Shown piece after piece: positions 1 to 57,542 of a stretch of 57,542 bases of DNA. The position numbers were made by a program, and so were the translations under genes. The notes below the pieces were generated by a model. The model did not search any database. It was not told the DNA's origin and saw nothing but the letters and a program-made list of their open reading frames with translations. Positions within the stretch are counted from its first letter, which is position 1, and each line of letters begins with the position of its first letter. The DNA comes from Candidatus Anderseniibacteriota bacterium (lineage in GTDB: Bacteria > Patescibacteriota > Andersenbacteria > UBA10190): positions 155,520 through 213,061 of the forward strand of contig JAIOOW010000002.1 of NCBI GenBank assembly GCA_021414205.1, in the 5' to 3' direction.

Positions 1-2
1 TG

Positions 3-725
3 TATCAATTACGTGGCAGAATCGGCCGGCGCTCAAGACAGGGCCATGCACTCTTTTTATATTCCCAAGAAAAATTAACAGACATGCAGCGCCAGCGATT
101 AACCGCCCTTACAGAAAGCACACGACAAGGTTCCGGCTGGGATATTGCACGACGCGACCTAGAACTTCGCGGTGCGGGCAACCTCCTTGGCGCAGAGCAG
201 AGTGGATCCGCTAGCGCAGTTGGTATGTATATGTACCTAGATATGGTTGATGATGCAGGAGAGGAGGAAGTGCAACACGCAGACATTCACACAATGCTGC
301 CCGCCTACATTCCCGCAAGCTATATCCCAGATACCGACACGCGAACGATGTGGTATATCAGATTATCTCGCGCAAAATCAAACGAACAGTTACAAAATTA
401 TATAAAAAATCTAGAAGAAGAATCTGGAGTAATTCCACAAGAAGTACAAAATCTATCACTCATGATTCAACTAGAAAAATCCGCAACAACAGTAGGCATT
501 ACCGCAATGCAAACAAAAATAATTCGGCCAAACGATGAGGATCCATATGTTCGATTATTAGTAACAGGAAAAGACCCGGTTAAAATCTTGGAAAAATTAT
601 CAAATATAAAAAACGAAAACGGCACTCCTGCCCGCTGGCAAGCTCGCGAAAGCACGCTCTCGTGGGACACCGACGCGATAACGCCGGAATTGATACAGCA
701 AATAATTTCCTCGCTTGCTGAATAA
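3..725 (+). CDS. mfd: Transcription-repair coupling factor, C-terminal part (5' end outside window)
   Basis: Frame is open from base 3: YQLRGRIGR (helicase motif VI), RDLELRGAGNLLGAEQSG (TRG motif), then a TRCF domain (LPAYIPASYIPD...YIRLS). Confidence 0.92.
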   Translation, partial: YQLRGRIGRRSRQGHALFLYSQEKLTDMQRQRLTALTESTRQGSGWDIARRDLELRGAGNLLGAEQSGSASAVGMYMYLDMVDDAGEEEVQHADIHTMLPAYIPASYIPDTDTRTMWYIRLSRAKSNEQLQNYIKNLEEESGVIPQEVQNLSLMIQLEKSATTVGITAMQTKIIRPNDEDPYVRLLVTGKDPVKILEKLSNIKNENGTPARWQARESTLSWDTDAITPELIQQIISSLAE

Positions 726-745
726 AAATATGGTTGAATAATAGC

Positions 746-1621
746 ATGGGAGACGATATCTCTGTTATCAAATTTGAAGATAAAGAATATCCAGTATTAT
801 TGCGCGAAATTCACAAGGCGCCAGAACAATTATATATACGGGGCAACAAAGAAATTTTATCTTCAGAGTTTTTGCTTGGCGTAGTTGGGAGCAGGAAAGC
901 GACGATGTATGGTCGACAAGCATGTGCAAGCTTACTCCCGCCGTGCGTACGCGCAGGCGTTACGCTTGTATCTGGAATGGCATATGGAATAGATACGTTC
1001 GCACATAGAATTTGTGTCGATCAGAACAAACCAACGGTTGCTGTGTTAGGGTCGGGAGTTGATGACAAATCACTATACCCAAGAGGCAATAAGACCATTG
1101 CACAGGAAATTTTAAAAACGGGCGGAGCAATTATCTCGGAATATGAACCGGGTACTCCTGCATATTTAGGCAACTTCCCTGCACGAAATCGCATCATTGC
1201 CGGATTGTGCAAGGCAACACTTATTATACAGGCAGCAAAACGATCCGGGTCACTTATAACGGCACGTTTGGCAATGGAAGAGAATCGCGACGTTCTCGCA
1301 ATCCCCGGGCCCATCACCGATCCTGCATGCGAAGGGACAAATATGTTAATTAGAGATGGCGCAGGCATGGTGCTTGATGCAACAGACATCCTTACTCGAT
1401 TTGAATTATCTGAAAGCGATACAGAAACGCTCACCCATGAACCAATTCGAGAGGAGTTGGAAATGATCGTATCAAAACTATCGGCCGACCCAACTCATAT
1501 AGAAGATATTGCGGTGCTGTGCAATATAACCATTCAAGACGCGTCCGCTAGCATATCCGAGCTTGAAATGATTGGCGTTGTAGAACATGTTGGCGGGATG
1601 CAGTACGTGAAGAAAATGTAA
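746..1621 (+). CDS. dprA: DNA-processing protein DprA/Smf
   Basis: YPVLLREIHKAPEQLY, VVGSRKAT, VSGMAYGID, FPARNRIIAGL, SGSLITA motifs and a C-terminal winged helix. ATG at 746 preferred over TTG at 734. Confidence 0.97.
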   Translation: MGDDISVIKFEDKEYPVLLREIHKAPEQLYIRGNKEILSSEFLLGVVGSRKATMYGRQACASLLPPCVRAGVTLVSGMAYGIDTFAHRICVDQNKPTVAVLGSGVDDKSLYPRGNKTIAQEILKTGGAIISEYEPGTPAYLGNFPARNRIIAGLCKATLIIQAAKRSGSLITARLAMEENRDVLAIPGPITDPACEGTNMLIRDGAGMVLDATDILTRFELSESDTETLTHEPIREELEMIVSKLSADPTHIEDIAVLCNITIQDASASISELEMIGVVEHVGGMQYVKKM

Positions 1622-1627
1622 ATAATT

Positions 1628-1656
1628 TTGACATTACACTCGTTTCCCTGTTTACT
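1628..1656 (+). promoter_or_regulatory. Sigma70-type promoter of topA (near-leaderless)
   Basis: TTGACA (1628-1633), 17-nt spacer, TTTACT (1651-1656); ATG follows 8 nt later. Confidence 0.7.
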
Positions 1657-1664
1657 GCCCACAT

Positions 1665-3851
1665 ATGAACTTAGTGATCGTGGAGTCGCCCGCAAAGGCG
1701 AAAACAATTCAGAAATACCTTGGGAAAGGCTTTATTGTAAAAAGCAGCTACGGCCATGTTCGCGATTTACCAAAGTCAAAAATCGGTGTTGATGTAAAAA
1801 AGAATTTCGTTCCTACATATATTATTCCGGAAAAAGCAGAGGAGCGGATTAAGGAATTAAAAAAATATGCTTCCAAGGCAGATATCATCTACTTCGCAAC
1901 TGACGAAGATCGTGAAGGAGAAGCAATTGCCTGGCATTTATATGAGGTACTTGCCCCAAAGCCAGAAAAAGCAAAGCGCATTACATTTCATGAAATCACA
2001 AAAACCGCGATCCAAAACGCGATCCAAAATCCGCGAGAACTTGATATTAACCTCGTAGATGCACAGCAAGCCCGCCGAGTATTGGATAGATTAGTCGGAT
2101 ACGAACTCTCCCCCCTTCTTTGGAATAAGGTGCGCAGAGGATTATCCGCAGGTCGCGTACAATCCGTAGCCGTTAGATTGATTGTGCAGCGAGAAGAAGA
2201 AATTAATGCGTTCAAGTCTGATGAATACTGGACACTTGAAGCATTATTAAATAAAAATGGCACTGAATTTTCGAGCTTACTTAAAGCAAAAGGTGGCAAA
2301 GCAATTCCGAAACTCGGCATCACATCAAAAGAAGAAGTACAAAATATCGAAAAAGAATTATCTGATGCGAAATATATCGTTTCCAATATCGACGTAAAGC
2401 AGCGCAAACGAACGGCGCCGGCACCCTTTACCACAAGCACATTGCAACAAGCAGCGTTCAATCAATTAGGATTCTCCAGCAAGCGCACCATGATGATCGC
2501 CCAAGGCTTGTACGAAAATGGACACATCACATACATGAGAACAGACTCGCTCAACCTTTCAACAGAAGCTACTACTGTTGCAGCTACGACTATTAAAACA
2601 TTATTTGGCGAAAACTATGCGCTTTCCGCGCCGCGCGTATTTTCAAAAAAATCCAAAGGTGCACAAGAAGCCCACGAAGCCATCCGCCCTACCGACCCAT
2701 CCAAGACTCCGGAAATGCTTTCTGCGGAATTCGAGCCAAGCCAAATCAAGCTATATCGGCTCATTTGGCAACGCATGATTGCATCTCAAATGGCAGATGC
2801 AGTGCTTAACCAAACAGCAATCGATATTACTGCAAAAGACTATACGTTTAGAGCGAATGGCATGACTGTACAGTTCGACGGATTCGTACGCGCACTTGGA
2901 GAAAAAGCAGCGCTTCAGGAATCCGTATTACCAGAACTTGCGCAAGGAGATGAATTACAACTTTCCAAACTTGCGCCGGAACAGCACTTTACCCAGCCAC
3001 CTGCTCGATATTCCGAAGCTACGCTCGTAAAGGCATTGGAAGAACATGGCATTGGCCGGCCAAGCACGTACGCACCAACTATCGACGTTATTCAGAAACG
3101 AGAATACGTAATAAAAAATGAAGAAAAGCGATTAGCGCCAACGGAAATTGGAACGCTAGTAAATAGCGTGTTAACAGAACATTTCCCGAACATTGTCGAC
3201 ATCGACTTTACAGCAAACATGGAAGCAAGCCTGGACGATGTAGCATCCGGTGATAAAAAATGGCAACCAGTCATCAAAGATTTCTATGGGCCATTCCATA
3301 AATTAATTGGCGAGAAAAATAAAGAACTTAAAAAAGAAGACCTAACACAATCAGCAACAGACGAAAAATGCCCGAAATGCGGAAGCGATATCGTCATTAA
3401 GCTTGGTCGATTCGGAAAGTTCAAAGCATGCAGCAATTACCCAGAATGCAAACATACGGAACCGATGGGTGATGAGAAAAAACTAGAAGAAGAATACTCT
3501 GGCAAAATTTGCCCAGATTGCGGAAAGCCGCTCGTTGTAAAACGAGGACGATTTGGGGCGTTCTTAGGATGTTCCGGATACCCAGATTGCAAACACATTA
3601 CGCCGATCGTTAAAGATACTGGGGTAAAATGCCCACTGTGCGGCAAGGGCAGTATCATTGAAAAGAAATCAAAACGAGGAAAAACATTCTTCGCATGCGA
3701 CCAATATCCTGAATGTAAAAACGCATATTGGAGTAAGCCAACTGGAGAAAAATGTCCGCAATGCGAAAGCCTGCTCGTCTATGGCGCAAAAAATACCATC
3801 CGCTGCAGTTCCAAGACGTGTAAGTTCAGCAAAGAGAACGAACAGGAGTAA
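1665..3851 (+). CDS. topA: DNA topoisomerase I (type IA) with C-terminal Zn ribbons
   Basis: LVIVESPAK, TDEDREGEAIAWH, SAGRVQS, ITYMRTDS (catalytic Tyr), three to four C4 Zn-ribbon repeats. Confidence 0.99.
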   Translation: MNLVIVESPAKAKTIQKYLGKGFIVKSSYGHVRDLPKSKIGVDVKKNFVPTYIIPEKAEERIKELKKYASKADIIYFATDEDREGEAIAWHLYEVLAPKPEKAKRITFHEITKTAIQNAIQNPRELDINLVDAQQARRVLDRLVGYELSPLLWNKVRRGLSAGRVQSVAVRLIVQREEEINAFKSDEYWTLEALLNKNGTEFSSLLKAKGGKAIPKLGITSKEEVQNIEKELSDAKYIVSNIDVKQRKRTAPAPFTTSTLQQAAFNQLGFSSKRTMMIAQGLYENGHITYMRTDSLNLSTEATTVAATTIKTLFGENYALSAPRVFSKKSKGAQEAHEAIRPTDPSKTPEMLSAEFEPSQIKLYRLIWQRMIASQMADAVLNQTAIDITAKDYTFRANGMTVQFDGFVRALGEKAALQESVLPELAQGDELQLSKLAPEQHFTQPPARYSEATLVKALEEHGIGRPSTYAPTIDVIQKREYVIKNEEKRLAPTEIGTLVNSVLTEHFPNIVDIDFTANMEASLDDVASGDKKWQPVIKDFYGPFHKLIGEKNKELKKEDLTQSATDEKCPKCGSDIVIKLGRFGKFKACSNYPECKHTEPMGDEKKLEEEYSGKICPDCGKPLVVKRGRFGAFLGCSGYPDCKHITPIVKDTGVKCPLCGKGSIIEKKSKRGKTFFACDQYPECKNAYWSKPTGEKCPQCESLLVYGAKNTIRCSSKTCKFSKENEQE

Positions 3852-3914
3852 AGAAAAACTCCTGCAATAAACTTTCGTTTACTACAGGAGTTATATGTTC
3901 AGTGAAAGGACAGC

Positions 3915-4613
3915 TTACTTAGGCTTGCGGACGAGCAAGAAGTGCGATGAAGCAGTATGCCAATCAGAGCCATTGTAGCAAACGATTTCAAGAACAGTTT
4001 TTACGCAATTTTGCTTTAGTGCAACAGCCTTCCTCATGCCATAGATACTTGCAACAGAGCCCAGGGCTACTACACCGTCCCAACGAGGTTCTTTTAATGC
4101 AAAATTCCGGCACTTTTTGTTTCTCGCAACGGCAAGTAGATCGTCAATAAGAGCGAATTCATATCCATTTGCATACACCCACCTTTTGAGTTGGCCGTTC
4201 GTAATACTCTGATGTTGATCAAAGTGCGCCACAACTAGCTCACGAGACCCAGAAGGGAGTGTTAGCTCGAAAAGCTCTTTAATGGCTTTGTACGAGAAAT
4301 CCTCCATTGGATCAGCATCTCGTCCCGACCATAAAAAACTCCATTTTGCAGTATCATTTACTTGCTGAGCAATCGATCGTTCTTCCCCAGGCAAATCAAC
4401 GAAACCTAGTTCCGTAATCTGCGGGTCATACGGCATGGGCAAATCAGCAGGATCCAGCCCAAGAACTGTACGAATTTCATCACGATCAAACCGTCTTGCG
4501 TTGAGAACATCAGCAAGAATCCCCGTTTCCAGGAGCTTTTGCAGCTGGTTCGACTCAACCGTCTTTGCAAGTTCCAACACTTTCGTCGCTTGAGGCAGGG
4601 TTGCAAAATTCAT
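3915..4613 (-). CDS. Hypothetical protein (ORFan)
   Basis: Long ORF; start at 4613 is preceded by an AGAAAGGA Shine-Dalgarno; no family recognised. Confidence 0.75.
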   Translation of the reverse strand: MNFATLPQATKVLELAKTVESNQLQKLLETGILADVLNARRFDRDEIRTVLGLDPADLPMPYDPQITELGFVDLPGEERSIAQQVNDTAKWSFLWSGRDADPMEDFSYKAIKELFELTLPSGSRELVVAHFDQHQSITNGQLKRWVYANGYEFALIDDLLAVARNKKCRNFALKEPRWDGVVALGSVASIYGMRKAVALKQNCVKTVLEIVCYNGSDWHTASSHFLLVRKPK

Positions 4614-4806
4614 TGCAAGTCCTTTCTTATGAGTGGGGGTATATTGGGAAAGCAACTAACAATCCTTCCATACGTCCCAGTGAAATGAACTTGAGATATT
4701 ATAGTATAATTTATATTATTTGTCAAATTCAATTGCGTAGTAGCGCAGAGTAAATGAACATATTTAGTATAAAAATGACTATATAAAGTATTTTTATCAC
4801 CTCTGC

Positions 4807-6240
4807 CTACCGAGCAATCCCATCAAACCAGCCCTGGCATTCATTAATACCTTGCGGCGTACCTGCGCACATCTGGTGACTTTGATCAGGAAGCGAACCG
4901 AATGTGCATGAGCGCTGAGGTGTTCCTTGAATATTCGCACATAATTGCTGTATTGGCCCGGCTGGCAGAGCATCTCCCGCTGTTGGATTGCCCGCTACTC
5001 CGCAAGCAGATAGGGCGCTTCCGCACTCCACCAGCTTCCAGTTAGAAATAGCGAATACCGACGGATTCGTATTTACAATCGTATCCTGCGCTGCCACGGA
5101 GTTACTTCGTGTAACAGCAGGACAAAAATTGGGCGTATTAAAATATCTCGCACATGCAGTTGCAGTATGCAGCGCATCACATTGCGCACGAGGGGTGCCA
5201 GCCTGCAAAAATGCATCAGCAGCAACAGGATCATACATTCCATCTAAAAAACACGCCCCTGTTGTTTTTGTTCCTTTCCATGCTACCTGATCATCGAGCG
5301 TTGTTTGCGCCATCGTCGTCACGGGAGCAGTTGCACCATGACTAACTCCTGAAAAGAGCAGCTGCTGGCCGTTCCATGCATTGCGAATATCCGCGGACGC
5401 GCGAATATCTTTTACAAGCGTATCCACTCGAGTAGCCTCTTGAGAATACGGCGTTGATTGCCCACCCTTATTCGTTATAAAAGTTCCTGCGCACACCGCA
5501 ACATATCCATCTTGCGCATAGGAATCTAAAATTTTCCCATATACAGTATTTGAATTGCCGTATGAATCGTCGCAGTTCATTTCTCCGCCGCTAAAAAAGA
5601 TGACCATTTTCGAACAAGCTCCTCCAGCACAAGCATTCGCGTTGTACTCGTATCTCCAATAACATGGTTCGCTCACGCCATTCATGCCGGAACATGATTG
5701 GACAGTGGTTTGACCCTGAGAAGGAGGTGGTACAGACGGAGTAATAGTAGAAATCACCGTTGATACCGTTTCCACTATGCTCGTATTACTTGTTCCATCA
5801 TGAACTTCAACTTCTTTCGTAGTATCTGCAATGCCAAGCACTGATGAAAGCGAGCGCAAACCATTCGCTAATACCCCCGAAGTATCTCGCGCACTTAGTT
5901 TTAGATATCCTTTTCCTACGTTCAACTTAGGAATAGCTACGGTCGCCTTTCCATTATTCGGTACGCTTAATGCTAAAACGATACAATCCTTTCCAGATTT
6001 ATCTGAACAAAATTCTATCTTTTCCATTGGGTACTTTGCTCTATTTTCAGGGCTGGTATCCCATGTTATGGTCGCCTTGCTTCCAATCTGCAACGTAGAC
6101 GGTCCGAGTATATGAAAACTCAAACCAGGAGCAACGCGGGTCATGATGTATTGCGAAAAAAATCCAATCAAGACAATAAGAAGCAAACCTGTAAGCACGC
6201 TGCCACCAACAACAAACAACTGATTAAACTTAGGTTTCAT
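4807..6240 (-). CDS. Membrane-anchored/secreted Cys-rich alpha/beta-hydrolase-like protein with an Ig-like N-domain
   Basis: N-terminal TM segment, beta-rich domain, S/T/P linker, then FFSGG, GVSHG (nucleophile elbow), FLDGMYD and a C-terminal His (DQSHQ). Confidence 0.65.
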   Translation of the reverse strand: MKPKFNQLFVVGGSVLTGLLLIVLIGFFSQYIMTRVAPGLSFHILGPSTLQIGSKATITWDTSPENRAKYPMEKIEFCSDKSGKDCIVLALSVPNNGKATVAIPKLNVGKGYLKLSARDTSGVLANGLRSLSSVLGIADTTKEVEVHDGTSNTSIVETVSTVISTITPSVPPPSQGQTTVQSCSGMNGVSEPCYWRYEYNANACAGGACSKMVIFFSGGEMNCDDSYGNSNTVYGKILDSYAQDGYVAVCAGTFITNKGGQSTPYSQEATRVDTLVKDIRASADIRNAWNGQQLLFSGVSHGATAPVTTMAQTTLDDQVAWKGTKTTGACFLDGMYDPVAADAFLQAGTPRAQCDALHTATACARYFNTPNFCPAVTRSNSVAAQDTIVNTNPSVFAISNWKLVECGSALSACGVAGNPTAGDALPAGPIQQLCANIQGTPQRSCTFGSLPDQSHQMCAGTPQGINECQGWFDGIAR

Positions 6241-6311
6241 GGTAATCATGAATTGCACTTAGTCTCCTGTCGCACCCAAGCCATTGCTCAGAAACAAAGG
6301 GTTGGATTTAT

Positions 6312-7655
6312 TTAGTCCTCAATCACGTCTCGATCCAAATCATTTGACGGAAGCGAACGCTGACCCAACAAGCGGCCAACAAGCTCTTCCAGCTCTTTAT
6401 CGTTTGTTGCGCGAAGCACAACTTCAAACGCTTTCTTATCTTCCTCGTATTTAATATGCGTAAGGTATCCAAATCGCTCTTCAATCATAGGCGTATACTT
6501 GAGCGAAAGCGGATGGCGATCTTTAAACCGATTGCGCGGAGTTGAAACTCCCGTCACCATTGTTCGCTGAATTCTGCGAGCGCGGAGCTCTGCTTTTCGA
6601 ACCGTAAGCCCTTCGTCGACCAAATGATGGTAGAATCGAATCTGCTTTTCCGGATCCGGAATCATTAAGATTGCCTTTGCATGTCCCATCGTAATTTTTC
6701 CTTCCACCATTCCGCGCTGAATTTCAGCAGGGAGTTGTAATACGCGGACAATATTCGTTACACCAACACGACTCTTCCCTACTCGCTGACCAATTTCTTC
6801 ATGAGTCAATCCGTAATCTTCGTTAAGCTGCTTATACGCAAGCGCTTCTTCAATCGGATTCAAGTTTTCTCGCTGAATATTTTCAACAAGAGCAAAGACT
6901 AATCGAGATTGATCAGAACTTACATCCTTTCGAATAACGCATGGGACTTTCTCCCATTTAAGAGCCTTTGCAGAACGCAAGCGTCGCTCTCCCGCAATCA
7001 ATTCAAACTTATCGTTATCTAGCCTGCGAACAACCAGCGGCTGAAGAATTCCGTTCTTTGAAATGGATTCTTGCAAATCTTTTAATTCATTTTCATCAAA
7101 CGACCTTCGTGGTTGGAGTGGATTAATCGTAATATCTGCAACGGGGATATGACGAACAGTATCTTCGTGCCGATCCCAGATACCGTCGTACTTCATTGCC
7201 TGAGCAACTAAAACTTCAGATACTTCATCATCGTCATCCTCTTCCGTCTCCTCTGGACGAGGTACTGCTGGCTCTGGCATTACCGGCTCTTCTATTCTTT
7301 CTTCAACAGCCGGCTCTTCGGTAATTTCAACCTCCTCAACCTCTACTTCAGCAGGCCCTTCTTCAATATCTTCGTCTTTTTCTTCTACTACAACCTTTGT
7401 AACAGAAACTTTTTCCGCCATTTCCTCCTCGTGCACGTGAGCATCCTCTGGATCCAAGAAAATAGGAGTTACCAGGGGTTTTTTTGGCGCAGCAATCACT
7501 TCGTCGGCATCATCCGGCTGTAAATCTCGAAAATCGCGCACAACGCCCGTTTCTTCATTCAATTCCTCCATGCTATCAATTTGCTCAAGCACATCGTCAG
7601 CCGATTGATTCTCGCGGCGTGAAATAAGTGATGCTAGTCCTCGTCCAAGTCCCAT
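6312..7655 (-). CDS. parB: ParB/Spo0J partition protein with a long acidic N-terminal insertion
   Basis: GLGRGLASLI, NPLQPRRSF, GILQPLVVR, IAGERRLR, ENIQRENLNPIEEA, HTH. Confidence 0.95.
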   Translation of the reverse strand: MGLGRGLASLISRRENQSADDVLEQIDSMEELNEETGVVRDFRDLQPDDADEVIAAPKKPLVTPIFLDPEDAHVHEEEMAEKVSVTKVVVEEKDEDIEEGPAEVEVEEVEITEEPAVEERIEEPVMPEPAVPRPEETEEDDDDEVSEVLVAQAMKYDGIWDRHEDTVRHIPVADITINPLQPRRSFDENELKDLQESISKNGILQPLVVRRLDNDKFELIAGERRLRSAKALKWEKVPCVIRKDVSSDQSRLVFALVENIQRENLNPIEEALAYKQLNEDYGLTHEEIGQRVGKSRVGVTNIVRVLQLPAEIQRGMVEGKITMGHAKAILMIPDPEKQIRFYHHLVDEGLTVRKAELRARRIQRTMVTGVSTPRNRFKDRHPLSLKYTPMIEERFGYLTHIKYEEDKKAFEVVLRATNDKELEELVGRLLGQRSLPSNDLDRDVIED

Positions 7656-7670
7656 AGGTAGTAAAATTAG

Positions 7671-8435
7671 TTAAGAATAGAGATCCAACAACTCTTCAGA
7701 CAAATATTCATACGCTCGCGCCCCCGGAGACAATCGATCATACTCCAAAATAGTCTGTCCAGTGCTTGGAGCCTCCGCAAGTTCTGTATTGCGCGGAATA
7801 ATACTTTCAAACACATGGCCCGGGAATGTTTTGCGAACTTCTCGCACCACTTTGCGAGAAAGTGCCGTCCTGCGATCAAACATTGTAAGCACAGCACCTA
7901 ATACCTGCAATCGCGGATTTAAGTGCTTTCTCACCAAATCAACAGTATTTAACAACTGATGTAATCCTTCTAATGCATAAAATTCGCATTGCACAGGTAT
8001 AAGCAGCCTATCTGCTGCCGCAAGGCCATTAATCGTCAATAACCCCAAGCTTGGTGGGCAATCAATTAAAATAAAATCGTAACTATCTTTTACAGCCTTC
8101 AACGCTCGTCGCAATCTATATTCTCGATAACTTTCGTCCATCAACTCCATTGCAGCGCCTGCCAAATCCGGAGTAGATGGGATAATATTTAATCGCTCCA
8201 AATGGGTGGGGAAAATAACTTTTTCAATAGGAACTTCCCCGGCAAGCAAATCATACAAGCTCGGAATTCCTTCGTTAACGGTAACGCCAACACCAGCCGT
8301 TGCATTCGCCTGCGGATCTAAATCTACAATTAATACGTTTTTGCCAGAATCTGCCAGATAGCTGCCAAGATTAACACTAGTGGTTGTCTTACCCACGCCA
8401 CCCTTCTGATTTACTACAGCAAGTGTTTCCGACAT
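7671..8435 (-). CDS. parA: ParA/Soj ATPase
   Basis: NQKGGVGKTTT deviant Walker A, DLDPQANAT, IDCPPSLG, QCEFYALEG. Confidence 0.97.
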   Translation of the reverse strand: MSETLAVVNQKGGVGKTTTSVNLGSYLADSGKNVLIVDLDPQANATAGVGVTVNEGIPSLYDLLAGEVPIEKVIFPTHLERLNIIPSTPDLAGAAMELMDESYREYRLRRALKAVKDSYDFILIDCPPSLGLLTINGLAAADRLLIPVQCEFYALEGLHQLLNTVDLVRKHLNPRLQVLGAVLTMFDRRTALSRKVVREVRKTFPGHVFESIIPRNTELAEAPSTGQTILEYDRLSPGARAYEYLSEELLDLYS

Positions 8436-8572
8436 ACGATACCTCAAATGGTATAGAGTTTTACACACCTACGCAATGGGCAGTTTTGCCCAGGCAGGTT
8501 TTAGCTAGGTTGCGAGCCGAATTGGCACGCCGACTGGAAAATAAATGCATCTCAATATAGAGTGTAACAACA

Positions 8573-8655
8573 GCCGTGGTGGCGGAACGGTAGACGCACA
8601 GGACTCAAAATCCTGCGAAGGCAACTTCATGAGAGTTCGATTCTCTCCCGCGGCA
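8573..8655 (+). tRNA. tRNA-Leu (anticodon CAA), CCA not encoded
   Basis: Acceptor stem GCCGTGG/CCGCGGC, anticodon stem CAGGA/TCCTG with loop CTCAAAA, long variable arm, T-arm GAGAG-TTCGATT-CTCTC. Confidence 0.97.
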
Positions 8656-8662
8656 CAACACT

Positions 8663-9199
8663 ATGACAGAAGAAGAGCGCAAAAATACCATTATTCTAGT
8701 TAATGAGCACGATGAGCAAGTAGGAACTGGCGAAAAGCTAGCGGTTCATCAACAAGGTCTCTTGCACCGGGCATTTTCCGTACTTACTTACAATCAAAAA
8801 GGCGAGATGCTGCTACAGCAGCGAGCGCTTACGAAATACCACTCAGGAGGCTTATGGACGAACGCATGCTGTGGGCATCAGCTTCTAAATGAACCAACAG
8901 ATGACGCTCCGCACAGAAGATTACAAGAAGAAATGGGATTTAATACGGCCCTTACCAAACAAACAGAATTTATCTATAACGTTCCCGTTCCACCCAATTT
9001 AATCGAACATGAATATTTACACGTCTATTCAGGAACATATGATGGCCAAGTTATTCCAAATCCAGAGGAAGCTATGGCATACAGATGGATTTCAAAAGAA
9101 GGTCTAGAGAAAGAAATTGCTGACCATCCCGAAACGTTCACTCCTTGGTTTTTAATTATTGCGAAGAAAGGATTACTGTTTCCTCATGACAACCGCTAA
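8663..9199 (+). CDS. idi: Isopentenyl-diphosphate delta-isomerase type 1 (NUDIX fold)
   Basis: HQQGLLHRAFS, LLQQRA..KYHSGGLWTNACCGH, RRLQEEMG, EHEYLHV, FTPWF. Confidence 0.95.
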   Translation: MTEEERKNTIILVNEHDEQVGTGEKLAVHQQGLLHRAFSVLTYNQKGEMLLQQRALTKYHSGGLWTNACCGHQLLNEPTDDAPHRRLQEEMGFNTALTKQTEFIYNVPVPPNLIEHEYLHVYSGTYDGQVIPNPEEAMAYRWISKEGLEKEIADHPETFTPWFLIIAKKGLLFPHDNR

Positions 9200-10007
9200 A
9201 TTTCAGAAAACGATTCTTGATTGGCATAAAGACAACAAGCGAAACTTACCGTGGCGAAATACAAAGAATCCGTATCGAATTATGGTTTCGGAAATCATGC
9301 TCCAGCAAACTCAAGTTTCTCGAGTACTACCGAAATACAAAGAATTTTTGCAAGCATTCCCAGATATCAAAACGCTTGCCGAGTGCAACGATGCAGATTT
9401 ATTAGCGATATGGTCGGGCTTGGGGTATTGGCGCCGAGCACGATTCTTAAAAGAAGCATGCAAAGCAATTATTAAAGATCATCATGGCAAATTCCCGAAA
9501 GACATCAAAACCCTGCTAACGCTTCCCGGAATCGGGCCGTATACCGCGGGCGCAATTTCCTGTTTCGCATTCGGAAACACGGAAGCATTTATTGATACAA
9601 ATATTCGCAGAGTATATTTATATTTCTTCTTCAAAGATAAAACGGATATTCATGATGCAGATATTCTAAAAATCGCCAAAAAAGCAATCCCCAACGACGA
9701 TCCCGCAAATTGGCATTGGGCATTATTTGATTACGGAGCATTAGTGTTGAAAGATAAGAAGATAAACAAGAAAAGCCGACACTACGCGAAACAAAGCACA
9801 TTTAAAGGCTCGTTTCGATCGTACCGGGCAAAGTTAATGCGCACCTTACTAGCTCAGCCAGAAAAAAGCATGCCAAAAACTGCAGCCTTAGACTTCTTAG
9901 AAGATACACTCCGAGAAGATGAGCAAGATTACTCTGCAAGCGAAATACTAAAATCTCTCGTACAAGATAACCTCGTAAAGCAAAACAGCACTCGTATTTT
10001 TCTATAA
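9186..10007 (+). CDS. mutY: A/G-specific adenine glycosylase, short form without Fe-S cysteines
   Basis: RNLPWRNT.NPYRIMVSEIMLQQTQV, WSGLGYWRRAR, LPGIGPYTAGA (HhH), DTNIRRV. Confidence 0.9.
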   Translation: MTTAKFQKTILDWHKDNKRNLPWRNTKNPYRIMVSEIMLQQTQVSRVLPKYKEFLQAFPDIKTLAECNDADLLAIWSGLGYWRRARFLKEACKAIIKDHHGKFPKDIKTLLTLPGIGPYTAGAISCFAFGNTEAFIDTNIRRVYLYFFFKDKTDIHDADILKIAKKAIPNDDPANWHWALFDYGALVLKDKKINKKSRHYAKQSTFKGSFRSYRAKLMRTLLAQPEKSMPKTAALDFLEDTLREDEQDYSASEILKSLVQDNLVKQNSTRIFL

Positions 10008-10026
10008 CTTTAGGTATACATAGTAC

Positions 10027-11343
10027 ATGAATAAACCATCAAACCCACACACATTGGCATTTATAGGAGCAGGATATGTAGGACTCGTTTCCGGTACATG
10101 TTTAGCAGAAATCGGCCATACGGTCGTTCTTGTAGATAATAACGAACAAAAAATAGAGAAACTAAAAAAAGGTCATATTCCGATTTATGAACCAGGCCTA
10201 GAAGAACTTGTAAAAAAGAACGTAAAAGAAGGCCGCCTTACATTTACTACAAGTCTAAAAAAAGCAGTGGAACAATCCGAAGTTATCTTCATAGCTGTTA
10301 ACACCCCCCCACAGGCAAATGGCCGAGCAGACTTATCATTCGTTGCAGGAGCAACGCGAGAGATCGCAGAAGCTGCTACTTCCTATAAAGTCATCGTAGA
10401 TAAGAGCACCGTGCCCGTTAAAACCGGGGAACGCGTACTTGAAACGGTAAAACAGTACAATAAACACGGACTTGATTTCGATGTGGTAAGCAATCCGGAA
10501 TTTTTACGAGAAGGGTCCGCAATTGAAGATTTCATGAAACCAGACCGCATCGTGGTTGGAGTTGAAAACGAACGAGCAGCAAAGATTATGCGAGAAATTT
10601 ATGAACCAATCGACGCTCCGTTTATTGAAACAAATGTGAATAGCGCAGAGCTCATCAAGCACGCAAGCAATTCATTTTTGGCCATGAAGATTTCATTTGC
10701 TAACGCACTGGCTCGCATCTGCGAACTCTCCAATGCAAACATTGATCAAGTGACGTACGGTATGGGATTAGATTCCAGAATCGGCAAATCATTCCTCAAT
10801 GCTGGCATCGGGTACGGAGGATCCTGCTTCCCGAAAGACGTATCCGCATTTATTACGATTGCAGAAGACTTAGGATACAACTTCGATGTATTAAAAGAAG
10901 TGGAGAAAATCAACGAGGACATGCGCGAGCTATTTATCCAGAAGATCGAAAAAGCACTCTGGATTACTAAAGGTAAAAAGATTGCCCTATGGGGACTAGC
11001 ATTTAAAGCAAATACGGACGATATGCGCAACGCGCCAAGCATTACTATCGTTGAGCGACTACACAAAGACGGGGCGATTATTGCAGCATACGACCCAGAA
11101 GCTCGCCATACGGCAAAAGAAGTGCTTGGCGATAAGGTTGAGTACGTATCCTCTAAAGAAGAAGCGCTTAAAGATGCAGATGCACTGGTAATCGTTACAG
11201 AATGGGACGAATTCAAAAATCCGGATTGGGACTTAGTTAAAAAATCTCTCCATAATCCGATTATTATCGACGGTCGCAATATGTTCGATCCAAAAGATAT
11301 GGAAGCAAAGGGATTTGTGTATCACAGCGTAGGACGCGGATAA
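10027..11343 (+). CDS. ugd: UDP-glucose/GDP-mannose 6-dehydrogenase
   Basis: GAGYVGL, KSTVPV, SNPEFLREG, GYGGSCFPKD, GLAFKANTDDMR. Confidence 0.97.
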   Translation: MNKPSNPHTLAFIGAGYVGLVSGTCLAEIGHTVVLVDNNEQKIEKLKKGHIPIYEPGLEELVKKNVKEGRLTFTTSLKKAVEQSEVIFIAVNTPPQANGRADLSFVAGATREIAEAATSYKVIVDKSTVPVKTGERVLETVKQYNKHGLDFDVVSNPEFLREGSAIEDFMKPDRIVVGVENERAAKIMREIYEPIDAPFIETNVNSAELIKHASNSFLAMKISFANALARICELSNANIDQVTYGMGLDSRIGKSFLNAGIGYGGSCFPKDVSAFITIAEDLGYNFDVLKEVEKINEDMRELFIQKIEKALWITKGKKIALWGLAFKANTDDMRNAPSITIVERLHKDGAIIAAYDPEARHTAKEVLGDKVEYVSSKEEALKDADALVIVTEWDEFKNPDWDLVKKSLHNPIIIDGRNMFDPKDMEAKGFVYHSVGRG

Positions 11344-11357
11344 AGTCTCTACAGAAT

Positions 11358-11389
11358 AAAAAATCGCACTTAGGTAAGTGCGATTTTTT
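11358..11389. terminator. Bidirectional intrinsic terminator
   Basis: AAAAAATCGCACTT-aggt-AAGTGCGATTTTTT between convergent genes. Confidence 0.85.
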
Positions 11390-11406
11390 ATTATATAAGA
11401 GAGCTA

Positions 11407-12102
11407 TTACGCTAGCCCTAATTCTTTCATCTTAGCTTCAGCTGCATCAAGCTGTGGCTTGTCGTTGACCGGGAACCAGTACGAGCATTCAACGGTCTTA
11501 ATCTTCTTTCCCTTCTCATTAATCAGCTTCATCCATACATCTGGCGTTTCGTATTCTCCGCGCGCTGATGGCGTAATTTCAACTTCAAAAAAACTTTCAT
11601 CCATCACCATCGCTCCGCCCCAAATCAAATCAGATACGAATTCTTGAGGCTTTTCAACTGCCTTTACCACGTACCCATCTTCATCAACTACAAGTACGCC
11701 AAACTGTTCCGGGTTGGGAACGCGATAGGAGTATAGTCCCAAATCTTGCTGCACAAGCTCTTTGAGCGCTGCAGGATCGTAAATATCGTCAGCAACACTC
11801 CCAAACCACTTGCCATGAATTAAATCTTTTGCAGTAAAGAACGCGTGAGCTAATCCTAATTGCTCTTCTTGCTTCACAAATGTGATCGGACGCCCATTGT
11901 GTTCTCCAGATTTAAAATATTCTCGAATTGTAGCTTCGTGAGGACCGCCTACAACGAAAATTAATTCTGTAATTTCTTCAGGAAGCGCTTGGAGCAAATA
12001 TTCTACAACGGGTTTACCGGCAACTGGCAACAATTGCTTCGGGCCTTCGTAGTACTTTGCCATGCGAGTTCCTTTTCCTGCCATTAATATAATTGCTTGC
12101 AT
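11407..12102 (-). CDS. Sugar-phosphate nucleotidyltransferase (RmlA/GlmU N-domain-like)
   Basis: ILMAGKGTRM, PKQLLPVAGKP, QEEQLGLAHA, VEKP, SARGEYE. Confidence 0.9.
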   Translation of the reverse strand: MQAIILMAGKGTRMAKYYEGPKQLLPVAGKPVVEYLLQALPEEITELIFVVGGPHEATIREYFKSGEHNGRPITFVKQEEQLGLAHAFFTAKDLIHGKWFGSVADDIYDPAALKELVQQDLGLYSYRVPNPEQFGVLVVDEDGYVVKAVEKPQEFVSDLIWGGAMVMDESFFEVEITPSARGEYETPDVWMKLINEKGKKIKTVECSYWFPVNDKPQLDAAEAKMKELGLA

Positions 12103-12110
12103 AGGTTTGG

Positions 12111-12782
12111 TTATACCACAGGTTTTTGGTTCAAATCAACAGGGTCAAGAAGTGCGGACTCCCCGGCAGCAGACACCTTAACATGCTCCCGCACAGCATC
12201 TTCGTACCCCTCCCTACTAACAGTTACCTTGTACGTGCCTGGCGATGGGAAGAGTGAGAATTTTCCATATGTGTCCGAAATCTTCGTTTCTATCAATTGG
12301 CCACTTGTTTCATCAAACAACCGAATAACAGCTAAGTCGAGAGCCTCATGAGTTGTAGCATCTCGAACAATTCCATAGGAGGAATTATTTTTCCTGCTCC
12401 TCTTACTCATTTCAAACTGCAACGTACCCCAGAGCGATCGAAGCAGTCCCGAACTTGGCCGTTTTGCATCGCTATCTTTCTTAACTGGCACGATCATGTC
12501 TATCGGCTCATCATCCTGCCCCACTATGAACGTTCCTCCATCGTACATCACGTCCGCAGTTTTCGGCATCGTAAAAGATGCTTCTGCGTCCAGAACATAT
12601 CCCACAGCATGAATCGTTACGCCATATTCACCCTTCGGAAAGCTCGTAGGAAATTCTCCTTGATCATTCGTGGTGAGCGTAGAATGCAATTTGCCAGTTG
12701 CATCATAGATCATGACCTGAGCGCCAGCAATTGGATTACCGGAAACACTATCTACAACTCGACCATGAGGGGTACTAATCAT
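12111..12782 (-). CDS. Protein with two carboxypeptidase-regulatory-like beta-sandwich domains
   Basis: Two repeats of G.V.D..T/S..P/AL..A.V/I.....G.....T...G.F. Confidence 0.75.
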   Translation of the reverse strand: MISTPHGRVVDSVSGNPIAGAQVMIYDATGKLHSTLTTNDQGEFPTSFPKGEYGVTIHAVGYVLDAEASFTMPKTADVMYDGGTFIVGQDDEPIDMIVPVKKDSDAKRPSSGLLRSLWGTLQFEMSKRSRKNNSSYGIVRDATTHEALDLAVIRLFDETSGQLIETKISDTYGKFSLFPSPGTYKVTVSREGYEDAVREHVKVSAAGESALLDPVDLNQKPVV

Positions 12783-12797
12783 AGATACATCAGAATA

Positions 12798-15191
12798 TTA
12801 ACACACAATGTTTAATAACTTGTTCGGCACATAGATTATTTTTCTCACTTCTTTTCCATCAATAAACTTCGTGACGTTTTCTTGCGCCATCGCCATTTTC
12901 TCAACATCAGCTTGCATCGCATCCCGCGTTACTGCAATTTCTGCTCGGACCTTCCCATTTACTTGCACCGGAATAATAATATTCTGCTCCTCTAGATACT
13001 GCTCATCTGCAATCGGCCACGATGCTTGAGAAATTCCATCTGCATGTCCAAGTTGTTCCCATAATTCTTCGCACACATGTGGAGCGTATGGCGAAATAAG
13101 CAAGATAAAATTTTCAAGACTTTTTCTAGAAATTATTCTTTCTTTTTCGAAGACGTTTAAGCATTCCATCATGGTTGAAATTGCCGTATTAAATCTGAAT
13201 GCAGCTGTATCTTCCGTAACCTTCTTAATTGCTTTATTAATTGCGAACAACACTGCTTCGGAGTCATCATGCTCTTGCCCAATACTTGCCTGCGCCAGTC
13301 TCCATAATCGCTCAATAAATTTCCTCGGCCCGCTCATACTTGCAGTGCTCCATGCGACTGTTTGGTTAAACGGACCCATAAACATTTCATAGATGCGAAG
13401 CGTGTCAGCACCTACCGATGCTACGATGTCATCCGGATTTACTACATTACCAAAGCGCTTACTCATCTTCCTACCATCTTCAGCAAGAATTAACCCAACA
13501 TTCTCAAGGTGCATAAATGGCTCTGGCGTACTTACTAATCCAAGCTCATACAAAAAGATATGCCAAAAGCGCGCATATATTAAATGGCGCGTTGCATGCT
13601 CGGCTCCACCAACATACACATTAACAGGCATCCATGCCTTTTCTTTTTCAGCACTAACAAGTGCTTGAGTATTTTTCGGATCAATATAACGCAAGTAATA
13701 CCAACTAGACCCTGCCCACTGCGGCATGGTGTTCGTTTCCCGCTTAGCAGGCTTTCCGCACTTCGGACACGTTGTATTCACCCAGTCAATAATTAAAGCT
13801 AGCGGCGATTCTCCTGTTCCCGCAGGCTCATAATGCTCCACTTCAGGCAATACGACAGGCAATTGATCCTCGGGTACAGGAACTATGCCATCTTCTTCGC
13901 AATGAATAATCGGAATCGGCTCTCCCCAGTATCGCTGACGAGAAAATACCCAATCGCGAAGCTTGTAATTCGTTGTCGTTTTCCCAAATTTCTCTGTTAT
14001 TTTCTTTTTTGCTTCTTCCGCATTTATTCCGGTAAATTCCCCGGAGTCAATCAACACTCCGCGATCATCAACAACATTCTTAATGGGCAACTCATACTTT
14101 TTCGCAAATTCGAAATCGCGCTCATCGTGAGCAGGCACCGCCATAATTGCACCAGTACCATAATGAGCCAAGACGTAATCCGCAACATACATAGGAATTT
14201 TTTCTCCAGTCGCAGGATTAACCGCCCACACTCCTCCTAGCTTCACTCCTGTTTTTTCTTTTGTCGCATCCGTACGATCAATCTCAGTCTTCTTTGCAGC
14301 CTGCATCACATACCTGCGCACTTCATCTTTATTTTCCAAAACATCATGCGTATCATCAATAGCTAATTGTACCCACAAATGTTCTGGAGATAGTACAAAA
14401 TACGTACAACCGAATAACGTATCTGGTCGCGTTGTGAATACAGGAATTAACCCGGGTTTCGCACCCTCTTTTTTAAACTCGACAGGAAAACCAATCTGTG
14501 TACCTTCAGATTTTCCAATCCAATTCTTCTGAGATTCAATAATCGATTTTGGCCACGGAAGACCTTCTAAGCCAGCAAGCATTTTTTCTGCATACTCAGT
14601 AATTTTGAGCGCCCATTGGCGCATCGGACGTTTTTCAACTACCGATCCGCATCGCTCACATTTGCCTTGTTCTACATCTTCGTTTGCTAATCCAGTTTGG
14701 CATGACGGGCACCAATTGATCGGCTCGAAGCTTTCATACGCCAATCCTTTTTTATATAACTGCAAAAAGATCCATTGCGTCCATTTGTAATACTCCGGAT
14801 CAGTAGTATTTATTTCTCGGTTCCAATCATACGAAAATCCAATATTCTGTAATTGCTCTTTAAACCGAGCGATATTTTTTTCAACGGCAACACGAGGATG
14901 CACCTTATTTTTAATCGCATAATTTTCTGCAGGCAACCCAAATGCATCCCACCCCATCGGGTGAAGCACATCATACCCCTGCATTCTCTGCATACGAGAA
15001 AATACGTCCGTGGCAATATAGCCCTTCGGATGGCCCACATGAAGCCCTTCTCCGGATGGGTATGGAAACATGTCAAGAACGTAGCTTTTCTTCGCCCCGG
15101 GCAATTCAGGAGTCGTAAACGTCCCTTCCTTCACCCAGCGCTGTTGCCACTTTTTCTCTATTTTTGCGTGATTATATGCGTTATCTGCCAT
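12798..15191 (-). CDS. leuS: Leucine--tRNA ligase
   Basis: MFPYPSGEGLHVGH (HIGH), KMSKR, editing-domain GTGAIMAVPAHDERD. Confidence 0.99.
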   Translation of the reverse strand: MADNAYNHAKIEKKWQQRWVKEGTFTTPELPGAKKSYVLDMFPYPSGEGLHVGHPKGYIATDVFSRMQRMQGYDVLHPMGWDAFGLPAENYAIKNKVHPRVAVEKNIARFKEQLQNIGFSYDWNREINTTDPEYYKWTQWIFLQLYKKGLAYESFEPINWCPSCQTGLANEDVEQGKCERCGSVVEKRPMRQWALKITEYAEKMLAGLEGLPWPKSIIESQKNWIGKSEGTQIGFPVEFKKEGAKPGLIPVFTTRPDTLFGCTYFVLSPEHLWVQLAIDDTHDVLENKDEVRRYVMQAAKKTEIDRTDATKEKTGVKLGGVWAVNPATGEKIPMYVADYVLAHYGTGAIMAVPAHDERDFEFAKKYELPIKNVVDDRGVLIDSGEFTGINAEEAKKKITEKFGKTTTNYKLRDWVFSRQRYWGEPIPIIHCEEDGIVPVPEDQLPVVLPEVEHYEPAGTGESPLALIIDWVNTTCPKCGKPAKRETNTMPQWAGSSWYYLRYIDPKNTQALVSAEKEKAWMPVNVYVGGAEHATRHLIYARFWHIFLYELGLVSTPEPFMHLENVGLILAEDGRKMSKRFGNVVNPDDIVASVGADTLRIYEMFMGPFNQTVAWSTASMSGPRKFIERLWRLAQASIGQEHDDSEAVLFAINKAIKKVTEDTAAFRFNTAISTMMECLNVFEKERIISRKSLENFILLISPYAPHVCEELWEQLGHADGISQASWPIADEQYLEEQNIIIPVQVNGKVRAEIAVTRDAMQADVEKMAMAQENVTKFIDGKEVRKIIYVPNKLLNIVC

Positions 15192-15212
15192 AAATAGCAG
15201 TATACACAACTT

Positions 15213-16496
15213 TTATTGCCCGTATATAACTTTTCTCGCAGCCTCTATCCTGCGTTTCACCTCTTTTTCAAAACCCTCATCGCCTGGTTCGTAATAGATA
15301 TTTTTCTGAATAGAATTTGGGCGATACTGCTGTTCAACTACATGCCCGGGGAAATCGTGCGGGTATTTGTAACCAACGCCTTTTCCAAATTGTTTTAAAT
15401 CCTCAATTGGCGCATTAACCACATTACCAGGCGGAGCATCGTTGCCGTGCGTTTCCACATCTTGCTTTGCGGCATTCATTGCCTTATATACCGAATTACT
15501 TTTCGGAGCCGCTGCTAAGTAACATGCGGCGTGAGCTAGTGCGAATTCCGCTTCCGGCAGCCCAATCCACATCAGCGCCTGGCTTGCTGCTGCAATAAGC
15601 ATAAGCGCATGGGGATCCGCATTGCCAATGTCTTCAGATGCAAAGATAAGCATGCGACGCACAATAAATTTTGGATCTTCACCAGATGCTAACATGCGGA
15701 ATAAATAAAATAATGCAGCGTCGGCATCCGACCCTCTCAAGCTTTTTATAAACGCAGAAATAGTGTCGTAATGAACATCGCCCGCCTTATCGTAGTGCAT
15801 TGCACTGCCATGAGCTGCCGCTTGAATGTCTTTTAATGCAATTTTGCCCTTCTTTTTTCCTGCAATAATTCTCTCAAGAATATTTAATGCCCGCCGAGCA
15901 TCGCCTCCGGATCGCTGAGCAATAGCATTCAGACTGTCTTTTTCAATACTGAGCACAGGATACCCTGCAAGCGCATGACTAATAATTTTTTTAATATCTT
16001 TATCCTGCAGAATCTCAAGCCGCACTACCTGCGCGCGAGATATCAAAGCAGATACCACTTCGAAATACGGATTTTCCGTTGTTGCGCCAATCATAATCAC
16101 CAAACCTTCTTCAACGGCGGGCAACAAAACATCTTGCTGGCTTTTATTAAACCGATGGATCTCATCAACAATTAACACTGTAGATCTTTTTATTTTCTGC
16201 CACTCGCGTGCGCGCGATAATACATCACGCAAGTCTTTTACTCCCGCAGTCACTGCGCTTACCCGCTCAATTGCGGCATCCATATTGCGTGCAATAAGTT
16301 CTGCAAGTGTCGTCTTCCCGACTCCCGGAGACCCCCATAATATAAGCGACCCAACCTTCCCCTGCTCTATGGCTTTTCGTAACGGCTTTCCCTTTCCGAG
16401 CACCTCAGCATGCCCCACAAAATCATCCAGACTCTTCGGTCGCATAAGCGCAGCCAGTGGCTTATACAATGCTTCTTGTTTGCGTTCTGTTCGCAT
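15213..16496 (-). CDS. rarA: Replication-associated recombination protein A (RarA/MgsA)
   Basis: PLAALMRP, GSPGVGKTT, DEIHRFNKSQQD, GATTENPYF, AFIKSLRGSD, ASEDIGNADP. Confidence 0.97.
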   Translation of the reverse strand: MRTERKQEALYKPLAALMRPKSLDDFVGHAEVLGKGKPLRKAIEQGKVGSLILWGSPGVGKTTLAELIARNMDAAIERVSAVTAGVKDLRDVLSRAREWQKIKRSTVLIVDEIHRFNKSQQDVLLPAVEEGLVIMIGATTENPYFEVVSALISRAQVVRLEILQDKDIKKIISHALAGYPVLSIEKDSLNAIAQRSGGDARRALNILERIIAGKKKGKIALKDIQAAAHGSAMHYDKAGDVHYDTISAFIKSLRGSDADAALFYLFRMLASGEDPKFIVRRMLIFASEDIGNADPHALMLIAAASQALMWIGLPEAEFALAHAACYLAAAPKSNSVYKAMNAAKQDVETHGNDAPPGNVVNAPIEDLKQFGKGVGYKYPHDFPGHVVEQQYRPNSIQKNIYYEPGDEGFEKEVKRRIEAARKVIYGQ

Positions 16497-16583
16497 GTAT
16501 ATAGTATACCGTAAAATAAAAAAATCGCCGTACTAAGTGAAATCACTCAATACGGCTTGCTGTTGTAATACGCGGACTAAGGC

Positions 16584-16760
16584 TTATTCGTCATCACGAT
16601 CAGAGCGATCACTCCAGAGAGCAACCCCTCGAACCACCCGGGCATCAACGACATGCCGCCTCCTGAATCGACGATCACTCTTCCGAGTTCTCTCATCGAG
16701 ACTTGCCAGTTGCTGCAGCTGCTCCGGTTGTAACGAATCAAACCACTCTTTTGCCGACAT
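16584..16760 (-). CDS. Small hypothetical protein (58 aa)
   Basis: ATG at 16760 with an AAGGA SD and an upstream TTGACA; fills an otherwise empty gap. Confidence 0.45.
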   Translation of the reverse strand: MSAKEWFDSLQPEQLQQLASLDERTRKSDRRFRRRHVVDARVVRGVALWSDRSDRDDE

Positions 16761-16886
16761 GATCAAATCCTTGATCAAACACTAAAGAAACTATCAAACA
16801 CGAGGTACCTTGCCTCGCAGATCCCAAATTTATTACACCAAACTGTCAACGAACTATGACAATTATAGGGCTTTTACAGGTCATTG

Positions 16887-17663
16887 TCAAACACCAAGCA
16901 ATTTTTTGGCGTTGTTGTGCGTTTTTTGTTCTACTTCCAAAACGTCAGTTCCGCGTAATTCTGCTATTGTTTGTATGACAAACTTACAGAATGACGGGTC
17001 ATTTCGCTTCCCTCGAAACGGTTCTGGCGTCAAATACGGGCAATCCGTTTCAACTAAAATAGATTCTAACGGAATTGTTTTTGCAATCTCTCGAAGCTCA
17101 TCTGATTTTTTAAACGTCACAACACCAGAAAAAGATACATACATGCCAAGTGAAATATATTCTTGAGCCTGCTTTAAATTCCCGCTAAACGTATGAATAA
17201 CGCCTTTGGGCCTATCTGCGTCAGCATACGTTTTTAAAATCCGAATCAATTCTTCGTGGGCATCTATATCATTTCCGCTGCGCACATGAAAAATCATGGG
17301 CAATTTTTTTGCTTGCGCGAGTGTAACAAATTTCTTCAGTATCGCTTCCTGAAAATTAATATCTACTCCTCTGGAAAAATCCAAACCAACCTCGCCAATT
17401 GCCTTGCATCTTGGATTTTCAGTAAGCCGAGCAAGTTCATCCCAGCCAGACTCCTGCACACCCTGCAACTCATGCGGATGCACGCCGACTGACGCAAAAA
17501 TTTTCGGATATGCTTCAGTAAGAGCAATTGCCTTTTTACTTTCTTTAACACTCGTTCCAACTTCAATCCAACCATCCACACCAGATGCAAACATACTCTC
17601 AATCAGAGTATCCCGATCTTCATCGAATGCGGCGTCATTTATATGTGCGTGACTATCAAACAT
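16887..17663 (-). CDS. tatD: TatD-family deoxyribonuclease
   Basis: FDSHAH, VGVHPH, AIGEVGLD, FHVR, IHTFSG, ETDCPYLTPEPFRGKRN. Confidence 0.96.
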   Translation of the reverse strand: MFDSHAHINDAAFDEDRDTLIESMFASGVDGWIEVGTSVKESKKAIALTEAYPKIFASVGVHPHELQGVQESGWDELARLTENPRCKAIGEVGLDFSRGVDINFQEAILKKFVTLAQAKKLPMIFHVRSGNDIDAHEELIRILKTYADADRPKGVIHTFSGNLKQAQEYISLGMYVSFSGVVTFKKSDELREIAKTIPLESILVETDCPYLTPEPFRGKRNDPSFCKFVIQTIAELRGTDVLEVEQKTHNNAKKLLGV

Positions 17664-17699
17664 AGCCACAGCATACGTTGCGCATTATACTTGTGCAAT

Positions 17700-18152
17700 A
17701 TGCTTTCCATTGCCCATACAATCATCAGCATTCCCTTCGGAATTATTTTCCAAAATCCCATCCTTGCTTTCTGCACTGCATTTATAGTGCATTTTCTATG
17801 CGACAGAATGCTCCATTGGAATATTTATCCGCATAAAATGAAATCATATCCATATACCTGGGTAGCCTTGGACGTTGTATCAGGACTTGGCGCAGCATAC
17901 CTTATCGCCGGCAACGCCGTATTTTCCTTATCAATACTTGCAGCAATACTAGGGGGCAATATGCCAGATGTGCTGCACGCATACTGGAGTATGATAAGCG
18001 AACGTCAGAAGCAACAAGCTCCGAAGTTCATCCACGCATACTTCGATTTTCACGAAGCAATTCAGCGGGAAACAGATTCTGCCCCAAAGGGCATTGTATC
18101 CCAAATCCTAACAGGCGGACTTGCAATACTTATTACCCGTATTCTTATTTAG
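17700..18152 (+). CDS. Hypothetical membrane protein, possibly a His/Asp metal-binding hydrolase
   Basis: Several hydrophobic segments with spaced AH, HFLCD..LH, MPD and FH motifs; TATACT lies 8 nt before the ATG. Confidence 0.65.
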   Translation: MLSIAHTIISIPFGIIFQNPILAFCTAFIVHFLCDRMLHWNIYPHKMKSYPYTWVALDVVSGLGAAYLIAGNAVFSLSILAAILGGNMPDVLHAYWSMISERQKQQAPKFIHAYFDFHEAIQRETDSAPKGIVSQILTGGLAILITRILI

Positions 18153-18672
18153 GAAACTTTTCGTTGTATCGATCGATTCCTGCCTGAATACATTTCTTTG
18201 TTTCTTCCAAATCTGCCCATCCATTGATAACAACTTCTTTTTTCTCCAGCTGCTTATACACGGCGAAAAAGTGTGCAATTTCATCAAGCACCGGCTGGGC
18301 TACGTCGGAAAGTTTCATAACCCCTTCAAAGCGAACATCATCTACTGGTACGCAAAGAATCTTTTCGTCGTTCTCACCTTGGTCAACCATGCGAAGCATT
18401 CCAAGAGGACGGACAGTCATGAGCGTTCCCGGATACGTCGGGAAATTCATCATCACAATTCCATCGAGCGGATCATTGTCTTCTCCAAGCGTCTGGGGAA
18501 TGAATCCATAATCACCAGGGTAATGCAATGGGGAGTACAATACGCGATCAAGTTTGATTAATCCGTAATCTTTATCCAGCTCATATTTGTTTTGCGAACC
18601 AGTCGGAATCTCGACAATAAGATTTAGCTGATCAAGAGATTTTCCGAACGAAACATCGTGCCATAAGTTCAT
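18145..18672 (-). CDS. ppa: Inorganic pyrophosphatase, family I
   Basis: VEIPTGSQNKYE, LDRVL, YPGDYGFIPQT, DNDPLD, DEKI. Confidence 0.97.
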   Translation of the reverse strand: MNLWHDVSFGKSLDQLNLIVEIPTGSQNKYELDKDYGLIKLDRVLYSPLHYPGDYGFIPQTLGEDNDPLDGIVMMNFPTYPGTLMTVRPLGMLRMVDQGENDEKILCVPVDDVRFEGVMKLSDVAQPVLDEIAHFFAVYKQLEKKEVVINGWADLEETKKCIQAGIDRYNEKFPK

Positions 18673-18701
18673 AATAGTACATGTAATTAATAATAATAAT
18701 A

Positions 18702-19754
18702 TTACCCTGCTAACTCGTCATCACCAGCTGCGGTGGAGAAAAAGTCGCCCAGCATGATGCTAAAGATAGTTGCGATAGGTACCGCCAGAATAATTCCCGG
18801 CAGACCCGCAAGCCTTCCACCTAAAAGAACTGCAATGATAGTTACAAGAGGGTTTAATCCGACCGCCTTGCGCATAATATTAGGCACCAGCACCTGGCCT
18901 TCTACCTGCTGAACAATAATATAGATAATAAGTGCGATAATGCCAAATACGAATGACTGAGACAACGCTAACAATGTTCCAAACAGAGCAGACATAATAG
19001 GCCCCACAACAGGAAATACTTCCAGAATCCCGGCAACAACTCCGAGAGCAAGAGCATACTTAAACCCGATTGCCCAAAATATCAACCCGATTGCGCACCC
19101 GATAATAATCCCTAAAAACAGCTGGGCAAGCACCCATCTCCCTAATTTTGTCTGAATTCTATCAATCATCAGTTCTGCATACGCAACGTGCTGTTTTGGA
19201 ATAATGTAACGAAATAACTTCTTTAACGCGTCCTCTTCAATGACCAAATAAAACGCGATCACGAGGACGAAGAAGAGGGAAAACACTCCCGTAAAGATTG
19301 ATTTTGTCTGCAAAAATACCTGGGTCGTAAGATTCGTGAGGTTGTTTCCAAGACTGGTAAGTGCCGACTGAATCTGAGCAGCAATCGTTTCCGGAGAAAA
19401 TCCAGGAATTGTCCCAATAACATGTTCCAGCCCGCTCACAATTTGCGGAACCTGAGCTGCAAGTTGAGTCGTTTGCTCGGCAAGCGCAGGAATCACGAGA
19501 CGAAGCGCAAGGGAGAGCATTCCGATAAACAGCAAATAGACGACGATCACAGAAATAGCTCTTGGAATATTATATTTTCTCAAAGACTTCGCTAACGGCT
19601 CGATGGCAAACGCAATCACCATTGCCCCAACAAGCATAAGGAGAATGTCTTTGACAAGGTAGAGTAGCGCAAGCAACACTGCGAATACCATAACACGAAT
19701 AATTGTTCCGGAAGATATCTCAATAATCTGCTTATTCCCTTGCATCATAGGCAT
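18702..19754 (-). CDS. AI-2E (PerM) family transporter
   Basis: Multi-TM protein; QQVEGQVLVPNIM..AVGLNP, GGRLAGLPGIILAVP. Confidence 0.92.
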   Translation of the reverse strand: MPMMQGNKQIIEISSGTIIRVMVFAVLLALLYLVKDILLMLVGAMVIAFAIEPLAKSLRKYNIPRAISVIVVYLLFIGMLSLALRLVIPALAEQTTQLAAQVPQIVSGLEHVIGTIPGFSPETIAAQIQSALTSLGNNLTNLTTQVFLQTKSIFTGVFSLFFVLVIAFYLVIEEDALKKLFRYIIPKQHVAYAELMIDRIQTKLGRWVLAQLFLGIIIGCAIGLIFWAIGFKYALALGVVAGILEVFPVVGPIMSALFGTLLALSQSFVFGIIALIIYIIVQQVEGQVLVPNIMRKAVGLNPLVTIIAVLLGGRLAGLPGIILAVPIATIFSIMLGDFFSTAAGDDELAG

Positions 19755-19774
19755 AGTATTGCCTAACTATACAA

Positions 19775-21052
19775 TTAGTTGAGTAATTTCTCAAATGGCA
19801 CAGAAGATTTCTGCGGACCAAGCAGCGCAACAGCCCGCTTGTCTTTTCGAAGAAGTTCGCGAGCGACATCCTGAATATCACTGATCGTAACCTTGTTAAT
19901 TTCTTTCATGATCTGGTCAGGCGTCTTAATGGCGTGCTCAGTCAAATCCTGGATACTCGAGAATAATGCCAGTGCATTTGTTTCTTCCAAATCCAACACA
20001 AGCGACCCTCGAGCCATCTTCTTTACTTTATCGAGCTCTTCTTTCGTAACGGGCTCCTCCATAATTCGGTCGTACTCTTCCAAAATCAATTTCAAAGCCT
20101 GCTGAGCTTTGTCTGTTCGAACACCAGATTGCGTCACGAAACTTCCCGCATCCGTATACGTGTCAGACGACGTCCGCACCATGTACGCCAAGCCATTCCG
20201 TTCGCGAACACTCAAGAATAAGCGGCTGCTCATACCGCCGCCCAAGATTGCAGCCAAAAGCCCTGCCGCATATTTACGAGGGTCGTTTTCAGAAACTCCT
20301 GGAACACCAACCATTAAATGCGTCTGATCTAATGTTTTTCGATATTCGTGTACAAATCTTTTCGCGGGCATTTTCTTCGGAGCAGCTTTCGGGCTTGTTT
20401 CCGCACCGTCGACAAGCGGAGCAAACATATCCTGGATCATCTTCTGCGTTTTCTTCGGATCAACATTACCCGCAACAACCACGATTGCATTGCCAGTATG
20501 GTAGTGCGCTTTTACGTACGAGAGAAAATCTTTTCGCTTAAATGCGCTTACTGTTTCGTTCGTTCCGTCGATTCGACGCCCTAACGGCGTATCGCCAAAC
20601 AATGCGGAATTCCACAAATGTTGGATATGGCGCATTGGCATATCGGTATACATTTTAATTTCTTCCTGAATCACTCCGCGCTCGCGCTCAATTTCCTCTT
20701 CTGGAAATAGCGGATTCAGCAAAATATCTGCAACAACCTCAGCGCCTTTATCTAAATATTCAGATGCAACTTTTACATAATACCCAGTGTATTCTTCGCT
20801 GGTGAATGCGTTGAATTCTCCGCCAATGTTATCAACTGCTTCTGAAATTTCTTTTGTTGTCGGACGATTCGTCGTCCCTTTGAAAAACATGTGCTCCAAG
20901 AAATGCGATAATCCGCCCTGCTTTGGAGTTTCATATCTGGACCCCACTCCGATCAATACCATGATCGTTGCTGATGCCATCTCTTGGCGAGGTAAAATAA
21001 TTGTTCTCAATCCCGAAGGAAGTGTTTTTTTGATAAGTGGAAATTTTGACAT
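19775..21052 (-). CDS. M16 (pitrilysin) family Zn peptidase
   Basis: VGSRYE, HFLEH inverted zincin motif, NAFTSEEYT, EIERERGVIQEE, MSSRLF..VRERNGLAY. Start at 21052. Confidence 0.95.
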   Translation of the reverse strand: MSKFPLIKKTLPSGLRTIILPRQEMASATIMVLIGVGSRYETPKQGGLSHFLEHMFFKGTTNRPTTKEISEAVDNIGGEFNAFTSEEYTGYYVKVASEYLDKGAEVVADILLNPLFPEEEIERERGVIQEEIKMYTDMPMRHIQHLWNSALFGDTPLGRRIDGTNETVSAFKRKDFLSYVKAHYHTGNAIVVVAGNVDPKKTQKMIQDMFAPLVDGAETSPKAAPKKMPAKRFVHEYRKTLDQTHLMVGVPGVSENDPRKYAAGLLAAILGGGMSSRLFLSVRERNGLAYMVRTSSDTYTDAGSFVTQSGVRTDKAQQALKLILEEYDRIMEEPVTKEELDKVKKMARGSLVLDLEETNALALFSSIQDLTEHAIKTPDQIMKEINKVTISDIQDVARELLRKDKRAVALLGPQKSSVPFEKLLN

Positions 21053-21134
21053 AGGTTCAGTGTACGTGTTTTGTACAGCAAGGGCAAATAAAAAAGCTGA
21101 CGACTTACAAGAGAAATCGTCAGACTTAACTGCG

Positions 21135-21476
21135 CTACGTAACAACTGCTCGGCGCACAAATGCCCGCATACTCTGAACATCTGGGTGAGCGCGAACTTT
21201 ACGCAACCCTTCAGCATAGTGCGCATCCACAGCCTGGACGCCTATTCCCAGAAGGGTTGCAACCTCGCTTGCTGAATGGACGCCATCATCAGCAAGCCCC
21301 AGCCTGTAGCCAAAGATATCCCGCTCCTCGGACTCAAGCTGCTCAATAACGCGCCCAAGACTCATCGTGAGAAACAAAAGCTGCTCGCATGGCCGAATTC
21401 GACTCAAGTCTACCATCGGCTCTTCAAAAATTTCAGAAAAAACATGATTAAACACACTCTCTTGCTTCACTGGCAT
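21135..21476 (-). CDS. Stand-alone sigma70 region-4-like protein
   Basis: LESEERDIFGYRLGLADDGVHSASEVATLLGI...AEGLRKVRAHP matches the RpoD region-4 pattern L..RE..V...RFG......TL.EVG....V....KALRKLRHP. Confidence 0.7.
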   Translation of the reverse strand: MPVKQESVFNHVFSEIFEEPMVDLSRIRPCEQLLFLTMSLGRVIEQLESEERDIFGYRLGLADDGVHSASEVATLLGIGVQAVDAHYAEGLRKVRAHPDVQSMRAFVRRAVVT

Positions 21477-21587
21477 TGGACACCCTCTCAATTCCTAAAG
21501 GACCAAATCTGGATCAGCGCTCCGCCATCCCTCTATACGTTTTCCATAGAGCAGTCTCAAAATACTGCCCTCATGCATACCTGTCAA

Positions 21588-22901
21588 CTATAAGGAAATT
21601 TTTTCGACAAGATACTTTTTCAATTCCGTAATTGCGATACGCTCTTGCTTCATTGTATCTCGATCGCGAACAGTAACCGCATTATCTTCCAAAGAGTCAT
21701 AATCAATTGTCACGCAATACGGGGTTCCGATTTCATCCTGTCTGCGATATCGCTTTCCAATTGATTGCGTCTCATCGTATTCAACAGCCATGTAGTTCGA
21801 TAATTCTTCCGTAATCTTTCTCGCCTCTTCCGTAAGCTCTTCTTTTTTCATCAACGGCAATACTGCTACTTGATACGGAGCTAAGTGCGCAGGCAGGCTT
21901 AAAACAGTTCGCATTTCTCCATCAACTTCTTCTTCCTTATACGCAGACACAAGCACGGCGAGAATTGTTCGATCAACCCCAAACGTTGGCTCGATTACAT
22001 GGGGAATATATTTTTCATTCGTTACAGGGTCCGTATACGACAAATCTTTTCCAGAACTATCCTGATGATTCTTCAAGTCAAAATCGCTTCGATACGCCAA
22101 CCCATATAATTCTCCTCGTCCAAACGGGAAGTCAAACTCAATATCAACAGTTCGCGAAGAATAATGCGCACGATCTTCTTTTAAAACTTCCAAATCATGA
22201 ATTTTCTCCAAAGTAATTCCGCAATCCACGAGCCATTCATGCATCAGCTTGAGCCAGTTTTCAAATTGCTCTTTCCAATCGCTCTCTTTGATAAAATATT
22301 CAATCTCCATCTGCTCAAATTCTCGCGTTCTAAAAATGTAATTCCCGGGAGTAATTTCATTTCGAAACGCACGGCCGATCTGCGCAATACCGAACGGAAT
22401 CTTTTTACGAGAACTTGCCTGCACCTGCGCAAAATCTACGAACATCGCCTGCGCAGTCTCTGGCCGTAAATACACTTCTGTTCCGGATTCCTGTGATGGC
22501 CCCAAGTGCGTTTTAAACATCAGGTTGAATTGCTTCGGCTCAGTAAATCCGCTCTTATCACCACATGCTTCACAGGGCTTCGTTGCATCGATTTTATCTT
22601 CGCGAAATCGCGCATGGCAATACTTACACTCAACTAACGGGTCGTGAAATGTAGCAACGTGGCCGGAAGCTTCCCACACTTTCGGATTCATGATGACAGC
22701 AGCATCAAGCCCAACAACATCTTGGCGCATTTGGACAAATTTCTTCCACCATGCTTTTTTGATATTATTTTTCAGCTCTACCCCAAGAGGGCCATAATCC
22801 CAGCTATTTGCTAAACCACCGTAAATTTCAGACCCAGCAAAAATAAACCCTCGGCGCTTTGCGAGATTCACTAACGTATCCATGCTCACTTCTTTGCCCA
22901 T
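21588..22901 (-). CDS. glyQS: Glycine--tRNA ligase (homodimeric class II type)
   Basis: SEIYGGLANSWDYGPLG, YLRPETAQ, FRNEITP, FRTREFEQME, VIEPTFGVDR. Confidence 0.98.
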   Translation of the reverse strand: MGKEVSMDTLVNLAKRRGFIFAGSEIYGGLANSWDYGPLGVELKNNIKKAWWKKFVQMRQDVVGLDAAVIMNPKVWEASGHVATFHDPLVECKYCHARFREDKIDATKPCEACGDKSGFTEPKQFNLMFKTHLGPSQESGTEVYLRPETAQAMFVDFAQVQASSRKKIPFGIAQIGRAFRNEITPGNYIFRTREFEQMEIEYFIKESDWKEQFENWLKLMHEWLVDCGITLEKIHDLEVLKEDRAHYSSRTVDIEFDFPFGRGELYGLAYRSDFDLKNHQDSSGKDLSYTDPVTNEKYIPHVIEPTFGVDRTILAVLVSAYKEEEVDGEMRTVLSLPAHLAPYQVAVLPLMKKEELTEEARKITEELSNYMAVEYDETQSIGKRYRRQDEIGTPYCVTIDYDSLEDNAVTVRDRDTMKQERIAITELKKYLVEKISL

Positions 22902-22939
22902 GAACTAAGACTATAGCAGAATAGTGCGGATGACAAAGG

Positions 22940-23356
22940 CTATCTCCACTGTTTAATGTTTTTGGCAATATCGCGCTGCTGCTGATTTTTTTCTTCTTTC
23001 AGCGCGCGCAACTCCCTATCGCGCTCACCCTGGATTTCTCTGCGTTTTTTTGCTTCGTACTGAGAAAACCATTTCTCAGCCTCTTTCGGGTCTTTATATT
23101 TTCGGTAATAACGATCACGTTCTTTTTGCAAACTTCTATTCATTTCAGTATCTTCATATCCCCATTTTTTTCGCATGCTTCTTTCTTGATGAGCATAACT
23201 TTCGGAATTCTGCTTATTTTGCCTGCGCCATTCATCCATATACGGACTGGAGCCTAATACATTACCTACAACGGATTGCCCGCGCGCAATCTTCTGCAAC
23301 TCTTCCGGACTTTTCTTCTTCGATCCTCCGCCGAATAACGCTGAATATAATCCCAT
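22940..23356 (-). CDS. Hypothetical highly charged coiled-coil protein
   Basis: K/E/R/Q-rich ORF; TATAAT lies 6 nt before the ATG at 23356. Confidence 0.7.
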   Translation of the reverse strand: MGLYSALFGGGSKKKSPEELQKIARGQSVVGNVLGSSPYMDEWRRQNKQNSESYAHQERSMRKKWGYEDTEMNRSLQKERDRYYRKYKDPKEAEKWFSQYEAKKRREIQGERDRELRALKEEKNQQQRDIAKNIKQWR

Positions 23357-23363
23357 AGCGCTA

Positions 23364-24497
23364 TTATACTCCTTCTTGTTCAATAATTCCCCGAATTTGT
23401 TTCATTAAGTTCACGTAGAATGCAACGTTTGCCATAACCGCTAGTCGCATACCCGATGGTTGCTCTGCACGCATTAAATGATGAACATATGCTTTAGAGT
23501 ATGCACGAGTAATATCAGTATCATTCGTATTAAACACGGATAAATCATCCGCGAATACCGCCTTTGTAATATCAATGGATTTGTATAATTTTTTCGGATC
23601 GATACTGTATTCCGGATCAACCAATGCTTTTTTAAGTTCCTCGATATTTAAATCCAAGAAAATTTGCCCATGGCGCGCATTACGAATCGGCAGCACGCAA
23701 TCGAATTGATCAACACCCAATCGCACCGCCTCCACAATATCTTCCGGCTTTCCATAGCCCATAAGATATCTCGGCGCATCTTCCGGTAATTGCGCCGTTG
23801 TAATGTTCACAATTTTTTTAATTTCTTTTTCTCCTTTTTCTTGCAACTCTCCGCCGATGCTATATCCAAAAAATCCGATATCGCGAAGCAGGCCAGCTGC
23901 TTTCTCTCGCAAATCAGGATACACGCCCCCTTGGACGATTCCGTATAACGCCTGCGGTGATGCGAGGCGCGCCTGCTCATCTTTGCACCGCTTTACCCAC
24001 GCCGTTGTTTTGATAATTGCTTTTTCAACCTCATCTTTGCTTGCAGAAAATGGAGTGCATACATCAAGCGGCATCACAATATCTGGCCCCAGCTTCGCCT
24101 GTACTTGCATAGTGGATTCCGGTGTAAATCGATGAACGCTTCCATCTAATGGCGCTTTAAAAGTCACCCCGTCATCATCGATTTTTACATGATCGCCTAG
24201 GCTAAATACCTGATATCCGCCAGAATCCGTCGTAATTGGCTTATCCCACTGCATAAAGCTGTGCAGCCCACCTGCTTGCTCCATCAAGTCTTCGCCGGGT
24301 CGTAAGTGCAAATGATACGTATTTGCAAGCATGATATCCACCCCAAGCTTTTCCATGTCTTCGCTCATTACTTGCCCGCGAATAGCAGCTTGAGTTGCCA
24401 CGAATTGAAAAAATGGCCCGGGAATAGTTCCGTGCGGAGTCGTAAGCTGGGATAACCGAGCCCTGCCAAGCTTCTTTAAAACTTCAAATTTGAACAT
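23364..24497 (-). CDS. tgt: tRNA-guanine transglycosylase
   Basis: ANTYHL, TDSGGYQVFSL, LDVCTP, GIVQGG, PRYLMG, GVDQFDCVLP.RNARHG. Confidence 0.95.
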   Translation of the reverse strand: MFKFEVLKKLGRARLSQLTTPHGTIPGPFFQFVATQAAIRGQVMSEDMEKLGVDIMLANTYHLHLRPGEDLMEQAGGLHSFMQWDKPITTDSGGYQVFSLGDHVKIDDDGVTFKAPLDGSVHRFTPESTMQVQAKLGPDIVMPLDVCTPFSASKDEVEKAIIKTTAWVKRCKDEQARLASPQALYGIVQGGVYPDLREKAAGLLRDIGFFGYSIGGELQEKGEKEIKKIVNITTAQLPEDAPRYLMGYGKPEDIVEAVRLGVDQFDCVLPIRNARHGQIFLDLNIEELKKALVDPEYSIDPKKLYKSIDITKAVFADDLSVFNTNDTDITRAYSKAYVHHLMRAEQPSGMRLAVMANVAFYVNLMKQIRGIIEQEGV

Positions 24498-24504
24498 TCG
24501 CCCA

Positions 24505-26469
24505 TTATTGCACATCCCCGTTCTGAGGGGAAGCCGTCCTGGTTGTAGGCATATCCGTAACTTTTACTGTTACCTGATTGCCCGTGAACGTATCTTTTCC
24601 TGAATCCGAGACGCTCTGCGCAAGCTGAACTTCTTGCCCTCTCTTATCCGCCCCCGGAGTTATGGCAACTTGAATATCCAATTCTTCTAGCGGCAGAGAC
24701 CTTCCCGTTAATCCCCGCAGTGGATCAATCGTCCATACTACCGTATTCGTCCTCTCGTTATAATCAATAGAACCGGATGATTTATAATTTTGATTCGTGT
24801 ACGTCACTCCATCCGGAAGAACAATCGTTACTTGATTATTTTGGGTATCGTTTAATGTAGAACCGACTTTTGTTCTCAGCGTATACGTTGTCTGCTGGCC
24901 AACCTGAGGAGGAAGAGGCCCTGTACTTTGAATGCCCAATCGCCCATCGTCATAGAACGCATCGGTTGCCAAAAGAATTCCTGTTTGCACGGGCATCGCA
25001 AATCGATCAGAAATGATCTGCCGAGTCTGTCCGGTAGGAGCTGGTAAATCGGGACTATCTAACGATGCCGTTGCAATAAGTTTCTGATTTTTACCGCTCG
25101 GAGGAAACTGCGCATATGGCAATATATTAAATGAATAGGTAATTTGCCCACCCTGTCCAGGTAAAATTCTCTGGAGTTCCGGAAGAGATGCAGCAGTCCA
25201 TGTAATCGTATTTGTTTTCGGATCATACGATCCCGAATGAAGCTTGAGCGCAGACACATCAAGACCCGGGCCTTCAAAATGCACTTTCATAATCGCATCC
25301 GTAAGTCCTGTAGTACCGATATTTTTATAGTTCACGGCACCATCAATACTTTGCCCCGTACTAACAATGAGCGTTCCTTGATCATTCTGATTGAACGTCT
25401 GCGTTACGGCGACTTGCGACGTCGAAATCGTAATAACGTGCGCAATATTTCGCAGCGTGTACGTTTGATTATTCTGACTCTTGTTTATAGCAATGCCGAG
25501 CGTGCGCGTATCACCGGGATTTCCCTGCACGTATAACACCGAATATAGATCAACTTGATCGAGGGGTTTTATTTTCGGAAGATTCCAATACGAATCCAGC
25601 ACAGAAAAATCCGGAGAAAATCCGCTATCTTCCGTAGCCAAATCCATCCCCGGATCAGGAGATAATTTTAATTGAGCATTTTCAATGGGCGTATCCCCTA
25701 AATTCCTAATATGAATAATGGCAGCAATGCGCTCGCCTACGGCAGCAGTCTTTGCAGCTTCAACTGAAATATCGAGCGGGATAGCAGAAAGCACCGTGCT
25801 TGCCGTTGCAGAATTGCTGATCATTTGCTTGGGAAACTTTTCTGGGCTCACGGTAATTTGCGCAGACACGCCCGCAGTCGTGCCCTGATCTCCCAATAAT
25901 TGTCCGGAAACCTCGAACGTTTCCGCTTGCCCGGCAGGCAAGCCGGATAACGCAACGGTCATATCTTTTACGCTTACCTGAGCAGACGGCGTTGATGATT
26001 GATAAATAAATCCAGAGGATGGCGTAAATAGCACATTCACTGCACCCCATGCCACATGGCTATTATTACGAACAGTAACGGTGTATTTCATAATTCCACC
26101 CGCAATAAAATTCGACGGAGCTGTAATATCAACGCCGATCTGAGAAGAACTTACTTGCTGAGTTCCTCGATACCACATCGTAAGCGCAATAGCAGACGAA
26201 AAAATAACGACGCCGATAATGCCGATACCTACCCACGTAAGTACCTGTTTTCGCTTTTTCATTTTCCCCGTCATTGCATCGACTAAATCCGGCTGGCTTT
26301 CAACCTTTGATTCTGGCAGCACCACTGGCTGTTTTGGGGTAAATAATTCCTTGCTTCGTTTTTTTAATTCTTCTGGTTCCTCGCGAGCATACAAATCCTT
26401 CCGCAACATTGAAATATTGCTATCTTCTTCCTTAGGAACTGGAACTTCTTTTTCTGGTTCTTCCGCCAT
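24505..26469 (-). CDS. Large membrane-anchored extracellular protein with tandem Ig/DUF11-like domains
   Basis: Single TM near the N-terminus followed by repeated beta-sandwich patterns (YTVTVRNN, IHIRNLG, VNYKNIG, TITW). Confidence 0.75.
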   Translation of the reverse strand: MAEEPEKEVPVPKEEDSNISMLRKDLYAREEPEELKKRSKELFTPKQPVVLPESKVESQPDLVDAMTGKMKKRKQVLTWVGIGIIGVVIFSSAIALTMWYRGTQQVSSSQIGVDITAPSNFIAGGIMKYTVTVRNNSHVAWGAVNVLFTPSSGFIYQSSTPSAQVSVKDMTVALSGLPAGQAETFEVSGQLLGDQGTTAGVSAQITVSPEKFPKQMISNSATASTVLSAIPLDISVEAAKTAAVGERIAAIIHIRNLGDTPIENAQLKLSPDPGMDLATEDSGFSPDFSVLDSYWNLPKIKPLDQVDLYSVLYVQGNPGDTRTLGIAINKSQNNQTYTLRNIAHVITISTSQVAVTQTFNQNDQGTLIVSTGQSIDGAVNYKNIGTTGLTDAIMKVHFEGPGLDVSALKLHSGSYDPKTNTITWTAASLPELQRILPGQGGQITYSFNILPYAQFPPSGKNQKLIATASLDSPDLPAPTGQTRQIISDRFAMPVQTGILLATDAFYDDGRLGIQSTGPLPPQVGQQTTYTLRTKVGSTLNDTQNNQVTIVLPDGVTYTNQNYKSSGSIDYNERTNTVVWTIDPLRGLTGRSLPLEELDIQVAITPGADKRGQEVQLAQSVSDSGKDTFTGNQVTVKVTDMPTTRTASPQNGDVQ

Positions 26470-26472
26470 GTT

Positions 26473-27096
26473 CTATGAGTATACCACTGTTCGAGCGAGC
26501 AGGTCGTTCATTACCCGAGCAACTCCGCGAGCGTCGTCTTCAGACAACGCAATGCGCGGCGCATGGTCGGGGTGCTCGGATAAGTACTTAATCACTTTCT
26601 GATTCTTATCCTGAACCGCACCCTCGCCCCATAATCTCATATCAGGCATCACTCCCGCATATTGAACAATTTGCAATGCAATTGCAGCGTCCATCACAAT
26701 TCTTTTTTCTTGCGATAGTGATGGATACAATTGCCACCCCAAAATAAGAGCATCGAATAATTCCGGAACAGCTTGATGCTCCGTAAATAATCGTTGGAAT
26801 AATGCTATATGCTTACATGCTCGAATAAATGCGTCAGGATCGTTTCGTAATGCATGAAAATAATCCTGCGTTTCCACATTCCCCATATACAACCCGTGCT
26901 TACTATCCGTAATATTCGCAAGAACTTGCGTGCACGGCTCCAAATGCCCTCCCCTGGCAGACGGAATCTTGCGTACACCCTTTGCAATAACTTTTATAAG
27001 CCCTTCTTCGCGAGTAAAAAACGCCATTAGCCTATCTGCCTCCCCGATATTTTTTCGGGAAAATACGAGTGCGGAAACGGTGCGAGAAGAAGACAT
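26473..27096 (-). CDS. recO: DNA repair protein RecO
   Basis: ALVFSRKNIGEADRLMAFFTREEGLIKVIAKGVRK..S.RGGHLEP OB-fold signature. Confidence 0.9.
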   Translation of the reverse strand: MSSSRTVSALVFSRKNIGEADRLMAFFTREEGLIKVIAKGVRKIPSARGGHLEPCTQVLANITDSKHGLYMGNVETQDYFHALRNDPDAFIRACKHIALFQRLFTEHQAVPELFDALILGWQLYPSLSQEKRIVMDAAIALQIVQYAGVMPDMRLWGEGAVQDKNQKVIKYLSEHPDHAPRIALSEDDARGVARVMNDLLARTVVYS

Positions 27097-27122
27097 AATA
27101 CCGCTTATTATACCACCGCTAT

Positions 27123-27151
27123 TGACAATAATACAGGTCTCTGCTAGGATA
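27123..27151 (+). promoter_or_regulatory. Sigma70-type promoter for a candidate ncRNA
   Basis: TTGACA, 17-nt spacer, TAGGAT with an extended TG; divergent from recO. Confidence 0.65.
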
Positions 27152-27184
27152 CCAGCAGTTAATCGCACCCTTCCATCAGTCTAG

Positions 27185-27316
27185 CCCTGCAGTGTAAGCC
27201 CGCGCTGCTAGGACGTGTACCGGGGGACTAACCGAGCAATCGCTTAGTCGCTCCGGGCATATTCGCCCCTCTTTCAATCTACTCAACCGAGCAAATTGAC
27301 TGCAGGGGTTTTATTT
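27185..27316 (+). ncRNA. Candidate structured ncRNA (possibly 6S-like)
   Basis: Closing helix CCCTGCAGT/ACTGCAGGG, an internal 12-bp helix capped by a GCAA tetraloop, a 3' T-tract and an upstream promoter; no ORF. Confidence 0.6.
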
Positions 27317-27329
27317 TTGTCAAAATAAT

Positions 27330-27357
27330 TTGACAAAAATAACAGGAAGAATATAGT
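27330..27357 (+). promoter_or_regulatory. Sigma70-type promoter overlapping an inverted repeat
   Basis: TTGACA, 16-nt spacer, TATAGT; the -35 sits in the palindrome TTTTGTCAAA-ataa-TTTGACAAAA. Confidence 0.6.
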
Positions 27358-27361
27358 GCTA

Positions 27362-27792
27362 ATTAGCACATTTACAAGTGGTGTTTGTGCTAACGAAACT
27401 TGCATTGCTGCCGCGATCAGATTCGTTGAAAAACATCACAAGGAGGATCCCTCTTGATCCAGCTGGCTTGCGACGGTTGCCCAACCGATAGAAAGGAGAG
27501 CCTATGAGGAACACGATAACTCATCACGGACACCACGGTTATGTGATGATGACGCGCGACCCTCAACCTCCCTAGCAACGACAAGAACCCTTCTGCGCAT
27601 GATCGGCAATAATGATTGAACTTCTCCAGAAACCTCAGCGGAACCACTCATCGAGTTGATCTCCCTGTTAGGAAACGCCCATATAAACGGGCCTGGACCG
27701 AACAGTCATTTATTAGTGACATGTAGCGAAGACCATTTCGCCTCGGCGCATAGATCTCGAAAGAGAAATATGCGACCGAGGTTTATTTTTTT
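27362..27792 (+). ncRNA. Candidate ~430-nt hairpin-rich transcript, with an optional 23-codon sORF at 27504-27575
   Basis: Own promoter, a series of hairpins and a plus-strand terminator; no plus-strand ORF of 60 aa or more. Confidence 0.45.
27741..27792 (+). terminator. Intrinsic terminator on the plus strand, facing ileS
   Basis: CCTCGGCGCATA...GAAA...TATGCGACCGAGG followed by TTTATTTTTTT. Confidence 0.75.
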
Positions 27793-30662
27793 ACTGCAAT
27801 AATTATCAGAACGCCGCTCAGTTTTACTTCCTCGCTCGCATCCGCATCCTCTAATACATCAACAATACTCGTCGCCTGCAAAGCGCTTGCAAGCATTTCT
27901 TTATATAAAGTCACCGCGTCAAGAATTTCTTGATTATCAGTTTGCAATCCAACTGTAATTTTATCATCAAGGGCATACCCAGCTTGCTTACGCAATCCTT
28001 GAATATATCGAATAAGATCTCGAATAATTCCTTCCTGTTTTAATTCTGGCGTTATTTCCATATCCAATTTCATTGAATCAATTGCAGAAATTTTTATTTC
28101 TTTTACGTTCACTTCTTCTTTAATCATTTCCAAATCTTCTGGGAAAAATTCTTCAGCAGATGCGGGTAATTCGAGGAGCGCAAGCGGTTGGCGCACTTTG
28201 ATTTTCGCAACGGCGCGAGCAGCAAGTGCTTCGGAAATTGTTTCTCGAACGTGTTTTGTCCGATCAATAATCACAGCATCAAATTCTTTCTCAACTGGAT
28301 ATTCGGCTAAATGCACAGACTGCTCTCCTGTTAAGTTGCGATACATTTCTTCGGCAACAAACGGCATAAATGGCGCAAGCGCTTTGCTTACTTGAACAAG
28401 AACAGTATAGAGCGTTCCGAACACTTCTTGTTCTTCCTGATCGTTTTCCGGGTGCTGCAATCGCGTCCTGGAACGTCTCACATACCAATTACTTAAGTCG
28501 TCAATATACGTAACGAATTCTCGAGATGCATAGTCGATTCGATATGCATCTGCATGCTTTGTAACATCAAAAATAAGCTTGCTTGTACGAGCAAGAATCC
28601 ATTGATCAAGAGAGCTTGCAGACTTCGCTCCACCTGCTCCAGCAACGAATCCGTGAACCTTCGCATACCGAGTAAACATGCTATACACATTCCACAACGT
28701 TAAATACACGTTGCGCTGCACTTGGCGCATGTCTTTTTCAGAAAACTTATATGGCTCGCCAAGTGCGCTGCTGGAGAGTAGATAAAATCTCAATACGTCA
28801 GCACCATATTGCTCTAGCACCGGCTCAATTTCTGGATAGTTTTTTAATTTCTTGGAAAGCTTACGCCCATCTTCTGCGAAAATAATTCCGGAACCGATTG
28901 CATTCGAAAACGCAGGCTTATCCGTACCAAGGCCAATATTTTTTCGTGTTAACCCTGTTGCAAGTACATGCAACACATAAAACCACGCACGAGTCATCTC
29001 AATACTTTCCGCAATAAAATCTGCCGGATATCCCGATTCAACCATTTCCTTGTTTTCAAACGGGTAGTGATACTGAGCATACGGCATGCTTCCAGAATCG
29101 AACCAAACATCGAGAACTTCCGGAATACGCTTCATCGTGCCAGAACATTTTTCGCACGACCATGTAATATCGTCTACGTACGGGCGATGAATGTCTTGAA
29201 CCTGCTCATCTGTTGCTCCTGATTTTTCTTGCAACTCCTTCACGCTGCCAATGCATACCCTATCTTTGCATTCCGAGCATTCCCAAATCGGCATTGGAAC
29301 GCTCCAGAACCTGTTTCGAGAAATTGCCCAATCAGGAGCGGATTCTATACCTTTTGCAAATCGCCCCTCTTTTAAGTGTTCCGGAATCCAATTAACCTGC
29401 TGATTATTTTGCAGCATCTTTCCTTTAATCTCAGACACTTTCAAGAACCAAGAATCAAGCGCCATATAAATAAGTGGCGTATCGCATCTCCAGCAGAACG
29501 GATAGCTATGCGTAATAAGCTCGCGCTTAAATAGCGCACCGTTTTTATCCAGCTCTTTTATAATATCCTTTTGCGCATCAAATAAATTCCTCCCTGCCCA
29601 CATCGGCACATCTTGATTGTAATTTCCGAGCGCATCAATATTTCGAACAATTGGCAAATCATGCTTTTTCGCAACATTAAAATCTTCTTCTCCGAATGCA
29701 GGCGCCATATGTACCAAGCCAGTACCATCTTGCGCGGACACATGGTCGCTTACGACCAGTCGAAAAGATTTACTTTTATCTTCATCACTCATGCTTGATG
29801 CAAACAGCGGTTCGTATGCATATGCCGCAAGCTCATCTACAGCAATATCGCGAACAATTTCAGCCTCATCACCAAGAACATGTGCAACGCGATCTTTTGC
29901 AAGAATATATTCTTTATCATCTTTTCTTGCGACTACATAAGAAATTTCAGAATTATATGCGACAGCGACGTTGGCGGGCAGCGTCCATGGAGTAGTTGTC
30001 CAGATAAGCAATCTTGGCTTGTCTTCTTCGGATTGCAACGCAACATACACCGACATATCTCTTGTGTCCTTATATGCCATTCCAACTTCAAAATTAGATA
30101 ACGGGGTAGCGCACCTGATGCAATACGGCGTAGAACGGAACGACTTATATATTAAATCCTGGTTCCAGATTTGCTGAAATACCCACCATTCCGATTCCAT
30201 GTAGTTGCGATCTAATGTCGAATACTCGTTTCCATAATCCGCCCATCGCCCGATCCGCTTGAGCGTATCCCGGAACATATCCACATATCGATATACCGTT
30301 TCTTTGCACTTCTGATTAAACCCTTCGATATCTGCCTCGATATCTTTCTTTGTTTTTATCTCCAATTCTTTTTCAACAATATTTTCAATCGGCAGCCCGT
30401 GCGTATCCCACCCTACTCTGCGAGGCGCATAGTATCCGTGCATTGTCTTGTATCGCAATACGGTATCTTTAATTGCCGACTGCAGCACATGCCCATAATG
30501 AGGCTTGCCCGTTGCATACGGCGGGCCATCATAAAACGTAAACTGTTTTTTATCCTTATGCTGTTCTAATGATTTCTTAAAAATCTGCTCCTCATCCCAA
30601 TACGTAAGAATATCCCGCTCTAGGGAATCGCTATCCACATGCGATGGTACTTCGCGCATCAT
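27783..30662 (-). CDS. ileS: Isoleucine--tRNA ligase, type 2 (IleRS2)
   Basis: DGPPYATGKPHYGH, GWDTHGLP, WTTTPWTLP, GTGLVHMAPAFG, DWAISRNRFW, KLSKKLKNYP. Confidence 0.98.
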   Translation of the reverse strand: MMREVPSHVDSDSLERDILTYWDEEQIFKKSLEQHKDKKQFTFYDGPPYATGKPHYGHVLQSAIKDTVLRYKTMHGYYAPRRVGWDTHGLPIENIVEKELEIKTKKDIEADIEGFNQKCKETVYRYVDMFRDTLKRIGRWADYGNEYSTLDRNYMESEWWVFQQIWNQDLIYKSFRSTPYCIRCATPLSNFEVGMAYKDTRDMSVYVALQSEEDKPRLLIWTTTPWTLPANVAVAYNSEISYVVARKDDKEYILAKDRVAHVLGDEAEIVRDIAVDELAAYAYEPLFASSMSDEDKSKSFRLVVSDHVSAQDGTGLVHMAPAFGEEDFNVAKKHDLPIVRNIDALGNYNQDVPMWAGRNLFDAQKDIIKELDKNGALFKRELITHSYPFCWRCDTPLIYMALDSWFLKVSEIKGKMLQNNQQVNWIPEHLKEGRFAKGIESAPDWAISRNRFWSVPMPIWECSECKDRVCIGSVKELQEKSGATDEQVQDIHRPYVDDITWSCEKCSGTMKRIPEVLDVWFDSGSMPYAQYHYPFENKEMVESGYPADFIAESIEMTRAWFYVLHVLATGLTRKNIGLGTDKPAFSNAIGSGIIFAEDGRKLSKKLKNYPEIEPVLEQYGADVLRFYLLSSSALGEPYKFSEKDMRQVQRNVYLTLWNVYSMFTRYAKVHGFVAGAGGAKSASSLDQWILARTSKLIFDVTKHADAYRIDYASREFVTYIDDLSNWYVRRSRTRLQHPENDQEEQEVFGTLYTVLVQVSKALAPFMPFVAEEMYRNLTGEQSVHLAEYPVEKEFDAVIIDRTKHVRETISEALAARAVAKIKVRQPLALLELPASAEEFFPEDLEMIKEEVNVKEIKISAIDSMKLDMEITPELKQEGIIRDLIRYIQGLRKQAGYALDDKITVGLQTDNQEILDAVTLYKEMLASALQATSIVDVLEDADASEEVKLSGVLIIIAVKK

Positions 30663-30663
30663 A

Positions 30664-31278
30664 TTATTTCTTTCCACCAACCTGGGCGTATAGTTTTTTC
30701 AACTCCTTCGTTCGCCTTGCCCAATCAACTTGGTTTAAATCATCTTCCTCCATCACTACAATGCTTTTCACCGGATACTTATGCGTATCTGCCAAAATCT
30801 TTTTATCCGCATTATTGTTTACAATAATCCGTTGCGCACGCCTGCATAACTGCACAAATGCCATTCGAGCTCCGAGCATGAACGTCTGCGAGAAAATTCC
30901 AGATTCCCCTTTTCCGCGAGGAACATAATGAAACGTCGTAATAATCTTCCCAGGATACATAAACGGAATGAGCCCTTCCGGAGAATGAAATACGTCAAGA
31001 CGCGCCGCCGTCAAATACGACGCAATGAGCGCATGAGAGTACACAACAGGCAAATACTGGCGATATTGAATGAACGGAAAATGCTTAATTTCTACATTTT
31101 CTCGCTCAAATTTCTTCGTCGTTTTCTGGCGACTGTCGAAGAACAGCACCCACGTATGTTCCTTTTTCGTGTCGGATTCGATTAAATGCGTAATAAGCTG
31201 CTCTGTATAGCGAGCAATGCGCTTATCGTAGCGCCTGTGACTCTTCACGATTATATGTGCATCAATACCGATTCGCAT
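30664..31278 (-). CDS. GT4 glycosyltransferase N-terminal domain protein lacking the C-terminal Rossmann domain
   Basis: MRIGIDA....IARYTEQL, LDVFHSP, ITTFH; ends in a GT4-like terminal helix DWARRTKELKKLY after only 204 aa. Confidence 0.7.
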   Translation of the reverse strand: MRIGIDAHIIVKSHRRYDKRIARYTEQLITHLIESDTKKEHTWVLFFDSRQKTTKKFERENVEIKHFPFIQYRQYLPVVYSHALIASYLTAARLDVFHSPEGLIPFMYPGKIITTFHYVPRGKGESGIFSQTFMLGARMAFVQLCRRAQRIIVNNNADKKILADTHKYPVKSIVVMEEDDLNQVDWARRTKELKKLYAQVGGKK

Positions 31279-31321
31279 GCTTGTAGCATACGGCAGATGC
31301 CCTTTTTAGGCAAAAACCTCA

Positions 31322-33019
31322 CTACATCACATCTGGCTTGGAAATTCCAAGCAAGTCGAGGGTTTTTGACAGCACAAATCGAGCAGAAAGGGCGATTTGG
31401 AGGCGAGATAAGCGAAGCGTTTCATCTTCTTCTGCCAAAATCGGCACGTCCCTATAAAAAACGTTTATAGCGCGTGCCAAGTCATATGCAAAAAATGCCA
31501 GCTGATGCACCGCATACGACTGCGCGACATCTTCGACAATTTCCGGGAATTTGTGCAGAGCCAGTGCCAACGCGCGCTCGGAATCGTTTGTAAGCGAAAC
31601 TTTTTCCGAAATTTCCGCATCGCCATCAATTGCAATTCCCATTTCTTTTGCCTTGCGCAAAATAGACTGCAAGCGGACATACGAATACTGCACGTAATAT
31701 ACCGGATTAGCCTCGCTCTTTTCTTTTGCAACCTCCAAATCGAGCACCATATGATGCTGCAGCGCATGCTGAACCATAAAGAAACGGGCGGCGTCGTATC
31801 CGATTTCTTCAATCAAATCTTTCGGACCATATACATTTCCTTTTCTCTTAGATAACTTCACCGGCTTTCCGCCCTGCGTGATCGCTAAAAATTGCGCAAC
31901 CATCATACGCAACTTCTCAACGTCATTTCCAAGCGCAGATAATGCTGCTTTTAATTTTGGAATATGCCCCTGATGATCCGCTCCCAAGAACGTAAATATC
32001 ATGTCGTACTTTCTGTCGAACTTATCCTGATGATATGCAATATCTGGCGTAATGTACGCGTACGAACCGTCCTTTTTAACGATGACGCGATCTTTATCAT
32101 CACCGAATTTCGTAGTCTGCAAAAATTCTGCACCCTCTTTTTTAAACGTTAATTCTTTTTTGCGAAGCTTAGTTAAAACGTTTTCAATTTCACCGCTGTC
32201 TCGTACAGCGCGCTCTGAACTAAATACGTCGAAGCTAATCTTTAAGTCATCACTAATTGTTTGCTTAATAGCCAGTAAACAGCGCTCCATTGCAAGCGTG
32301 CTAATACGAGCAAGCAATTCCTCGTTTTCTAAATCTGTTTTATCGAACTTCTTTTTTTCCGTTTCCGCAAATTCTTCAGCAATATCTTTTGCCATGTCGG
32401 AAATATATTCCCCTTGATACAAATCTTCGGGAAATTCTACTTTATGACCTTCTTGTTGAATTATTCTTCGCAATACCGATTCGCCCAATCTTCGGATTTG
32501 TTCGCCCGCATCGTTTATATAATATTCCCGAGTCACATTGTAGCCAGCACACGCAAATACATTCGCAAGCGTATCTGCGCTAAATGCAGTTCGCGCATTG
32601 CCGAGCGTGAGCGGGCCGGTAGGATTCGCCGAAATAAATTCCATATTAATAGCTTTCTCATTTCCGATATTGCACGCCTCGCAAATATCTTCATGAGAAA
32701 TATCGTCCATGCGAGATGCTAAGTATTCCGTACTAATGGTGATATTTAAAAAGCCGGGCTTTGCGGCCTCGATCATTTCCACATATTCCTTTTTTGGCAT
32801 GTGCCTAACTATTACTTCGACTATATCGAGCGGATTCTTCTTAGCTTGCTTGCCAATTGCAAGCGCAATTGGCGATGCATAATCCCCGTGTCCTGTGCCC
32901 TCGGCTTGCTTCACTGTAACAGGCATCTTCCCCGCATGCTCCTGCAAATCGCCAGCCGTAATAGCATTCTCAATTCCGGCAGAGATGTCGTCAATCAGCG
33001 CTTTTCGAATATTCATCAT
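31322..33019 (-). CDS. argS: Arginine--tRNA ligase
   Basis: HGDYAS, PGFLN, EFISANPTGPLTLGNAR, LGADHQGH, KLSKRKG, NPVYYVQYSYVR. Confidence 0.98.
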   Translation of the reverse strand: MMNIRKALIDDISAGIENAITAGDLQEHAGKMPVTVKQAEGTGHGDYASPIALAIGKQAKKNPLDIVEVIVRHMPKKEYVEMIEAAKPGFLNITISTEYLASRMDDISHEDICEACNIGNEKAINMEFISANPTGPLTLGNARTAFSADTLANVFACAGYNVTREYYINDAGEQIRRLGESVLRRIIQQEGHKVEFPEDLYQGEYISDMAKDIAEEFAETEKKKFDKTDLENEELLARISTLAMERCLLAIKQTISDDLKISFDVFSSERAVRDSGEIENVLTKLRKKELTFKKEGAEFLQTTKFGDDKDRVIVKKDGSYAYITPDIAYHQDKFDRKYDMIFTFLGADHQGHIPKLKAALSALGNDVEKLRMMVAQFLAITQGGKPVKLSKRKGNVYGPKDLIEEIGYDAARFFMVQHALQHHMVLDLEVAKEKSEANPVYYVQYSYVRLQSILRKAKEMGIAIDGDAEISEKVSLTNDSERALALALHKFPEIVEDVAQSYAVHQLAFFAYDLARAINVFYRDVPILAEEDETLRLSRLQIALSARFVLSKTLDLLGISKPDVM

Positions 33020-33031
33020 AGTGAACGTATA

Positions 33032-33562
33032 TTATTGCACTAGCCACGAATATACAAACGATACAAACGGATCAGCCGTTGCACCATATACAATAGCTCC
33101 GCCCAGTGCCCCGGTAACCATCATCAATATAAATCCCATTATTGCCAGCAGAGTCACAACGTAATAATCAAATAAAAATTTCGCAATACGCGTCACCGGA
33201 CTCACCGTACCCGCAAGTACATGCAATACCCTCGGCATAGCCCTATCCTCATCTAACTTTTTCACAATTAGTAAAAAATAGATAATGGTTATAATCCCGT
33301 ATAGCGCCGTGGCGTATGTAGCCCATGCGGAGTGAACATGGACAAGGTGGGCTACATCTCGATGCGTGTCTTCCAACTGATCTCCTAATTGCCGCGCCAC
33401 AAGCAAACTTGCACTGCCCACAATTACTAAAAAACTATTTAACAAGAATAAAGGATTACTACGCCACGTGATCTTTGGCGGCATGCATTGGAGCATCGCA
33501 TATAACGTCAAAAGCGCTATTGGAAAATGGACGGCAATCGGATGAAAATCTATCATATACAT
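33032..33562 (-). CDS. DUF2231-like membrane protein
   Basis: HPIAVHFPIALL N-terminal motif, a central His (VHVH) and a C-terminal TGALGGAIVYG. Confidence 0.8.
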   Translation of the reverse strand: MYMIDFHPIAVHFPIALLTLYAMLQCMPPKITWRSNPLFLLNSFLVIVGSASLLVARQLGDQLEDTHRDVAHLVHVHSAWATYATALYGIITIIYFLLIVKKLDEDRAMPRVLHVLAGTVSPVTRIAKFLFDYYVVTLLAIMGFILMMVTGALGGAIVYGATADPFVSFVYSWLVQ

Positions 33563-33590
33563 ATCATCATATCATGAGTATTATCTAAGT

Positions 33591-34424
33591 ATGATTACAC
33601 TTTTTCAAGCAATTATTTTAGGAGCACTACAAGGAGTTACAGAACTATTTCCAATATCCAGTCTCGGCCACAGCGTTATTCTTCCTGCCTTATTCGGATG
33701 GAACGATTTACAAAACGATCCGTTCTTCTTGAACTTTTTAGTAGGTACGCACTTGGCAACGGCGCTCGTACTCATCGGCTTTTACTGGACGACCTGGATC
33801 GCACTGGCAAAAGGATTTTTCGCATCCATTACTAATCGAGAATTAGTAAAAACAAATGCTGATTCAAAATTGGCCTGGCTCCTTATTGTTGGCACAATCC
33901 CTGCCGGATTACTTGGTCTTATTTTTGAGCATAAATTAAAAACACTGTTTGCCTTACCGAGCTATTCTGCATTGTTTTTACTATTAAACGGTATTGTTTT
34001 ATATATTGCGGAATTGATCCCGAAAAAGACCGGCTCAAATATTCAAAAAATTACATTCACACAAGCGCTCTATGTAGGTATCGCGCAGATCATTGCACTA
34101 TTCCCAGGATTTTCACGAACAGGGGCGACTATCGCAGGAGGCTTGTTTGCAGGACTCACTCATGCTGATTCCGTAAAATATTCATTCTTATTGGCAACGC
34201 CAATTATATTTGCGGCATCAGCACTAAAACTTCCCGGGCTACTACACGGAGCAGGGCAAGTGACTCTCATGCCAACCCTCCTCGGCGCACTATGTGCAGG
34301 TGGTGCGGCGTATTTTTCTATCAAATATTTAACCAAATTCTTTCAAACAAATACGCTCAAGCCGTTTGCAATCTACTGTATGATCGCAGGAGCGCTCGCA
34401 AGCATTATTCTACTTGTTCGGTAA
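33591..34424 (+). CDS. uppP: Undecaprenyl-diphosphatase (BacA)
   Basis: QGVTELFPISSLGH, HLATALVL, ALFPGFSRTGATI, SFLLATP. Confidence 0.96.
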   Translation: MITLFQAIILGALQGVTELFPISSLGHSVILPALFGWNDLQNDPFFLNFLVGTHLATALVLIGFYWTTWIALAKGFFASITNRELVKTNADSKLAWLLIVGTIPAGLLGLIFEHKLKTLFALPSYSALFLLLNGIVLYIAELIPKKTGSNIQKITFTQALYVGIAQIIALFPGFSRTGATIAGGLFAGLTHADSVKYSFLLATPIIFAASALKLPGLLHGAGQVTLMPTLLGALCAGGAAYFSIKYLTKFFQTNTLKPFAIYCMIAGALASIILLVR

Positions 34425-35882
34425 CCCAGAAAATGTATTGAGTATATTTTTAGTCGCACGCTGAATAATCGCGTTTTCTCCAAACCGAGAATGATACTTA
34501 TCAAGCGCGCTCGACCATTGTATAGTCCCCGCATTGAATACATATGCTCCGCTTGGGGCTTGATATATCGTAGCGTTGCACACCTCGGGAACTTTTTTCA
34601 TTGTCAGCACTGGGGACGTGGTTAGTATTTCTAAATTATTAGGCTTTGGAAATTCCGAAAATACTTTATCGCACTCATATCCAACCATGCCAGGGATTGC
34701 CTGGTTTTTCTGAACATTCGTTCCGGAAAAAATCCAATGGCTCGGATTCGTAATTACAAGAGGAAATGCCTTTGGCACCTGAGTTGCAAACATTGCACCG
34801 ATAAGAGTGCTTTCGGGACGATGCACAATCGAGGATCTCCACTCCGTAGTTGCAGCGCTTTCGTCTTCATCAAATTCTGGATCAAGCCTATATGAGTCCT
34901 TATATCCAATCAGTACATTATTCTCAATTCGAATTTGGCGATAGTCTGTATTTGCCGCAAAAATTCCAAGATTTACTCCGGATTTTACTGCAGCTTGATA
35001 AGCATCAAATTGAATCTTCGTCCAATACTCATCGTGCCCAACTATAAGAATTGTTTTGAATTGCTTTAAAATATTCGGATTTGCAACTATATCGCTTGAA
35101 GAAATATAACTCACCGAATACTCATTCTTTTCCAAAAATCGAATCATGGGGTACTCCCATTCAAAAATGTATCCAGCACCATCGTTCTGCAGCAATGGGC
35201 GTTGTAAAGAAATTTGAACTCCGCGGCTGATGCCGAGCTTTTCCGTAAACCCCCTATACAATGAGTTTCCTCCCCAGGCATTGTAGGCTTGATCAGTTAT
35301 ATCCGTATGAACAAGTGCAAGTGAATTTTTTACTGAAATGTCTTTTACCACAAACGGAATATAGCTCTGAAAATTTTCAGCATTTATAAGCTTGACAACA
35401 TACACGCCACTTTGCCAATCCGATGGAATTTGCACAGTAGCTGCAATAGGCCAATTCGGTTGCACTAACCCAGTATCCGGATTCGCAGATGGAATTTGCC
35501 GCATACTCGCACGAATACTTGAAATTGTTGCCATTTTTTTGCCACCAACGCCGTCATACCACCCAAGCCGAAAAATAATCGCTGAGTTATGTTCTGTTTT
35601 TGAGCTGATATGCAAATCAATAGATTGCCCAGCCGTAACGCTTGTTTGCGAGGCGTAGCCTTCAACTTCATGATTATTTGCATGTTGTGTGATGCGCCAC
35701 CCATCGTACCCAGCCTCCACAATATGCACCGGCCATACGTACGGCGCCCACACCTCATGAAGCAAGCCAATAAAAATAATAAGTACTGCAAATACACTTC
35801 CTTTTTTAATCCAAACGCTAATCATCCAAGCAAGCATACGATTTAGCCTACTTTTTGCAAGAAAATACCCCGCAGTGCGCAT
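34410..35882 (-). CDS. N,N-dimethylformamidase beta-subunit-like (DUF6605-type) exported protein
   Basis: IFRLGWYDGVGG, W.SGVY, QAYNAWGGNSLY, VGHDEYW, GYECD, VFNAGTIQW; N-terminal TM. Exact start uncertain. Confidence 0.75.
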   Translation of the reverse strand: MRTAGYFLAKSRLNRMLAWMISVWIKKGSVFAVLIIFIGLLHEVWAPYVWPVHIVEAGYDGWRITQHANNHEVEGYASQTSVTAGQSIDLHISSKTEHNSAIIFRLGWYDGVGGKKMATISSIRASMRQIPSANPDTGLVQPNWPIAATVQIPSDWQSGVYVVKLINAENFQSYIPFVVKDISVKNSLALVHTDITDQAYNAWGGNSLYRGFTEKLGISRGVQISLQRPLLQNDGAGYIFEWEYPMIRFLEKNEYSVSYISSSDIVANPNILKQFKTILIVGHDEYWTKIQFDAYQAAVKSGVNLGIFAANTDYRQIRIENNVLIGYKDSYRLDPEFDEDESAATTEWRSSIVHRPESTLIGAMFATQVPKAFPLVITNPSHWIFSGTNVQKNQAIPGMVGYECDKVFSEFPKPNNLEILTTSPVLTMKKVPEVCNATIYQAPSGAYVFNAGTIQWSSALDKYHSRFGENAIIQRATKNILNTFSGLPNK

Positions 35883-35893
35883 ACGGGGTATTA

Positions 35894-36370
35894 CTAATTA
35901 GACTCATCGCATATTGGTCGTAAGGAGTTATCGTAGACGATCGCATACTCCTTCCCGGAATGCGTCTCATATACAATCCTCATACCGATTCCAGCAAAGC
36001 TCCATTTCGAATCTACTGTCCTATCAACAAGCTCAATCCTCAGCAGCCTTTTGCGTTCATCCCAAAGCACCAGCTCTCCTTGAGAATCCCAAGTTACATG
36101 GCCTCGAAAATAGATTTTAAGAATATCCTTGCATCGAACACAAAGCGCAATGGTGTTGCACCCATCAAACGAAGTTGCGCCGAGCAATTCGTCAGGCTTA
36201 ATCGAACACCGAAGAAGCATTGAGAGAAATGTTTCTCCGTTTGGACCAATGAGAAATTCCTGAGTTACTGGGTCTTTCAAAATTACGTACCCAGAATTCA
36301 ACTCCGAAACCACGCACCGGCTAACTATCACCAGTCGACCAAACAACACGCTCAAGTCGCCAGATTTCAT
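35894..36370 (-). CDS. Hypothetical protein (ORFan)
   Basis: 158-aa ORF with an AGAAAGGA SD. Confidence 0.65.
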   Translation of the reverse strand: MKSGDLSVLFGRLVIVSRCVVSELNSGYVILKDPVTQEFLIGPNGETFLSMLLRCSIKPDELLGATSFDGCNTIALCVRCKDILKIYFRGHVTWDSQGELVLWDERKRLLRIELVDRTVDSKWSFAGIGMRIVYETHSGKEYAIVYDNSLRPICDESN

Positions 36371-36450
36371 ATAACACGTCCTTTCTTACGACGCTTATGG
36401 TAAATGTGCAGTTTTGTTATTATCTTCTTTTGTTTGTATGTTGCAACCCT

Positions 36451-37935
36451 TTATTCAATAATCACTTCCTTGTCGTGCATTTCTGCGCTCTTGGATACCT
36501 TAATCCACCACGCAGTAATAGCACCCAAAAGCATCACAAACCCTGCAACATAAAATACTGTTCGATATGCACTCACCTGCGCCTGTAATTCCATCAGCGC
36601 AATTGCTTCATGATATTGGAGCGCGTTTGTGATATTGAGCGTGCTATTGCGTGCGATAGAAAGTAAATTTGATTCAGTAACGTTATGAAGAACTGTTGCG
36701 AATAGTGCCACACCGAATGCTCCTGCGATATTTCGAGCTAGCGCCAAAATAGAAGACGCCACACCAATTTCGGTATCCGGAACAACGGCCGCGATAACTC
36801 CAGTACGCTGCGACATCCCAAACCCGATTCCGAATGCCATCACGGCCATCGGAATAATCAAATCCCATGCGCTCGAACGCACATCAATATCTAAAAACAT
36901 AAATAGTCCGATTGCAGATACAAACGTGCTCCCCATAATAACCATTCGAGCGCTCACTTTCCCGGTTAAGCTCCCACCCAAGGGAGCTGCAACCATGATC
37001 GCAATTGCCATTGGAATAAATAAGTATCCAGTCTGAGTGGCATCGTACCCTAAGAACGTTGAAGCAAATACCGGAATTAAGAAGAAGCTTCCCATCATTG
37101 CCATAAATACGATGAAGTTGTTTATGAGAACGTTCGTAAATACAGGCAATTTAAAAAACTTAAAATCGACAATTGGCTCAACATGAGTCGTTTCAATTCT
37201 GTAAAATATTGCAGAAAAAATAAGTATCGCAATATAGCATGCAACACTCTGCCACGACGTCCATCCCCAATCAATGCCTTTGTCTAATACTAATACCAAC
37301 GAGGCAAGCGCTCCTCCCAACGCAATTGCACCCCACCAATCAAACGAAACCGTTTTCTTCAATGACGTAGATTCCGTGACGAAAATCCATGCCATAAGCA
37401 ATCCAAATAATCCAACAGGCAAATTAATTAAAAATACTGACCGCCATCCGAATGCATCAATGAGCGGCCCCCCTATAAGCGGGCCGAACACTGCAGCAAC
37501 AGCAAACGATGCAGACCAAATACCCAATGCCTGCGCGCGCTCTTTTCCTTTATCAAACGTCACTGCAAGAATTGCCATAGCAGTCGGATAATCAGCTGAT
37601 CCAGCAACTGCTTGAATAATACGGAACACTATCATCGAAGATAAATTCCAAGAAAGCCCTGCTAATACCGACCCGATAATAAATATAATAAAGCCGAGCA
37701 AATATACTTTTTTACGGCCAATCGTATCCCCGAGCTTTCCCCAAATAGGAACGAATACGGCGTTCGCTAAAATATACGCAGTGGCAATCCAACCTGCGCT
37801 CGTTACGGTAATACTGAAATCATCGATAATTTTTGGTAATGCCAAGTTTACGATCGTCTGATCGAGACGCCCTAAAAACGTACCGATAATAACAGTAAAC
37901 AGTACCCACCATTTTAGCGACCCGCCGTTTGCCAT
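36451..37935 (-). CDS. DHA2/EmrB-type MFS efflux transporter
   Basis: LDQTIVNLALP, WIATAYILA, GKLGDTIGRKK (motif A), GPLIGG, WRSVFLINLPVG; about 14 TM. Confidence 0.95.
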   Translation of the reverse strand: MANGGSLKWWVLFTVIIGTFLGRLDQTIVNLALPKIIDDFSITVTSAGWIATAYILANAVFVPIWGKLGDTIGRKKVYLLGFIIFIIGSVLAGLSWNLSSMIVFRIIQAVAGSADYPTAMAILAVTFDKGKERAQALGIWSASFAVAAVFGPLIGGPLIDAFGWRSVFLINLPVGLFGLLMAWIFVTESTSLKKTVSFDWWGAIALGGALASLVLVLDKGIDWGWTSWQSVACYIAILIFSAIFYRIETTHVEPIVDFKFFKLPVFTNVLINNFIVFMAMMGSFFLIPVFASTFLGYDATQTGYLFIPMAIAIMVAAPLGGSLTGKVSARMVIMGSTFVSAIGLFMFLDIDVRSSAWDLIIPMAVMAFGIGFGMSQRTGVIAAVVPDTEIGVASSILALARNIAGAFGVALFATVLHNVTESNLLSIARNSTLNITNALQYHEAIALMELQAQVSAYRTVFYVAGFVMLLGAITAWWIKVSKSAEMHDKEVIIE

Positions 37936-37941
37936 AGCAGA

Positions 37942-38595
37942 TTATTTCTGCACCCAAACCTTTGCAGACATTCCGTTCTTGAGCTCCGGATACGCATTCA
38001 CGTCAAATCGAACCTTCACGTCGAAATCTTGCTGCGCTCGCTTATCGGAAATACTGAATACTACATCCCCGGATCGGGAAGTATTAGCAACCTCATCAAC
38101 AACTCCGGTAAATTTCTTAGATCCGAATGCGTCAACTGTAAAGATAGCCGTTTGCCCAACACGAACATCACTTAGTCCTTTATTTTCCTGCAGCTGCCCG
38201 TCTACGCGCAAATCTTGCGGGTGAATCAGTCTCGCAACAACCGTTCCGCGATTTACGAGCGCCCCAATCGTATCAAGCGTATACACAATCTGCCCGGATG
38301 TTTTCGTTTTTACCAATTCATTACCCACTCGCGCAACAATCGTATTTCCATTTACCACGTCTCCATTTTGAACATATACTTCCTCAAGAGTCCCCGATGT
38401 CTGCGGCGACAATTCAATAGCCGGAGCCGTGATAACAGATTTCTCAATATACACTCTGCTATTTTCAATTCGAATCCAAACAGCAACTCCTGCAATAAGC
38501 GCAATCACGGCTACGATTATTCCAATTCGAACGCTTGGCCTATTCCAAATTCCGATAACGTGATCAGTTCGATTTGTAACTTGTTCTTGTGACAT
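37942..38595 (-). CDS. EmrA/HlyD-family membrane fusion protein (short)
   Basis: TM anchor, biotinyl-like half motifs (VQNGDVV), VRVGQTA.FTVDAF, LKNGMSAKV. Confidence 0.88.
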   Translation of the reverse strand: MSQEQVTNRTDHVIGIWNRPSVRIGIIVAVIALIAGVAVWIRIENSRVYIEKSVITAPAIELSPQTSGTLEEVYVQNGDVVNGNTIVARVGNELVKTKTSGQIVYTLDTIGALVNRGTVVARLIHPQDLRVDGQLQENKGLSDVRVGQTAIFTVDAFGSKKFTGVVDEVANTSRSGDVVFSISDKRAQQDFDVKVRFDVNAYPELKNGMSAKVWVQK

Positions 38596-38600
38596 AGGAG

Positions 38601-39881
38601 TTATTTAGAGCTAAAAGATAGAACAGATTCGCCGGATGATACCCCGGATACAATTTCGTCATATCCGTTTGTTCCGCGAATGCCAACCTGAACTGGTTGC
38701 TGATGAGACGAATGCTCTCCATCTGGAATATTTACAAAGTATGCATCACCATTCGAGAATACTGCATCGCTTGGCACTGCAAGCACATTTTTCTTCTCCG
38801 CTACCGGAATTGCAATATTTGCAGTCATCCCGGAAATAATAGCAGCATCTTGCTTTACAAATTCAAGGGTAATTCCATACGATGCTACTCCCGAATCAAT
38901 CGTTGCGGCAGGATCAATAGATGTAACGGTCGCATCAAATACTTGAGAACCCAGAGCGTCGATCGTAATATTCGCATGCTGCCCTACTTGAATACTTGCA
39001 ATATCTTTTTCGGAAACACTCGCTGTAATTTTAAGAGCACTCGATAGCAATGTTGCGCTTGCCTTAGCCGGGGATGCATATTCTCCAACATGCACATCTA
39101 CAGAACTAAGCACTCCTGAAACAGGGGAACGCAAAATTGTTTTACTAAGCACCGCATTTTGATATCCAAGCTGAGCCTGATTTACAGATAAGTCTCCGGA
39201 AGCATTGATCGTGCTTGATTTAAGCGTTTGAGAAACCTGCGCTGAAGCTACTTGGGATTCCGCGCTCGATTCCGCTTGCTTTACGCTTGCCTGCAATGCA
39301 TGAAGGGTGGTAACTGCTTCATTATAGCTATTCTTTGCCGCAGCAAGCGCTTGTGCCGCTGTAATATATGTCACCGAAGTAGTATCAATATCTCCGTCGT
39401 TGCTCACATCCGTAAAAATATCCTGCATCTTATTCATATACGTGCGAGTATCCAGCACTTTTTGCGTGGCATTTGCAATACTTGCCGCATCTGCCTTCTT
39501 CAGCTGAGCTAACGCCGTTTGCGCATTTACAAGCCCCTGTTGCGCGGTCTCTTGATCGCCGATCACCACAGCGTTAGCACTTGCACGCTGCATCGCAATA
39601 TCTGAGGCATCAAGCGTTGCAAGTACTTGACCGGCCTTTACCGTATCCCCTTTTTGCACAAGGACTGTTTTTACAATTCCGCTTGTTCCGAACGCAAGTT
39701 CATGAGTATCAACAGCTTCCACTTGCCCTGTCGTAGATACTTCTTGCACAACATCGTGGTTGCCAATCGTAACAGCGTGCATGGCAGGAGCCGGCGTCAT
39801 GACGACGCGTACGCCAAACCAAGCAGCCACGACAAGAACCACAATCGCGATACTTCCTATAATGATGTTATTTTTGCTCAT
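38601..39881 (-). CDS. MacA-like efflux adaptor (MFP) subunit
   Basis: VQKGDTVKAGQVLATLD, coiled-coil hairpin, LRSPVSGV, VSEKDIASIQVGQ, GMTANI, LAVPSDAV. Confidence 0.9.
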   Translation of the reverse strand: MSKNNIIIGSIAIVVLVVAAWFGVRVVMTPAPAMHAVTIGNHDVVQEVSTTGQVEAVDTHELAFGTSGIVKTVLVQKGDTVKAGQVLATLDASDIAMQRASANAVVIGDQETAQQGLVNAQTALAQLKKADAASIANATQKVLDTRTYMNKMQDIFTDVSNDGDIDTTSVTYITAAQALAAAKNSYNEAVTTLHALQASVKQAESSAESQVASAQVSQTLKSSTINASGDLSVNQAQLGYQNAVLSKTILRSPVSGVLSSVDVHVGEYASPAKASATLLSSALKITASVSEKDIASIQVGQHANITIDALGSQVFDATVTSIDPAATIDSGVASYGITLEFVKQDAAIISGMTANIAIPVAEKKNVLAVPSDAVFSNGDAYFVNIPDGEHSSHQQPVQVGIRGTNGYDEIVSGVSSGESVLSFSSK

Positions 39882-40281
39882 ATAATTTTTCCAAAATAGT
39901 GATAAAGTTTTCTGTCTCTTTTTTATTTAAAACCTTCAATACGTCTTTTAAATGCTTCGACATTATTTGATACGACTTCTTTAATTCCGCCTGACCTTTT
40001 TTCGTAATCTTGAGCCGTACTATTCTGCGGTCACTTGTATCCGCAACCCTGTCCAAATACTCACCTTTCGAAAGATGGTCTATTAAGGCTGTTGCGGAAG
40101 GAGGTGCTACGCACAAGTACCCGGAGACATCTTTCATCAGGGGGTTTTTATGTTCATGGACGAATTTGAGAGTCTGCAATTGCCCGGGAGAAAGTGTAAT
40201 TCCCTCTGCGGACTTCATATACTCCTTCGTCTGCTTCGCGACGCCGAATATAAGTGTTATTAAATGGTCTAATTGTTCCAT
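39868..40281 (-). CDS. MarR-family transcriptional regulator
   Basis: LS..Q...L, SATALIDHL, GYL.R...DRRIV.L.IT.KG winged-HTH pattern; heads the efflux operon. Confidence 0.93.
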   Translation of the reverse strand: MEQLDHLITLIFGVAKQTKEYMKSAEGITLSPGQLQTLKFVHEHKNPLMKDVSGYLCVAPPSATALIDHLSKGEYLDRVADTSDRRIVRLKITKKGQAELKKSYQIMSKHLKDVLKVLNKKETENFITILEKLYEQK

Positions 40282-40291
40282 ATATCAAATA

Positions 40292-40306
40292 GTTAGATTA
40301 ACTAAC
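40292..40306. promoter_or_regulatory. Putative MarR operator (GTTAG-N5-CTAAC)
   Basis: Inverted repeat between the minus-strand -10 (TATTAT, 40307-40312; -35 TTGACA 40329-40334) and the marR start. Confidence 0.6.
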
Positions 40307-40357
40307 ATAATACACGACGTGATAAAATTGTCAATATCCAGTATTATGTAATGCAAT

Positions 40358-41422
40358 ATGTCATTAAAAATCGGCTTATTTACGGTATTTTCTTTGGTAT
40401 GTCTTTCTATTGCTGGATTTGCGACATACATATTTTTTACAAACGAGCCGAGGATATCTCAAGAAACTCATAAGCTCTTTGGGCAATTGCCGATATCAAA
40501 AACAATACAAGATATCCAGCAATTCACTAATCCGAGCCCATCGCCAACACCAAGTGCTCCGCAAGAATTTAGCACCGTATGGTTTACAGATTATTCCGGC
40601 GATCGCATCACCGCGATCAATCGCGCAACAGGCCAAGTAGCGTGGAATCAAGTATTCGCGTTTCCATCTATTACAGAAAGTGGCCAGGCGTCCAACGTCG
40701 AATTCATGACCATTGCACCCAATGGCGATATTATGGCAACAACATCGAACGGCATGCTGATTCAGGAATTAGACCGCACAAGCCATGAGGTCGTATGGCA
40801 ATATGGCGTATTAAACCAGCAATATTGCGACAAATGCTTGCACCAACCCAAAAAAGCATATTTATTTAATAACGGCACAGAAGTATTAGTAACAGACGCA
40901 AATAACAGGCGCGTTATCATTATTAATAAAGCTACAAAGCAAATTGTCTGGCAATACGGGCATAAGGCGGAGATGAAGGATGCTGTGGGGTATTTAAAAG
41001 GAAATCGGTTCGCCATGCCGCTCGATGATCAAGGTTCTCGAATTTTAATTTCCGACACGCTTACAAATAAAATTATGATCATTGATCGAGCGACGAAAAA
41101 TATCGTGTGGCAGTGGCAAGATATTCAAGGCAAATGGCTGCAAAACGTGTTCCCAAATGCAGACGGAACATTTGTAGCGGAAGATCATTTAAAAAATGAG
41201 GTGTTTGAAGTGAATGAAAATGGCCAAATCCTATGGACCTTGCACCAACTCAAGGACGGATCAACGCTAAACTATCCAACAGATGCCATCAAGCTCGGAA
41301 ACGGAAATATTCTCATTGCAGAAGGTGGTAAGCGCAGAATTATTGAAGTAAATCCGCAGACCGGCGAAATCGTATGGCAATACAACAAAGCGGGGCTTAT
41401 CACGTCAATCGCGGTCGAATAA
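40358..41422 (+). CDS. Membrane-anchored beta-propeller protein (PQQ/arylsulfotransferase-like repeats)
   Basis: N-terminal TM; repeated VLVTDxxNxRV and T.xIVWQY blades. Confidence 0.8.
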   Translation: MSLKIGLFTVFSLVCLSIAGFATYIFFTNEPRISQETHKLFGQLPISKTIQDIQQFTNPSPSPTPSAPQEFSTVWFTDYSGDRITAINRATGQVAWNQVFAFPSITESGQASNVEFMTIAPNGDIMATTSNGMLIQELDRTSHEVVWQYGVLNQQYCDKCLHQPKKAYLFNNGTEVLVTDANNRRVIIINKATKQIVWQYGHKAEMKDAVGYLKGNRFAMPLDDQGSRILISDTLTNKIMIIDRATKNIVWQWQDIQGKWLQNVFPNADGTFVAEDHLKNEVFEVNENGQILWTLHQLKDGSTLNYPTDAIKLGNGNILIAEGGKRRIIEVNPQTGEIVWQYNKAGLITSIAVE

Positions 41423-41424
41423 CA

Positions 41425-41994
41425 CTATTTCGTTTTAAATTTCGGACCATGCCCGGGGATTACAAAATCGGACTGCGCAAGAACAAGCGCCCGACTTTTC
41501 ACAAGCTCGTCTACATCCGTTGCATACACATCTGACTGCGTATCGCCTTTCCACCAGAACACATCGCCACAGATTGCGACACCCCCCTCTTCCGTCGTCA
41601 CGAATATCGTCAAACTATCATACGTATGCCCGGGAGTTGGTTGAATGCGAATTAATTCGTGCAACGACTTGGGATTCGTATCATAATCAACACCATTCCA
41701 CATTGCCCACGCATCAACAACAGGAACATCTGCGAACATCCCGGAATTGCGATTGTGGTCCAAATGATGGTGCGTATGAATAACGTGCGTAATATCAGAA
41801 ACGTTCACGCCACGCACTTTCAAAGCATCAACAATATCTGATTGTTTTTCTACCGTTCCGGGATCAACGATGATCACCAAATCATCAGTGCGTATCAACA
41901 CAATATTCGGTCGATATCGGGCAGTTCCATGTTGTTTCAGGCTTGCTTCATCGGCAAACCCCCCTATAAGCACATCCAATCTCACCTTAGCCAT
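41425..41994 (-). CDS. Metallo-beta-lactamase-fold hydrolase
   Basis: IVDPG, THHHLDH (HxHxDH), TPGHT, GD, PGHG. Confidence 0.92.
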   Translation of the reverse strand: MAKVRLDVLIGGFADEASLKQHGTARYRPNIVLIRTDDLVIIVDPGTVEKQSDIVDALKVRGVNVSDITHVIHTHHHLDHNRNSGMFADVPVVDAWAMWNGVDYDTNPKSLHELIRIQPTPGHTYDSLTIFVTTEEGGVAICGDVFWWKGDTQSDVYATDVDELVKSRALVLAQSDFVIPGHGPKFKTK

Positions 41995-42061
41995 ATAATG
42001 ACAGTAAACTAATCTATACAACCTAGCAAAATCAATCGAAAAACAGTATTATTGAGAACAC

Positions 42062-43288
42062 ATGCGTATTGTTTGGAAAAAGGTGACTAGCATCGTCGTG
42101 TTAGCTAGTATGTTCTTCGCGGTTGCTTTGCAATCTGCGCAGGCTGTTACATGCACTGATGCCGAAAGCTGTAATGCAGCTATTAAAGTTCTCCAAGCAA
42201 AACTGGCCCAGGGCCAGCAAAAAATTAACGAGAAACAACAAACTGCCTACAGCTACAAACAGGCTTTAGCAGATTTAGGGAGCAAGCTCCAAACAACCCA
42301 AACTCAAATCAAAGACACGCAAGGCAAGATAGCAGATACTTCAACTCAGATTGACCAGGTGTCAGGATACATAGATTCCGAACAGCAGCAGCTTACCCAA
42401 CTCCAAGCACAGCTCGAATCTGAAATCGTGCAGTTGTATACAGAATCGCAAACACCTCAGCTTGCCATCCTTCTTTCCGGTTCTTCGTTTTCCGAAGTAA
42501 CTAACGACATGGACTACTTAAAGCAATTACAAGACAACATCCAGAAACGAGTGAATGATACACGCGCACTACAAGCGGACTTGCAACAGCAGAAAGATAA
42601 TCTCCAAAAACAAAAAGATTCTTTAAGTAATCTCCACGAGAACTTAACGGGGCACCAAAAAGATTTGTCGTATCAAACGAATCAAACGAATTATTTACTA
42701 TCCGCAACCAAAGCGCAGATTCAATCATATGCAGCAGACCAAGCAGTCATTAAGCAGCAAATTGCAGAAACGCAACGAAAGTTACAGAACTTAGTAGCTC
42801 AAGCCCATTGGGGAAATGATATCGTATCTGCTCCCGCAGAATCCTGGTCGTACAATCAATTAAATTATTACGACACACTCGGATACAGTCCGTACACCGT
42901 GCATGATTATGGATGCCTTATCACTTCGCTTGCCATGGTTGCCACAAAAAAGGGATACCATATCACCCCTGCGCAAATTGCAAATCATCCAAGCTGGTTT
43001 ACTCGAGGCGGATATGCAAACACAAACGCAGTTGCATCAGGTGTCGGCCTTTCTATTCAAGAAAAAGCTGGGGTTAATTGGGCGACCGTCGACGATGAGC
43101 TCAAGGCAGGACACCCAGTTATCGTCAGCATCTACCTACCTCAAGTAGGCGCAATTAATTCCGACGGATCATCCCACTTTATCGTCATACAAGGAAAGGT
43201 TGGCAACTCATACCAAATGCAGGACCCGCTCGGACAAAATAGAAGCTATGGATTAAATTATGTTCGCTCAATGATTATTTTACGATAA
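42062..43288 (+). CDS. Secreted coiled-coil (CwlO/PcsB-like) protein with a C-terminal C39-like cysteine peptidase domain
   Basis: Signal peptide, Q/K/L heptads, then Q..GCLITSLAM (Cys), SHFIVI (His), QDP (Asp). Confidence 0.8.
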   Translation: MRIVWKKVTSIVVLASMFFAVALQSAQAVTCTDAESCNAAIKVLQAKLAQGQQKINEKQQTAYSYKQALADLGSKLQTTQTQIKDTQGKIADTSTQIDQVSGYIDSEQQQLTQLQAQLESEIVQLYTESQTPQLAILLSGSSFSEVTNDMDYLKQLQDNIQKRVNDTRALQADLQQQKDNLQKQKDSLSNLHENLTGHQKDLSYQTNQTNYLLSATKAQIQSYAADQAVIKQQIAETQRKLQNLVAQAHWGNDIVSAPAESWSYNQLNYYDTLGYSPYTVHDYGCLITSLAMVATKKGYHITPAQIANHPSWFTRGGYANTNAVASGVGLSIQEKAGVNWATVDDELKAGHPVIVSIYLPQVGAINSDGSSHFIVIQGKVGNSYQMQDPLGQNRSYGLNYVRSMIILR

Positions 43289-43298
43289 TACTATTTTT

Positions 43299-43643
43299 AT
43301 GAATATCTTTTTAAAATGGATTGTAAATGCACTCGCCGTCATTCTTACAGCATATGTATTACCCGGCGTTGCAGTAACCGGTCTTGGCACAGCGCTCTTG
43401 GTTGCGCTCGTGCTTGGTTTATTAAATATTTTAATTAAACCATTCCTAATCCTCCTTACTCTGCCGATAACAATCCTAACTCTCGGATTATTTACGTTTA
43501 TTATTAATGCGGTGTTAGTGATGCTCACCAGCAGGATCGTTCCCGGGTTTTTTGTTCAGGATTTTTGGTACGGGTTACTATTTAGCTTAGTATTCTCTAT
43601 TGTTACATCAGCATTCTCAGCACTAGAGCAGCAAACAAACTAA
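43299..43643 (+). CDS. YvlD/4-TMS phage-holin-family membrane protein
   Basis: ALVLGLLNILIKPFLILLTLPITILTLGLFTFIINA signature. Confidence 0.9.
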   Translation: MNIFLKWIVNALAVILTAYVLPGVAVTGLGTALLVALVLGLLNILIKPFLILLTLPITILTLGLFTFIINAVLVMLTSRIVPGFFVQDFWYGLLFSLVFSIVTSAFSALEQQTN

Positions 43644-43821
43644 CGATACTTGCAATTTTATCAATATCGTTTCATAATGCGATATTAGCTTTTTAAGGCT
43701 AAGTCGTTCTTTACAACAGATGTAGGGCAATTGTGTTTTAGAAAGGGACCAATATCGCCTTGCGAACAGTGAATTGCGTTGAAATCCACAGCTCACCCCT
43801 CAAAAGTTTCGGAGAATTCAG

Positions 43822-44943
43822 ATGATGAGATGGATCGCATGCGCCCTGTTACTGGTATCGGCGAATACCTTGCTGGCCCACCCCGGCCACAAGCATGCCA
43901 AAGGAGAACGGATCGTGATGATCAATGAAAACTTCGCCGAGGAGCAGAAGACAGACGGCCAAGGCGACTGGGTATTCAAATACCGATCAGACCTCTCGAC
44001 CGTTCCGGTGGAAGAACGATTTCTCTTGGCTGCCCACGGCGGCTTTGCCACTGACCCCGCTACGAACATCACCTACTTCGGACTGCCAGGCACCGGGGTC
44101 ATTCAAATCTCTCCGGACCTCACTTCGATGAAGGTCATTGGCGGGGACACGGGCCTGTTTAATCCTCAAGGAGAATTGTGGAACTACCACAATACTTGCA
44201 TTGTGGATCATGCGGGCACGAAGTATCTAGGACTTGCCGGAAATAACTCGGGTCGCGTCTGGGTGGTTGGGTTAGATGGAAAAATCCACAACACCTTCAC
44301 CGCGCCGCCCGAAGGCAATGGCCAGGGCGCAACCGATCTTGTCCAAATTCCCAAAAGCGGAAATCTCAAGATCACGTACGGATATGGTGATAACTTCATC
44401 TACGAGGCATCGCCATTTGCAGGCGACTTGAACCAAGGCGTTTGGAATCCAGGACGCTTCGGCGGCAAAGGACCGCGCGAAAAAACAGGCGTATTCAACA
44501 CCCCGCACGGCATCGCGCTGTTTCCAGGAGGAGAAAGGATTGCAATCGCCGACCGCGGATATGGCCGGGTTCAGATTACAAACCTGGAAGGTGTGGTAGA
44601 AACTGTGTGGGATCTCAAGAGAGATGACGGAAAGTGGCCGCTCCCCTGCGATGTCAATTTTTCTCCAGACGGCACGCTTGCCGTTGTAGGCAACCTGGAT
44701 GACGCTAATGGGAAACCGGCAAACTTCCTCATCGTGGATACAAAAACTGGCAAGACGCTTTCGAGCGTCACACCAGCAACGCTTGGTGTTCCCAACAGTC
44801 GCCACATCCACAATACAACATTCCGCTACGTGGACATCGGCGACGGTAAAACGGAAGTGTACGTACTGTGCTTGTTCTGGAACCCGGGAGGTTACGGAGT
44901 ATTCCAGAAAGTCCAGCCATGGCACAAACCGGCGACGACATAA
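43822..44943 (+). CDS. Secreted NHL-type beta-propeller protein in a GC-rich islet
   Basis: Signal peptide, HPGHKH, blades with HGGF, YHNT, TPHGI, IADRG..RVQ, PCDV and IHNT. Confidence 0.8.
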   Translation: MMRWIACALLLVSANTLLAHPGHKHAKGERIVMINENFAEEQKTDGQGDWVFKYRSDLSTVPVEERFLLAAHGGFATDPATNITYFGLPGTGVIQISPDLTSMKVIGGDTGLFNPQGELWNYHNTCIVDHAGTKYLGLAGNNSGRVWVVGLDGKIHNTFTAPPEGNGQGATDLVQIPKSGNLKITYGYGDNFIYEASPFAGDLNQGVWNPGRFGGKGPREKTGVFNTPHGIALFPGGERIAIADRGYGRVQITNLEGVVETVWDLKRDDGKWPLPCDVNFSPDGTLAVVGNLDDANGKPANFLIVDTKTGKTLSSVTPATLGVPNSRHIHNTTFRYVDIGDGKTEVYVLCLFWNPGGYGVFQKVQPWHKPATT

Positions 44944-44973
44944 CGTCATCGCCAATAATAACCTTTTGATCGC

Positions 44974-45008
44974 ACGGCGCGCTTCACACCAGAAGCCGCC
45001 GTTTTTTT
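44974..45008 (+). terminator. Intrinsic terminator
   Basis: ACGGCGCGCTTC-acacca-GAAGCCGCCGT followed by a T-run. Confidence 0.7.
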
Positions 45009-45088
45009 ATATATAAAAAAACGCCTGCCGCTGGGTGTATCGCTCACGCAATACAAGAACAACGACAGGCGGGCAACGCGACCACGCA

Positions 45089-45334
45089 CTACTTCTTCGG
45101 AATCGGACCCTTCCAAATCAAGTCCTCTGGAATTCGGAAGTCGAACGGGACTTCGATCACGAGCGGAACATCCGGTCCATCGATGCAATTCACGCCCGGA
45201 TCCAGAACGACCACTTTGGTTTTCGGAAAGATTCGATGCTTCTGGTCTCGAAAATCCTTACTCGAAAATCCAGCTTGAACCATGCCCGCCATCGCGATCC
45301 ACGCCAATACAGGTACCAACACAAACTTTCGCAT
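45089..45334 (-). CDS. Small secreted hypothetical protein
   Basis: MRKFVLVPVLAWIAMAGMVQA signal peptide; AGGGG SD. Confidence 0.6.
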   Translation of the reverse strand: MRKFVLVPVLAWIAMAGMVQAGFSSKDFRDQKHRIFPKTKVVVLDPGVNCIDGPDVPLVIEVPFDFRIPEDLIWKGPIPKK

Positions 45335-45458
45335 CTTCGAAACCCCTTGATGAAACGTGCAAACCACCACCGCAATTTCTGGATTATAATGCAAAATACA
45401 TAGTTGTCAATACTAGGAGTGACTTACAATACATACCCATACCTGTAATACTAGATAT

Positions 45459-46154
45459 ATGAAAACACCTCTTGTAAGCGTTCTTGTTGCTGCGTATAAC
45501 TCCGAAGATTTTATAGAAGACGCCCTACAAAGCGTGTGGGACCAAACATACAAGAATTACGAAATTATTGTGGTGAATGACGGATCAACTGATACAACAG
45601 CATCAAAACTGAACCAATGGAAACATAGAATAACTATTATAGAGAAAGAAAATGGCGGCATTGCGAGTGCTCGCAATGCAGGACTCGCCGCAACAAAAGG
45701 CAATTTTATCGCAATTCTTGATGCTGATGATGTATGGCTGCCAACAAAACTTTCCGAACAAATGGAATATTTTCGGAGCCACCCCGCTGTAAGCATTGTT
45801 TTTTCTTTAGCTCAAAACGTATTGCACAAAGATCTTGTGCATAGGAATAATATATCGCCAAAGCCATTCCCAATCATAGCGGCTCATATACCCGGAAACT
45901 GCATGGTGAGAAAAAATATATTCAATCAGATCGGATATTTTAACGAATCCATAATTTTAGGAGAGTTTGCAGAATGGTACGGCAAAGCATTGAACGCAAA
46001 TATCAAGATGGGCTGCGTTGATTCCCTGCTACTCCTTCGGCGCATTCACGGAAATAACATTGGAATCAAGGAAAAGAAGCGCTTTAACGATTACCTCCAT
46101 ATTTTAAAAAGAAAGATCGATGCCCAAAAAGCGCCTGCAGAATCGTCCGACTAA
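45459..46154 (+). CDS. GT2 family glycosyltransferase
   Basis: VSVLVAAYN, VNDGSTD, NGGIASARNAG, LDADD.W.P.KL. Confidence 0.95.
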   Translation: MKTPLVSVLVAAYNSEDFIEDALQSVWDQTYKNYEIIVVNDGSTDTTASKLNQWKHRITIIEKENGGIASARNAGLAATKGNFIAILDADDVWLPTKLSEQMEYFRSHPAVSIVFSLAQNVLHKDLVHRNNISPKPFPIIAAHIPGNCMVRKNIFNQIGYFNESIILGEFAEWYGKALNANIKMGCVDSLLLLRRIHGNNIGIKEKKRFNDYLHILKRKIDAQKAPAESSD

Positions 46155-47264
46155 TTGAGAAAATCTCAGCGCCACAATCGCAGGAACTGCCATAAGCGAC
46201 GGAGTTTGGCATAAAAATTTCAAGAATCTGCCAACTTGCTTCATACTGTTCTCGATAGTATATGGCCGGGATAGCGATTTCACATACCGCCACCAATACA
46301 GCTCAATTGCCGGAATAATTCGAGTATATGTATCTTTCGATTCCAAATACGTCATTCGCCGATCAGGAAGCGAAACGGGGGTGTTTTGCAACTGATCAAG
46401 AACCCATTCGGGAATATCAACAAACGATTGATCGCTTAAGTATCGCAATGCAACACCGACCGATAGCGTCGTACGCATGCGTTGAGAAAGATCCACGACA
46501 AAACGCCAATCTACTTGCCCGGAACGAATAATAAATACCGCATCAAGTATCCACTTTAACTGAATACCATCTTTTCCATTCCAACCCAGTGCATGAGCGC
46601 ACACATGGACTACATGGTAACTAGAAGAAAGCGTCATCGCCTTGCGATTCTGAATACCGATATGTTGAGTACCCTCGGCAAGCATCGCCCAATCGTCATC
46701 TTGTAAATACCCGTGCAATAGATGGCAATGCATATCCAAAATTCCCGACGAAGTATACAAACTCATCTCATGAAAAAAGTCTGACTGAAACAATTCGATA
46801 GCAGTATGCGTGCGATAGGCCGGATAGCGCTTGCATATCAGACCGATTGCTTCTGAGAAGCGATGCGCTGGAATCATCATATCTACATCATCGATTGAGC
46901 GCGCACCGATATCATTTCCATAATATAAAAAAATAAACGCCGCCCCCTTAAGCAGCATAAAAGGAATACTATTACTATCGAGCACATCCATTACTTTTTC
47001 TGCCTCATTAAGCAGTAAAGAATTTTTAAGCCACGAAGCCTGATACGCATTTTTACATACCGTAATCCATGCATCTTCCGGAAGAAGTCGCAGGAGCTTC
47101 CTATATGCAAACGGGAATAGCCGTAGGCTTCCATGGTCTAAATCCTCATAGTTGCCAGCAACAGCCTTCCACTGATTCCACAACGCAGAAAACTGATCAT
47201 CCGGAGCAAGCAGTGCCCGAATAAGCAGCCCCTGTGTCGCACTCGGAAATACAAATATGCTCAT
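46104..47264 (-). CDS. Nucleotidyltransferase (NTP_transf_5-like, as found in lasso-peptide clusters)
   Basis: LLKGAA...YY.......RSIDDVDMMIP, DMH, HVCAH, W..D. Confidence 0.85.
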   Translation of the reverse strand: MSIFVFPSATQGLLIRALLAPDDQFSALWNQWKAVAGNYEDLDHGSLRLFPFAYRKLLRLLPEDAWITVCKNAYQASWLKNSLLLNEAEKVMDVLDSNSIPFMLLKGAAFIFLYYGNDIGARSIDDVDMMIPAHRFSEAIGLICKRYPAYRTHTAIELFQSDFFHEMSLYTSSGILDMHCHLLHGYLQDDDWAMLAEGTQHIGIQNRKAMTLSSSYHVVHVCAHALGWNGKDGIQLKWILDAVFIIRSGQVDWRFVVDLSQRMRTTLSVGVALRYLSDQSFVDIPEWVLDQLQNTPVSLPDRRMTYLESKDTYTRIIPAIELYWWRYVKSLSRPYTIENSMKQVGRFLKFLCQTPSLMAVPAIVALRFSQLVGRFCRRFLGIDLSF

Positions 47265-48856
47265 AGAGTGATTATGCGCCCGTCAGAAATTTCATACCGT
47301 GCATCAGCGATCGCAATCAAGCTCTGGTCATGAGTAATGCAAATGATTGTTGTTGTGGGTAATAAAGACTTCAGCCGAGCAAATAATACATTGCGATATT
47401 CCTCATCTAAATGATTTGTCGCCTCATCTAGGAAAAGAATCTTTGGTCTTCGCTCCAATGCGCGAGAAATCATCAGGCGCTGCTTCTCACCTCCCGAAAG
47501 AGACGCCGTGTCTCTCGTACCATCTATAAAAAAATCGCTGCGACCCAACACAGAGACTTGCCCCCCGCCTAATCCGTACTGCTCGTTCTCTTTTACGCTC
47601 GCATTCAAAAAAATCGCTTCTTGAGAAACCACTCCTATCTGCCGGCGATACGATGAAATATCAATAGTTCTCAAGCTTGCACCGTCAATAAAAATATCTC
47701 CCGCATCAGGCACCAACAATCCGAGTATTGCGAAAAGAAGCGTCGTTTTCCCTGCTCCATTCTTCCCCTCAACAACAGATAATTCTCCTGCCTTAAATAC
47801 CGCGTTCGCATTCCGTAGGATCGTATCACCTCCAACAGAAAGAGATATATTTCGTAAAGAAATTTCTCCCTTGACCTCGTGGTGCACCGTACCGGAATAT
47901 GGCGTTTCTTGGGAAATAGCGAGCACCTGCTCAATGCGAGATAATGCGTCATGCAACATAACTACATGAGGCCACCCCATAAACAGCGTTGCAATCTGCG
48001 CTCGCAACAGAGAAAACCCTACGAAAAACGAAACAACCTGACTGATAGAAAGCTCTCCTCGGGAACTTAAAAAGAAGCCAAAGCCCAGCAAAACAATACC
48101 GAATACTGCCCCTACCCCTTCTTGAAACAATTGCAATATCGTCTGCTGGTACGCGAGCTTGCCTCCGGACTGCCTGACATTACCTACAAGATCTTCATAC
48201 GCGCTATCCTCTGCCCGCTCAGCTGTTTGCATCTTTACCAGCTCCCATGCGCGAATCGTAAATCCGACGCGTTCTTCAAATGAAACCATGGCTCGGCGGA
48301 AACGCTCCTGCAATGTCGACACTTTATTTCTCGAATACACTAAAGCTATAAGACCGAGCGGGAGCACGCCGCAAGAAATAAGAAATAAGACCGGGGAAAG
48401 CACAAAGAGCGCACCCAGCAATACAACCATCGATATGATCGCCGGCAATACTTGGCTTAATCCAATAGTTAATGCGAGATCCAATCGATACGTATCATTC
48501 ACAATCACGTCCTTGAGCCCTTCCGCATATTGCGCCCATGCGGATCGATGATGACTTTTCACAATTGTACGCACTGCATCGTGTTGCACCTTTTGAACCC
48601 CCTCTTTTACTACCTTAACTATCCCAAACCGGCTCATTGCGGAAAGGGCGATATCGACACTGCTCACCAAAAGCAGTGCTACGAGCGCACTTGCGATGCT
48701 ATCCCACCGAGAGTTAGGAACGCGATCAATAATGAATCGCAATATCAGCGGTATCGGTAACACCATAAATCCATGAATAACGGCGAGCAAGACATACCAT
48801 GCAAGCCGAGCTTTCTGCACAGAAAAATAACGAGACAATGTTTTTACAGTATTCAT
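47261..48856 (-). CDS. ABC exporter, fused permease/ATPase, without a C39 peptidase domain
   Basis: N-terminal TM domain; GKNGAGKTT, LSGGEKQR, LFLDEATNHLD, ITH. Confidence 0.95.
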   Translation of the reverse strand: MNTVKTLSRYFSVQKARLAWYVLLAVIHGFMVLPIPLILRFIIDRVPNSRWDSIASALVALLLVSSVDIALSAMSRFGIVKVVKEGVQKVQHDAVRTIVKSHHRSAWAQYAEGLKDVIVNDTYRLDLALTIGLSQVLPAIISMVVLLGALFVLSPVLFLISCGVLPLGLIALVYSRNKVSTLQERFRRAMVSFEERVGFTIRAWELVKMQTAERAEDSAYEDLVGNVRQSGGKLAYQQTILQLFQEGVGAVFGIVLLGFGFFLSSRGELSISQVVSFFVGFSLLRAQIATLFMGWPHVVMLHDALSRIEQVLAISQETPYSGTVHHEVKGEISLRNISLSVGGDTILRNANAVFKAGELSVVEGKNGAGKTTLLFAILGLLVPDAGDIFIDGASLRTIDISSYRRQIGVVSQEAIFLNASVKENEQYGLGGGQVSVLGRSDFFIDGTRDTASLSGGEKQRLMISRALERRPKILFLDEATNHLDEEYRNVLFARLKSLLPTTTIICITHDQSLIAIADARYEISDGRIITL

Positions 48857-49533
48857 TTCGCTTTTTTAACAATCAAGGAAAGAAGTTCCCTATTATAGTT
48901 TGCGCGCTCCGATAGGCTCAAAATATGGGATGCATTTTTTTGATGCACTCTTTTTTTCCATAGCAATTGTTCCACCGTGCCAATCTCATACCCAGCCTTC
49001 AGAACGCGCGCTACCCAATCAGTATCGCTGGCGATACTATATTGCGGATCAAACGCTCCTACGTATGAGAATAATTGCTTTCGTATCAGCCAGGCGGAAG
49101 GGCTCAGGTTTCGATGCATAACATCCAAAAAACCGTCGCGAACCCATCCTGGCTTTTGAACACCATTTTCTAAAAACCCTTCGCATAATGGCACACACAT
49201 GTGAATATCTGGATGCTTTTCCAGATATTCAACTTGCGCAGAAATTTTCCTAGGGAGAAATATATCATCATTATCTAAAAAAGAAATATACTCTCCGCGT
49301 GCGGCAGCAAAGCCCTTATTCCTCGCCGATGCAACGCCGCTATTTTTTTGATCAATGATGCGAATATATTCTGCATATGTTCTCAATATATCAGCCGACG
49401 CATCTGTAGACCCATCATTAACCGCAATAATCTCGAGGGGAGCATAGTCTTGCGCAAGAATGCTTTCTATCGCCTGCTCTAAAAAATGCTCAGCATTGTA
49501 TACCGGAATAACAACGGAAACGAGCGGGTTCAT
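48853..49533 (-). CDS. GT2 family glycosyltransferase
   Basis: VSVVIPVYN, VNDGSTD, NSGVASARNKG, FLDNDD. Confidence 0.95.
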   Translation of the reverse strand: MNPLVSVVIPVYNAEHFLEQAIESILAQDYAPLEIIAVNDGSTDASADILRTYAEYIRIIDQKNSGVASARNKGFAAARGEYISFLDNDDIFLPRKISAQVEYLEKHPDIHMCVPLCEGFLENGVQKPGWVRDGFLDVMHRNLSPSAWLIRKQLFSYVGAFDPQYSIASDTDWVARVLKAGYEIGTVEQLLWKKRVHQKNASHILSLSERANYNRELLSLIVKKAK

Positions 49534-50231
49534 AGCGCGCTATTTTTTAAAGATAAAATCTCGCGCGCTCCTCGGCGCTTGAGCGATGCACCCAGCACGC
49601 GAAGCAACGACGTATCACCAGATTTTAGCGCATGTGTTGTGTTCGTATCATGGATGCGATAAAAGCTTACAGCATCAGGAATCTTTGCAATTACCGCCCC
49701 TACTTCTACCGCCCTAAAGAACCAATCGACATCCTCATGGAGCAGATATTTCTCGTTCAGCATTCCGATTTCTTCAAATGCGCTTGCGCGAATTACGGCA
49801 GCCCCCAAAGACGGCAACAACTCCCCCTTGCCTAAAAAGTTTTCTCGAGAAGGCGCGCCGCCCGACACAAATCGCTGCACATGACCCATTGCAATCTGAA
49901 GGGCGGGATTTTTTTCATATTCAGAGAGCAGCAGCGCCACATGATGTTCCGTCCAAATATCATCAGCATCCAAAAAGGCCACATACTCTCCGCGCGCTCT
50001 GCGCAATCCCGCATTTCGAGCTGATGCCGGACCTTTATTTTCCTGCGTGATATATACAATGTTTTCTATCCATGATTCAAGCGCCTGCCTAATATCGTCG
50101 GTAGAGCCGTCATTAATAACAATAATTTCATACGGCAACTTCCCCATTGCAATTTCTATGCTGGCAAGAGCATCGCCAATATATTGAGAGGCATTATACA
50201 CAGGAACAACAACACTTATCATCGGGGCCAT
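49530..50231 (-). CDS. GT2 family glycosyltransferase
   Basis: ISVVVPVYN, INDGSTD, NKGPASARNAG, FLDADD, EDVDW. Confidence 0.95.
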   Translation of the reverse strand: MAPMISVVVPVYNASQYIGDALASIEIAMGKLPYEIIVINDGSTDDIRQALESWIENIVYITQENKGPASARNAGLRRARGEYVAFLDADDIWTEHHVALLLSEYEKNPALQIAMGHVQRFVSGGAPSRENFLGKGELLPSLGAAVIRASAFEEIGMLNEKYLLHEDVDWFFRAVEVGAVIAKIPDAVSFYRIHDTNTTHALKSGDTSLLRVLGASLKRRGAREILSLKNSAL

Positions 50232-50247
50232 ATAGTAAAATAGTATC

Positions 50248-51243
50248 TTATAATTCTTCAATAAACACAGATAGCTTCTCACTTATTTCTTTCTCATCTT
50301 CGCTTAATTGCAACGAGAATGATGGCACACGCTGTACGAGCTCAGCCAATACCGCAAACGAATCATTGTGCGTATCTTCCGGCAGTAGTTGAAATATCGT
50401 ACTGGGTGCTAATGCGAGCAGAGCATGCGCAGAATGTATCCTGCGCCAAGATGTTTCTTGAGCATGCGCAATAACGGGCAACACTATTGCACGCACTTCC
50501 AACTGTTGTGCGATTTTTCCGCTATATGCTTCGTGTAAAAACATCACTTCTTTTTCCCCGATAACTTCCAAGTCATGATGTTTAATTTTTGCGGAACTGT
50601 ACAAGCTGATCGCAGTTGGGACTGGGTCCATTTTTAATAACACATAATCATCGCTCGCATACACAAGATCATCTTGATGCACAACAGCAAGAGCCGTGCT
50701 CGTTTTTCCGCTCCCCCCTTTGCCCACAAGCACTATTCCTTTTTTATCTTTTCCGATGCTTGCCCCGTGTATCAAACTCAAGCCATGGCGCTGAAAAAAC
50801 CAATGGAAAATGATGCGAAACGGCACAGCGACTTCATACCAAGGAATGCGCGTATCATCTTCTACCCAAAATACCGCCCGCTTGTTCATACCATCAAAAA
50901 AAGAAAGGGTCGGCATACTTTCATTCACCCCCGGATTTACCATACACATCATTTGCTCTGTTTGGAGTCGTTGAACTTGGTCTCCAAATGAATGCTTGGG
51001 CCAATCAAAAAATTCTATTCGAGCACCGGAATGTAGCTCTATACGCAAATCGACCGCACCTTCGCTAGGCGCTGCAACATGCGCCAACGCTCTCGTCATA
51101 TTGATAAGAAAATCCTCAGATCCTGACACAACCTCTATACGCAAACCATCCACTTCAAATAGCCGCGAATGCAGGCGCGATAGCTGTTTATAAAAAAATT
51201 CTTGCTCCAATCTCTCAATAAACTCGTCCGAGTCAGCACTCAT
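50248..51243 (-). CDS. HPr-kinase-related P-loop kinase (lasso-peptide-kinase-like)
   Basis: LIHGAS, VGKGGSGKTST (Walker A), YASDD, AL..LAPSTIFQL. Confidence 0.82.
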   Translation of the reverse strand: MSADSDEFIERLEQEFFYKQLSRLHSRLFEVDGLRIEVVSGSEDFLINMTRALAHVAAPSEGAVDLRIELHSGARIEFFDWPKHSFGDQVQRLQTEQMMCMVNPGVNESMPTLSFFDGMNKRAVFWVEDDTRIPWYEVAVPFRIIFHWFFQRHGLSLIHGASIGKDKKGIVLVGKGGSGKTSTALAVVHQDDLVYASDDYVLLKMDPVPTAISLYSSAKIKHHDLEVIGEKEVMFLHEAYSGKIAQQLEVRAIVLPVIAHAQETSWRRIHSAHALLALAPSTIFQLLPEDTHNDSFAVLAELVQRVPSFSLQLSEDEKEISEKLSVFIEEL

Positions 51244-51252
51244 ATGCGAGCA

Positions 51253-51690
51253 TCACTTCACTTCCTGCATCGGCCAACTACCCTCACCCACATCATGAAT
51301 TGGATCAAGTAATAGCAACTCTCTCATGTCTTCATGCTTTTTAAGTGCTGGCTCTTCGTAATCTGTATCCGTTTCCGCAGATTGCTGCATAATTGCAGAC
51401 GCAGCATTATCGCCATTACTTGCGCGAATAAGCCCTTCTTGTACCAACCGTACAATAAAAGCACCCACATCCCGCTCAGCACGCTTTTCATCAATACTGT
51501 ATCGCCTACGTATTTCAGAATATATTATCTGCTCACTTAGCCCTTGCTCCAGATATTCCCAAATAACTGCCCCCGTACGATTCGCATGGTAATAACATCC
51601 GCTTTCCAAATGAATAGCAACAAGCTCCCCATCTATCACTTCGGCTACCACGCTTGGCTTACACACAGCATATATTGCGGAATCTGACAT
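51253..51690 (-). CDS. PqqD/RRE-domain protein with a C-terminal leader-plus-core-like tail
   Basis: VVAEVIDGELVAIHLESGCYYHANRTGAVIWEYL...FIVRLVQEGLI (PqqD fold) followed by YEEPALKKHEDMRELLLLDPIHDVGEGSWP. Confidence 0.88.
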   Translation of the reverse strand: MSDSAIYAVCKPSVVAEVIDGELVAIHLESGCYYHANRTGAVIWEYLEQGLSEQIIYSEIRRRYSIDEKRAERDVGAFIVRLVQEGLIRASNGDNAASAIMQQSAETDTDYEEPALKKHEDMRELLLLDPIHDVGEGSWPMQEVK

Positions 51691-51772
51691 AGTAAGAAAA
51701 AGCATACAAGACCCAGGTTCTGCAGACAAGCAATCCAGCGACCCCTCCGCTCTCGCAATAATACAGTATGTA

Positions 51773-52003
51773 TTACTTTAAATGACTGGCAAGAAATCCA
51801 AACGCGCTACCCAGCAATGGCAAACTCGTAAGCTTATTGAGCACAACTACAACAATCGTTACAATTATGCCCGCACCAATAGCAGTACCAAAACCAGTAG
51901 CAATTCCCCGGACAAACGTAGCATGCCACTGCATACTTTTATTCAGCTTGCGCACTTGGTTCGTAAGGGCGTCTAATTCTTTTGTTCGAGATGAATCATT
52001 CAT
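51773..52003 (-). CDS. DUF5665-like small membrane protein
   Basis: FVRGIATGFGTAIGAGII...L..LPLLG pattern. Confidence 0.7.
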   Translation of the reverse strand: MNDSSRTKELDALTNQVRKLNKSMQWHATFVRGIATGFGTAIGAGIIVTIVVVVLNKLTSLPLLGSAFGFLASHLK

Positions 52004-52197
52004 ATAGTCAATTTTCTGCGTATTTCGTTCAACGCCTCAGCATCCGATTTTCCCTCCCCTTTTACGGCTCGATCATCTTTTGTAAATAGCCAAAACGTAT
52101 ATAGCTCTCCATTCAAGCGATAATCATTATGAACGGCTACCATCCACCCCGCTGCGCGAATGTCATCGGGAACACTAGCATTAACCGCAGTCTTCAT
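52000..52197 (-). CDS. Small hypothetical protein
   Basis: 65-aa ORF with a 4-nt overlap into the next gene and a protein-like composition. Confidence 0.65.
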   Translation of the reverse strand: MKTAVNASVPDDIRAAGWMVAVHNDYRLNGELYTFWLFTKDDRAVKGEGKSDAEALNEIRRKLTI

Positions 52198-52358
52198 ACA
52201 TCCACACTACTTCCCCTCCGCACTCCTTGCAACAAAACCGCGCTACTCATATTCAAAATAAAAAATAGCACCCATTGACAAAAAAGTGATTTTAAGGACA
52301 AAATAGCCGTAGTTCTCTCACCAATTCAATTCATGTCTCCAACATAAAGGAAGACGCC

Positions 52359-53069
52359 ATGCCTGTACCCGAATGGTGTGTTGAAAATCCACCGAAGAAT
52401 CTTGTTTGCAGCGAATGTGGCCAGGGATGGAACGTTTTGGGGTCAGGCCCCGACCTGGACCACGTAATGTCCCACGAAACAACGCGAGAAATCGGCCTCG
52501 ATCGATTTGTCGGAAAAAGCATTCGCACCGTTTTAACTGGAAGTTTCAATCGTCGTATCGATGGACTCTATGGGATGGACCCCTTTTGGCACATCACGAA
52601 TGAACTCCTTATTCCTGACGGGAAGTATACCCGCAAGGGAAAAGAAGGCGGCATTTGCCTTGATTACGTCGTTCAAAAAGGCGACGTCGGAGTTTTCAAG
52701 ATCGTGCGCTTCGCCCACTTTACGTGCAATCGCACTCGACTCACAGCAGAAGGCCGGAACAGCTTCGACGAGATGTTTCACAAAGCCGGATTCACTCAAA
52801 AATGGTTTCAAGCAATCCCTCACGGACATTTTCCAACAGTTACCGCAATGAAGGACTGGCCTTGGTACATCGCGCACACGGAAGTCGGTCCCATTCGCGT
52901 TGGATGGCAAGCTCGCGTTCTCAACATCAACTGGGAGCAAATAACTCCAAAGCGAGACCTCGAGCATCTTTTCACTGAAAACGTTACGAAGATGCCGCAC
53001 GAGGCCCACGCAAATGACACGGCCCAAGGAATCGAATTCTTGCGCCGCATCAGAGAAGCGCTTGCATAA
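52359..53069 (+). CDS. Hypothetical protein, possibly phage-derived
   Basis: Own TTGACA promoter region, AAAGGA SD and terminator; CxxC near the N-terminus; PW....T..G.I..GW..RV.NI.W motif. Confidence 0.7.
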   Translation: MPVPEWCVENPPKNLVCSECGQGWNVLGSGPDLDHVMSHETTREIGLDRFVGKSIRTVLTGSFNRRIDGLYGMDPFWHITNELLIPDGKYTRKGKEGGICLDYVVQKGDVGVFKIVRFAHFTCNRTRLTAEGRNSFDEMFHKAGFTQKWFQAIPHGHFPTVTAMKDWPWYIAHTEVGPIRVGWQARVLNINWEQITPKRDLEHLFTENVTKMPHEAHANDTAQGIEFLRRIREALA

Positions 53070-53093
53070 CACGCGCCCTGCAGACACAACTAC

Positions 53094-53130
53094 GTCGACC
53101 CGCTCACATAAGTAGGTCGACTTTTTATTT
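53094..53130 (+). terminator. Intrinsic terminator
   Basis: GTCGACC...GGTCGAC followed by TTTTTATTT. Confidence 0.7.
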
Positions 53131-53187
53131 TCCAAAGAAAAAATAGGCGGGTATTGACTTTATCTGGGAATATATAATACTAGCTAG

Positions 53188-53317
53188 GCCGAGAGAGGTC
53201 GTAGTAAGCGCACAAGTTCGAGCACAAGCTCTTACCTGAAGGACGTGGTACCATCGTTTCACATACCATAGCCCACGCATTGCGCCACACTACTTCTCTC
53301 GGCTTTTTCTTTTATTT
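53188..53317 (+). ncRNA. Candidate structured ncRNA
   Basis: Closing helix GCCGAGAGAG..GTAGT / ACTAC.TTCTCTCGGC, internal GCGCA/TGCGC, GAGC/GCTC and CGTGG/CCACG pairings, TATAAT about 10 nt upstream and a T-tract downstream. Confidence 0.55.
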
Positions 53318-53332
53318 ACGTACGCAGCACAA

Positions 53333-53363
53333 AAAACAGCTCGCTTGATGTGCGAGCTGTTTT
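53333..53363. terminator. Intrinsic terminator, mainly for the minus-strand gene
   Basis: AAAACAGCTCGC-ttgatgt-GCGAGCTGTTTT. Confidence 0.8.
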
Positions 53364-53381
53364 CCTTTTTTAACTTCCTTA

Positions 53382-54158
53382 TTACTTAATAATAACAAGC
53401 TTTGCAGTTACGTTGCTATTCGTGTTATTCCACACCCCGTATACCCGCACGCTCGATCCGGCTGTTATGCTAGAGAACGAAACGACCGCTCCTTTGTGCT
53501 TGTAGATTGTTGAGCTATTCGTATTAATAGTCTGCACTCCTCGATGATTGCTTTGAAGTGCAAAACTTGATCCGCTCACTGATTGCACCGTTCCATCGAA
53601 CTGACCATGGCGCGCCTGAAGAGAAAGATCCTTAATTGTTGTTGCCGTAATGCTCGTGCTCGTAGGAATTACTCCCTGTACTTGCAATACGTCTCCGATT
53701 TGCATATCAGAAACTTTCATCGAAGCATTAAATCTTCGAATAGTTTTTACATTGCTCGCATCAACAGAATACGTCGTGCCTTTTGAAAGCAAACTAATTG
53801 TGGTTCCATTTATTCCAGTAATTGTTCCGGTAACCCAGCCTCTTTTTGTGGCGTTAATGATTATCGTCTCGGCTGCTACATTTTTATTCGTTTTGTCCCA
53901 AACTCCCTTTATAGTCATTTGATCTCCAACCATGATATCTGAGAACGTCTCTGTTTTACCCTTCATAGTAATCACGGTACCGCTCGACACATTAATAGTC
54001 TGCTGATAACGATTCTTGGTTTGCAATATAAAACTATCCGTTCCGATAGATTGCACGAACCCCGAGAAAGTACCCGTGGTTGTACTTGCAAAAGCAGCTG
54101 TTGGCAACACAAGCGCTAAGGCTAATGCAACAACTAAACTTTTTACGTATGCGTGCAT
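53382..54158 (-). CDS. Secreted protein with three DUF5666-like repeats
   Basis: Signal peptide; three repeats of G.V.SI.G..F.L......TI......T..........I.VG..V.V.G.W.......A..I. Confidence 0.8.
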   Translation of the reverse strand: MHAYVKSLVVALALALVLPTAAFASTTTGTFSGFVQSIGTDSFILQTKNRYQQTINVSSGTVITMKGKTETFSDIMVGDQMTIKGVWDKTNKNVAAETIIINATKRGWVTGTITGINGTTISLLSKGTTYSVDASNVKTIRRFNASMKVSDMQIGDVLQVQGVIPTSTSITATTIKDLSLQARHGQFDGTVQSVSGSSFALQSNHRGVQTINTNSSTIYKHKGAVVSFSSITAGSSVRVYGVWNNTNSNVTAKLVIIK

Positions 54159-54317
54159 AGAGATATTTTTTACGAATAAATTATATATACCAGATGGGTA
54201 TTTATATATTGAGCATACCTTCGGATGCAAAATAGTTCATGAGCATTTTATGAAGATATAAAAAAAGTCCGATTGAAGAGAGTAACCCTTCGCACGGACT
54301 TACAAAGAACATTGTTT

Positions 54318-54644
54318 TTACGCTGGTGCGGTGACCGGAACAACTGCATTAACTGCTCGAAACCCGATGAACGCAGTAGCAATTGAAAGGATCGCCACAA
54401 GCGCCATCAAGATGAACACCATTCTGGACGGACGCAATTTGGCGTTCTGCGAGAACATTCCAAACAGTGAACCGAACAAGGCGAAGCCCGAGATGAAAAT
54501 AATCGCCATCAAACAGAAGTTTGCGGCTACCACGTTTGAACTCGCGATAACGAGGTCGCCATCGTACGAACAAGAATTAACCTGAACGAATGCTTGAACG
54601 ACGCCAACTGGATCTTCGAAAACGCTCGGAACTGGTGCGGGCAT
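54318..54644 (-). CDS. Small hypothetical membrane protein (2 TM)
   Basis: Two hydrophobic helices; AGAAAGGGG SD. Confidence 0.6.
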   Translation of the reverse strand: MPAPVPSVFEDPVGVVQAFVQVNSCSYDGDLVIASSNVVAANFCLMAIIFISGFALFGSLFGMFSQNAKLRPSRMVFILMALVAILSIATAFIGFRAVNAVVPVTAPA

Positions 54645-54933
54645 AGTGCCCCTTTCTTACTAAATTTTTCGTTTCAACCCCACAATTGGCAATCAACAAA
54701 AAAGATCGCTGACCGCCAAATACGGGGCTGAAAACTCGTTTTTATGTGAAACGGGCAAGAGTTACTGATTTAAATCAATATACTCATATATTGTATTTTT
54801 GTCAAGTTATCGGAAAAAAGATTTTTGGGCAAAAATAGAGAAATTGCCTGTTAGAATCGAATATCTTATAGTGACATGTTAAGCATATTTGCTTGGCTAG
54901 TAATTTGCTCTCTCCAACACAAGGAACGGAAAC

Positions 54934-55587
54934 ATGCCCACTGCCCTTTTTTCTACGTACAACAAGGCTGGAGTTGTTGAATTTGCGAAGTCCCTCCATA
55001 GGCTTGGCTGGAAGATCATTGCATCTGGCGGTACCGCCAAAGCAATTTCCGATGCACATATCCCAGTCACGGACATTGCAACCGTTGTCGGCGAACCCAT
55101 TCTCGGTCATCGCGTTGTCACGCTATCCAGAGAAGTGCATGCGGGGCTGCTCGCTCAAAGAACACCTGAGGACAGAGCAGAGCTCGAACGCCTCGGAATC
55201 GACTTCATCGACTTGGTGTACGTCAATTTGTATCCACTCGTCGAAGAGATCGGGAAATCGGAAGCAACAATCGAAACGGTCACAGAAAAAACAGACATCG
55301 ATGGCCCGACAATGCTTCGATCTGCGGCAAAGGGAAGACGCTTCGTCATCACGAACCAAGACGCGGCAACGGCTGTATTACAACATCTGGAAAGCAACGG
55401 CGGCTTACCTATCGAAGATGACGAACTCCTTCAAACACTCGCTGCTAGCGCCGAACAGTTGGTTGCGACCTACTGCCTCGCATCCGCAATCGCTCTTACA
55501 CCTAACGTGACCAACAGAAGAAGGCTACTGAGTACGGCATACCATCAGATAACGGGGAGTGTTCTGCACATAGGCTTTAATAAATAA
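54934..55587 (+). CDS. purH: Stand-alone PurH N-terminal (IMP cyclohydrolase/MGS-like) domain
   Basis: ALFSTYNK.G.VEFA..L...GWKIIASGGT, VTLSR.VHAGLL, IDLVYVNLYP, DIDGPTMLRSAAK; no AICAR transformylase half. Confidence 0.8.
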   Translation: MPTALFSTYNKAGVVEFAKSLHRLGWKIIASGGTAKAISDAHIPVTDIATVVGEPILGHRVVTLSREVHAGLLAQRTPEDRAELERLGIDFIDLVYVNLYPLVEEIGKSEATIETVTEKTDIDGPTMLRSAAKGRRFVITNQDAATAVLQHLESNGGLPIEDDELLQTLAASAEQLVATYCLASAIALTPNVTNRRRLLSTAYHQITGSVLHIGFNK

Positions 55588-55620
55588 TCCGCTCAAGCCT
55601 TGTTGATCAACAATTTAACA

Positions 55621-55651
55621 TGCCGCCGATGCGCTATCGGTGGTATTTTTT
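55621..55651 (+). terminator. Intrinsic terminator
   Basis: TGCCGCCGAT-gcgct-ATCGGTGGTA followed by a T-run. Confidence 0.75.
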
Positions 55652-55666
55652 ACTTAATATAAAAAT

Positions 55667-55705
55667 AGTGAACATCGCTCGATACCGTTGGAACAGTTTG
55701 CGAAT
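55667..55705. repeat. 39-bp intergenic repeat, copy A
   Basis: AGTGAACATCGCTCGATACCGTTGGAACAGTTTGCGAAT; 34/39 identical to copy C. Confidence 0.85.
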
Positions 55706-55786
55706 GGAGGTCACAGAGATAAGATTGTTATTTGAATAAAAAAAGCCCGAGCATAGAAATGAATCTTACTCGGGCAAATGCCCACA

Positions 55787-56443
55787 CTACGAAAGTAACC
55801 AGACAGCCGTTACTACTACCCAGCTTATTTCGTTTGAAGTTTCGCTGATTGCGAGCCACACTCGATTGCGATCCCACCCTGCCTCTCGAACCATCAGATA
55901 TACTTGCCCCACGCGAATTGAGATGGTGAGGTGTCCGATAAAAATCGCAAGTCCTGGAATTCCACTTCCTCCTTCCACAAAGATCTTCCATGCCAGAAAT
56001 ATATTCGGAGTGAATTTGTAAGTCATGGCGAGAAGTCCTTTCATTGCCGGATCGAGAATTGTTTTCTCTTTCCAGTAACAAATCTGCACAAGAATAGTCG
56101 TGAGCACGCACACGACGATTACAATGCTAGTATCTTGCACACTCCATCGATAATGTCCGTTCACAAGGATAGCTCCCACAACCATAAGAGTAAGAACACC
56201 CCACGTGCCGTACGTGATCATGGCTTGTACCGTGAGTCGTGTGGGACATGCACGATGAGCAGCAATGCCCAACCAAATATGAAACCCGCAGTGCAACACC
56301 GATAAACCAAATACAGCAATGCTGATCCCGTGGACATCAGCAAGCGAACGGACAATCTGTGAACTGCAAGAGAGAATGGCTCCAGTAATTTGGATGGCAA
56401 ACAACATATCTGCCACTCGCCTACTTGTAGCAAAAGAAGACAT
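55787..56443 (-). CDS. Hypothetical multi-TM membrane protein (PQ-loop/SWEET-like duplication possible)
   Basis: About 6-7 TM in two similar halves (SQI......HGIS / PNI......SGIP); CAGAAAGGCGC SD. Confidence 0.7.
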   Translation of the reverse strand: MSSFATSRRVADMLFAIQITGAILSCSSQIVRSLADVHGISIAVFGLSVLHCGFHIWLGIAAHRACPTRLTVQAMITYGTWGVLTLMVVGAILVNGHYRWSVQDTSIVIVVCVLTTILVQICYWKEKTILDPAMKGLLAMTYKFTPNIFLAWKIFVEGGSGIPGLAIFIGHLTISIRVGQVYLMVREAGWDRNRVWLAISETSNEISWVVVTAVWLLS

Positions 56444-56522
56444 GATATGCGCCTTTCTGTATAACTATTGAATTGTTGAAGAGCGAATAAGAATTTAGCC
56501 TACTTCTTTAATTGCGTCAACG

Positions 56523-56546
56523 GTGGACATCGCTCGATGAGGTTGG
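56523..56546. repeat. Partial copy B of the 39-bp repeat
   Basis: GTGGACATCGCTCGATGAGGTTGG; 20/24 identical to copy A. Confidence 0.65.
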
Positions 56547-56555
56547 TTTTTGGAT

Positions 56556-56581
56556 AAAAAAGACTCGTATTGGAACGAGTC
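56556..56581 (-). terminator. Intrinsic terminator after the AAA kinase gene
   Basis: GACTCGT-attgga-ACGAGTC with an A-run on the plus strand (U-tract on the minus strand). Confidence 0.75.
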
Positions 56582-57136
56582 TCATAGAACAACAAACTCA
56601 GGGAACAGTTCAAGTTGTTCTGGATTGATGCGCCTAACAGTATCAAACCTTTTTCCTTCCCTCACGTCAGCAGCAAGAGAGTGAAAGAGTTTATAGTTCC
56701 TACCACAGAAGTATTCCTTTAGCTCTCGATACGATGGATTTAATTGGTCTTTATATTCTCTCTTTATAAACCAACACACAGCTGTTTCAATTGAAGTCAA
56801 AAAGTACAGCCCAATTACTCGATCTGCGCCACATTCTCGTAGCTTACGAAGCATCCAATCCCGATGACGTTCATCAGGAGTCCAGCAATCAAGAAGTATT
56901 GTTGTGTCAGAAGAATCTGATTCAAGTGCTTCTTTTATCATACCAAGAAGCTTATCCATAACATATATCCCGGCACCACTGTAGGAATCACACCACCCAT
57001 TCTTACCACCACACAACTCGTCAATGAGCTTGTCTCGACTCAAAAGAATGATATCAGGATGAGCAACAATAGCTCTTTCACAAAACGTTGACTTACCAGC
57101 ACCTTGAGGCCCGATGGTCATGAATACGGTTTTCAT
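56582..57136 (-). CDS. AAA_33 / polynucleotide-kinase-like P-loop protein
   Basis: MTIGPQGAGKSTF, LSRD, ILLDCW (Walker B-like); CAGAAAGGCGC SD. Confidence 0.8.
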   Translation of the reverse strand: MKTVFMTIGPQGAGKSTFCERAIVAHPDIILLSRDKLIDELCGGKNGWCDSYSGAGIYVMDKLLGMIKEALESDSSDTTILLDCWTPDERHRDWMLRKLRECGADRVIGLYFLTSIETAVCWFIKREYKDQLNPSYRELKEYFCGRNYKLFHSLAADVREGKRFDTVRRINPEQLELFPEFVVL

Positions 57137-57274
57137 ATTTCGCGCCTTTCTGAATAAAAGAACATTCCGAACAAGAAACGTACGCATACACTAGCACAAA
57201 CATAGAAATACGCCAAAAACATTCAAAACAAGGAGAAGTTTTGTTCCCCGGTTCCTGCAGGACGACAGAACAAA

Positions 57275-57313
57275 AGTGAACATCGCCCGATACCATTGGA
57301 ACACGTTGCAAAT
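57275..57313. repeat. 39-bp intergenic repeat, copy C
   Basis: AGTGAACATCGCCCGATACCATTGGAACACGTTGCAAAT; AAGTGAAC pairs with GTTCACTT at 57319-57326. Confidence 0.85.
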
Positions 57314-57419
57314 ATTAAGTTCACTTATTACTTCTTGTCATTTATAAAAATAACAAGTATAGTCTGCTGTTTGCCCTTTGCCAATTCAACCCGTTCTCGT
57401 TGTAAAAAGGAATATACGC

Positions 57420-57542
57420 ATGGATACAACACTTCAGATTCGCGAAGCTAACGTTACAGACATATCACATCTCATACGCCTAACGCTTGAACTTGCTCAC
57501 GACACAGGGGCTCACTTAAACAGAAGGGTTCTAGAGAATGGT
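57420..57542 (+). CDS. Probable GNAT acetyltransferase, N-terminal fragment (runs off the window)
   Basis: AAGGA SD, then MDTTLQIREANVTDISHLIRLTLELAHDTG, matching the GNAT IR.A...D...I start. Confidence 0.55.
   Translation, partial: MDTTLQIREANVTDISHLIRLTLELAHDTGAHLNRRVLENG

Follow-up and report, generated by a model that had tools for sequence, protein, structure and literature searches.

A conserved, cyclase-free RRE-kinase-glycosyltransferase cassette with a candidate precursor fused to the RRE protein

Background

The linear polyphosphorylated peptides (LPPs) of Bacillota, described in 2026 and represented by the lppAKBSDN genes of Paenibacillus alginolyticus (Popov et al., Nat Commun 2026; PMC13381572), are the closest known system to the gene set analyzed here. 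In LPPs, as in lasso peptides, the leader carries the motif [Y/W]xxPx[L/V/I], and according to the authors the leader portion past the YxxP motif would touch the modifying enzymes, the RRE protein LppB being insoluble without leader (PMC13381572). The kinase LppK accepted Ser only (PMC13381572), and both LppK and PsmK of the pseudomycoidin cluster polyphosphorylate one Ser of the RRE-bound precursor (PMC13381572, PMC6993621). LPP and paeninodin clusters are located in capsule loci (PMC13381572).

Paeninodin and pseudomycoidin clusters share with the locus described below a B1-type RRE, an HprK-like kinase phosphorylating the precursor and an ABC exporter (PMC6993621). The pseudomycoidin cluster also shares an NTP_transf_5 protein, PsmN, needed for the addition of one or two hexoses to the phosphate on Ser (PMC6993621). 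Unlike these clusters, the cassette lacks an Asn-synthetase-like cyclase, a B2 protease, a separate precursor and a C-terminal Ser acceptor.

Results

Organization of the locus

The window is the whole stretch of DNA analyzed, 57,542 nt in length. The host had been taken for a CPR-like organism, and the best matches of its LeuRS (62-63%) are indeed found in Patescibacteria. Seven genes reside at 45459-51690. Six are on the minus strand (PqqD/RRE, HPrK-like kinase, two GT2, ABC exporter, NTP_transf_5), and a third GT2 gene converges on them. All had been listed in a sequence-only reading of the window, and all coordinates were confirmed (Table 1). The genes had been described as separated by 4-nt overlaps or by gaps under 20 nt. 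Overlaps of 4 nt are found at the GT2a/GT2b, GT2b/ABC and ABC/NTase junctions, and the gap between PqqD and kinase genes is 9 nt; only the gap between kinase and GT2a genes, 25 nt, slightly exceeds this limit. NTase and GT2c genes converge and overlap by 51 nt. The mechanical ORF of GT2a extends to 50282, and an alternative upstream start of the PqqD/RRE gene at 51705 gives a protein of 150 aa.

Table 1. Genes and sequence features of the cassette (positions in the window)
Feature	Position	Strand	Remarks
PqqD/RRE protein	51253-51690	-	145 aa; PF05402 at 56.7 bits
RRE (winged-helix) domain, residues 1-90	51421-51690	-	AF2 pLDDT 93-97
Low-complexity linker, residues 91-110	51361-51420	-	AF2 pLDDT ~65
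Leader-like, putative docking motif YEEPALKKHE, residues 111-120	51331-51360	-	consensus [FY]xxPxLxK[YFH]
Core-like segment DMRELLLLDPIHDVGEGSWPMQEVK, residues 121-145	51256-51330	-	column statistics over 81 tails
HPrK-like kinase (HPrK/PEPCK-fold, P-loop)	50248-51243	-	331 aa
Walker A GKGGSGKT, kinase	~50701-50724	-	
DDY motif, kinase	~50644-50652	-	
GT2a, soluble family-2 glycosyltransferase	49530-50222	-	230 aa; PF00535 at 6e-32
GT2b, soluble family-2 glycosyltransferase	48853-49533	-	226 aa; PF00535 at 6e-36
ABC half-transporter exporter	47261-48856	-	531 aa; ABC_membrane + ABC_tran
NTP_transf_5 nucleotidyltransferase-fold protein	46104-47264	-	386 aa; PF14907 at 8e-23, 81.7 bits
GT2c, soluble family-2 glycosyltransferase	45459-46154	+	231 aa; PF00535 at 2e-34

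Distribution of the cassette

Gene content was counted in related loci whose flanks are complete, 51 in number and spread over more than 12 phyla. A PqqD gene adjoining the kinase gene was found in all 51 loci, an NTase gene in 48, at least two GT2 genes in 42 and at least three in 30; the ABC exporter resides in 22 loci, and is missing from 57%. The same gene set is embedded in unrelated flanks in loci L002-L007. Homologous loci with the same gene set feature kinases 86%, 58%, 45%, 42% and 34% identical to that of the window, and the set was also detected in 80 species-representative genomes of many phyla. The kinase family comprises 2,778 clusters at 50% identity (E<=1e-30). Natural fusions include GT2-kinase, kinase-GT2, epimerase-kinase and PqqD-kinase proteins, and those accessory genes present in at least three related loci that were compared with Pfam encode carbohydrate-tailoring enzymes. 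The gene-neighbourhood check proposed along with the sequence-only reading shows that synteny is kept among homologs, and the recurrence of this gene order far exceeds what chance would produce.

The same data bear on whether this is an ordinary surface polysaccharide or glycolipid locus, made up by GT2s and an MsbA/PglK-like flippase, PqqD, kinase and NTase lying next to them by coincidence. The three GT2s, the presence of MsbA and PglK among the sub-threshold matches of the exporter, and the genes for a UDP-glucose dehydrogenase and a sugar nucleotidyltransferase found elsewhere in the window are in line with such a locus. Yet PqqD-kinase adjacency (51/51) and the NTase (48/51) persist across phyla while flanks change, fusions tie the kinase to GT2 as to PqqD, and the 4-nt overlaps, indicative of translational coupling, unite the genes in one operon. 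A polysaccharide locus is accordingly regarded as highly improbable.

Search for lasso and LPP processing enzymes

Nearly all non-nested ORFs of at least 120 aa were scanned in the window, the remainder being covered by the precomputed Pfam annotation of the contig. Neither an Asn_synthase cyclase nor a transglutaminase-type B2 protease was found among the scanned ORFs of the 57.5-kb window, and the Pfam annotation is in agreement, as the sequence-only reading had it. No signal-peptidase-like (SipW-like) protease was found in the window, and no peptidase domain in, or up to 10 kb away from, the operon. Lasso cyclases are missing in all 51 full-flank loci; in this set, cyclases, B2 proteases and signal-peptidase-like proteases do not recur within ~10 kb of the cassette, and no Asn-synthase, transglutaminase or peptidase family is recurrent across 87 related loci. 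The parts list is, as recognized earlier, that of paeninodin and pseudomycoidin tailoring (PMC6993621, PMC13381572); since it comes without cyclase and B2 protease, and synteny is conserved, the genes therefore belong to a separate, non-lasso pathway, which upholds this part of the original proposal.

The cassette might still be the tailoring half of a lasso or LPP pathway, cyclase or leader peptidase and precursor being encoded elsewhere in the genome. The overlap with the paeninodin/pseudomycoidin tailoring set (PMC6993621) and the lasso-B1 type of the RRE fit this view, and the inspected portion of the genome spans 57.5 kb only. Such a split is very unlikely, given that the processing enzymes are missing in the window and none recurs in the 51 loci, that the protein's own tail, according to prediction, fills the RRE groove (see below), that this tail has no lasso leader/core features (no Thr at -2, no ring-forming layout), and that kinase and NTase seem to be only remote relatives of the Paenibacillus enzymes.

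Kinase, transferases and exporter

The kinase belongs to the HPr kinase/phosphorylase superfamily by P-loop, DD motif and HPrK/PEPCK fold. Walker A (GKGGSGK[ST] among homologs) and DD motifs are intact, residues G174-K180 and D198 D199 Y200 being invariant in 27 homologs, and HPrK/P matches of the family profile in the PDB span both the P-loop and the DD (ADD) motif. The AF2 model (pLDDT 87.7) matched PEP carboxykinase (TMq 0.56-0.58) and also the C-terminal domain of HPrK/P in Foldseek searches. The protein is not a bona fide HprK/P by the gathering threshold of Hpr_kinase_C, the score being 17.6 bits and the Pfam cut-off 33.3; the precomputed annotation is PF27840 ScmC. Sequence comparisons suggest that it is only remotely related to LppK and PbaK. 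The match to PbaK has an E of 3e-9, that of the family profile to LppK (E 1.5e-4, 14 bits) covers the P-loop region only, and no match to LppK was obtained by BLASTP.

An HPrK-like P-loop protein associated with a PqqD-family protein, outside lasso clusters, is also a feature of the NCBIfam HPr-rel-A system (HprK-related kinase A, TIGR04352, and the PqqD-family chaperone TIGR04353) and of the ScmC/ScmD pair of the SynChlorMet cassette. Scores stay far under the HPr-rel-A equivalog cut-offs (31.4 vs. 200 bits for TIGR04352, 19.5 vs. 35 for TIGR04353), and no radical SAM partners are conserved with the cassette.

The three GT2s have no membrane (hydrophobic) segments. GT2b is 34-35% identical to GT2a and GT2c, and 37-42% identical to the corresponding genes in other phyla. 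GT2a is the first gene after the kinase in most related loci, GT2c is kept in L002, L003, L005 and L006, and the third GT2 of most other phyla is co-directional and precedes the NTase. The NTP_transf_5 protein is 23% identical to LppN (E 4e-6), the ABC exporter 27% identical to LppD. The latter is made up by a transmembrane domain, with 5-6 segments in the hydrophobicity profile, and a nucleotide-binding domain; no C39/peptidase domain was found in it, and its best NCBIfam matches, all below cut-off, are to NHLP-bacteriocin, HepA, type I secretion and MsbA classes.

The fused tail of the RRE protein

In the PqqD/RRE protein, the RRE is followed by a linker, then by the leader-type motif [FY]xxPxL and by a segment of 25 nearly invariant residues. 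The sequence-only reading had singled out this protein as the one to follow, aptly, because it carries a fused leader-like and core-like tail. Strands and helices follow each other in the AF2 model of the RRE in the order strand-strand-strand, helix-helix-helix. The linker, 20 residues in the window protein, varies in length and sequence among 84 homologs; the tail reads [FY]xxPxLxK[YFH]xDMQxLLLLDPIHEVDxxGWP in the alignment of the 84 proteins, the 25-residue segment fitting the looser pattern ...DMxxLLLLDPIH[ED]V..GWP. Asp129-Pro130 (codons at 51301-51306), His132 and the final P are invariant in 81 tails. No Ser or Thr is conserved in these tails; the sole Ser/Thr-rich column (T39 S18 E7 D7) has Glu in the window protein, and in L003 and L004 the Tyr of the docking motif, which is buried, is the sole hydroxyl residue of the tail. 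The tail HMM matches every locus exactly once, the match invariably being the C-terminus of PqqD, and it has a single match in the window.

The RRE is of the type which, in lasso clusters, binds [Y/W]xxPxL leaders, as judged from modelling and sequence. The family profile matched TbiB1 (1.8e-19) and PbaB1 (8.8e-15) better than LppB (4e-9) in the PDB, and BLASTP scores of the window protein agree (2e-10 to PbaB1 vs. 8e-4 to LppB), which suggests that the cassette RRE lies outside the LppB clade. The AF2 model superposes on TbiB1 (TM 0.90), and TbiB1 and TfuB1 leader complexes were matched by Foldseek with the RRE model. Lasso B1 RRE-leader complexes (TbiB1 5v1v/5v1u, TfuB1 6jx3, PbaB1 9x90, LppB 9x8z) have the same fold (TM 0.87-0.91) and share the [Y/W/F]xxPx[L/V/I] motif with the cassette, but their peptide is a separate chain, whereas in the cassette it is tethered to the RRE by the linker.

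The tail is predicted to bind the RRE of the same protein in the way canonical for leaders, because it matches the leader motif, because YEEPALKKHE reaches a pLDDT of 95 in AF2, with a strand at 116-119 and low-confidence (~65) segments on either side, and because the tail Tyr/Phe covaries with RRE residue D74. The latter is equivalent to Asp70 of LppB, to which the hydroxyl of the leader Tyr is hydrogen-bonded in structure 9x8z. Asp or Glu is found at this column in 12 of 15 sequences with Tyr tails, and in 4 of 64 with Phe tails, in which Ala, Gly or Ser predominate (54/64). The column has the top mutual information with the tail aromatic among all RRE columns (Fisher's exact test p=1.4e-8, phylogeny ignored), and the Tyr-Asp/Glu pairing occurs repeatedly, in several phyla. 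The Tyr-hydroxyl/Asp contact of B1 complexes is mirrored in this Tyr/Asp vs. Phe/Ala-Gly-Ser covariation.

The tail may alternatively be a built-in pseudo-leader or docking peptide rather than a substrate, the RRE-tail protein being a scaffold or regulatory subunit, and kinase, NTase and GT2s acting on a glycan, on a lipid-linked sugar, or on a peptide or protein whose gene lies elsewhere. The extreme conservation of the tail across phyla and the lack of a conserved hydroxyl acceptor speak for this role, as does the low pLDDT of residues 121-145 in the monomer (50-65), expected of partner-induced folding. GT2-kinase and epimerase-kinase fusions, along with the all-carbohydrate accessory genes, point to sugar chemistry, and both the capsule location of LPP and paeninodin clusters and the need of LppB for a bound leader to be soluble (PMC13381572) are in line with the scaffold role. 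An intramolecular leader, however, would compete with any in-trans substrate, none of the GT2s has membrane segments, and the related loci feature no recurrent family of priming phosphoglycosyltransferases, flippases or polymerases. Moreover, L087, from one single-cell genome, resembles an ordinary RRE plus small precursor, a tail-less PqqD gene being followed by a 37-aa ORF which has its own AAGGAG ribosome-binding site and contains YTKPTIDKHDPIN. This split is a single case, and it could be due to a nonsense mutation, the stop codon lying in the reading frame of the PqqD gene. On balance, the scaffold role is a tentative alternative and rather unlikely.

Discussion

A conserved cyclase-free, RRE-dependent tailoring cassette, whose precursor is a C-terminal extension of the RRE protein itself, is the reading preferred here, at a probability of about one half. 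The cassette most likely decorates the tail of its own RRE protein rather than making a lasso peptide. Side by side with this reading, no protease is present and the exporter is missing in 57% of loci, a core near-invariant across phyla is unusual for a RiPP and is equally compatible with a docking peptide for partner enzymes, and the kinase seems to be only a remote relative of LppK and PbaK; all count against this reading.

A cyclase-free linear pathway with such a parts list is already known through the LPPs, and the sequence-only reading needs revision on this point, though several LPP features are missing in the cassette. Both systems are cyclase-free and RRE-dependent, combine an HprK-like kinase, an NTP_transf_5 transferase and an MsbA-like exporter, share a YxxPx[V/L] leader motif, held in the RRE groove in LPP, and lie in loci rich in glycosyltransferases. 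When sequences are anchored at YxxP, the tail of the window clade shares a His at +8 (YxxPxVLxH... vs. YEEPALKKH...), and the invariant tail Asp is aligned with phospho-Ser S3 of the LPPs. In contrast, the leader peptidase of LPP, the SipW-like type I signal peptidase LppS, has no counterpart in the cassette. The LPP precursor, encoded by a separate 35-200-aa gene, has an N-terminal YxxPxVLxHQxIxFETxxS motif and a variable C-terminal core; the cassette has no such gene, its candidate precursor being fused to the RRE. The LPP core is hypervariable with a Ser acceptor, that of the cassette near-invariant with Asp in place of Ser. The cassette kinase is larger (331 aa, two domains) than LppK (261 aa), which it matches at the P-loop only, and the cassette operon, unlike that of LPP, has two to three GT2s as integral members. 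LPPs are reported to be restricted to Bacillota, whereas the cassette spans many phyla.

If the tail is the substrate, docking of the leader-like motif would bring the conserved segment that follows it, or the nearby linker, to the HPrK/PEPCK-fold kinase for phosphorylation. Invariant Asp-Pro and His would be the best candidate acceptors in the tail, linker Ser/Thr an alternative. Phosphorylation of a Ser followed by sugar addition, the chemistry first envisaged, is not directly transferable: because LppK accepts Ser only and the tail has no conserved Ser/Thr, LPP-type chemistry cannot apply unchanged. By analogy with PsmN, the NTP_transf_5 protein may add an initial sugar, or a different group linked through the phosphate; a short, defined glycan would then be extended by the three GT2s, which are paralogs, and the ABC exporter, where present as in the window, may export the modified protein or a released fragment.

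Such a pathway had been deemed unexpected in a biosynthetically minimal organism, an argument which is weak because the cassette is pan-bacterial. Surface decoration and host interaction, the functions envisaged in the sequence-only reading, are hypothetical. The gene set is a conserved module of many bacteria, and no peculiarity of CPR.

Genes of the cassette and their surroundings

ORF mapping and Pfam/NCBIfam scans bore out the gene set described in the sequence-only reading, namely a PqqD/RRE protein, an HPrK-like kinase, two GT2 glycosyltransferases, an ABC exporter and an NTP_transf_5 nucleotidyltransferase (NTase) on one strand, with a third GT2 gene convergent to them. Three junctions of the operon are 4-nt overlaps, the remaining two gaps of 9 and 25 nt, and GT2c overlaps the 3' end of the NTase gene by 51 nt. 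The three GT2 proteins are paralogs (34-35% mutual identity) devoid of hydrophobic segments. The kinase matches Pfam Hpr_kinase_C weakly (17.6 bits), and is labelled PF27840 ScmC in the precomputed annotation of the source contig. Its invariant P-loop, GKGGSGK[ST], and the conserved DDY motif align to the P-loop and the ADD motif of HPrK/P; the AF2 model (pLDDT 87.7) matches ATP-dependent PEP carboxykinases across both domains, and also the C-terminal domain of HPrK/P.

Coordinates of the cassette genes and of other features of the window
Feature	Position	Strand	Product
PqqD	51253-51690	-	145 aa
HPrK-like kinase	50248-51243	-	331 aa
GT2a	49530-50222	-	230 aa
GT2b	48853-49533	-	226 aa
ABC exporter	47261-48856	-	531 aa
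NTP_transf_5	46104-47264	-	386 aa
GT2c	45459-46154	+	231 aa
65-aa ORF and DUF5665 gene	51773-52197	-	65 and 76 aa
81-aa ORF with sigma-70 consensus	45089-45410	-	81 aa
TTGACA-16-TATAAT	45410-45383	-	
Peptidase_C39_2 gene	42062-43288	+	408 aa
Peptidase_C39_2/Phage_holin_4_2 pair	42062-43643	+	408 and 114 aa
MarR, two HlyD-family genes, MFS transporter	36451-40281	-	HlyD: 426 and 217 aa
DMFA2_C gene	34410-35882	-	
UDP-glucose/GDP-mannose dehydrogenase, sugar-1-phosphate nucleotidyltransferase	10027-12102		

Neither an Asn-synthase-like cyclase nor a transglutaminase-type B2 protease was found by Pfam scans among the other genes of the window, where the scans recognised housekeeping functions (TopA, ParAB, LeuRS, IleRS, ArgRS, TGT, MgsA, UppP among them). 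The source sample is a freshwater metagenome, whose expression data amount to one metatranscriptome of 10 million letters. Calling the host CPR-like is reasonable, since the best matches of LeuRS are Patescibacteria MAGs (62-63%).

The Peptidase_C39_2 gene was rejected as the missing protease, as its product has a signal peptide and a coiled coil, its neighbour is holin-like, and it does not travel with the cassette. The secreted protein is followed after 10 nt by a Phage_holin_4_2-family membrane protein, and the pair, kept in the 86% relative (L002), looks like an autolysin plus holin. PqqD is immediately preceded, on its own strand, by a 65-aa ORF and a DUF5665 membrane protein gene that overlap by 4 nt; both are conserved in L002 only, and were discarded as cassette parts, being probably outside it because they are absent from the related loci L003, L005 and L006. 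The 81-aa ORF has a signal-peptide-like N-terminus and no Pfam match, no gene is called at that place in L002, and a perfect sigma-70 consensus lies about 49 nt upstream of its ATG. A DMFA2_C (N,N-dimethylformamidase beta-like) gene is found about 10 kb from the cassette, and another in L003 (5603-7090), about 2.5 kb upstream of the cassette, so that the same family neighbours the cassette in both lineages. In the efflux-like operon, the two adjacent HlyD-family genes are possibly one split gene. The dehydrogenase and sugar-1-phosphate nucleotidyltransferase, about 34 kb away, could supply sugar donors.

Conservation and spread

The order PqqD-kinase-GT2-(GT2)-ABC-NTase-(GT2) is found around kinase homologs 86, 58, 45, 42 and 34% identical, in unrelated flanks. 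A scan at species level, one genome per species, yielded 80 loci from organisms labelled as Cyanobacteria, Acidobacteriota, Planctomycetota, Bacteroidota, Chloroflexota, Nitrospirota, Actinomycetota, Patescibacteria and others. Components were counted in the 51 loci flanked by at least 3 kb upstream and at least 7 kb downstream. PqqD is present in 51/51, the NTase in 48/51, and the ABC exporter in 22/51; at least one GT2 gene resides in 50/51 loci, at least two in 42/51, at least three in 30/51. The GT2 order a-b-c is kept in many phyla, counterparts in distant phyla being 37-42% identical. An exhaustive profile search with the kinase family gave 2,778 clusters at 50% identity (E<=1e-30). The family is pan-bacterial, and the cassette is therefore no speciality of CPR organisms.

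Clustering of all other neighbouring ORFs of the related loci revealed no cyclase, transglutaminase or peptidase families. Those recurrent accessory genes that were compared with Pfam encode a GT2/GT4/TPR fusion, a TPR-repeat protein, NAD-epimerase, GlcNAc 2-epimerase, sulfotransferase, FkbM methyltransferase, polysaccharide deacetylase and GT4. That the cassette is an ordinary glycan locus is very improbable. A role in anti-phage defence was rejected, PADLOC having given generic ABC-ATPase matches only.

GT2-kinase, kinase-GT2, epimerase-kinase and PqqD-kinase fusions occur among the profile matches; proteins P0157, P0204, P0233, P0283, P0196, P0174 and P0229 carry a GT2 at either end, a NAD-epimerase or a PqqD domain. 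The tail of the PqqD-kinase fusion is degenerate (YHSPEIHRY...).

A conserved tail fused to the RRE protein

The 84 PqqD proteins aligned share the same layout, a PqqD domain some 90 aa long, a linker variable in length and composition, and a conserved C-terminal segment, hereafter the tail. Column counts over 81 tails gave the consensus [FY]xxPxLxK[YFH]x-D-M-[QE]-x-L-L-L-L-D-P-[IV]-H-[ED]-V-[DG]-x-x-G-W-P, in which D, P, H and the final P are invariant; the segment reads Y111-EEPALKKHEDMRELLLLDPIHDVGEGSWP-140 in the window protein. Its first six residues correspond to [Y/W]xxPx[L/V/I/F/A], the motif through which the leaders of lasso peptides and of linear polyphosphorylated peptides (LPP) bind discrete RREs (PMC13381572).

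Three computations, structural similarity, AF2 confidence and covariation, predict docking of the tail on the RRE of the same protein. Among known structures, those nearest to the RRE domain are of B1 proteins in complex with their leaders (TbiB1, 1.8e-19 in profile search; TM 0.90 in Foldseek). In the AF2 model of the full PqqD protein, pLDDT is 93-97 in the RRE, about 65 in the linker, 95 at residues 111-120, with a strand at residues 116-119, and 50-65 at residues 121-145. In the LppB-LppA crystal structure, Asp70 of LppB is hydrogen-bonded to the hydroxyl of the leader Tyr (PMC13381572). Of all RRE columns, it is the corresponding one (Asp74 in the window protein) that shares most mutual information with the aromatic residue of the tail: Asp or Glu accompany Tyr tails in 12/15 cases, Phe tails in just 4/64, the latter being paired with Ala, Gly or Ser in 54/64 (Fisher's exact test without correction for phylogeny, p=1.4e-8). 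The sequences with a Tyr-Asp/Glu pair belong to several phyla that are not related.

A variant tail, observed in L055 (12997-13428) and in proteins P0154 and P0155, keeps YxxPxL...LALDP and has PxPxL in place of IHEVDxxGWP. Because no NTase was found within 10 kb in L055, this single locus hints that distal tail and NTase go together.

Search for discrete precursors

When 87 loci and the window were translated in six frames and searched with the tail HMM, each locus gave a single match, without exception at the C-terminus of PqqD, and the 57.5-kb window likewise gave one; no second copy was detected near the cassette. Regular-expression scans of odd loci for free precursors picked out a 37-aa ORF in L087 alone. 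At L087:7020-7412, in this single-cell genome labelled Margulisiibacteriota, a tail-less PqqD stops at TAA and is followed by AAGGAG-N8-ATG and the ORF, which has the sequence MDKNKTVKKIEEKEEYTKPTIDKHDPINSAAIGTPPS and carries YTKPTIDKHDPIN; in the RRE, the covarying column is occupied by Asp. To judge from sequence, the arrangement may be an ordinary RRE plus small precursor, a discrete version of the fused one, in this single case. Alternatively, the gene may be nonsense-split, since the PqqD stop codon and the ORF share one frame.

A tail-profile search of a 5.8-billion-protein collection returned only proteins of 29-99 aa, many of them tail-only (P0299-P0418). Three were inspected on long contigs. 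In L186, the clearest, the short tail protein is surrounded by genes for PqqD, NTase and ABC that are each in pieces; L185 looks similar, and L187 has no recognisable cassette genes. The short proteins were rejected as standalone precursors, since, given the split neighbours in L186 and L185, they are best explained as fragments left by frameshifts in faulty assemblies; hence the search provides no evidence for standalone precursors in that collection, nor a fused-to-free ratio.

Comparison with LPP and pseudomycoidin systems

In the pseudomycoidin pathway, the HprK-like PsmK phosphorylates the terminal Ser of the precursor, and the addition of one or two hexoses to the phosphate needs the NTP_transf_5 protein PsmN (PMC6993621). 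The linear phospho-glyco-peptide pathway proposed earlier has a published relative, and is hence not wholly unprecedented, as LPP were described in Bacillota by Popov et al. 2026 (PMC13381572). LPP clusters, often inside capsule loci, encode LppA (leader YxxPxVLxHQxIxFET|xxS), the HprK-like LppK, the discrete RRE LppB, the SipW-like leader peptidase LppS, the exporter LppD and the NTP transferase LppN; Ser3 is polyphosphorylated, LppK accepted Ser only, and LppN was inactive in a heterologous host without unidentified partners (PMC13381572).

Cassette proteins were compared directly with the LPP locus of P. alginolyticus. The kinase family profile matches LppK at the P-loop only (E 1.5e-4), the lasso kinase PbaK at 3e-9; by BLASTP the window kinase matches neither. 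The NTase is 23% identical to LppN, the exporter 27% to LppD, and the RRE is nearer PbaB1 than LppB. A signal-peptidase-like gene, the counterpart of LppS, is absent from the window cassette and related loci. The cassette misses several defining features of both lasso and LPP clusters, yet plainly uses the same toolkit; that it is a split lasso or LPP system is highly doubtful. Anchored at YxxP, a His at +8 is common to the tails of the window clade and the LPP consensus, and the invariant Asp129 falls at +18, the place of the LPP phospho-Ser; a mechanistic meaning of the alignment would be an inference from sequence. Neither an RRE-precursor fusion nor this GT2-containing cassette is described in the literature searched, subscription journals being outside its scope.

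A proposed model of self-modification

From the observed anatomy and conservation of the PqqD-tail protein, and its predicted self-docking, we favour, at about even odds (roughly 50%), a model in which the cassette modifies the RRE protein's own fused tail or the adjoining linker. By analogy with the precedents, docking of the tail would bring a segment next to it within reach of the kinase, the NTase would add the first phosphate-linked group, the three GT2 enzymes would lengthen a short defined glycan, and the ABC exporter, where present, would export the product.

The main difficulty is that the tail has no conserved Ser/Thr, while LppK took Ser only. The window protein has Glu at the sole Ser/Thr-rich column, and the tails of the related loci L003 and L004 lack a free hydroxyl altogether. 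Within the invariant DPxH, Asp or His may serve as acceptor; or Ser/Thr of the variable linker may do so, the tail then being a follower-type recognition sequence. The tail may otherwise be a docking element, a scaffold or pseudo-leader, with the substrate lying elsewhere; this fits a tail that has no conserved hydroxyl acceptor, and we regard it as possible, though less probable than self-modification.

Unlikely, and more so than a scaffold, is that the invariant Asp-Pro is itself the reactive centre. The kinase, of PEPCK/HPrK fold, would turn the Asp carboxylate into an acyl phosphate, with the Pro after it preventing succinimide formation; the NTase and three GT2 enzymes would next make a conserved glycan on Asp, or provoke cleavage between Asp and Pro without a protease. 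If true, a self-contained fusion of RRE and precursor would yield, in thousands of bacterial lineages, either a protein modification not known before or a small glycopeptide (PIHEVDxxGWP...) of universal occurrence.

Significance

RRE-dependent pathways are normally spotted through a small, variable precursor gene. Here, recognition motif and near-invariant core lie within the RRE protein itself, and precursor-centred genome mining would therefore miss the whole family, which is large (about 2,800 kinase clusters at 50% identity, in many phyla). For specialists of RiPPs and glycoconjugates, interest lies in a core that is fused and nearly invariant, in how large the family is, and in a compact, defined seven-gene system in which the roles of NTP_transf_5 enzymes, and of HprK-like RiPP kinases alongside glycosyltransferases, can be learned. 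So conserved a core suggests that the product is physiological (an envelope component, signal or cofactor, for instance) and not an antibiotic peculiar to single strains.

Follow-up and report, generated by a model that had tools for sequence, protein, structure and literature searches.

The window, a stretch of 57,542 nucleotides from Candidatus Anderseniibacteriota bacterium, encodes a PqqD-family protein in which a lasso-type RRE is joined through a linker to a C-terminal tail, and the first half of this tail resembles a leader peptide and, judging from structure prediction and covariation, most likely binds the groove of the protein's own RRE. Across the aligned homologues the conservation of the tail is far beyond chance, and the RRE-tail gene is constantly accompanied by an HprK-like kinase gene. 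We tentatively favor a "self-leadered" RRE as the explanation, in which the tail is docked in its own groove and the second half would be the site acted on by the enzymes of the cluster. In the searched literature RREs are described as free proteins or enzyme domains (RRE-Finder paper), and no account of a natural RRE that carries its own leader-like peptide as a fusion was found there.

Architecture and spread of the RRE-tail protein

The features of the gene are as follows, with residues numbered on a 145-aa form of the protein.

51253..51729 (-): RRE-tail ORF, 158 aa from the TTG at 51729
51418..51675 (-): PqqD/RRE winged-helix domain, residues 6-91 of the 145-aa form, nearest to lasso-peptide B1 proteins
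51361..51417 (-): linker, residues 92-110, variable and low-complexity
51325..51360 (-): leader-like tail half, Y111-M122 (YEEPALKKHEDM)
51271..51324 (-): enzyme-facing tail half, R123-P140 (RELLLLDPIHDVGEGSWP)
51253..51270 (-): C-terminus (MQEVK), variable, with the stop codon

The 145-aa form is the gene-caller version, which begins at the ATG at 51690, likely the true start; the offset from the longer ORF is 13 residues, and the numbering of a preliminary description of this DNA is obtained by adding 13. The RRE, linker and tail that this description had read within one protein are all present, the final 35 residues being identical to those it quoted and mapping to 51256-51360, and the full tail of the window protein is YEEPALKKHEDMRELLLLDPIHDVGEGSWPMQEVK. 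The N-terminal domain matches Pfam PqqD (PF05402; E 3.1e-15, 56.7 bits against a gathering cutoff of 23.4; residues 35-101 of the 158-aa form) and is predicted by AlphaFold2, at a pLDDT of 91-97, to fold as a winged helix-turn-helix with a three-stranded sheet and three helices. Foldseek gives target TM values of 0.88-0.90 for TbiB1 (5v1u/5v1v) and 0.89 for 6jx3 (6jx3_B), and PDB sequence matches are to TbiB1 (1e-16), PbaB1 (6e-15) and LppB (9x8z; 1.5e-6), so that the nearest structures are of lasso B1 proteins determined in complex with their leaders. The protein misses the cutoffs of the NCBIfam lasso B1 families (NF033536 and NF033530), with 49.7 versus 80 bits, the lasso_PqqD_Bac score and cutoff, and 48.6 versus 70 bits.

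The linker carries ∼0.4-1.1 bits per column in a 187-sequence alignment, has a pLDDT of ∼60 and varies in length, reaching ∼55 aa in one homologue (P0214). In contrast, the tail can be aligned over 29 homologues of 29-86% identity, among which P, L, D, P, I and H are invariant while the linker varies; in both the 29- and the 187-sequence alignments the YxxPxL and LLLDPIH...WP regions are kept and the linker is not. The consensus of the tail is [FYW]xxPxLxK[YFH][TSE]DMx[DE]LLLLDPIH[DE]V[DG][ED]xGWP, to which the leader-like half contributes [FYW]xxPxLxK[YFH][TSE]DM and the enzyme-facing half x[DE]LLLLDPIH[DE]V[DG][ED]xGWP, the most conserved part of the protein. Tail columns hold 3-4.3 bits each in the larger alignment, above most of the PqqD domain. 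Every synonymous codon is in use at the invariant LLLLDPIH positions, which places selection at the level of the protein rather than of DNA or RNA and rules out an overlapping gene or RNA structure as a nucleotide-level constraint.

Searching 1.84 billion proteins with a profile of the tail only returned 2,899 cluster representatives (50% identity) with E<=1e-3, of which 1,325 reached E<=1e-10. Carriers of the tail number at least 339 genomes at species level, drawn from Saccharibacteria, Chlamydiae, Gemmatimonadota, Chloroflexota, Cyanobacteria, Acidobacteriota, Planctomycetota, Verrucomicrobiota, Proteobacteria, Bacillota and other phyla, in agreement with the preliminary description, which placed similar tails in other phyla. 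Oscillatoria sp. PCC 10802 and Chamaesiphon polymorphus CCALA 037 are among the cultured carriers. The profile matches PqqD-tail proteins exclusively, the tail sits at the C-terminus of the PqqD domain in all resolved cases, and 65 RRE-tail genes were counted in 64 loci. The tail has no match among PDB sequences, and the motif in this sense was found in none of the searched papers; at NCBI, members of the family are named merely "PqqD family protein".

The tail-profile search also returned 49 free-standing tail peptides of 25-82 aa, which were rejected as evidence for a split system. All four of those on long contigs (P0034, P0058, P0055 and P0041) are frameshift fragments with a PqqD domain upstream in another frame, from error-prone long-read assemblies, and most of the remaining short tail matches begin within helix 3 of PqqD. 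One protein with a non-PqqD N-terminus (P0155) comes from a contig of 608 bp with 0.84x coverage and is uninformative, and the tail proteins of 180-359 aa, considered as novel domain fusions, are actually over-extended ORFs.

The leader-like half and the RRE groove

In two AlphaFold2 runs, with alignments of 29 and 130 sequences, residues 111-120 are predicted with pLDDT of 93 and 95 and contain a strand at 116-119, while residues 121-145 are of low confidence and the LLLLDPIH...GWP half, at a pLDDT of ∼50-65, is not placed on the RRE. The proposal that the tail completes the RRE sheet is supported for the leader-like half, with its confident strand, and not for the second half. We infer the partner of this strand and the contacts between tail and groove from the models, rather than reading them from coordinates.

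Covariation among the 187 sequences points to the same contact. Asp74 of the RRE is present in 21 of the 42 sequences with Tyr at tail position 111 and in 3 of the 137 with Phe (Fisher 5e-10 for an Asp/Glu grouping, a statistic that ignores kinship), and Lys/Arg at tail position 118 covaries with Glu/Asp85 (138/141 versus 9/46, likewise with kinship ignored). The K118-E85 pair ranks first by corrected mutual information, and both pairs have switched many times on the tree. By our own residue mapping from a PDB sequence alignment, D74 is the equivalent of LppB D70, which hydrogen bonds with the leader tyrosine in the crystal structure (PMC13381572), and the conserved groove residues F78, L82 and L87 correspond to F74, M78 and L83 of LppB. 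The leader-like half aligns without gaps with the LppA leader motif YxxPxVLxHQxI (PMC13381572), and the predicted strand at 116-119 falls at register -11 to -8, inside the range of the leader beta strand at -12..-7 in the LppB-LppA crystal (PMC13381572). The YxxPxL motif of the preliminary description is retained in the broader form [FYW]xxPxL, and the half that holds it carries the confident strand and both covarying tail positions. From these models and alignments, [FYW]xxPxLxK[YFH] would add a beta strand in the leader-binding groove of its own protein, as separate lasso and LPP leaders do in their RREs, and may do so within a single chain or between the two chains of a dimer. Lasso B1 chaperones take up their [Y/W]xxPx[L/V] leader in a groove between the sheet and helix 3, and binding of this kind is predicted here for the tail.

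Cluster partners and the search for a separate precursor

The genes that accompany the RRE-tail gene in the window are listed below.

50248..51243 (-): HprK-like P-loop kinase, with weak matches to TIGR04352 and Hpr_kinase_C
49530..50282 (-): family-2 glycosyltransferase (GT2)
48853..49533 (-): second family-2 glycosyltransferase
47261..48856 (-): ABC exporter half-transporter of MsbA/NHLP type, without a peptidase domain
46104..47264 (-): NTP_transf_5 (PF14907) protein of PsmN/LppN type, Pfam E 8.1e-23
45459..46154 (+): third GT2, transcribed convergently to the operon, a layout also seen in locus L085

The kinase starts 9 nt past the RRE-tail stop codon and has no informative match among PDB sequences. 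A kinase is present in 38 of 39 loci (9-kb flanks) and lies immediately downstream in 30 of 49, and 36 family kinases keep the P-loop and the DD motif, a metal site that is essential in PsmK (PMC6993621). GT2s are likewise found in 38 of 39 loci, with kinase-GT2 fusion proteins in 11 of 49; NTP_transf_5 is found in 30 of 39 by tblastn, with PF14907 matches to 11 ORFs across the 11 Pfam-scanned loci, and the ABC exporter in 20 of 39. A lasso cyclase and B2 protease are absent from the window operon, from loci L002, L084, L085 and L087, from the recurrent gene families of 84 loci and from the Pfam census of 11 loci. No signal-peptidase-like (LppS) or other recurring protease was found in the window operon, the annotated related loci or the same 11-locus census. 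Several loci are surrounded by polysaccharide genes, with UDP-glucose dehydrogenase, epimerases, DegT, GT4 and PglD-like genes in L084 and GT1 and PIG-L elsewhere, and L084 also has a sulfotransferase-like gene.

None of the other ORFs in the flanks of the RRE-tail gene contains YxxP, as had been stated before, and the observation extends to 87 loci. Clustering of 3,296 small ORFs from these loci gave no conserved family, and [YWF]xxPx[LVIFAM] leader motifs showed no excess, with 208 observed and 212 in shuffles, leaving no separate precursor detectable in the window or in the 87 loci.

Readings of the tail and known systems

In the tentatively favored case of a self-leadered RRE, the gene product would be a lasso-B1-like PqqD domain, a flexible linker and what looks like a former precursor peptide. 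The docked leader would hold x[DE]LLLLDPIH[DE]V[DG][ED]xGWP where a core peptide is normally presented, and the presented segment would meet the co-transcribed HprK-like kinase, the GT2s, some of them kinase-fused, and the NTP_transf_5 protein. The 16-kDa protein would thus act as recognition element and also serve an LPP-like pathway of phospho-glycosylation as substrate or scaffold, and the product of this pathway would exit via the MsbA-like ABC transporter where this exporter is present. In relatives, the kinase polyphosphorylates a serine just past the leader, and addition of hexose to the phosphate requires the NTase (PMC13381572; PMC6993621). The self-substrate reading, with LLLLDPIHDVGEGSWP as a putative substrate of kinase, NTase and glycosyltransferases, is unproven. 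The tail "core" is invariant across phyla and single-copy, unlike most RiPP cores, and looks equally like a protein-docking motif; this counts against the substrate reading, as do the lack of a recurring product-releasing protease and an exporter in only about half of the loci.

The choice of acceptor bears on the same question. LppK accepts only serine, and its S3T and S3Y substrate variants are not phosphorylated (PMC13381572). The acceptor that had been proposed, Ser151 (S138 in the 145-aa form), is glycine in 92% of the family and therefore cannot be a conserved acceptor, and the enzyme-facing half has no conserved Ser/Thr in the 187-sequence alignment. By the register of LppA (Y-16, P-13, V-11 and phospho-Ser at +3; PMC13381572), the phospho-acceptor position falls on the invariant Asp129 of Asp-Pro-Ile-His. 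Position 120, which is Thr/Ser in 81% of members, was rejected as acceptor: the clade of the window has Glu there yet retains the kinase, and Thr/Ser120 is therefore unlikely to be an obligatory site.

It is possible, with a probability of about one third, that the tail stays unmodified and works as an adaptor or pseudo-substrate, in which the leader in cis stabilizes the RRE and, jointly with LLLLDPIH...GWP, makes up a fixed docking surface that recruits or activates the kinase, GT2 and NTase for another substrate, for example a glycan, a lipid-linked intermediate or an unlinked protein. Because an invariant Asp occupies the phospho-Ser register, where the acceptor Ser would be, within a half that has no conserved Ser/Thr, the tail could be an unreactive (phospho)substrate mimic, and interaction motifs typically show the near-total invariance and the single copy per locus seen here. 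The insolubility of LppB without leader suggests that a built-in leader would be useful by itself, and the polysaccharide genes around several loci, the absence of a recurring release protease and the exporter in half of the loci also fit. However, all characterized relatives of the enzyme set act on a peptide held by an RRE (PMC13381572; PMC6993621), RREs have no known role beyond peptide presentation, and no alternative substrate gene is conserved in the loci.

An unlikely alternative is a self-priming scaffold, where a kinase that has given up Ser would activate the invariant Asp-Pro-Ile-His, or else the Trp-Pro close to it, while the recognition domain of the same protein keeps the tail in place; a phospho-glycan or a small conserved molecule would be built on it and then released or exported. 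If true, this would mean a product shared across bacteria and conserved in structure, in the manner of PQQ or mycofactocin, a precursor with its own chaperone and a non-Ser acceptor for an HprK-type kinase.

We consider it improbable that the tail is autoinhibitory, filling the groove until a genuine precursor, distant or too variable to recognize, displaces it, with the second half serving for latching or timing. Since the leader half resembles ordinary lasso and LPP leaders, it is physically plausible that they compete for the groove, and RiPP precursors can be short, variable and distantly encoded, but the 87 loci hold neither a conserved small ORF nor an excess of leader motifs, and a tethered ligand, by its high effective concentration, is hard to displace. 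Covariation also indicates selection on the cis interaction itself, and autoinhibition leaves unexplained the stronger conservation of LLLLDPIH...GWP relative to the leader half. It is highly improbable that the tail is a signal for export or sorting, or a generic stabilizing extension unrelated to leader recognition: the tail is C-terminal and an ABC exporter lies in the operon of the window, but the tail is invariant although about half of the loci lack the exporter, it fits [Y/W]xxPx[L/V] in spacing and register, and the AlphaFold2 docking and groove covariation favor leader-type binding.

Among known systems, the linear polyphosphorylated peptide (LPP) pathway found in Bacillota comes closest; its clusters encode the precursor LppA, the RRE LppB and the HprK-like kinase LppK (Popov et al., Nat Commun 2026, PMC13381572), as well as the NTP-transferase LppN, the MsbA-like exporter LppD and the signal-peptidase-like leader peptidase LppS, which belongs to the archaeal type of signal peptidase I (PMC13381572). 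Both combine an HprK-like kinase and a PF14907 NTase with a discrete lasso-type RRE and an MsbA-like exporter, and all four are present in the operon of the window. Glycosyltransferase and polysaccharide genes often surround clusters of either kind, a macrolactam cyclase is absent from both, and the leader spacing Y-16, P-13, V/L-11, H/Y-8, I/M-5 is shared. They differ in that the LPP precursor is a separate protein of 35-200 aa with the motif YxxPxVLxHQxIxFETxxS and phospho-Ser at +3, whereas here the RRE carries leader and "core" as a C-terminal fusion and an invariant Asp stands, by register, in place of the Ser. The LPP core is highly variable and the RRE-tail "core" invariant, no SpI-like peptidase or other protease recurs in RRE-tail clusters, GT2s are constant in them, some kinase-fused, and LPPs are confined to Bacillota while the RRE-tail family spans many phyla.

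Lasso systems of the paeninodin/pseudomycoidin type (PadeK/PsmK kinase, PsmN NTase and B1 RRE) share a [Y/W]xxPxL leader motif, an HprK-like kinase with a DD metal site and an NTP_transf_5 partner, and the RRE is closest to lasso B1. RRE-tail clusters differ in having no Asn-synthase-like lasso cyclase and no B2 transglutaminase-like protease in the window, four annotated loci and the 11-locus Pfam census, and the RRE-tail protein lacks a C-terminal Ser acceptor and has its precursor-like segment fused to B1. HPr-rel-A also pairs a PqqD-family protein with an HprK-related kinase (TIGR04352 HprK-related kinase A and TIGR04353 PqqD-family chaperone), but both window proteins fall well short of the curated cutoffs (19.5 versus 35 bits and 31.4 versus 200 bits) and thus belong to a different family.

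Other fusions offer looser parallels. Borosins of the omphalotin OphMA type carry enzyme and core in one polypeptide, with their own substrate as a C-terminal extension; the fused partner there is a catalytic methyltransferase and the substrate role of the tail is proven, whereas the RRE-tail protein fuses only a recognition element to a tail of putative substrate role, and folds and chemistry are unrelated. Engineered fusions of leader to enzyme, for example in cyanobactin heterocyclases, place the leader in cis to give a permanently "loaded" site and are laboratory constructs. The long-leader precursors of the NHLP/Nif11 type put a whole domain before a short core, but the domains in question are no RREs and are not known to bind the peptide that they precede.

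With its roughly 2,900 clusters (50% identity) in many phyla, the RRE-tail family is a large one, and it connects to the recently described chemistry of LPPs and phosphorylated lasso peptides. Should the tail be a substrate, it would represent a widespread, conserved, protein-borne phospho-glycosylation product, and one small protein with one kinase would make a ready test system. If it is an adaptor, it would be a natural "leader in cis" device, so far built by engineers, and RiPP machinery would have been taken over for glycoconjugate synthesis. Under either reading, genome-mining tools that seek a separate precursor beside an RRE will overlook or misread these clusters.

The RRE-tail family is transcribed in nature, with the RRE-tail and kinase genes on a single RNA contig in four wetland metatranscriptomes. 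The depth given for these assembled RNA contigs is flat.

The RRE-tail protein and its conserved C-terminus

Residue numbers follow the shorter of two forms of the RRE-tail protein; those of the preliminary description are 13 higher.

51253..51729, minus strand: RRE-tail ORF, 158 aa, TTG start
Start at ATG 51690, minus strand: short form, 145 aa, based on database gene calls and homologues

The start codon (51690-51729) is ambiguous: the TTG at 51729 has a GGAGG ∼14 nt upstream, ATG 51705 and ATG 51690 would give 150 and 145 aa, and homologues favour the shorter forms. The N-terminal domain matches Pfam PqqD (E = 3.1e-15), and the top NCBIfam matches are two lasso-peptide PqqD chaperone models, each under its cutoff. 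A low-complexity linker leads into the terminal YEEPALKKHEDMRELLLLDPIHDVGEGSWPMQEVK (51256-51360), which confirms both the tail sequence and the three-part layout of the preliminary description. Aligned homologues, 29 in number, with 29-86% identity and with few exceptions 140-164 aa long, have a variable linker and a near-invariant tail.

The preliminary description mentioned similar tails on PqqD proteins of other phyla, and this proved correct. A tail-only profile matched 2,899 of 1.84 billion cluster representatives at E ≤ 1e-3, and 1,325 when the threshold was tightened to E ≤ 1e-10; among the 150 strongest matches, most proteins have 135-165 aa and are matched at their C-terminus. With each species represented by one genome, a scan placed the tail in at least 339 genomes, and the matches listed include Saccharibacteria, Chlamydiae, Gemmatimonadota, Chloroflexota, Cyanobacteria (among them Oscillatoria sp. 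PCC 10802 and Chamaesiphon polymorphus CCALA 037), Acidobacteriota, Planctomycetota, Verrucomicrobiota, Nitrospirota, Proteobacteria and Bacillota. The motif in 187 non-redundant sequences, [FYW]xxPxLxK[YFH][TSE]DMx[DE]LLLLDPIH[DE]V[DG][ED]xGWPxxK, opens with [FYW]xxPxL, and most of its columns reach 3-4.3 bits, above most PqqD-domain columns. Asp129, Pro130 and His132 were demanded by the filter that selected this set and are invariant also in the unfiltered 29 homologues; DP[IVL]H occurs in 219/219 family proteins retrieved. Since every synonymous codon is in use at the invariant positions, the constraint acts on the protein. Within 51271-51360, the window's clade (P0001-P0013) departs from the consensus at His119 (for Tyr), Glu120 (for the Thr/Ser of 81% of members), Gly135 (for Asp) and Ser138 (for Gly), and also carries His35 instead of Ser on the adjacent RRE strand. 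Glu120 could mimic a phospho-Thr/Ser.

Among the sequences that could be resolved, the tail is always fused to a PqqD domain. Tail-only database proteins were considered as free peptides and rejected: all four on long contigs have PqqD immediately upstream in another frame, within long-read assemblies containing many broken genes, and most of the remaining short ones begin within PqqD helix 3. Longer tail-bearing proteins, considered as new fusions, are over-extended ORFs. C-terminal fragments of 25-90 aa are numerous in protein databases and mistakable for free precursor peptides (in related loci, L001:8099-8595, L002:9668-10141, L003:9534-9996 and L087:9742-10219); they stem from frameshifts in metagenomes assembled from long reads or, in L003, possibly from a neighbouring transposase.

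The leader-like half of the tail

The first half of the tail (Y111-M122) very probably acts as a built-in leader in the protein's own RRE groove, within one chain or between two, because fold, structure prediction, covariation and groove residues agree. The modelled domain resembles lasso B1 proteins whose crystal structures include the leader (Foldseek target TM 0.88-0.90 to TbiB1, 0.89 to 6jx3), and its sequence matches TbiB1 (1e-16), PbaB1 (6e-15), TfuB1 (3.9e-7) and LppB (1.5e-6), the RRE of the linear polyphosphorylated peptide (LPP) pathway. AlphaFold2 gives residues 111-120 a pLDDT of 93 with a 29-sequence alignment and 95 with a 130-sequence alignment, calling a beta strand at 116-119; with both, the linker scores ∼60 and residues 121-145 ∼45-65. 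A DSSP strand call requires a partner strand. The earlier expectation that the tail completes the RRE beta-sheet is supported by the prediction for residues 111-120; the second half is not placed on the RRE.

In the LppB-LppA crystal structure, leader residues −12 to −7 lengthen the RRE sheet, while Y-16, P-13 and V-11 occupy two pockets (PMC13381572). With Y111 set at −16, the predicted tail strand spans −11 to −8, a register that matches the crystal leader; the tail-groove contacts are inferred. In the 187-sequence alignment, the RRE carries Asp74 in 21/42 proteins with tail Tyr111 vs. 3/137 with Phe111 (Fisher's test 5e-10 with Asp and Glu grouped, a P value not phylogenetically corrected). 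By our own alignment mapping, Asp74 appears equivalent to LppB D70, which hydrogen-bonds the leader Tyr (PMC13381572). Glu/Asp85 in helix 3 accompanies tail Lys/Arg118 in 138/141 proteins, compared to 9/46 without it, and of all domain-tail pairs K118-E85 has the highest APC-corrected mutual information. These covarying states switch 11-21 times on a neighbour-joining tree built from other domain columns, so the covariation is not one inherited event. The pocket-lining residues F78, L82 and L87, equivalent to LppB F74, M78 and L83, are conserved.

Partner enzymes and the second half of the tail

The RRE-tail gene is the first of a compact minus-strand operon, in DNA of freshwater metagenome origin with ∼44% GC throughout. 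An HprK-like kinase starts 9 nt past its stop codon; next come two GT2 glycosyltransferases, an ABC exporter that lacks a peptidase domain, and an NTP_transf_5 protein, with overlaps of 4-35 nt; a third GT2 lies on the opposite strand, convergent with the operon. Just upstream are two small minus-strand genes (51773-52003 and 52000-52197), encoding a 76-aa DUF5665 membrane protein and a 65-aa protein without a family match; neither contains the leader motif or recurs beside the RRE-tail gene at other loci. The flanks encode a 282-aa protein with three DUF5666 stretches (53382-54230, minus) and a 373-aa protein with a weak NHL-repeat match (43822-44943, plus), with no evident link to the operon.

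Four wetland metatranscriptomes each contain one contig (∼0.9-1.8 kb, ∼94% identical to L031, the Oscillatoria sp. PCC 10802 locus) that spans the RRE-tail gene and kinase (L031 9887-11515), at a depth of 10-22 vs. 0-9 for most downstream genes; contig depth is a crude measure, and DNA carry-over is possible. Far more abundant transcripts occur nearby, at 9003-9755 and ∼15552-15785. L031 also has a second, tail-less PqqD-family gene (375-698, minus, 107 aa) ∼9.5 kb upstream.

Partners were surveyed by clustering the ORFs of 84 loci and by tblastn, counting the 39 loci whose two flanks each reach 9 kb or more: the kinase and GT2 are each found in 38, the NTase in 30 and an ABC exporter in 20, and four independently annotated loci concur. 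The kinase lies directly downstream of the RRE-tail gene at 30/49 loci and is fused to a C-terminal GT2 (∼600 aa) at 11/49 (L064, 13365-15161, the one example confirmed by Pfam; L055, L007, L037, L080, L044, L033, L050, L029, L012 and L011). This Rosetta-stone link suggests phosphorylation and glycosylation of the same substrate. The P-loop and DD pair are kept in 36 family kinases; the equivalent D158/D159 of PsmK, a kinase of the phosphorylated lasso peptides, is essential (PMC6993621). Pfam families were also counted for 140 ORFs lying within 7 kb at 11 loci, giving 24 GT2, 11 NTP_transf_5, 5 ABC and 4 GT1 ORFs, with peptidase, Asn-synthase and transglutaminase families absent from the 25 most frequent. 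L084 additionally encodes a sulfotransferase-like protein and a type I phosphodiesterase (6601-7530, 13985-15355) with polysaccharide genes, and L002 a radical-SAM/SPASM pair (16017-17091). The preliminary description found no separate small ORF with YxxP in the flanks, and 87 related loci agree: leader-like motifs in other small ORFs number 208 vs. 212 expected from shuffling, and no conserved small-ORF family extends past near-identical cyanobacterial loci.

The stretch x[DE]LLLLDPIH[DE]VDExGWP is the most conserved, yet AlphaFold2 does not place it on the RRE, which fits a segment binding another partner. In LppA, a leader (YxxPxVLxHQxIxFET) precedes a core (AQS...) polyphosphorylated on Ser3 (PMC13381572). 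Aligned by register, Y, P, V/L, H/Y and I/M correspond without gaps and Ser3 falls on invariant Asp129; in the lasso register (Y-17), the core would start at L128. Judging from spacing, in either register the invariant Leu-Asp-Pro-Ile-His would sit where the partner enzymes act on separate precursors. A groove-bound leader half would present the invariant second half (R123-P140) to the kinase, GT2 and NTase. We tentatively favour the second half as a substrate or scaffold of these enzymes. The Ser proposed earlier as an acceptor (Ser151, here S138) is not a good candidate, its position being Gly in 92% of the family, and no conserved Ser/Thr occurs past position 120 in the 187-sequence alignment. 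Somewhat less probable is that the second half serves as an adaptor or pseudo-substrate and stays unmodified, Asp replacing the acceptor Ser. We consider an autoinhibitory latch improbable, and an export/sorting signal or generic stabilising extension very improbable.

Relation to described systems

Among described systems, the LPP family of Bacillota (Popov et al., 2026; PMC13381572) comes nearest; its clusters are frequently inside capsule loci and its LppB is insoluble without leader (PMC13381572). The same kinase and NTase serve in the pathways of phosphorylated lasso peptides, where the NTase (PsmN) is required for adding hexose to the phosphate (PMC6993621). In enzyme set and leader grammar, the window's family agrees with these systems, but it lacks three defining LPP features (separate precursor, acceptor Ser and SpI peptidase) and two defining lasso features (B2 protease and cyclase). 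The family would work like the LPP and lasso systems but is a member of neither. For machinery bearing its own substrate, borosins of the OphMA type offer the closest conceptual precedent. RREs appear in the RRE-Finder survey as discrete or enzyme-fused proteins, with no mention of precursor fusion, and text search of literature outside subscription-only sources found no papers on the tail motif or RRE-tail architecture. The RRE-tail fusion is real, widespread and unreported in the searchable literature, a variation on the RRE-leader paradigm. The L084 sulfotransferase-like gene brings to mind paeninodin-type lasso clusters.

Follow-up and report, generated by a model that had tools for sequence, protein, structure and literature searches.

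Which process has placed a short repeat in three consecutive intergenic spaces of a Patescibacteria contig, each time at the edge of a single gene? The genomes of Patescibacteria (CPR) are very small, and the ways in which accessory genes enter and leave them are poorly understood. A first-pass annotation of the stretch of DNA analysed here (57,542 nucleotides; hereafter the window) had described the repeat as 39 bp long and bracketing two ORFan genes like a cassette array, and had proposed a recombination site for single-gene cassettes or, alternatively, a shared regulator site or small RNA element. We find that the repeat is probably the element-side arm plus crossover core (the attR side) of a site-specific integration that targets the tmRNA gene at its 3' end.

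The repeat belongs to a longer unit that closes single-gene modules

Direct reading bore out the layout first described: copy A (55667-55705) and copy C (57275-57313) are identical at 34 of 39 positions, copy B (56523-56546) matches A at 20 of 24, and the three occupy consecutive intergenic spaces around the minus-strand genes 55787-56443 (gene 1) and 56582-57136 (gene 2) in the order A-gene-B-gene-C. A 29-nt probe with up to 3 mismatches found A and C as its sole matches in the window (shuffles expect 0). The 12-mer ACATCGCYCGAT has three exact matches there, namely A, B and C, and five when 1 mismatch is allowed, against 0.65 expected.

The length of 39 bp had to be revised: copy A is the core-proximal half of a longer unit that reaches 55741 (~74 nt; found with nhmmer, E 1.8e-21), whose minus strand terminates in the core GATGTTCAC and whose plus strand, from 55668 to 55739, translates as VNIARYRWNSLRMEVTEIRLLFE*, the asterisk being a stop. 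Copy B, first taken for a partial match, is really a unit with an internal deletion of ~40 nt that retains its left end TTTTATCCAAAAACCAACCTCATC and right end GAGCGATGTCCAC; the undeleted form is found at the same junction in run X2 and in locus L062. Unit C reads VNIARYHWNTLQ... on the plus strand. A degenerate remnant at 54808-54835 is recognised by the motif TTTT[AG]YYCAA[AG], which has just three occurrences in the window, every one at an array junction; in runs X3-X6 the major strain diverges at 54808, with recognisable unit-like sequence there. Truncated or degenerate units comprise B, R5, R6, this remnant and the terminal units. Away from the array, the rest of the 57.5-kb window holds no unit of either sequence type (see below).

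The source contig (locus L001) reaches 6.8 kb beyond the window edge and contains a stack of about nine one-gene modules, lying between the tmRNA gene and window position ~54255 in the order tmRNA, a, b, c1, c2, GNAT, AAA_33, memb, MGS, g108, backbone. The window covers the distal four-plus modules, and five more lead onward to the tmRNA gene, 3.4 kb past the window end. Modules measure 0.55-1.3 kb and hold a single gene each, with its own promoter-like site and terminator; they close with a type-1 or type-2 unit, except that the most distal module (g108) has lost its own. The gene is inverted in 4 of the 9. Half of the junctions in the source array run into a convergent gene at its 3' end; the units all point one way regardless.

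Table 1. Units and modules of the array within the window (window coordinates).
Feature	Coordinates	Strand	Description
Module g108 (most distal)	54256..54807	-	gene 54318-54644, 108-aa membrane protein; promoter-like site 54805-54777; terminator + T-run
Degenerate truncated unit TTTTTGCCCAAAAATCTTTTTTCCGATAAC	54808..54835	-	between MGS module and promoter of next module
Module MGS	54836..55667	+	gene 54934-55587, MGS-like domain, 217 aa; inverted in array; terminator 55620-55646
Unit A	55668..55741	-	full type-1 unit, ~74 nt, 3' end of membrane-protein module
Module memb	55742..56522	-	gene 55787-56443; promoter-like site 56520-56492; SD 56449-56459
Unit B	56523..56559	-	type-1 unit, ~40 nt internal deletion between two ..ATC repeats
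Module AAA_33	56560..57275	-	gene 56582-57136 (alternative start 57187); SD 57142-57152; terminator 56583-56560
Unit C	57276..57313	-	short type-1, core-proximal 38 nt only; ends module with opposite-strand GNAT gene
GNAT module (start)	57314..57542	+	double-GNAT acetyltransferase, gene from 57420 off window; promoter-like site 57335-57363

Neither bracketed gene is, strictly, the ORFan that it was taken for. Gene 2 encodes a P-loop AAA_33 kinase-like protein; gene 1 encodes a 218-aa multi-pass membrane protein without a Pfam match, which has 16 homologues besides itself in public data; the identical protein is recorded on a 470-kb contig. Among the contexts of these homologues, that in locus L067 is a tRNA gene followed by small genes in a long array, without the units described here, and L068 and L069 are ordinary. 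Each bracketed gene does have a terminator, as first proposed: a scan located that of gene 2, and that of gene 1 is a hairpin (~55745-55775; 7-bp stem, long loop, T-run) missed by the scan and seen by eye. The common 11-nt SD context also held, CAGAAAGGCGC occurring exactly twice in the window, 5 nt before both start codons (0 expected).

Junctions are tidy. At more than 12 of them the -35 hexamer of the next module lies 1-5 nt after the core, including those that adjoin the tmRNA gene in L002, L047 and L051. TTGACA follows the core only ahead of a same-strand gene, as a promoter would, and we set aside the idea that it represents relic recombinase codons (..CQxVD). A candidate module shared between L001 (c2) and L054 was rejected as a merely similar promoter leader.

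The array is anchored at the last base of the tmRNA gene

The tmRNA gene (L001 3015-3419; Rfam, 84.6 bits) adjoins smpB, and the array begins at its last base. The sister strain L002 is collinear with L001 at ~93% identity exactly to that base, and unrelated beyond it. No synteny of the array or of its right-flank genes was found in other tmRNA loci.

A motif scan of relatives, which the first reading had called for, returned 24 units of type 1, spread over 9 contigs of related (Andersenbacteria-like) Patescibacteria, and ~8-9 of type 2 (7 copies and 2 partial) on 6 of those 9. Units of the two sequence types are 40-95 nt long, all are in direct orientation, and on every contig that carries both they lie downstream of the tmRNA gene and co-oriented with it. 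The sequence GATGTYCAC terminates 20 of the 24 type-1 units as well as the complete type-2 units, and matches the last bases of the tmRNA gene; the module boundaries carry this 3' end as a direct repeat. The shared identity is 8 nt, except in L044, where the unit has 16 nt and a downstream hairpin in common with its own tmRNA end. The palindrome ATCG-NN-CGAT, first read as the core of the repeat, is present in the unit but not kept across the family, its place being taken by other sequences in L044, L047 and L004. GATGTYCAC, and not this palindrome, is the predicted functional core.

A scan of metagenomes with a 22-nt pattern gave 8 loci, of which L060 and L062 alone are true; the six others, like L053 from the genome scan, are chance matches in unrelated coding DNA. 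Searching IMG/VR for the unit or the tmRNA end, with a phage origin in mind, gave 0 exact matches, and the metatranscriptome of the source sample (X7) had no match to the region.

Module content varies among strains, with breakpoints at the core

Comparing strains, here from metagenome assemblies with sequencing runs read as contigs, we observed that strains ~93% identical in the flanks differ in module content and that the breakpoints fall at the core. This supports the proposal of a recombination site bracketing single-gene cassettes, whose content differs among strains and species (L002/L055, X3-X6, L062). Of the two outcomes that the first reading had named as refuting it, fixed promoter distances and invariant gene content, neither was observed. 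The sister strain, represented by L002 and L055 (joined on the strength of an overlapping gene and a contig end), has just one module in common with the source array, and carries instead a heavy-metal ATPase, a DUF305 and a ParB-like gene. The shared module, a, follows the tmRNA end in L001 and a type-2 unit in L055, and identity begins at ATGTCCA both times.

Other modules behave similarly. The memb module recurs in L062 at 75% identity, unit-flanked and with other neighbours on both sides, its homology ending at the core, and again in run X2, unit-flanked with different neighbours. The MGS and g108 modules show presence/absence polymorphism among co-occurring strains in four runs of one study (X3-X6): the minor strain of X3, X4 and X6 has the MGS module directly against the backbone, with a unit at the opposite edge of the module, which is missing from the major strain; sequence common to the strains resumes at 54255-54258. 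Finally, a 203-nt piece of the AAA_33 module (57066-57268) is 100% identical in the unrelated groundwater run X2, whose backbone is only ~88-91% identical.

Units resemble the tails of serine recombinase genes

A recombinase sought near the array, past the window edge, did not come to light: no serine or tyrosine recombinase domain (Resolvase or Phage_integrase) is recorded for the genes called in contig positions 7357-80072 (73 kb), and none of 20 module proteins scanned is a recombinase. Relatives do have such genes at this site. Loci L046/L074, L071 and L072 encode large serine recombinases (LSRs) with Resolvase, Recombinase and Zn_ribbon_recom domains, and the 3' ends of these genes overlap the tmRNA end. 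The element of L071 has its distal end at a type-2 unit, ~6 kb from the LSR gene and with a degenerate core; beyond it come a two-gene module and, where the contig stops, another type-2 unit, whose last bases read ...GCATGTCCA.

Translated from the opposite strand, the two unit types correspond to two LSR reading frames across the core: VD-I-A-R-C-R-W-N-T in type 1 (A, B and C) and G-H-x-L-K-I-V-K-P-K in type 2. The translation of type-2 units, GHxLKIVKPKElDiEKFFaDIK..*, looks like the native C-terminal end of P0026, an unsplit LSR. That of type-1 units, VDIARCRWNTlRtEi.EMGLVFG*, has its stop at one conserved position before the terminator in most copies, and LSRs of the same family with native tails end in ..VD-x5-WN(T/Q)L.. 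(P0043, VDFVRRSWNTL; P0047; P0076; P0029). P0028 ends in ..LVDMGGIEPP, which is the source tmRNA end read in that frame. In profile searches the type-1 tail gave no significant match to LSR tails (E 0.1-3), and the link between them rests on motif, frame and stop position; third-codon-position variability of type-1 units showed a trend only (p = 0.12). The repeat is probably the relic 3' coding tail of an LSR gene that spanned its own attachment site.

A model of integration at the tmRNA end and its rivals

Temperate or integrative elements of this lineage carry an LSR gene inside which their attachment site lies. Upon integration at ...CCCATGTCCA(C), this gene comes to abut the tmRNA gene and takes its last codons from tmRNA sequence, and its native last 23-35 codons, with stop and terminator, are stranded at the far end of the insert as what we call the unit. 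Successive insertions at the regenerated tmRNA end would push older modules outward, and single modules might be gained or lost through recombination at cores. The empty site would be the tmRNA end joined to the backbone CTTCATAAAATGCTCATG. Because the modules have no recombinase, the enzyme would be supplied in trans or would have been lost after insertion. As read from the sequences compared here, the repeats are attR-side scars or arms of tmRNA-targeted integration, and not attC sites, operators or RNAs.

To the right of the core a complete element goes on with recombinase coding sequence, a module with a TTGACA promoter 1-5 nt away; given such tidy promoter junctions, simple decay of full elements is not the obvious source of the modules. 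One can suspect a working platform, in which recombinase-less promoter-gene-terminator-unit cassettes are still mobile, leave as circles and go back in, at the tmRNA end or another core, under an LSR that a resident or visiting phage or element supplies in trans, the unit playing the part of attC and the tmRNA end that of attI. We regard this as possible yet doubtful. The tidy spacing of the -35 hexamer at more than 12 junctions (1-5 nt from the core), the polymorphism of single modules within runs of one study, the same module in arrays with differing neighbours and the 100% identical AAA_33 fragment in a backbone of ~88-91% all speak for it, as does the LSR element of L071, inserted proximal to an existing module, which shows that the enzyme tolerates a non-native right flank. 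Serine integrases, however, normally need both attP half-sites, and modules retain the left arm only; the 73 kb of source contig annotation have no recombinase; and the truncated or degenerate state of B, R5, R6, 54808-54835 and the terminal units points to decay rather than maintenance. The fullest version of the idea, a Patescibacteria analogue of the integron with the tmRNA end as entry site for self-expressed single-gene cassettes bearing a ~75-bp LSR-tail arm, and with phage or element LSRs inserting, excising and exchanging them between strains in trans, is likewise only tentatively entertained.

A transcription-factor binding site, or an upstream promoter element of a small regulon of neighbouring genes, could account for the shared SD context of the two bracketed genes and for the position of B, R4 (L001) and many copies in L054, L055, L060 and L062, 1-5 nt upstream of a TTGACA-17-TAnnnT site, yet the position of the copies shows no fixed relation to promoters: A, R5, R6 and the tmRNA junction of the source array run into a convergent gene at its 3' end or terminator, where no promoter lies. 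Unit orientation, moreover, tracks the tmRNA gene and not the neighbouring gene. A regulator would leave unexplained why the core is the tmRNA terminus, why TTGACA has the same spacing right after the tmRNA gene in three genomes, and why modules shuffle and a reading frame and stop codon are conserved. We therefore consider it very improbable.

We give still less credence to a structured RNA or single-stranded DNA element, be it a small RNA, a 3'-UTR element or an attC-, REP- or MITE-like hairpin. What suggested it was the palindrome ATCG-NN-CGAT, which is replaced in L044, L047 and L004, and the 8-nt inverted pair AAGTGAAC / GTTCACTT, which is indeed present at copy C but confined to it. RNAalifold on 17 units gave no consensus pair, single-strand folding of units was no better than that of shuffled sequence (z -1.0 to +1.2), and no Rfam family was found in window or array besides tRNA and tmRNA. 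The units sit after intrinsic terminators. The small RNA of the first reading falls with this, and its exclusion of three site classes stands: attC, since R''/R' motifs and a consensus fold are absent; dif/pdif, since all units are in direct orientation and the alignment has no 11-6-11 dyad; and CRISPR, given the gene-holding spacing of 0.55-1.3 kb and a sole Rfam CRISPR match that, at 22.5 bits, stays below the threshold of 50.

An intergenic segment locally duplicated in tandem long ago, without any connection to recombination, would fit the three diverged and closely spaced copies seen in the window alone, and is hardly credible for a unit found on 9 contigs from different species and samples, beside unrelated genes and with a tmRNA-like core.

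Comparison with known systems

Integration at the tmRNA end has a precedent in Dehalococcoides, where ssrA-specific genomic islands (ssrA-GIs), with the serine recombinase DsiB, are inserted in tandem directly downstream of the single tmRNA gene (McMurdie et al. 2011, PMC3146451). Direct repeats of the tmRNA 3' end, immediately preceded by a further conserved motif, delimit the inserts, the LSR gene lies beside attL with the repeat embedded in it, and some ssrA-GIs without an integration module have been discussed as cis-mobilizable elements (PMC3146451). The present locus shares the tandem inserts downstream of tmRNA, the tmRNA-end repeats with a conserved upstream motif, the LSR gene spanning the repeat beside attL and the recombinase-less members. 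It differs in scale, with modules of one gene and 0.55-1.3 kb as against multi-gene islands with a six-gene integration module; in that 0 of its 9 modules hold a recombinase, one next to attL being found only in the relatives L046/L074, L071 and L072; in the tmRNA identity, which is 8 nt (16 in L044) at the very 3' terminus instead of 20 nt in the T-loop; and in its host, a Patescibacteria lineage.

Cis-mobilizable elements, and accretion at ICE/IME att sites (reviewed in PMC5704250), concern, in the known examples, single elements or pairs that are several kb long and ICE-derived. Recombinase-less segments, direct att sites, side-by-side accretion and a recombinase that would act in trans are common ground with our array, which is set apart as a long stack of minimal single-gene units whose att arm appears to be the relic of a recombinase gene tail.

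With integrons the array has in common one-gene modules, co-orientation of the array, a fixed chromosomal entry point, strain-variable content and a recombination-associated element of variable type that ends each module and shares a short core with the entry site. Here, however, no IntI tyrosine recombinase appears in the contig annotation, the units neither fold nor contain R''/R' motifs (RYYYAAC ... GTTRRRY), entry is at the end of an RNA gene, and the enzyme is likely a serine recombinase. Integron cassettes are mostly promoterless and served by a common promoter, whereas these modules have promoters and terminators of their own and genes in both orientations.

In SCCmec composite islands at rlmH (orfX), Ccr serine recombinases act, short direct repeats mark the boundaries and some elements are recombinase-less. 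Insertion by a serine recombinase at the 3' end of a conserved gene, boundary repeats and recombinase-less members recur here, with another target gene; SCCmec elements are far larger, and their recombinase gene does not span the attachment site. The integrase genes of fuselloviruses of the SSV1 type do contain the attachment site, and integration splits the gene, leaving one piece at each end of the insert. A recombinase gene split by integration is what we propose here too, as a stack of scars, whereas SSV1 is a single provirus with an archaeal tyrosine integrase and a tRNA gene target.

What the locus offers

The tmRNA gene marks a defined hotspot for accessory genes, at which single self-expressed genes vary between strains ~93% identical elsewhere. 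The variable cargo includes a kinase-like protein, acetyltransferases and membrane proteins, and a heavy-metal pump in the sister strain. Were the modules still mobilised in trans, gene capture of the integron kind would have evolved independently a second time, and the serine recombinases involved would combine a very short, well-defined target with tolerance of arbitrary right flanks. If they are only scars, the locus would be a readable record of successive integrations and a practical marker. With unit profiles the variable locus can also be found in fragmented assemblies, in which breaks tend to fall at this place.

Repeat units and the genes between them

A 39-bp repeat had been described in the first-pass annotation, with its copies in successive intergenic spaces, three in all, flanking two genes. 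This layout was borne out, and both genes lie on the minus strand. Copy A (55667-55705) and copy C (57275-57313) are identical at 34 of 39 positions, and copy B (56523-56546) matches A at 20 of 24. With at most three mismatches allowed, a 29-nt probe matched A and C only (expected: zero), and the exact 12-mer ACATCGCYCGAT occurs three times, once in each copy. As had also been noted, both enclosed genes have a terminator of their own and a common SD context, the 11-mer CAGAAAGGCGC being identical upstream of the two start codons with no further occurrence in the window. The observation is confirmed; what we revise is the extent and the meaning of the repeat.

Read on the window minus strand, the full unit consists of a terminator T-run, TTTTATCCAAAAACCAATCCCATCTCCAATATCTCCATTCGCA, 6-8 variable nucleotides and TTCCAACGGTATCGRGCGATGTYCAC. 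The window spans 15693-73234 on a metagenome contig of 80 kb. The array continues in L001, which covers the 6.8 kb past the window edge in reverse, so a position p there converts to window position 64381 - p. There we found further units of this type (type 1) and one of a second type. Unit orientation is uniform throughout the array, despite the inversion of four of the nine enclosed genes, and the order is tmRNA / a / b / c1 / c2 / GNAT / AAA_33 / memb / MGS / g108 / backbone.

Features of the array (L001, source array beyond the window edge)
Feature	Position	Strand or reading	Description
tmRNA gene	L001 3015-3419		Array terminus; Rfam 84.6 bits; located after smpB
Further type-1 units (n=3)	L001 ~4055-4085, 4600-4680, 5895-5975		Outside the window
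Type-2 unit	L001 5159-5252		Sequence unlike type 1; ..GATGTYCAC end in common
Unit C	window, at 57275-57313	minus-strand reading	Last 38 nt only
Gene 2 (AAA_33)	window 56582-57136	-	P-loop AAA_33 kinase-like protein
Unit B	window, at 56523-56546	minus-strand reading	~40 internal nt missing between two ..ATC repeats
Gene 1 (memb)	window 55787-56443	-	218-aa membrane protein without Pfam family
Unit A	window 55668-55741	minus-strand reading	Full copy
MGS-like gene	window 54934-55587		Array member
Truncated unit remnant	window 54808-54835
108-aa gene (g108)	window 54318-54644		Array member

The array is anchored at the end of the tmRNA gene

The tmRNA terminus reads ...GGCGGTTCAATTCCGCCCATGTCCA(C), and every unit ends in its last eight bases. 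Relatives place the source organism in the Patescibacteria, as an Andersenbacteria-like bacterium. Contig L002 of the sister strain (~93% nucleotide identity) is collinear with the source contig through exactly the last tmRNA base and unrelated beyond; this tmRNA end is common to twelve genomes, and all twelve diverge at that point. At the other edge, strain-shared sequence restarts only at window 54255-54258, so the MGS-like and 108-aa genes also belong to the array. Just inside this conserved backbone, window 45459-51729 holds PqqD, ScmC (PF27840), three family-2 glycosyltransferases, an ABC exporter and an NTP_transf_5 protein, a cluster that looks like a peptide-modification and export locus. 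The sole Rfam match in the window is one tRNA gene (8573-8655).

A profile made from the copies recovered 24 type-1 units on nine contigs (L001, L004, L044, L047, L049, L054, L055, L060, and L062), and seven type-2 units plus two partial ones were found. Wherever the locus includes a tmRNA gene, units lie downstream of it and co-oriented with it. The left-end motif of the unit is confined to array junctions across the whole window, and the L044 copy has 16 nt and the subsequent hairpin in common with L044's own tmRNA end.

Two other loci drew our attention. In a related genome (L004 11111-12680), the tmRNA gene is followed by a small ORF, GIY-YIG nuclease-like by eye, whose 3' end recurs as a partial second copy after another 1.2 kb, with two genes in between; at the corresponding place in L003 the ORF is absent. 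In a Patescibacteria contig (L067 4746-20390), ~25 small, mostly co-oriented genes directly follow a tRNA gene, among them HEPN, cupins, MarR, MscL and a homologue (76% identical) of the membrane protein in the window. Neither type-1 nor type-2 units were present in L067, whose genes may form an array of another kind tied to a tRNA gene.

Units probably correspond to the tail of a large serine recombinase

A related genome whose tmRNA end is identical to that of the source (L046/L074) carries, on the strand opposite the tmRNA and within a prophage-like insert, a 514-aa large serine recombinase (LSR; Resolvase, Recombinase, and Zn_ribbon_recom domains) whose last codons, ..GCGHGRN*, are supplied by the tmRNA terminus. 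The integrating LSR family is present in the lineage, and the attachment site lies within the recombinase gene itself. Two adjacent ORFs on the chromosome side of the same tmRNA locus (L074 10419-11482) have weak RVT_1 (reverse-transcriptase) matches. The closest homologues of this recombinase, in L071 and L072, also adjoin the tmRNA gene beside smpB. Distal to the L071 recombinase gene are two type-2 units: the first, ~6 kb away, has a degenerate core, and the second, beyond another two-gene module, ends ...GCATGTCCA at the contig end. In L072 (3637-11530, a Parcubacteria genome) an insert of 7-8 kb lies at the tmRNA gene. Besides the recombinase it encodes a Prim-Pol/PriCT_1/AAA_25 primase-helicase and an HTH protein, and its boundary appears to be a 7-nt repeat (TCCACCA) of the L072 tmRNA end with a terminator hairpin behind it.

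On the recombinase strand, type-2 units encode GHxLKIVKPKElDiEKFFaDIKxFAkRI..*, in the frame used by the LSRs of L046/L074, L071, and L072 to cross the core, and this peptide is similar to the native tail of P0026, an unsplit homologue (..GCGH GSKKFELSESNLEQLFKEVKQF..). Type-1 units, A and C included, encode VDIARCRWNTlRtEi.EMGLVFG*, with the stop in most copies at one conserved position right before the terminator. Native-tail members of the family have ..VD-x5-WN(T/Q)L.. ends (P0043, VDFVRRSWNTL; P0047, P0076, and P0029), and the P0028 C-terminus, ..LVDMGGIEPP, is this tmRNA end translated in the type-1 frame; most remaining members end in translated tRNA T-arms. Motif, frame and stop position thus suggest that the type-1 unit, too, is an LSR tail, the type-2 link being the stronger; for type 1, profile searches and codon-position statistics fell short of significance. 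Read as a recombinase tail, the strongly conserved GTGTTCCAAC corresponds to R-W-N-T codons and the ATCG..CGAT palindrome to I-A-R codons. This palindrome, earlier taken as a core common to all copies, lacks conservation in L044, L047, and L004.

Content changes by whole modules

As the first-pass annotation had asked, we compared gene content between strains, and it does vary: whole modules differ, with breakpoints at the core. The array of the sister strain (L055, assigned to it from its start at a contig end and its overlap with the last part of L002) includes a heavy-metal P-type ATPase, DUF305, a ParB-like protein and others, and only module a is common to both arrays. In the source strain this module comes after the tmRNA end, in the sister strain after a type-2 unit, and its identity begins at ATGTCCA|CATCTTAAATAAAT in both. 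The sister-strain assembly is broken within the first module after the tmRNA gene (L002 3028-3358, L055 1-170), and the two contig ends hold ~80%-identical versions of one gene, which suggests strain heterogeneity at the tmRNA locus in that sample.

In L062 the memb module (75% identity) is flanked by full units, both neighbours are different and homology ends at the core. Four metagenome runs of one study (X3-X6) contain two strains together: the major has the backbone and g108, then something else, and the minor has a unit and the MGS module right against the backbone, without g108 (joint in X3, X4, and X6). A groundwater run from another study (X2) has the memb module at ~92% identity with different flanks and the backbone at ~88-91%, while a 203-nt piece of the AAA_33 module (window 57066-57268) is 100% identical. 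These identities suggest that the AAA_33 module was transferred recently.

Origin of the array and modules without recombinase

Each unit is an element-side arm with its core that stayed at the distal junction when an element integrated at the tmRNA terminus, and we explain the repeats as scars or arms produced by serine recombinases integrating at this gene. Insertions would occur serially at the regenerated tmRNA end, and single modules would be gained and lost through recombination at cores. The earlier proposal of a recombination site for single-gene cassettes is supported by the whole-module variation between strains. The first-pass annotation had proposed looking for a nearby recombinase past the window edge; the annotation of the source contig records no recombinase domain within the 73 kb examined. 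One answer is that the modules are decayed full elements, and several units are indeed truncated, but at more than 12 junctions the next TTGACA-17-TAnnnT promoter begins 1-5 nt past the core, among them positions immediately behind the tmRNA gene in three genomes. Such tidy junctions are unexpected from random deletions and keep alive the reading in which a recombinase acting in trans inserts the modules in their present form.

The outline of working is similar to that of an integron, but the array fails every defining integron test. In line with the first-pass annotation, it is not a pdif or CRISPR system; nor is it a REP or operator system. The more novel reading, an integron analogue, is the less probable one to us. 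The units do not fold: across 17 copies RNAalifold predicted no pair, and single strands folded no better than shuffled sequence. On these results the small RNA alternative is unsupported, and a folding DNA element was rejected.

The feature is real and its cassette interpretation is supported. We found no description of such arrays in the literature on Patescibacteria. Among described systems, the tandem ssrA islands of Dehalococcoides come closest, using the same target gene with direct repeats and a conserved motif alongside; there the repeat is embedded in the serine recombinase gene, and some islands are without an integration module (PMC3146451). In contrast to these islands, the present array lies in another host phylum, its core is 8 nt at the very tmRNA terminus, its modules are miniaturised to one gene each, and its nine-module stack is entirely free of recombinases.
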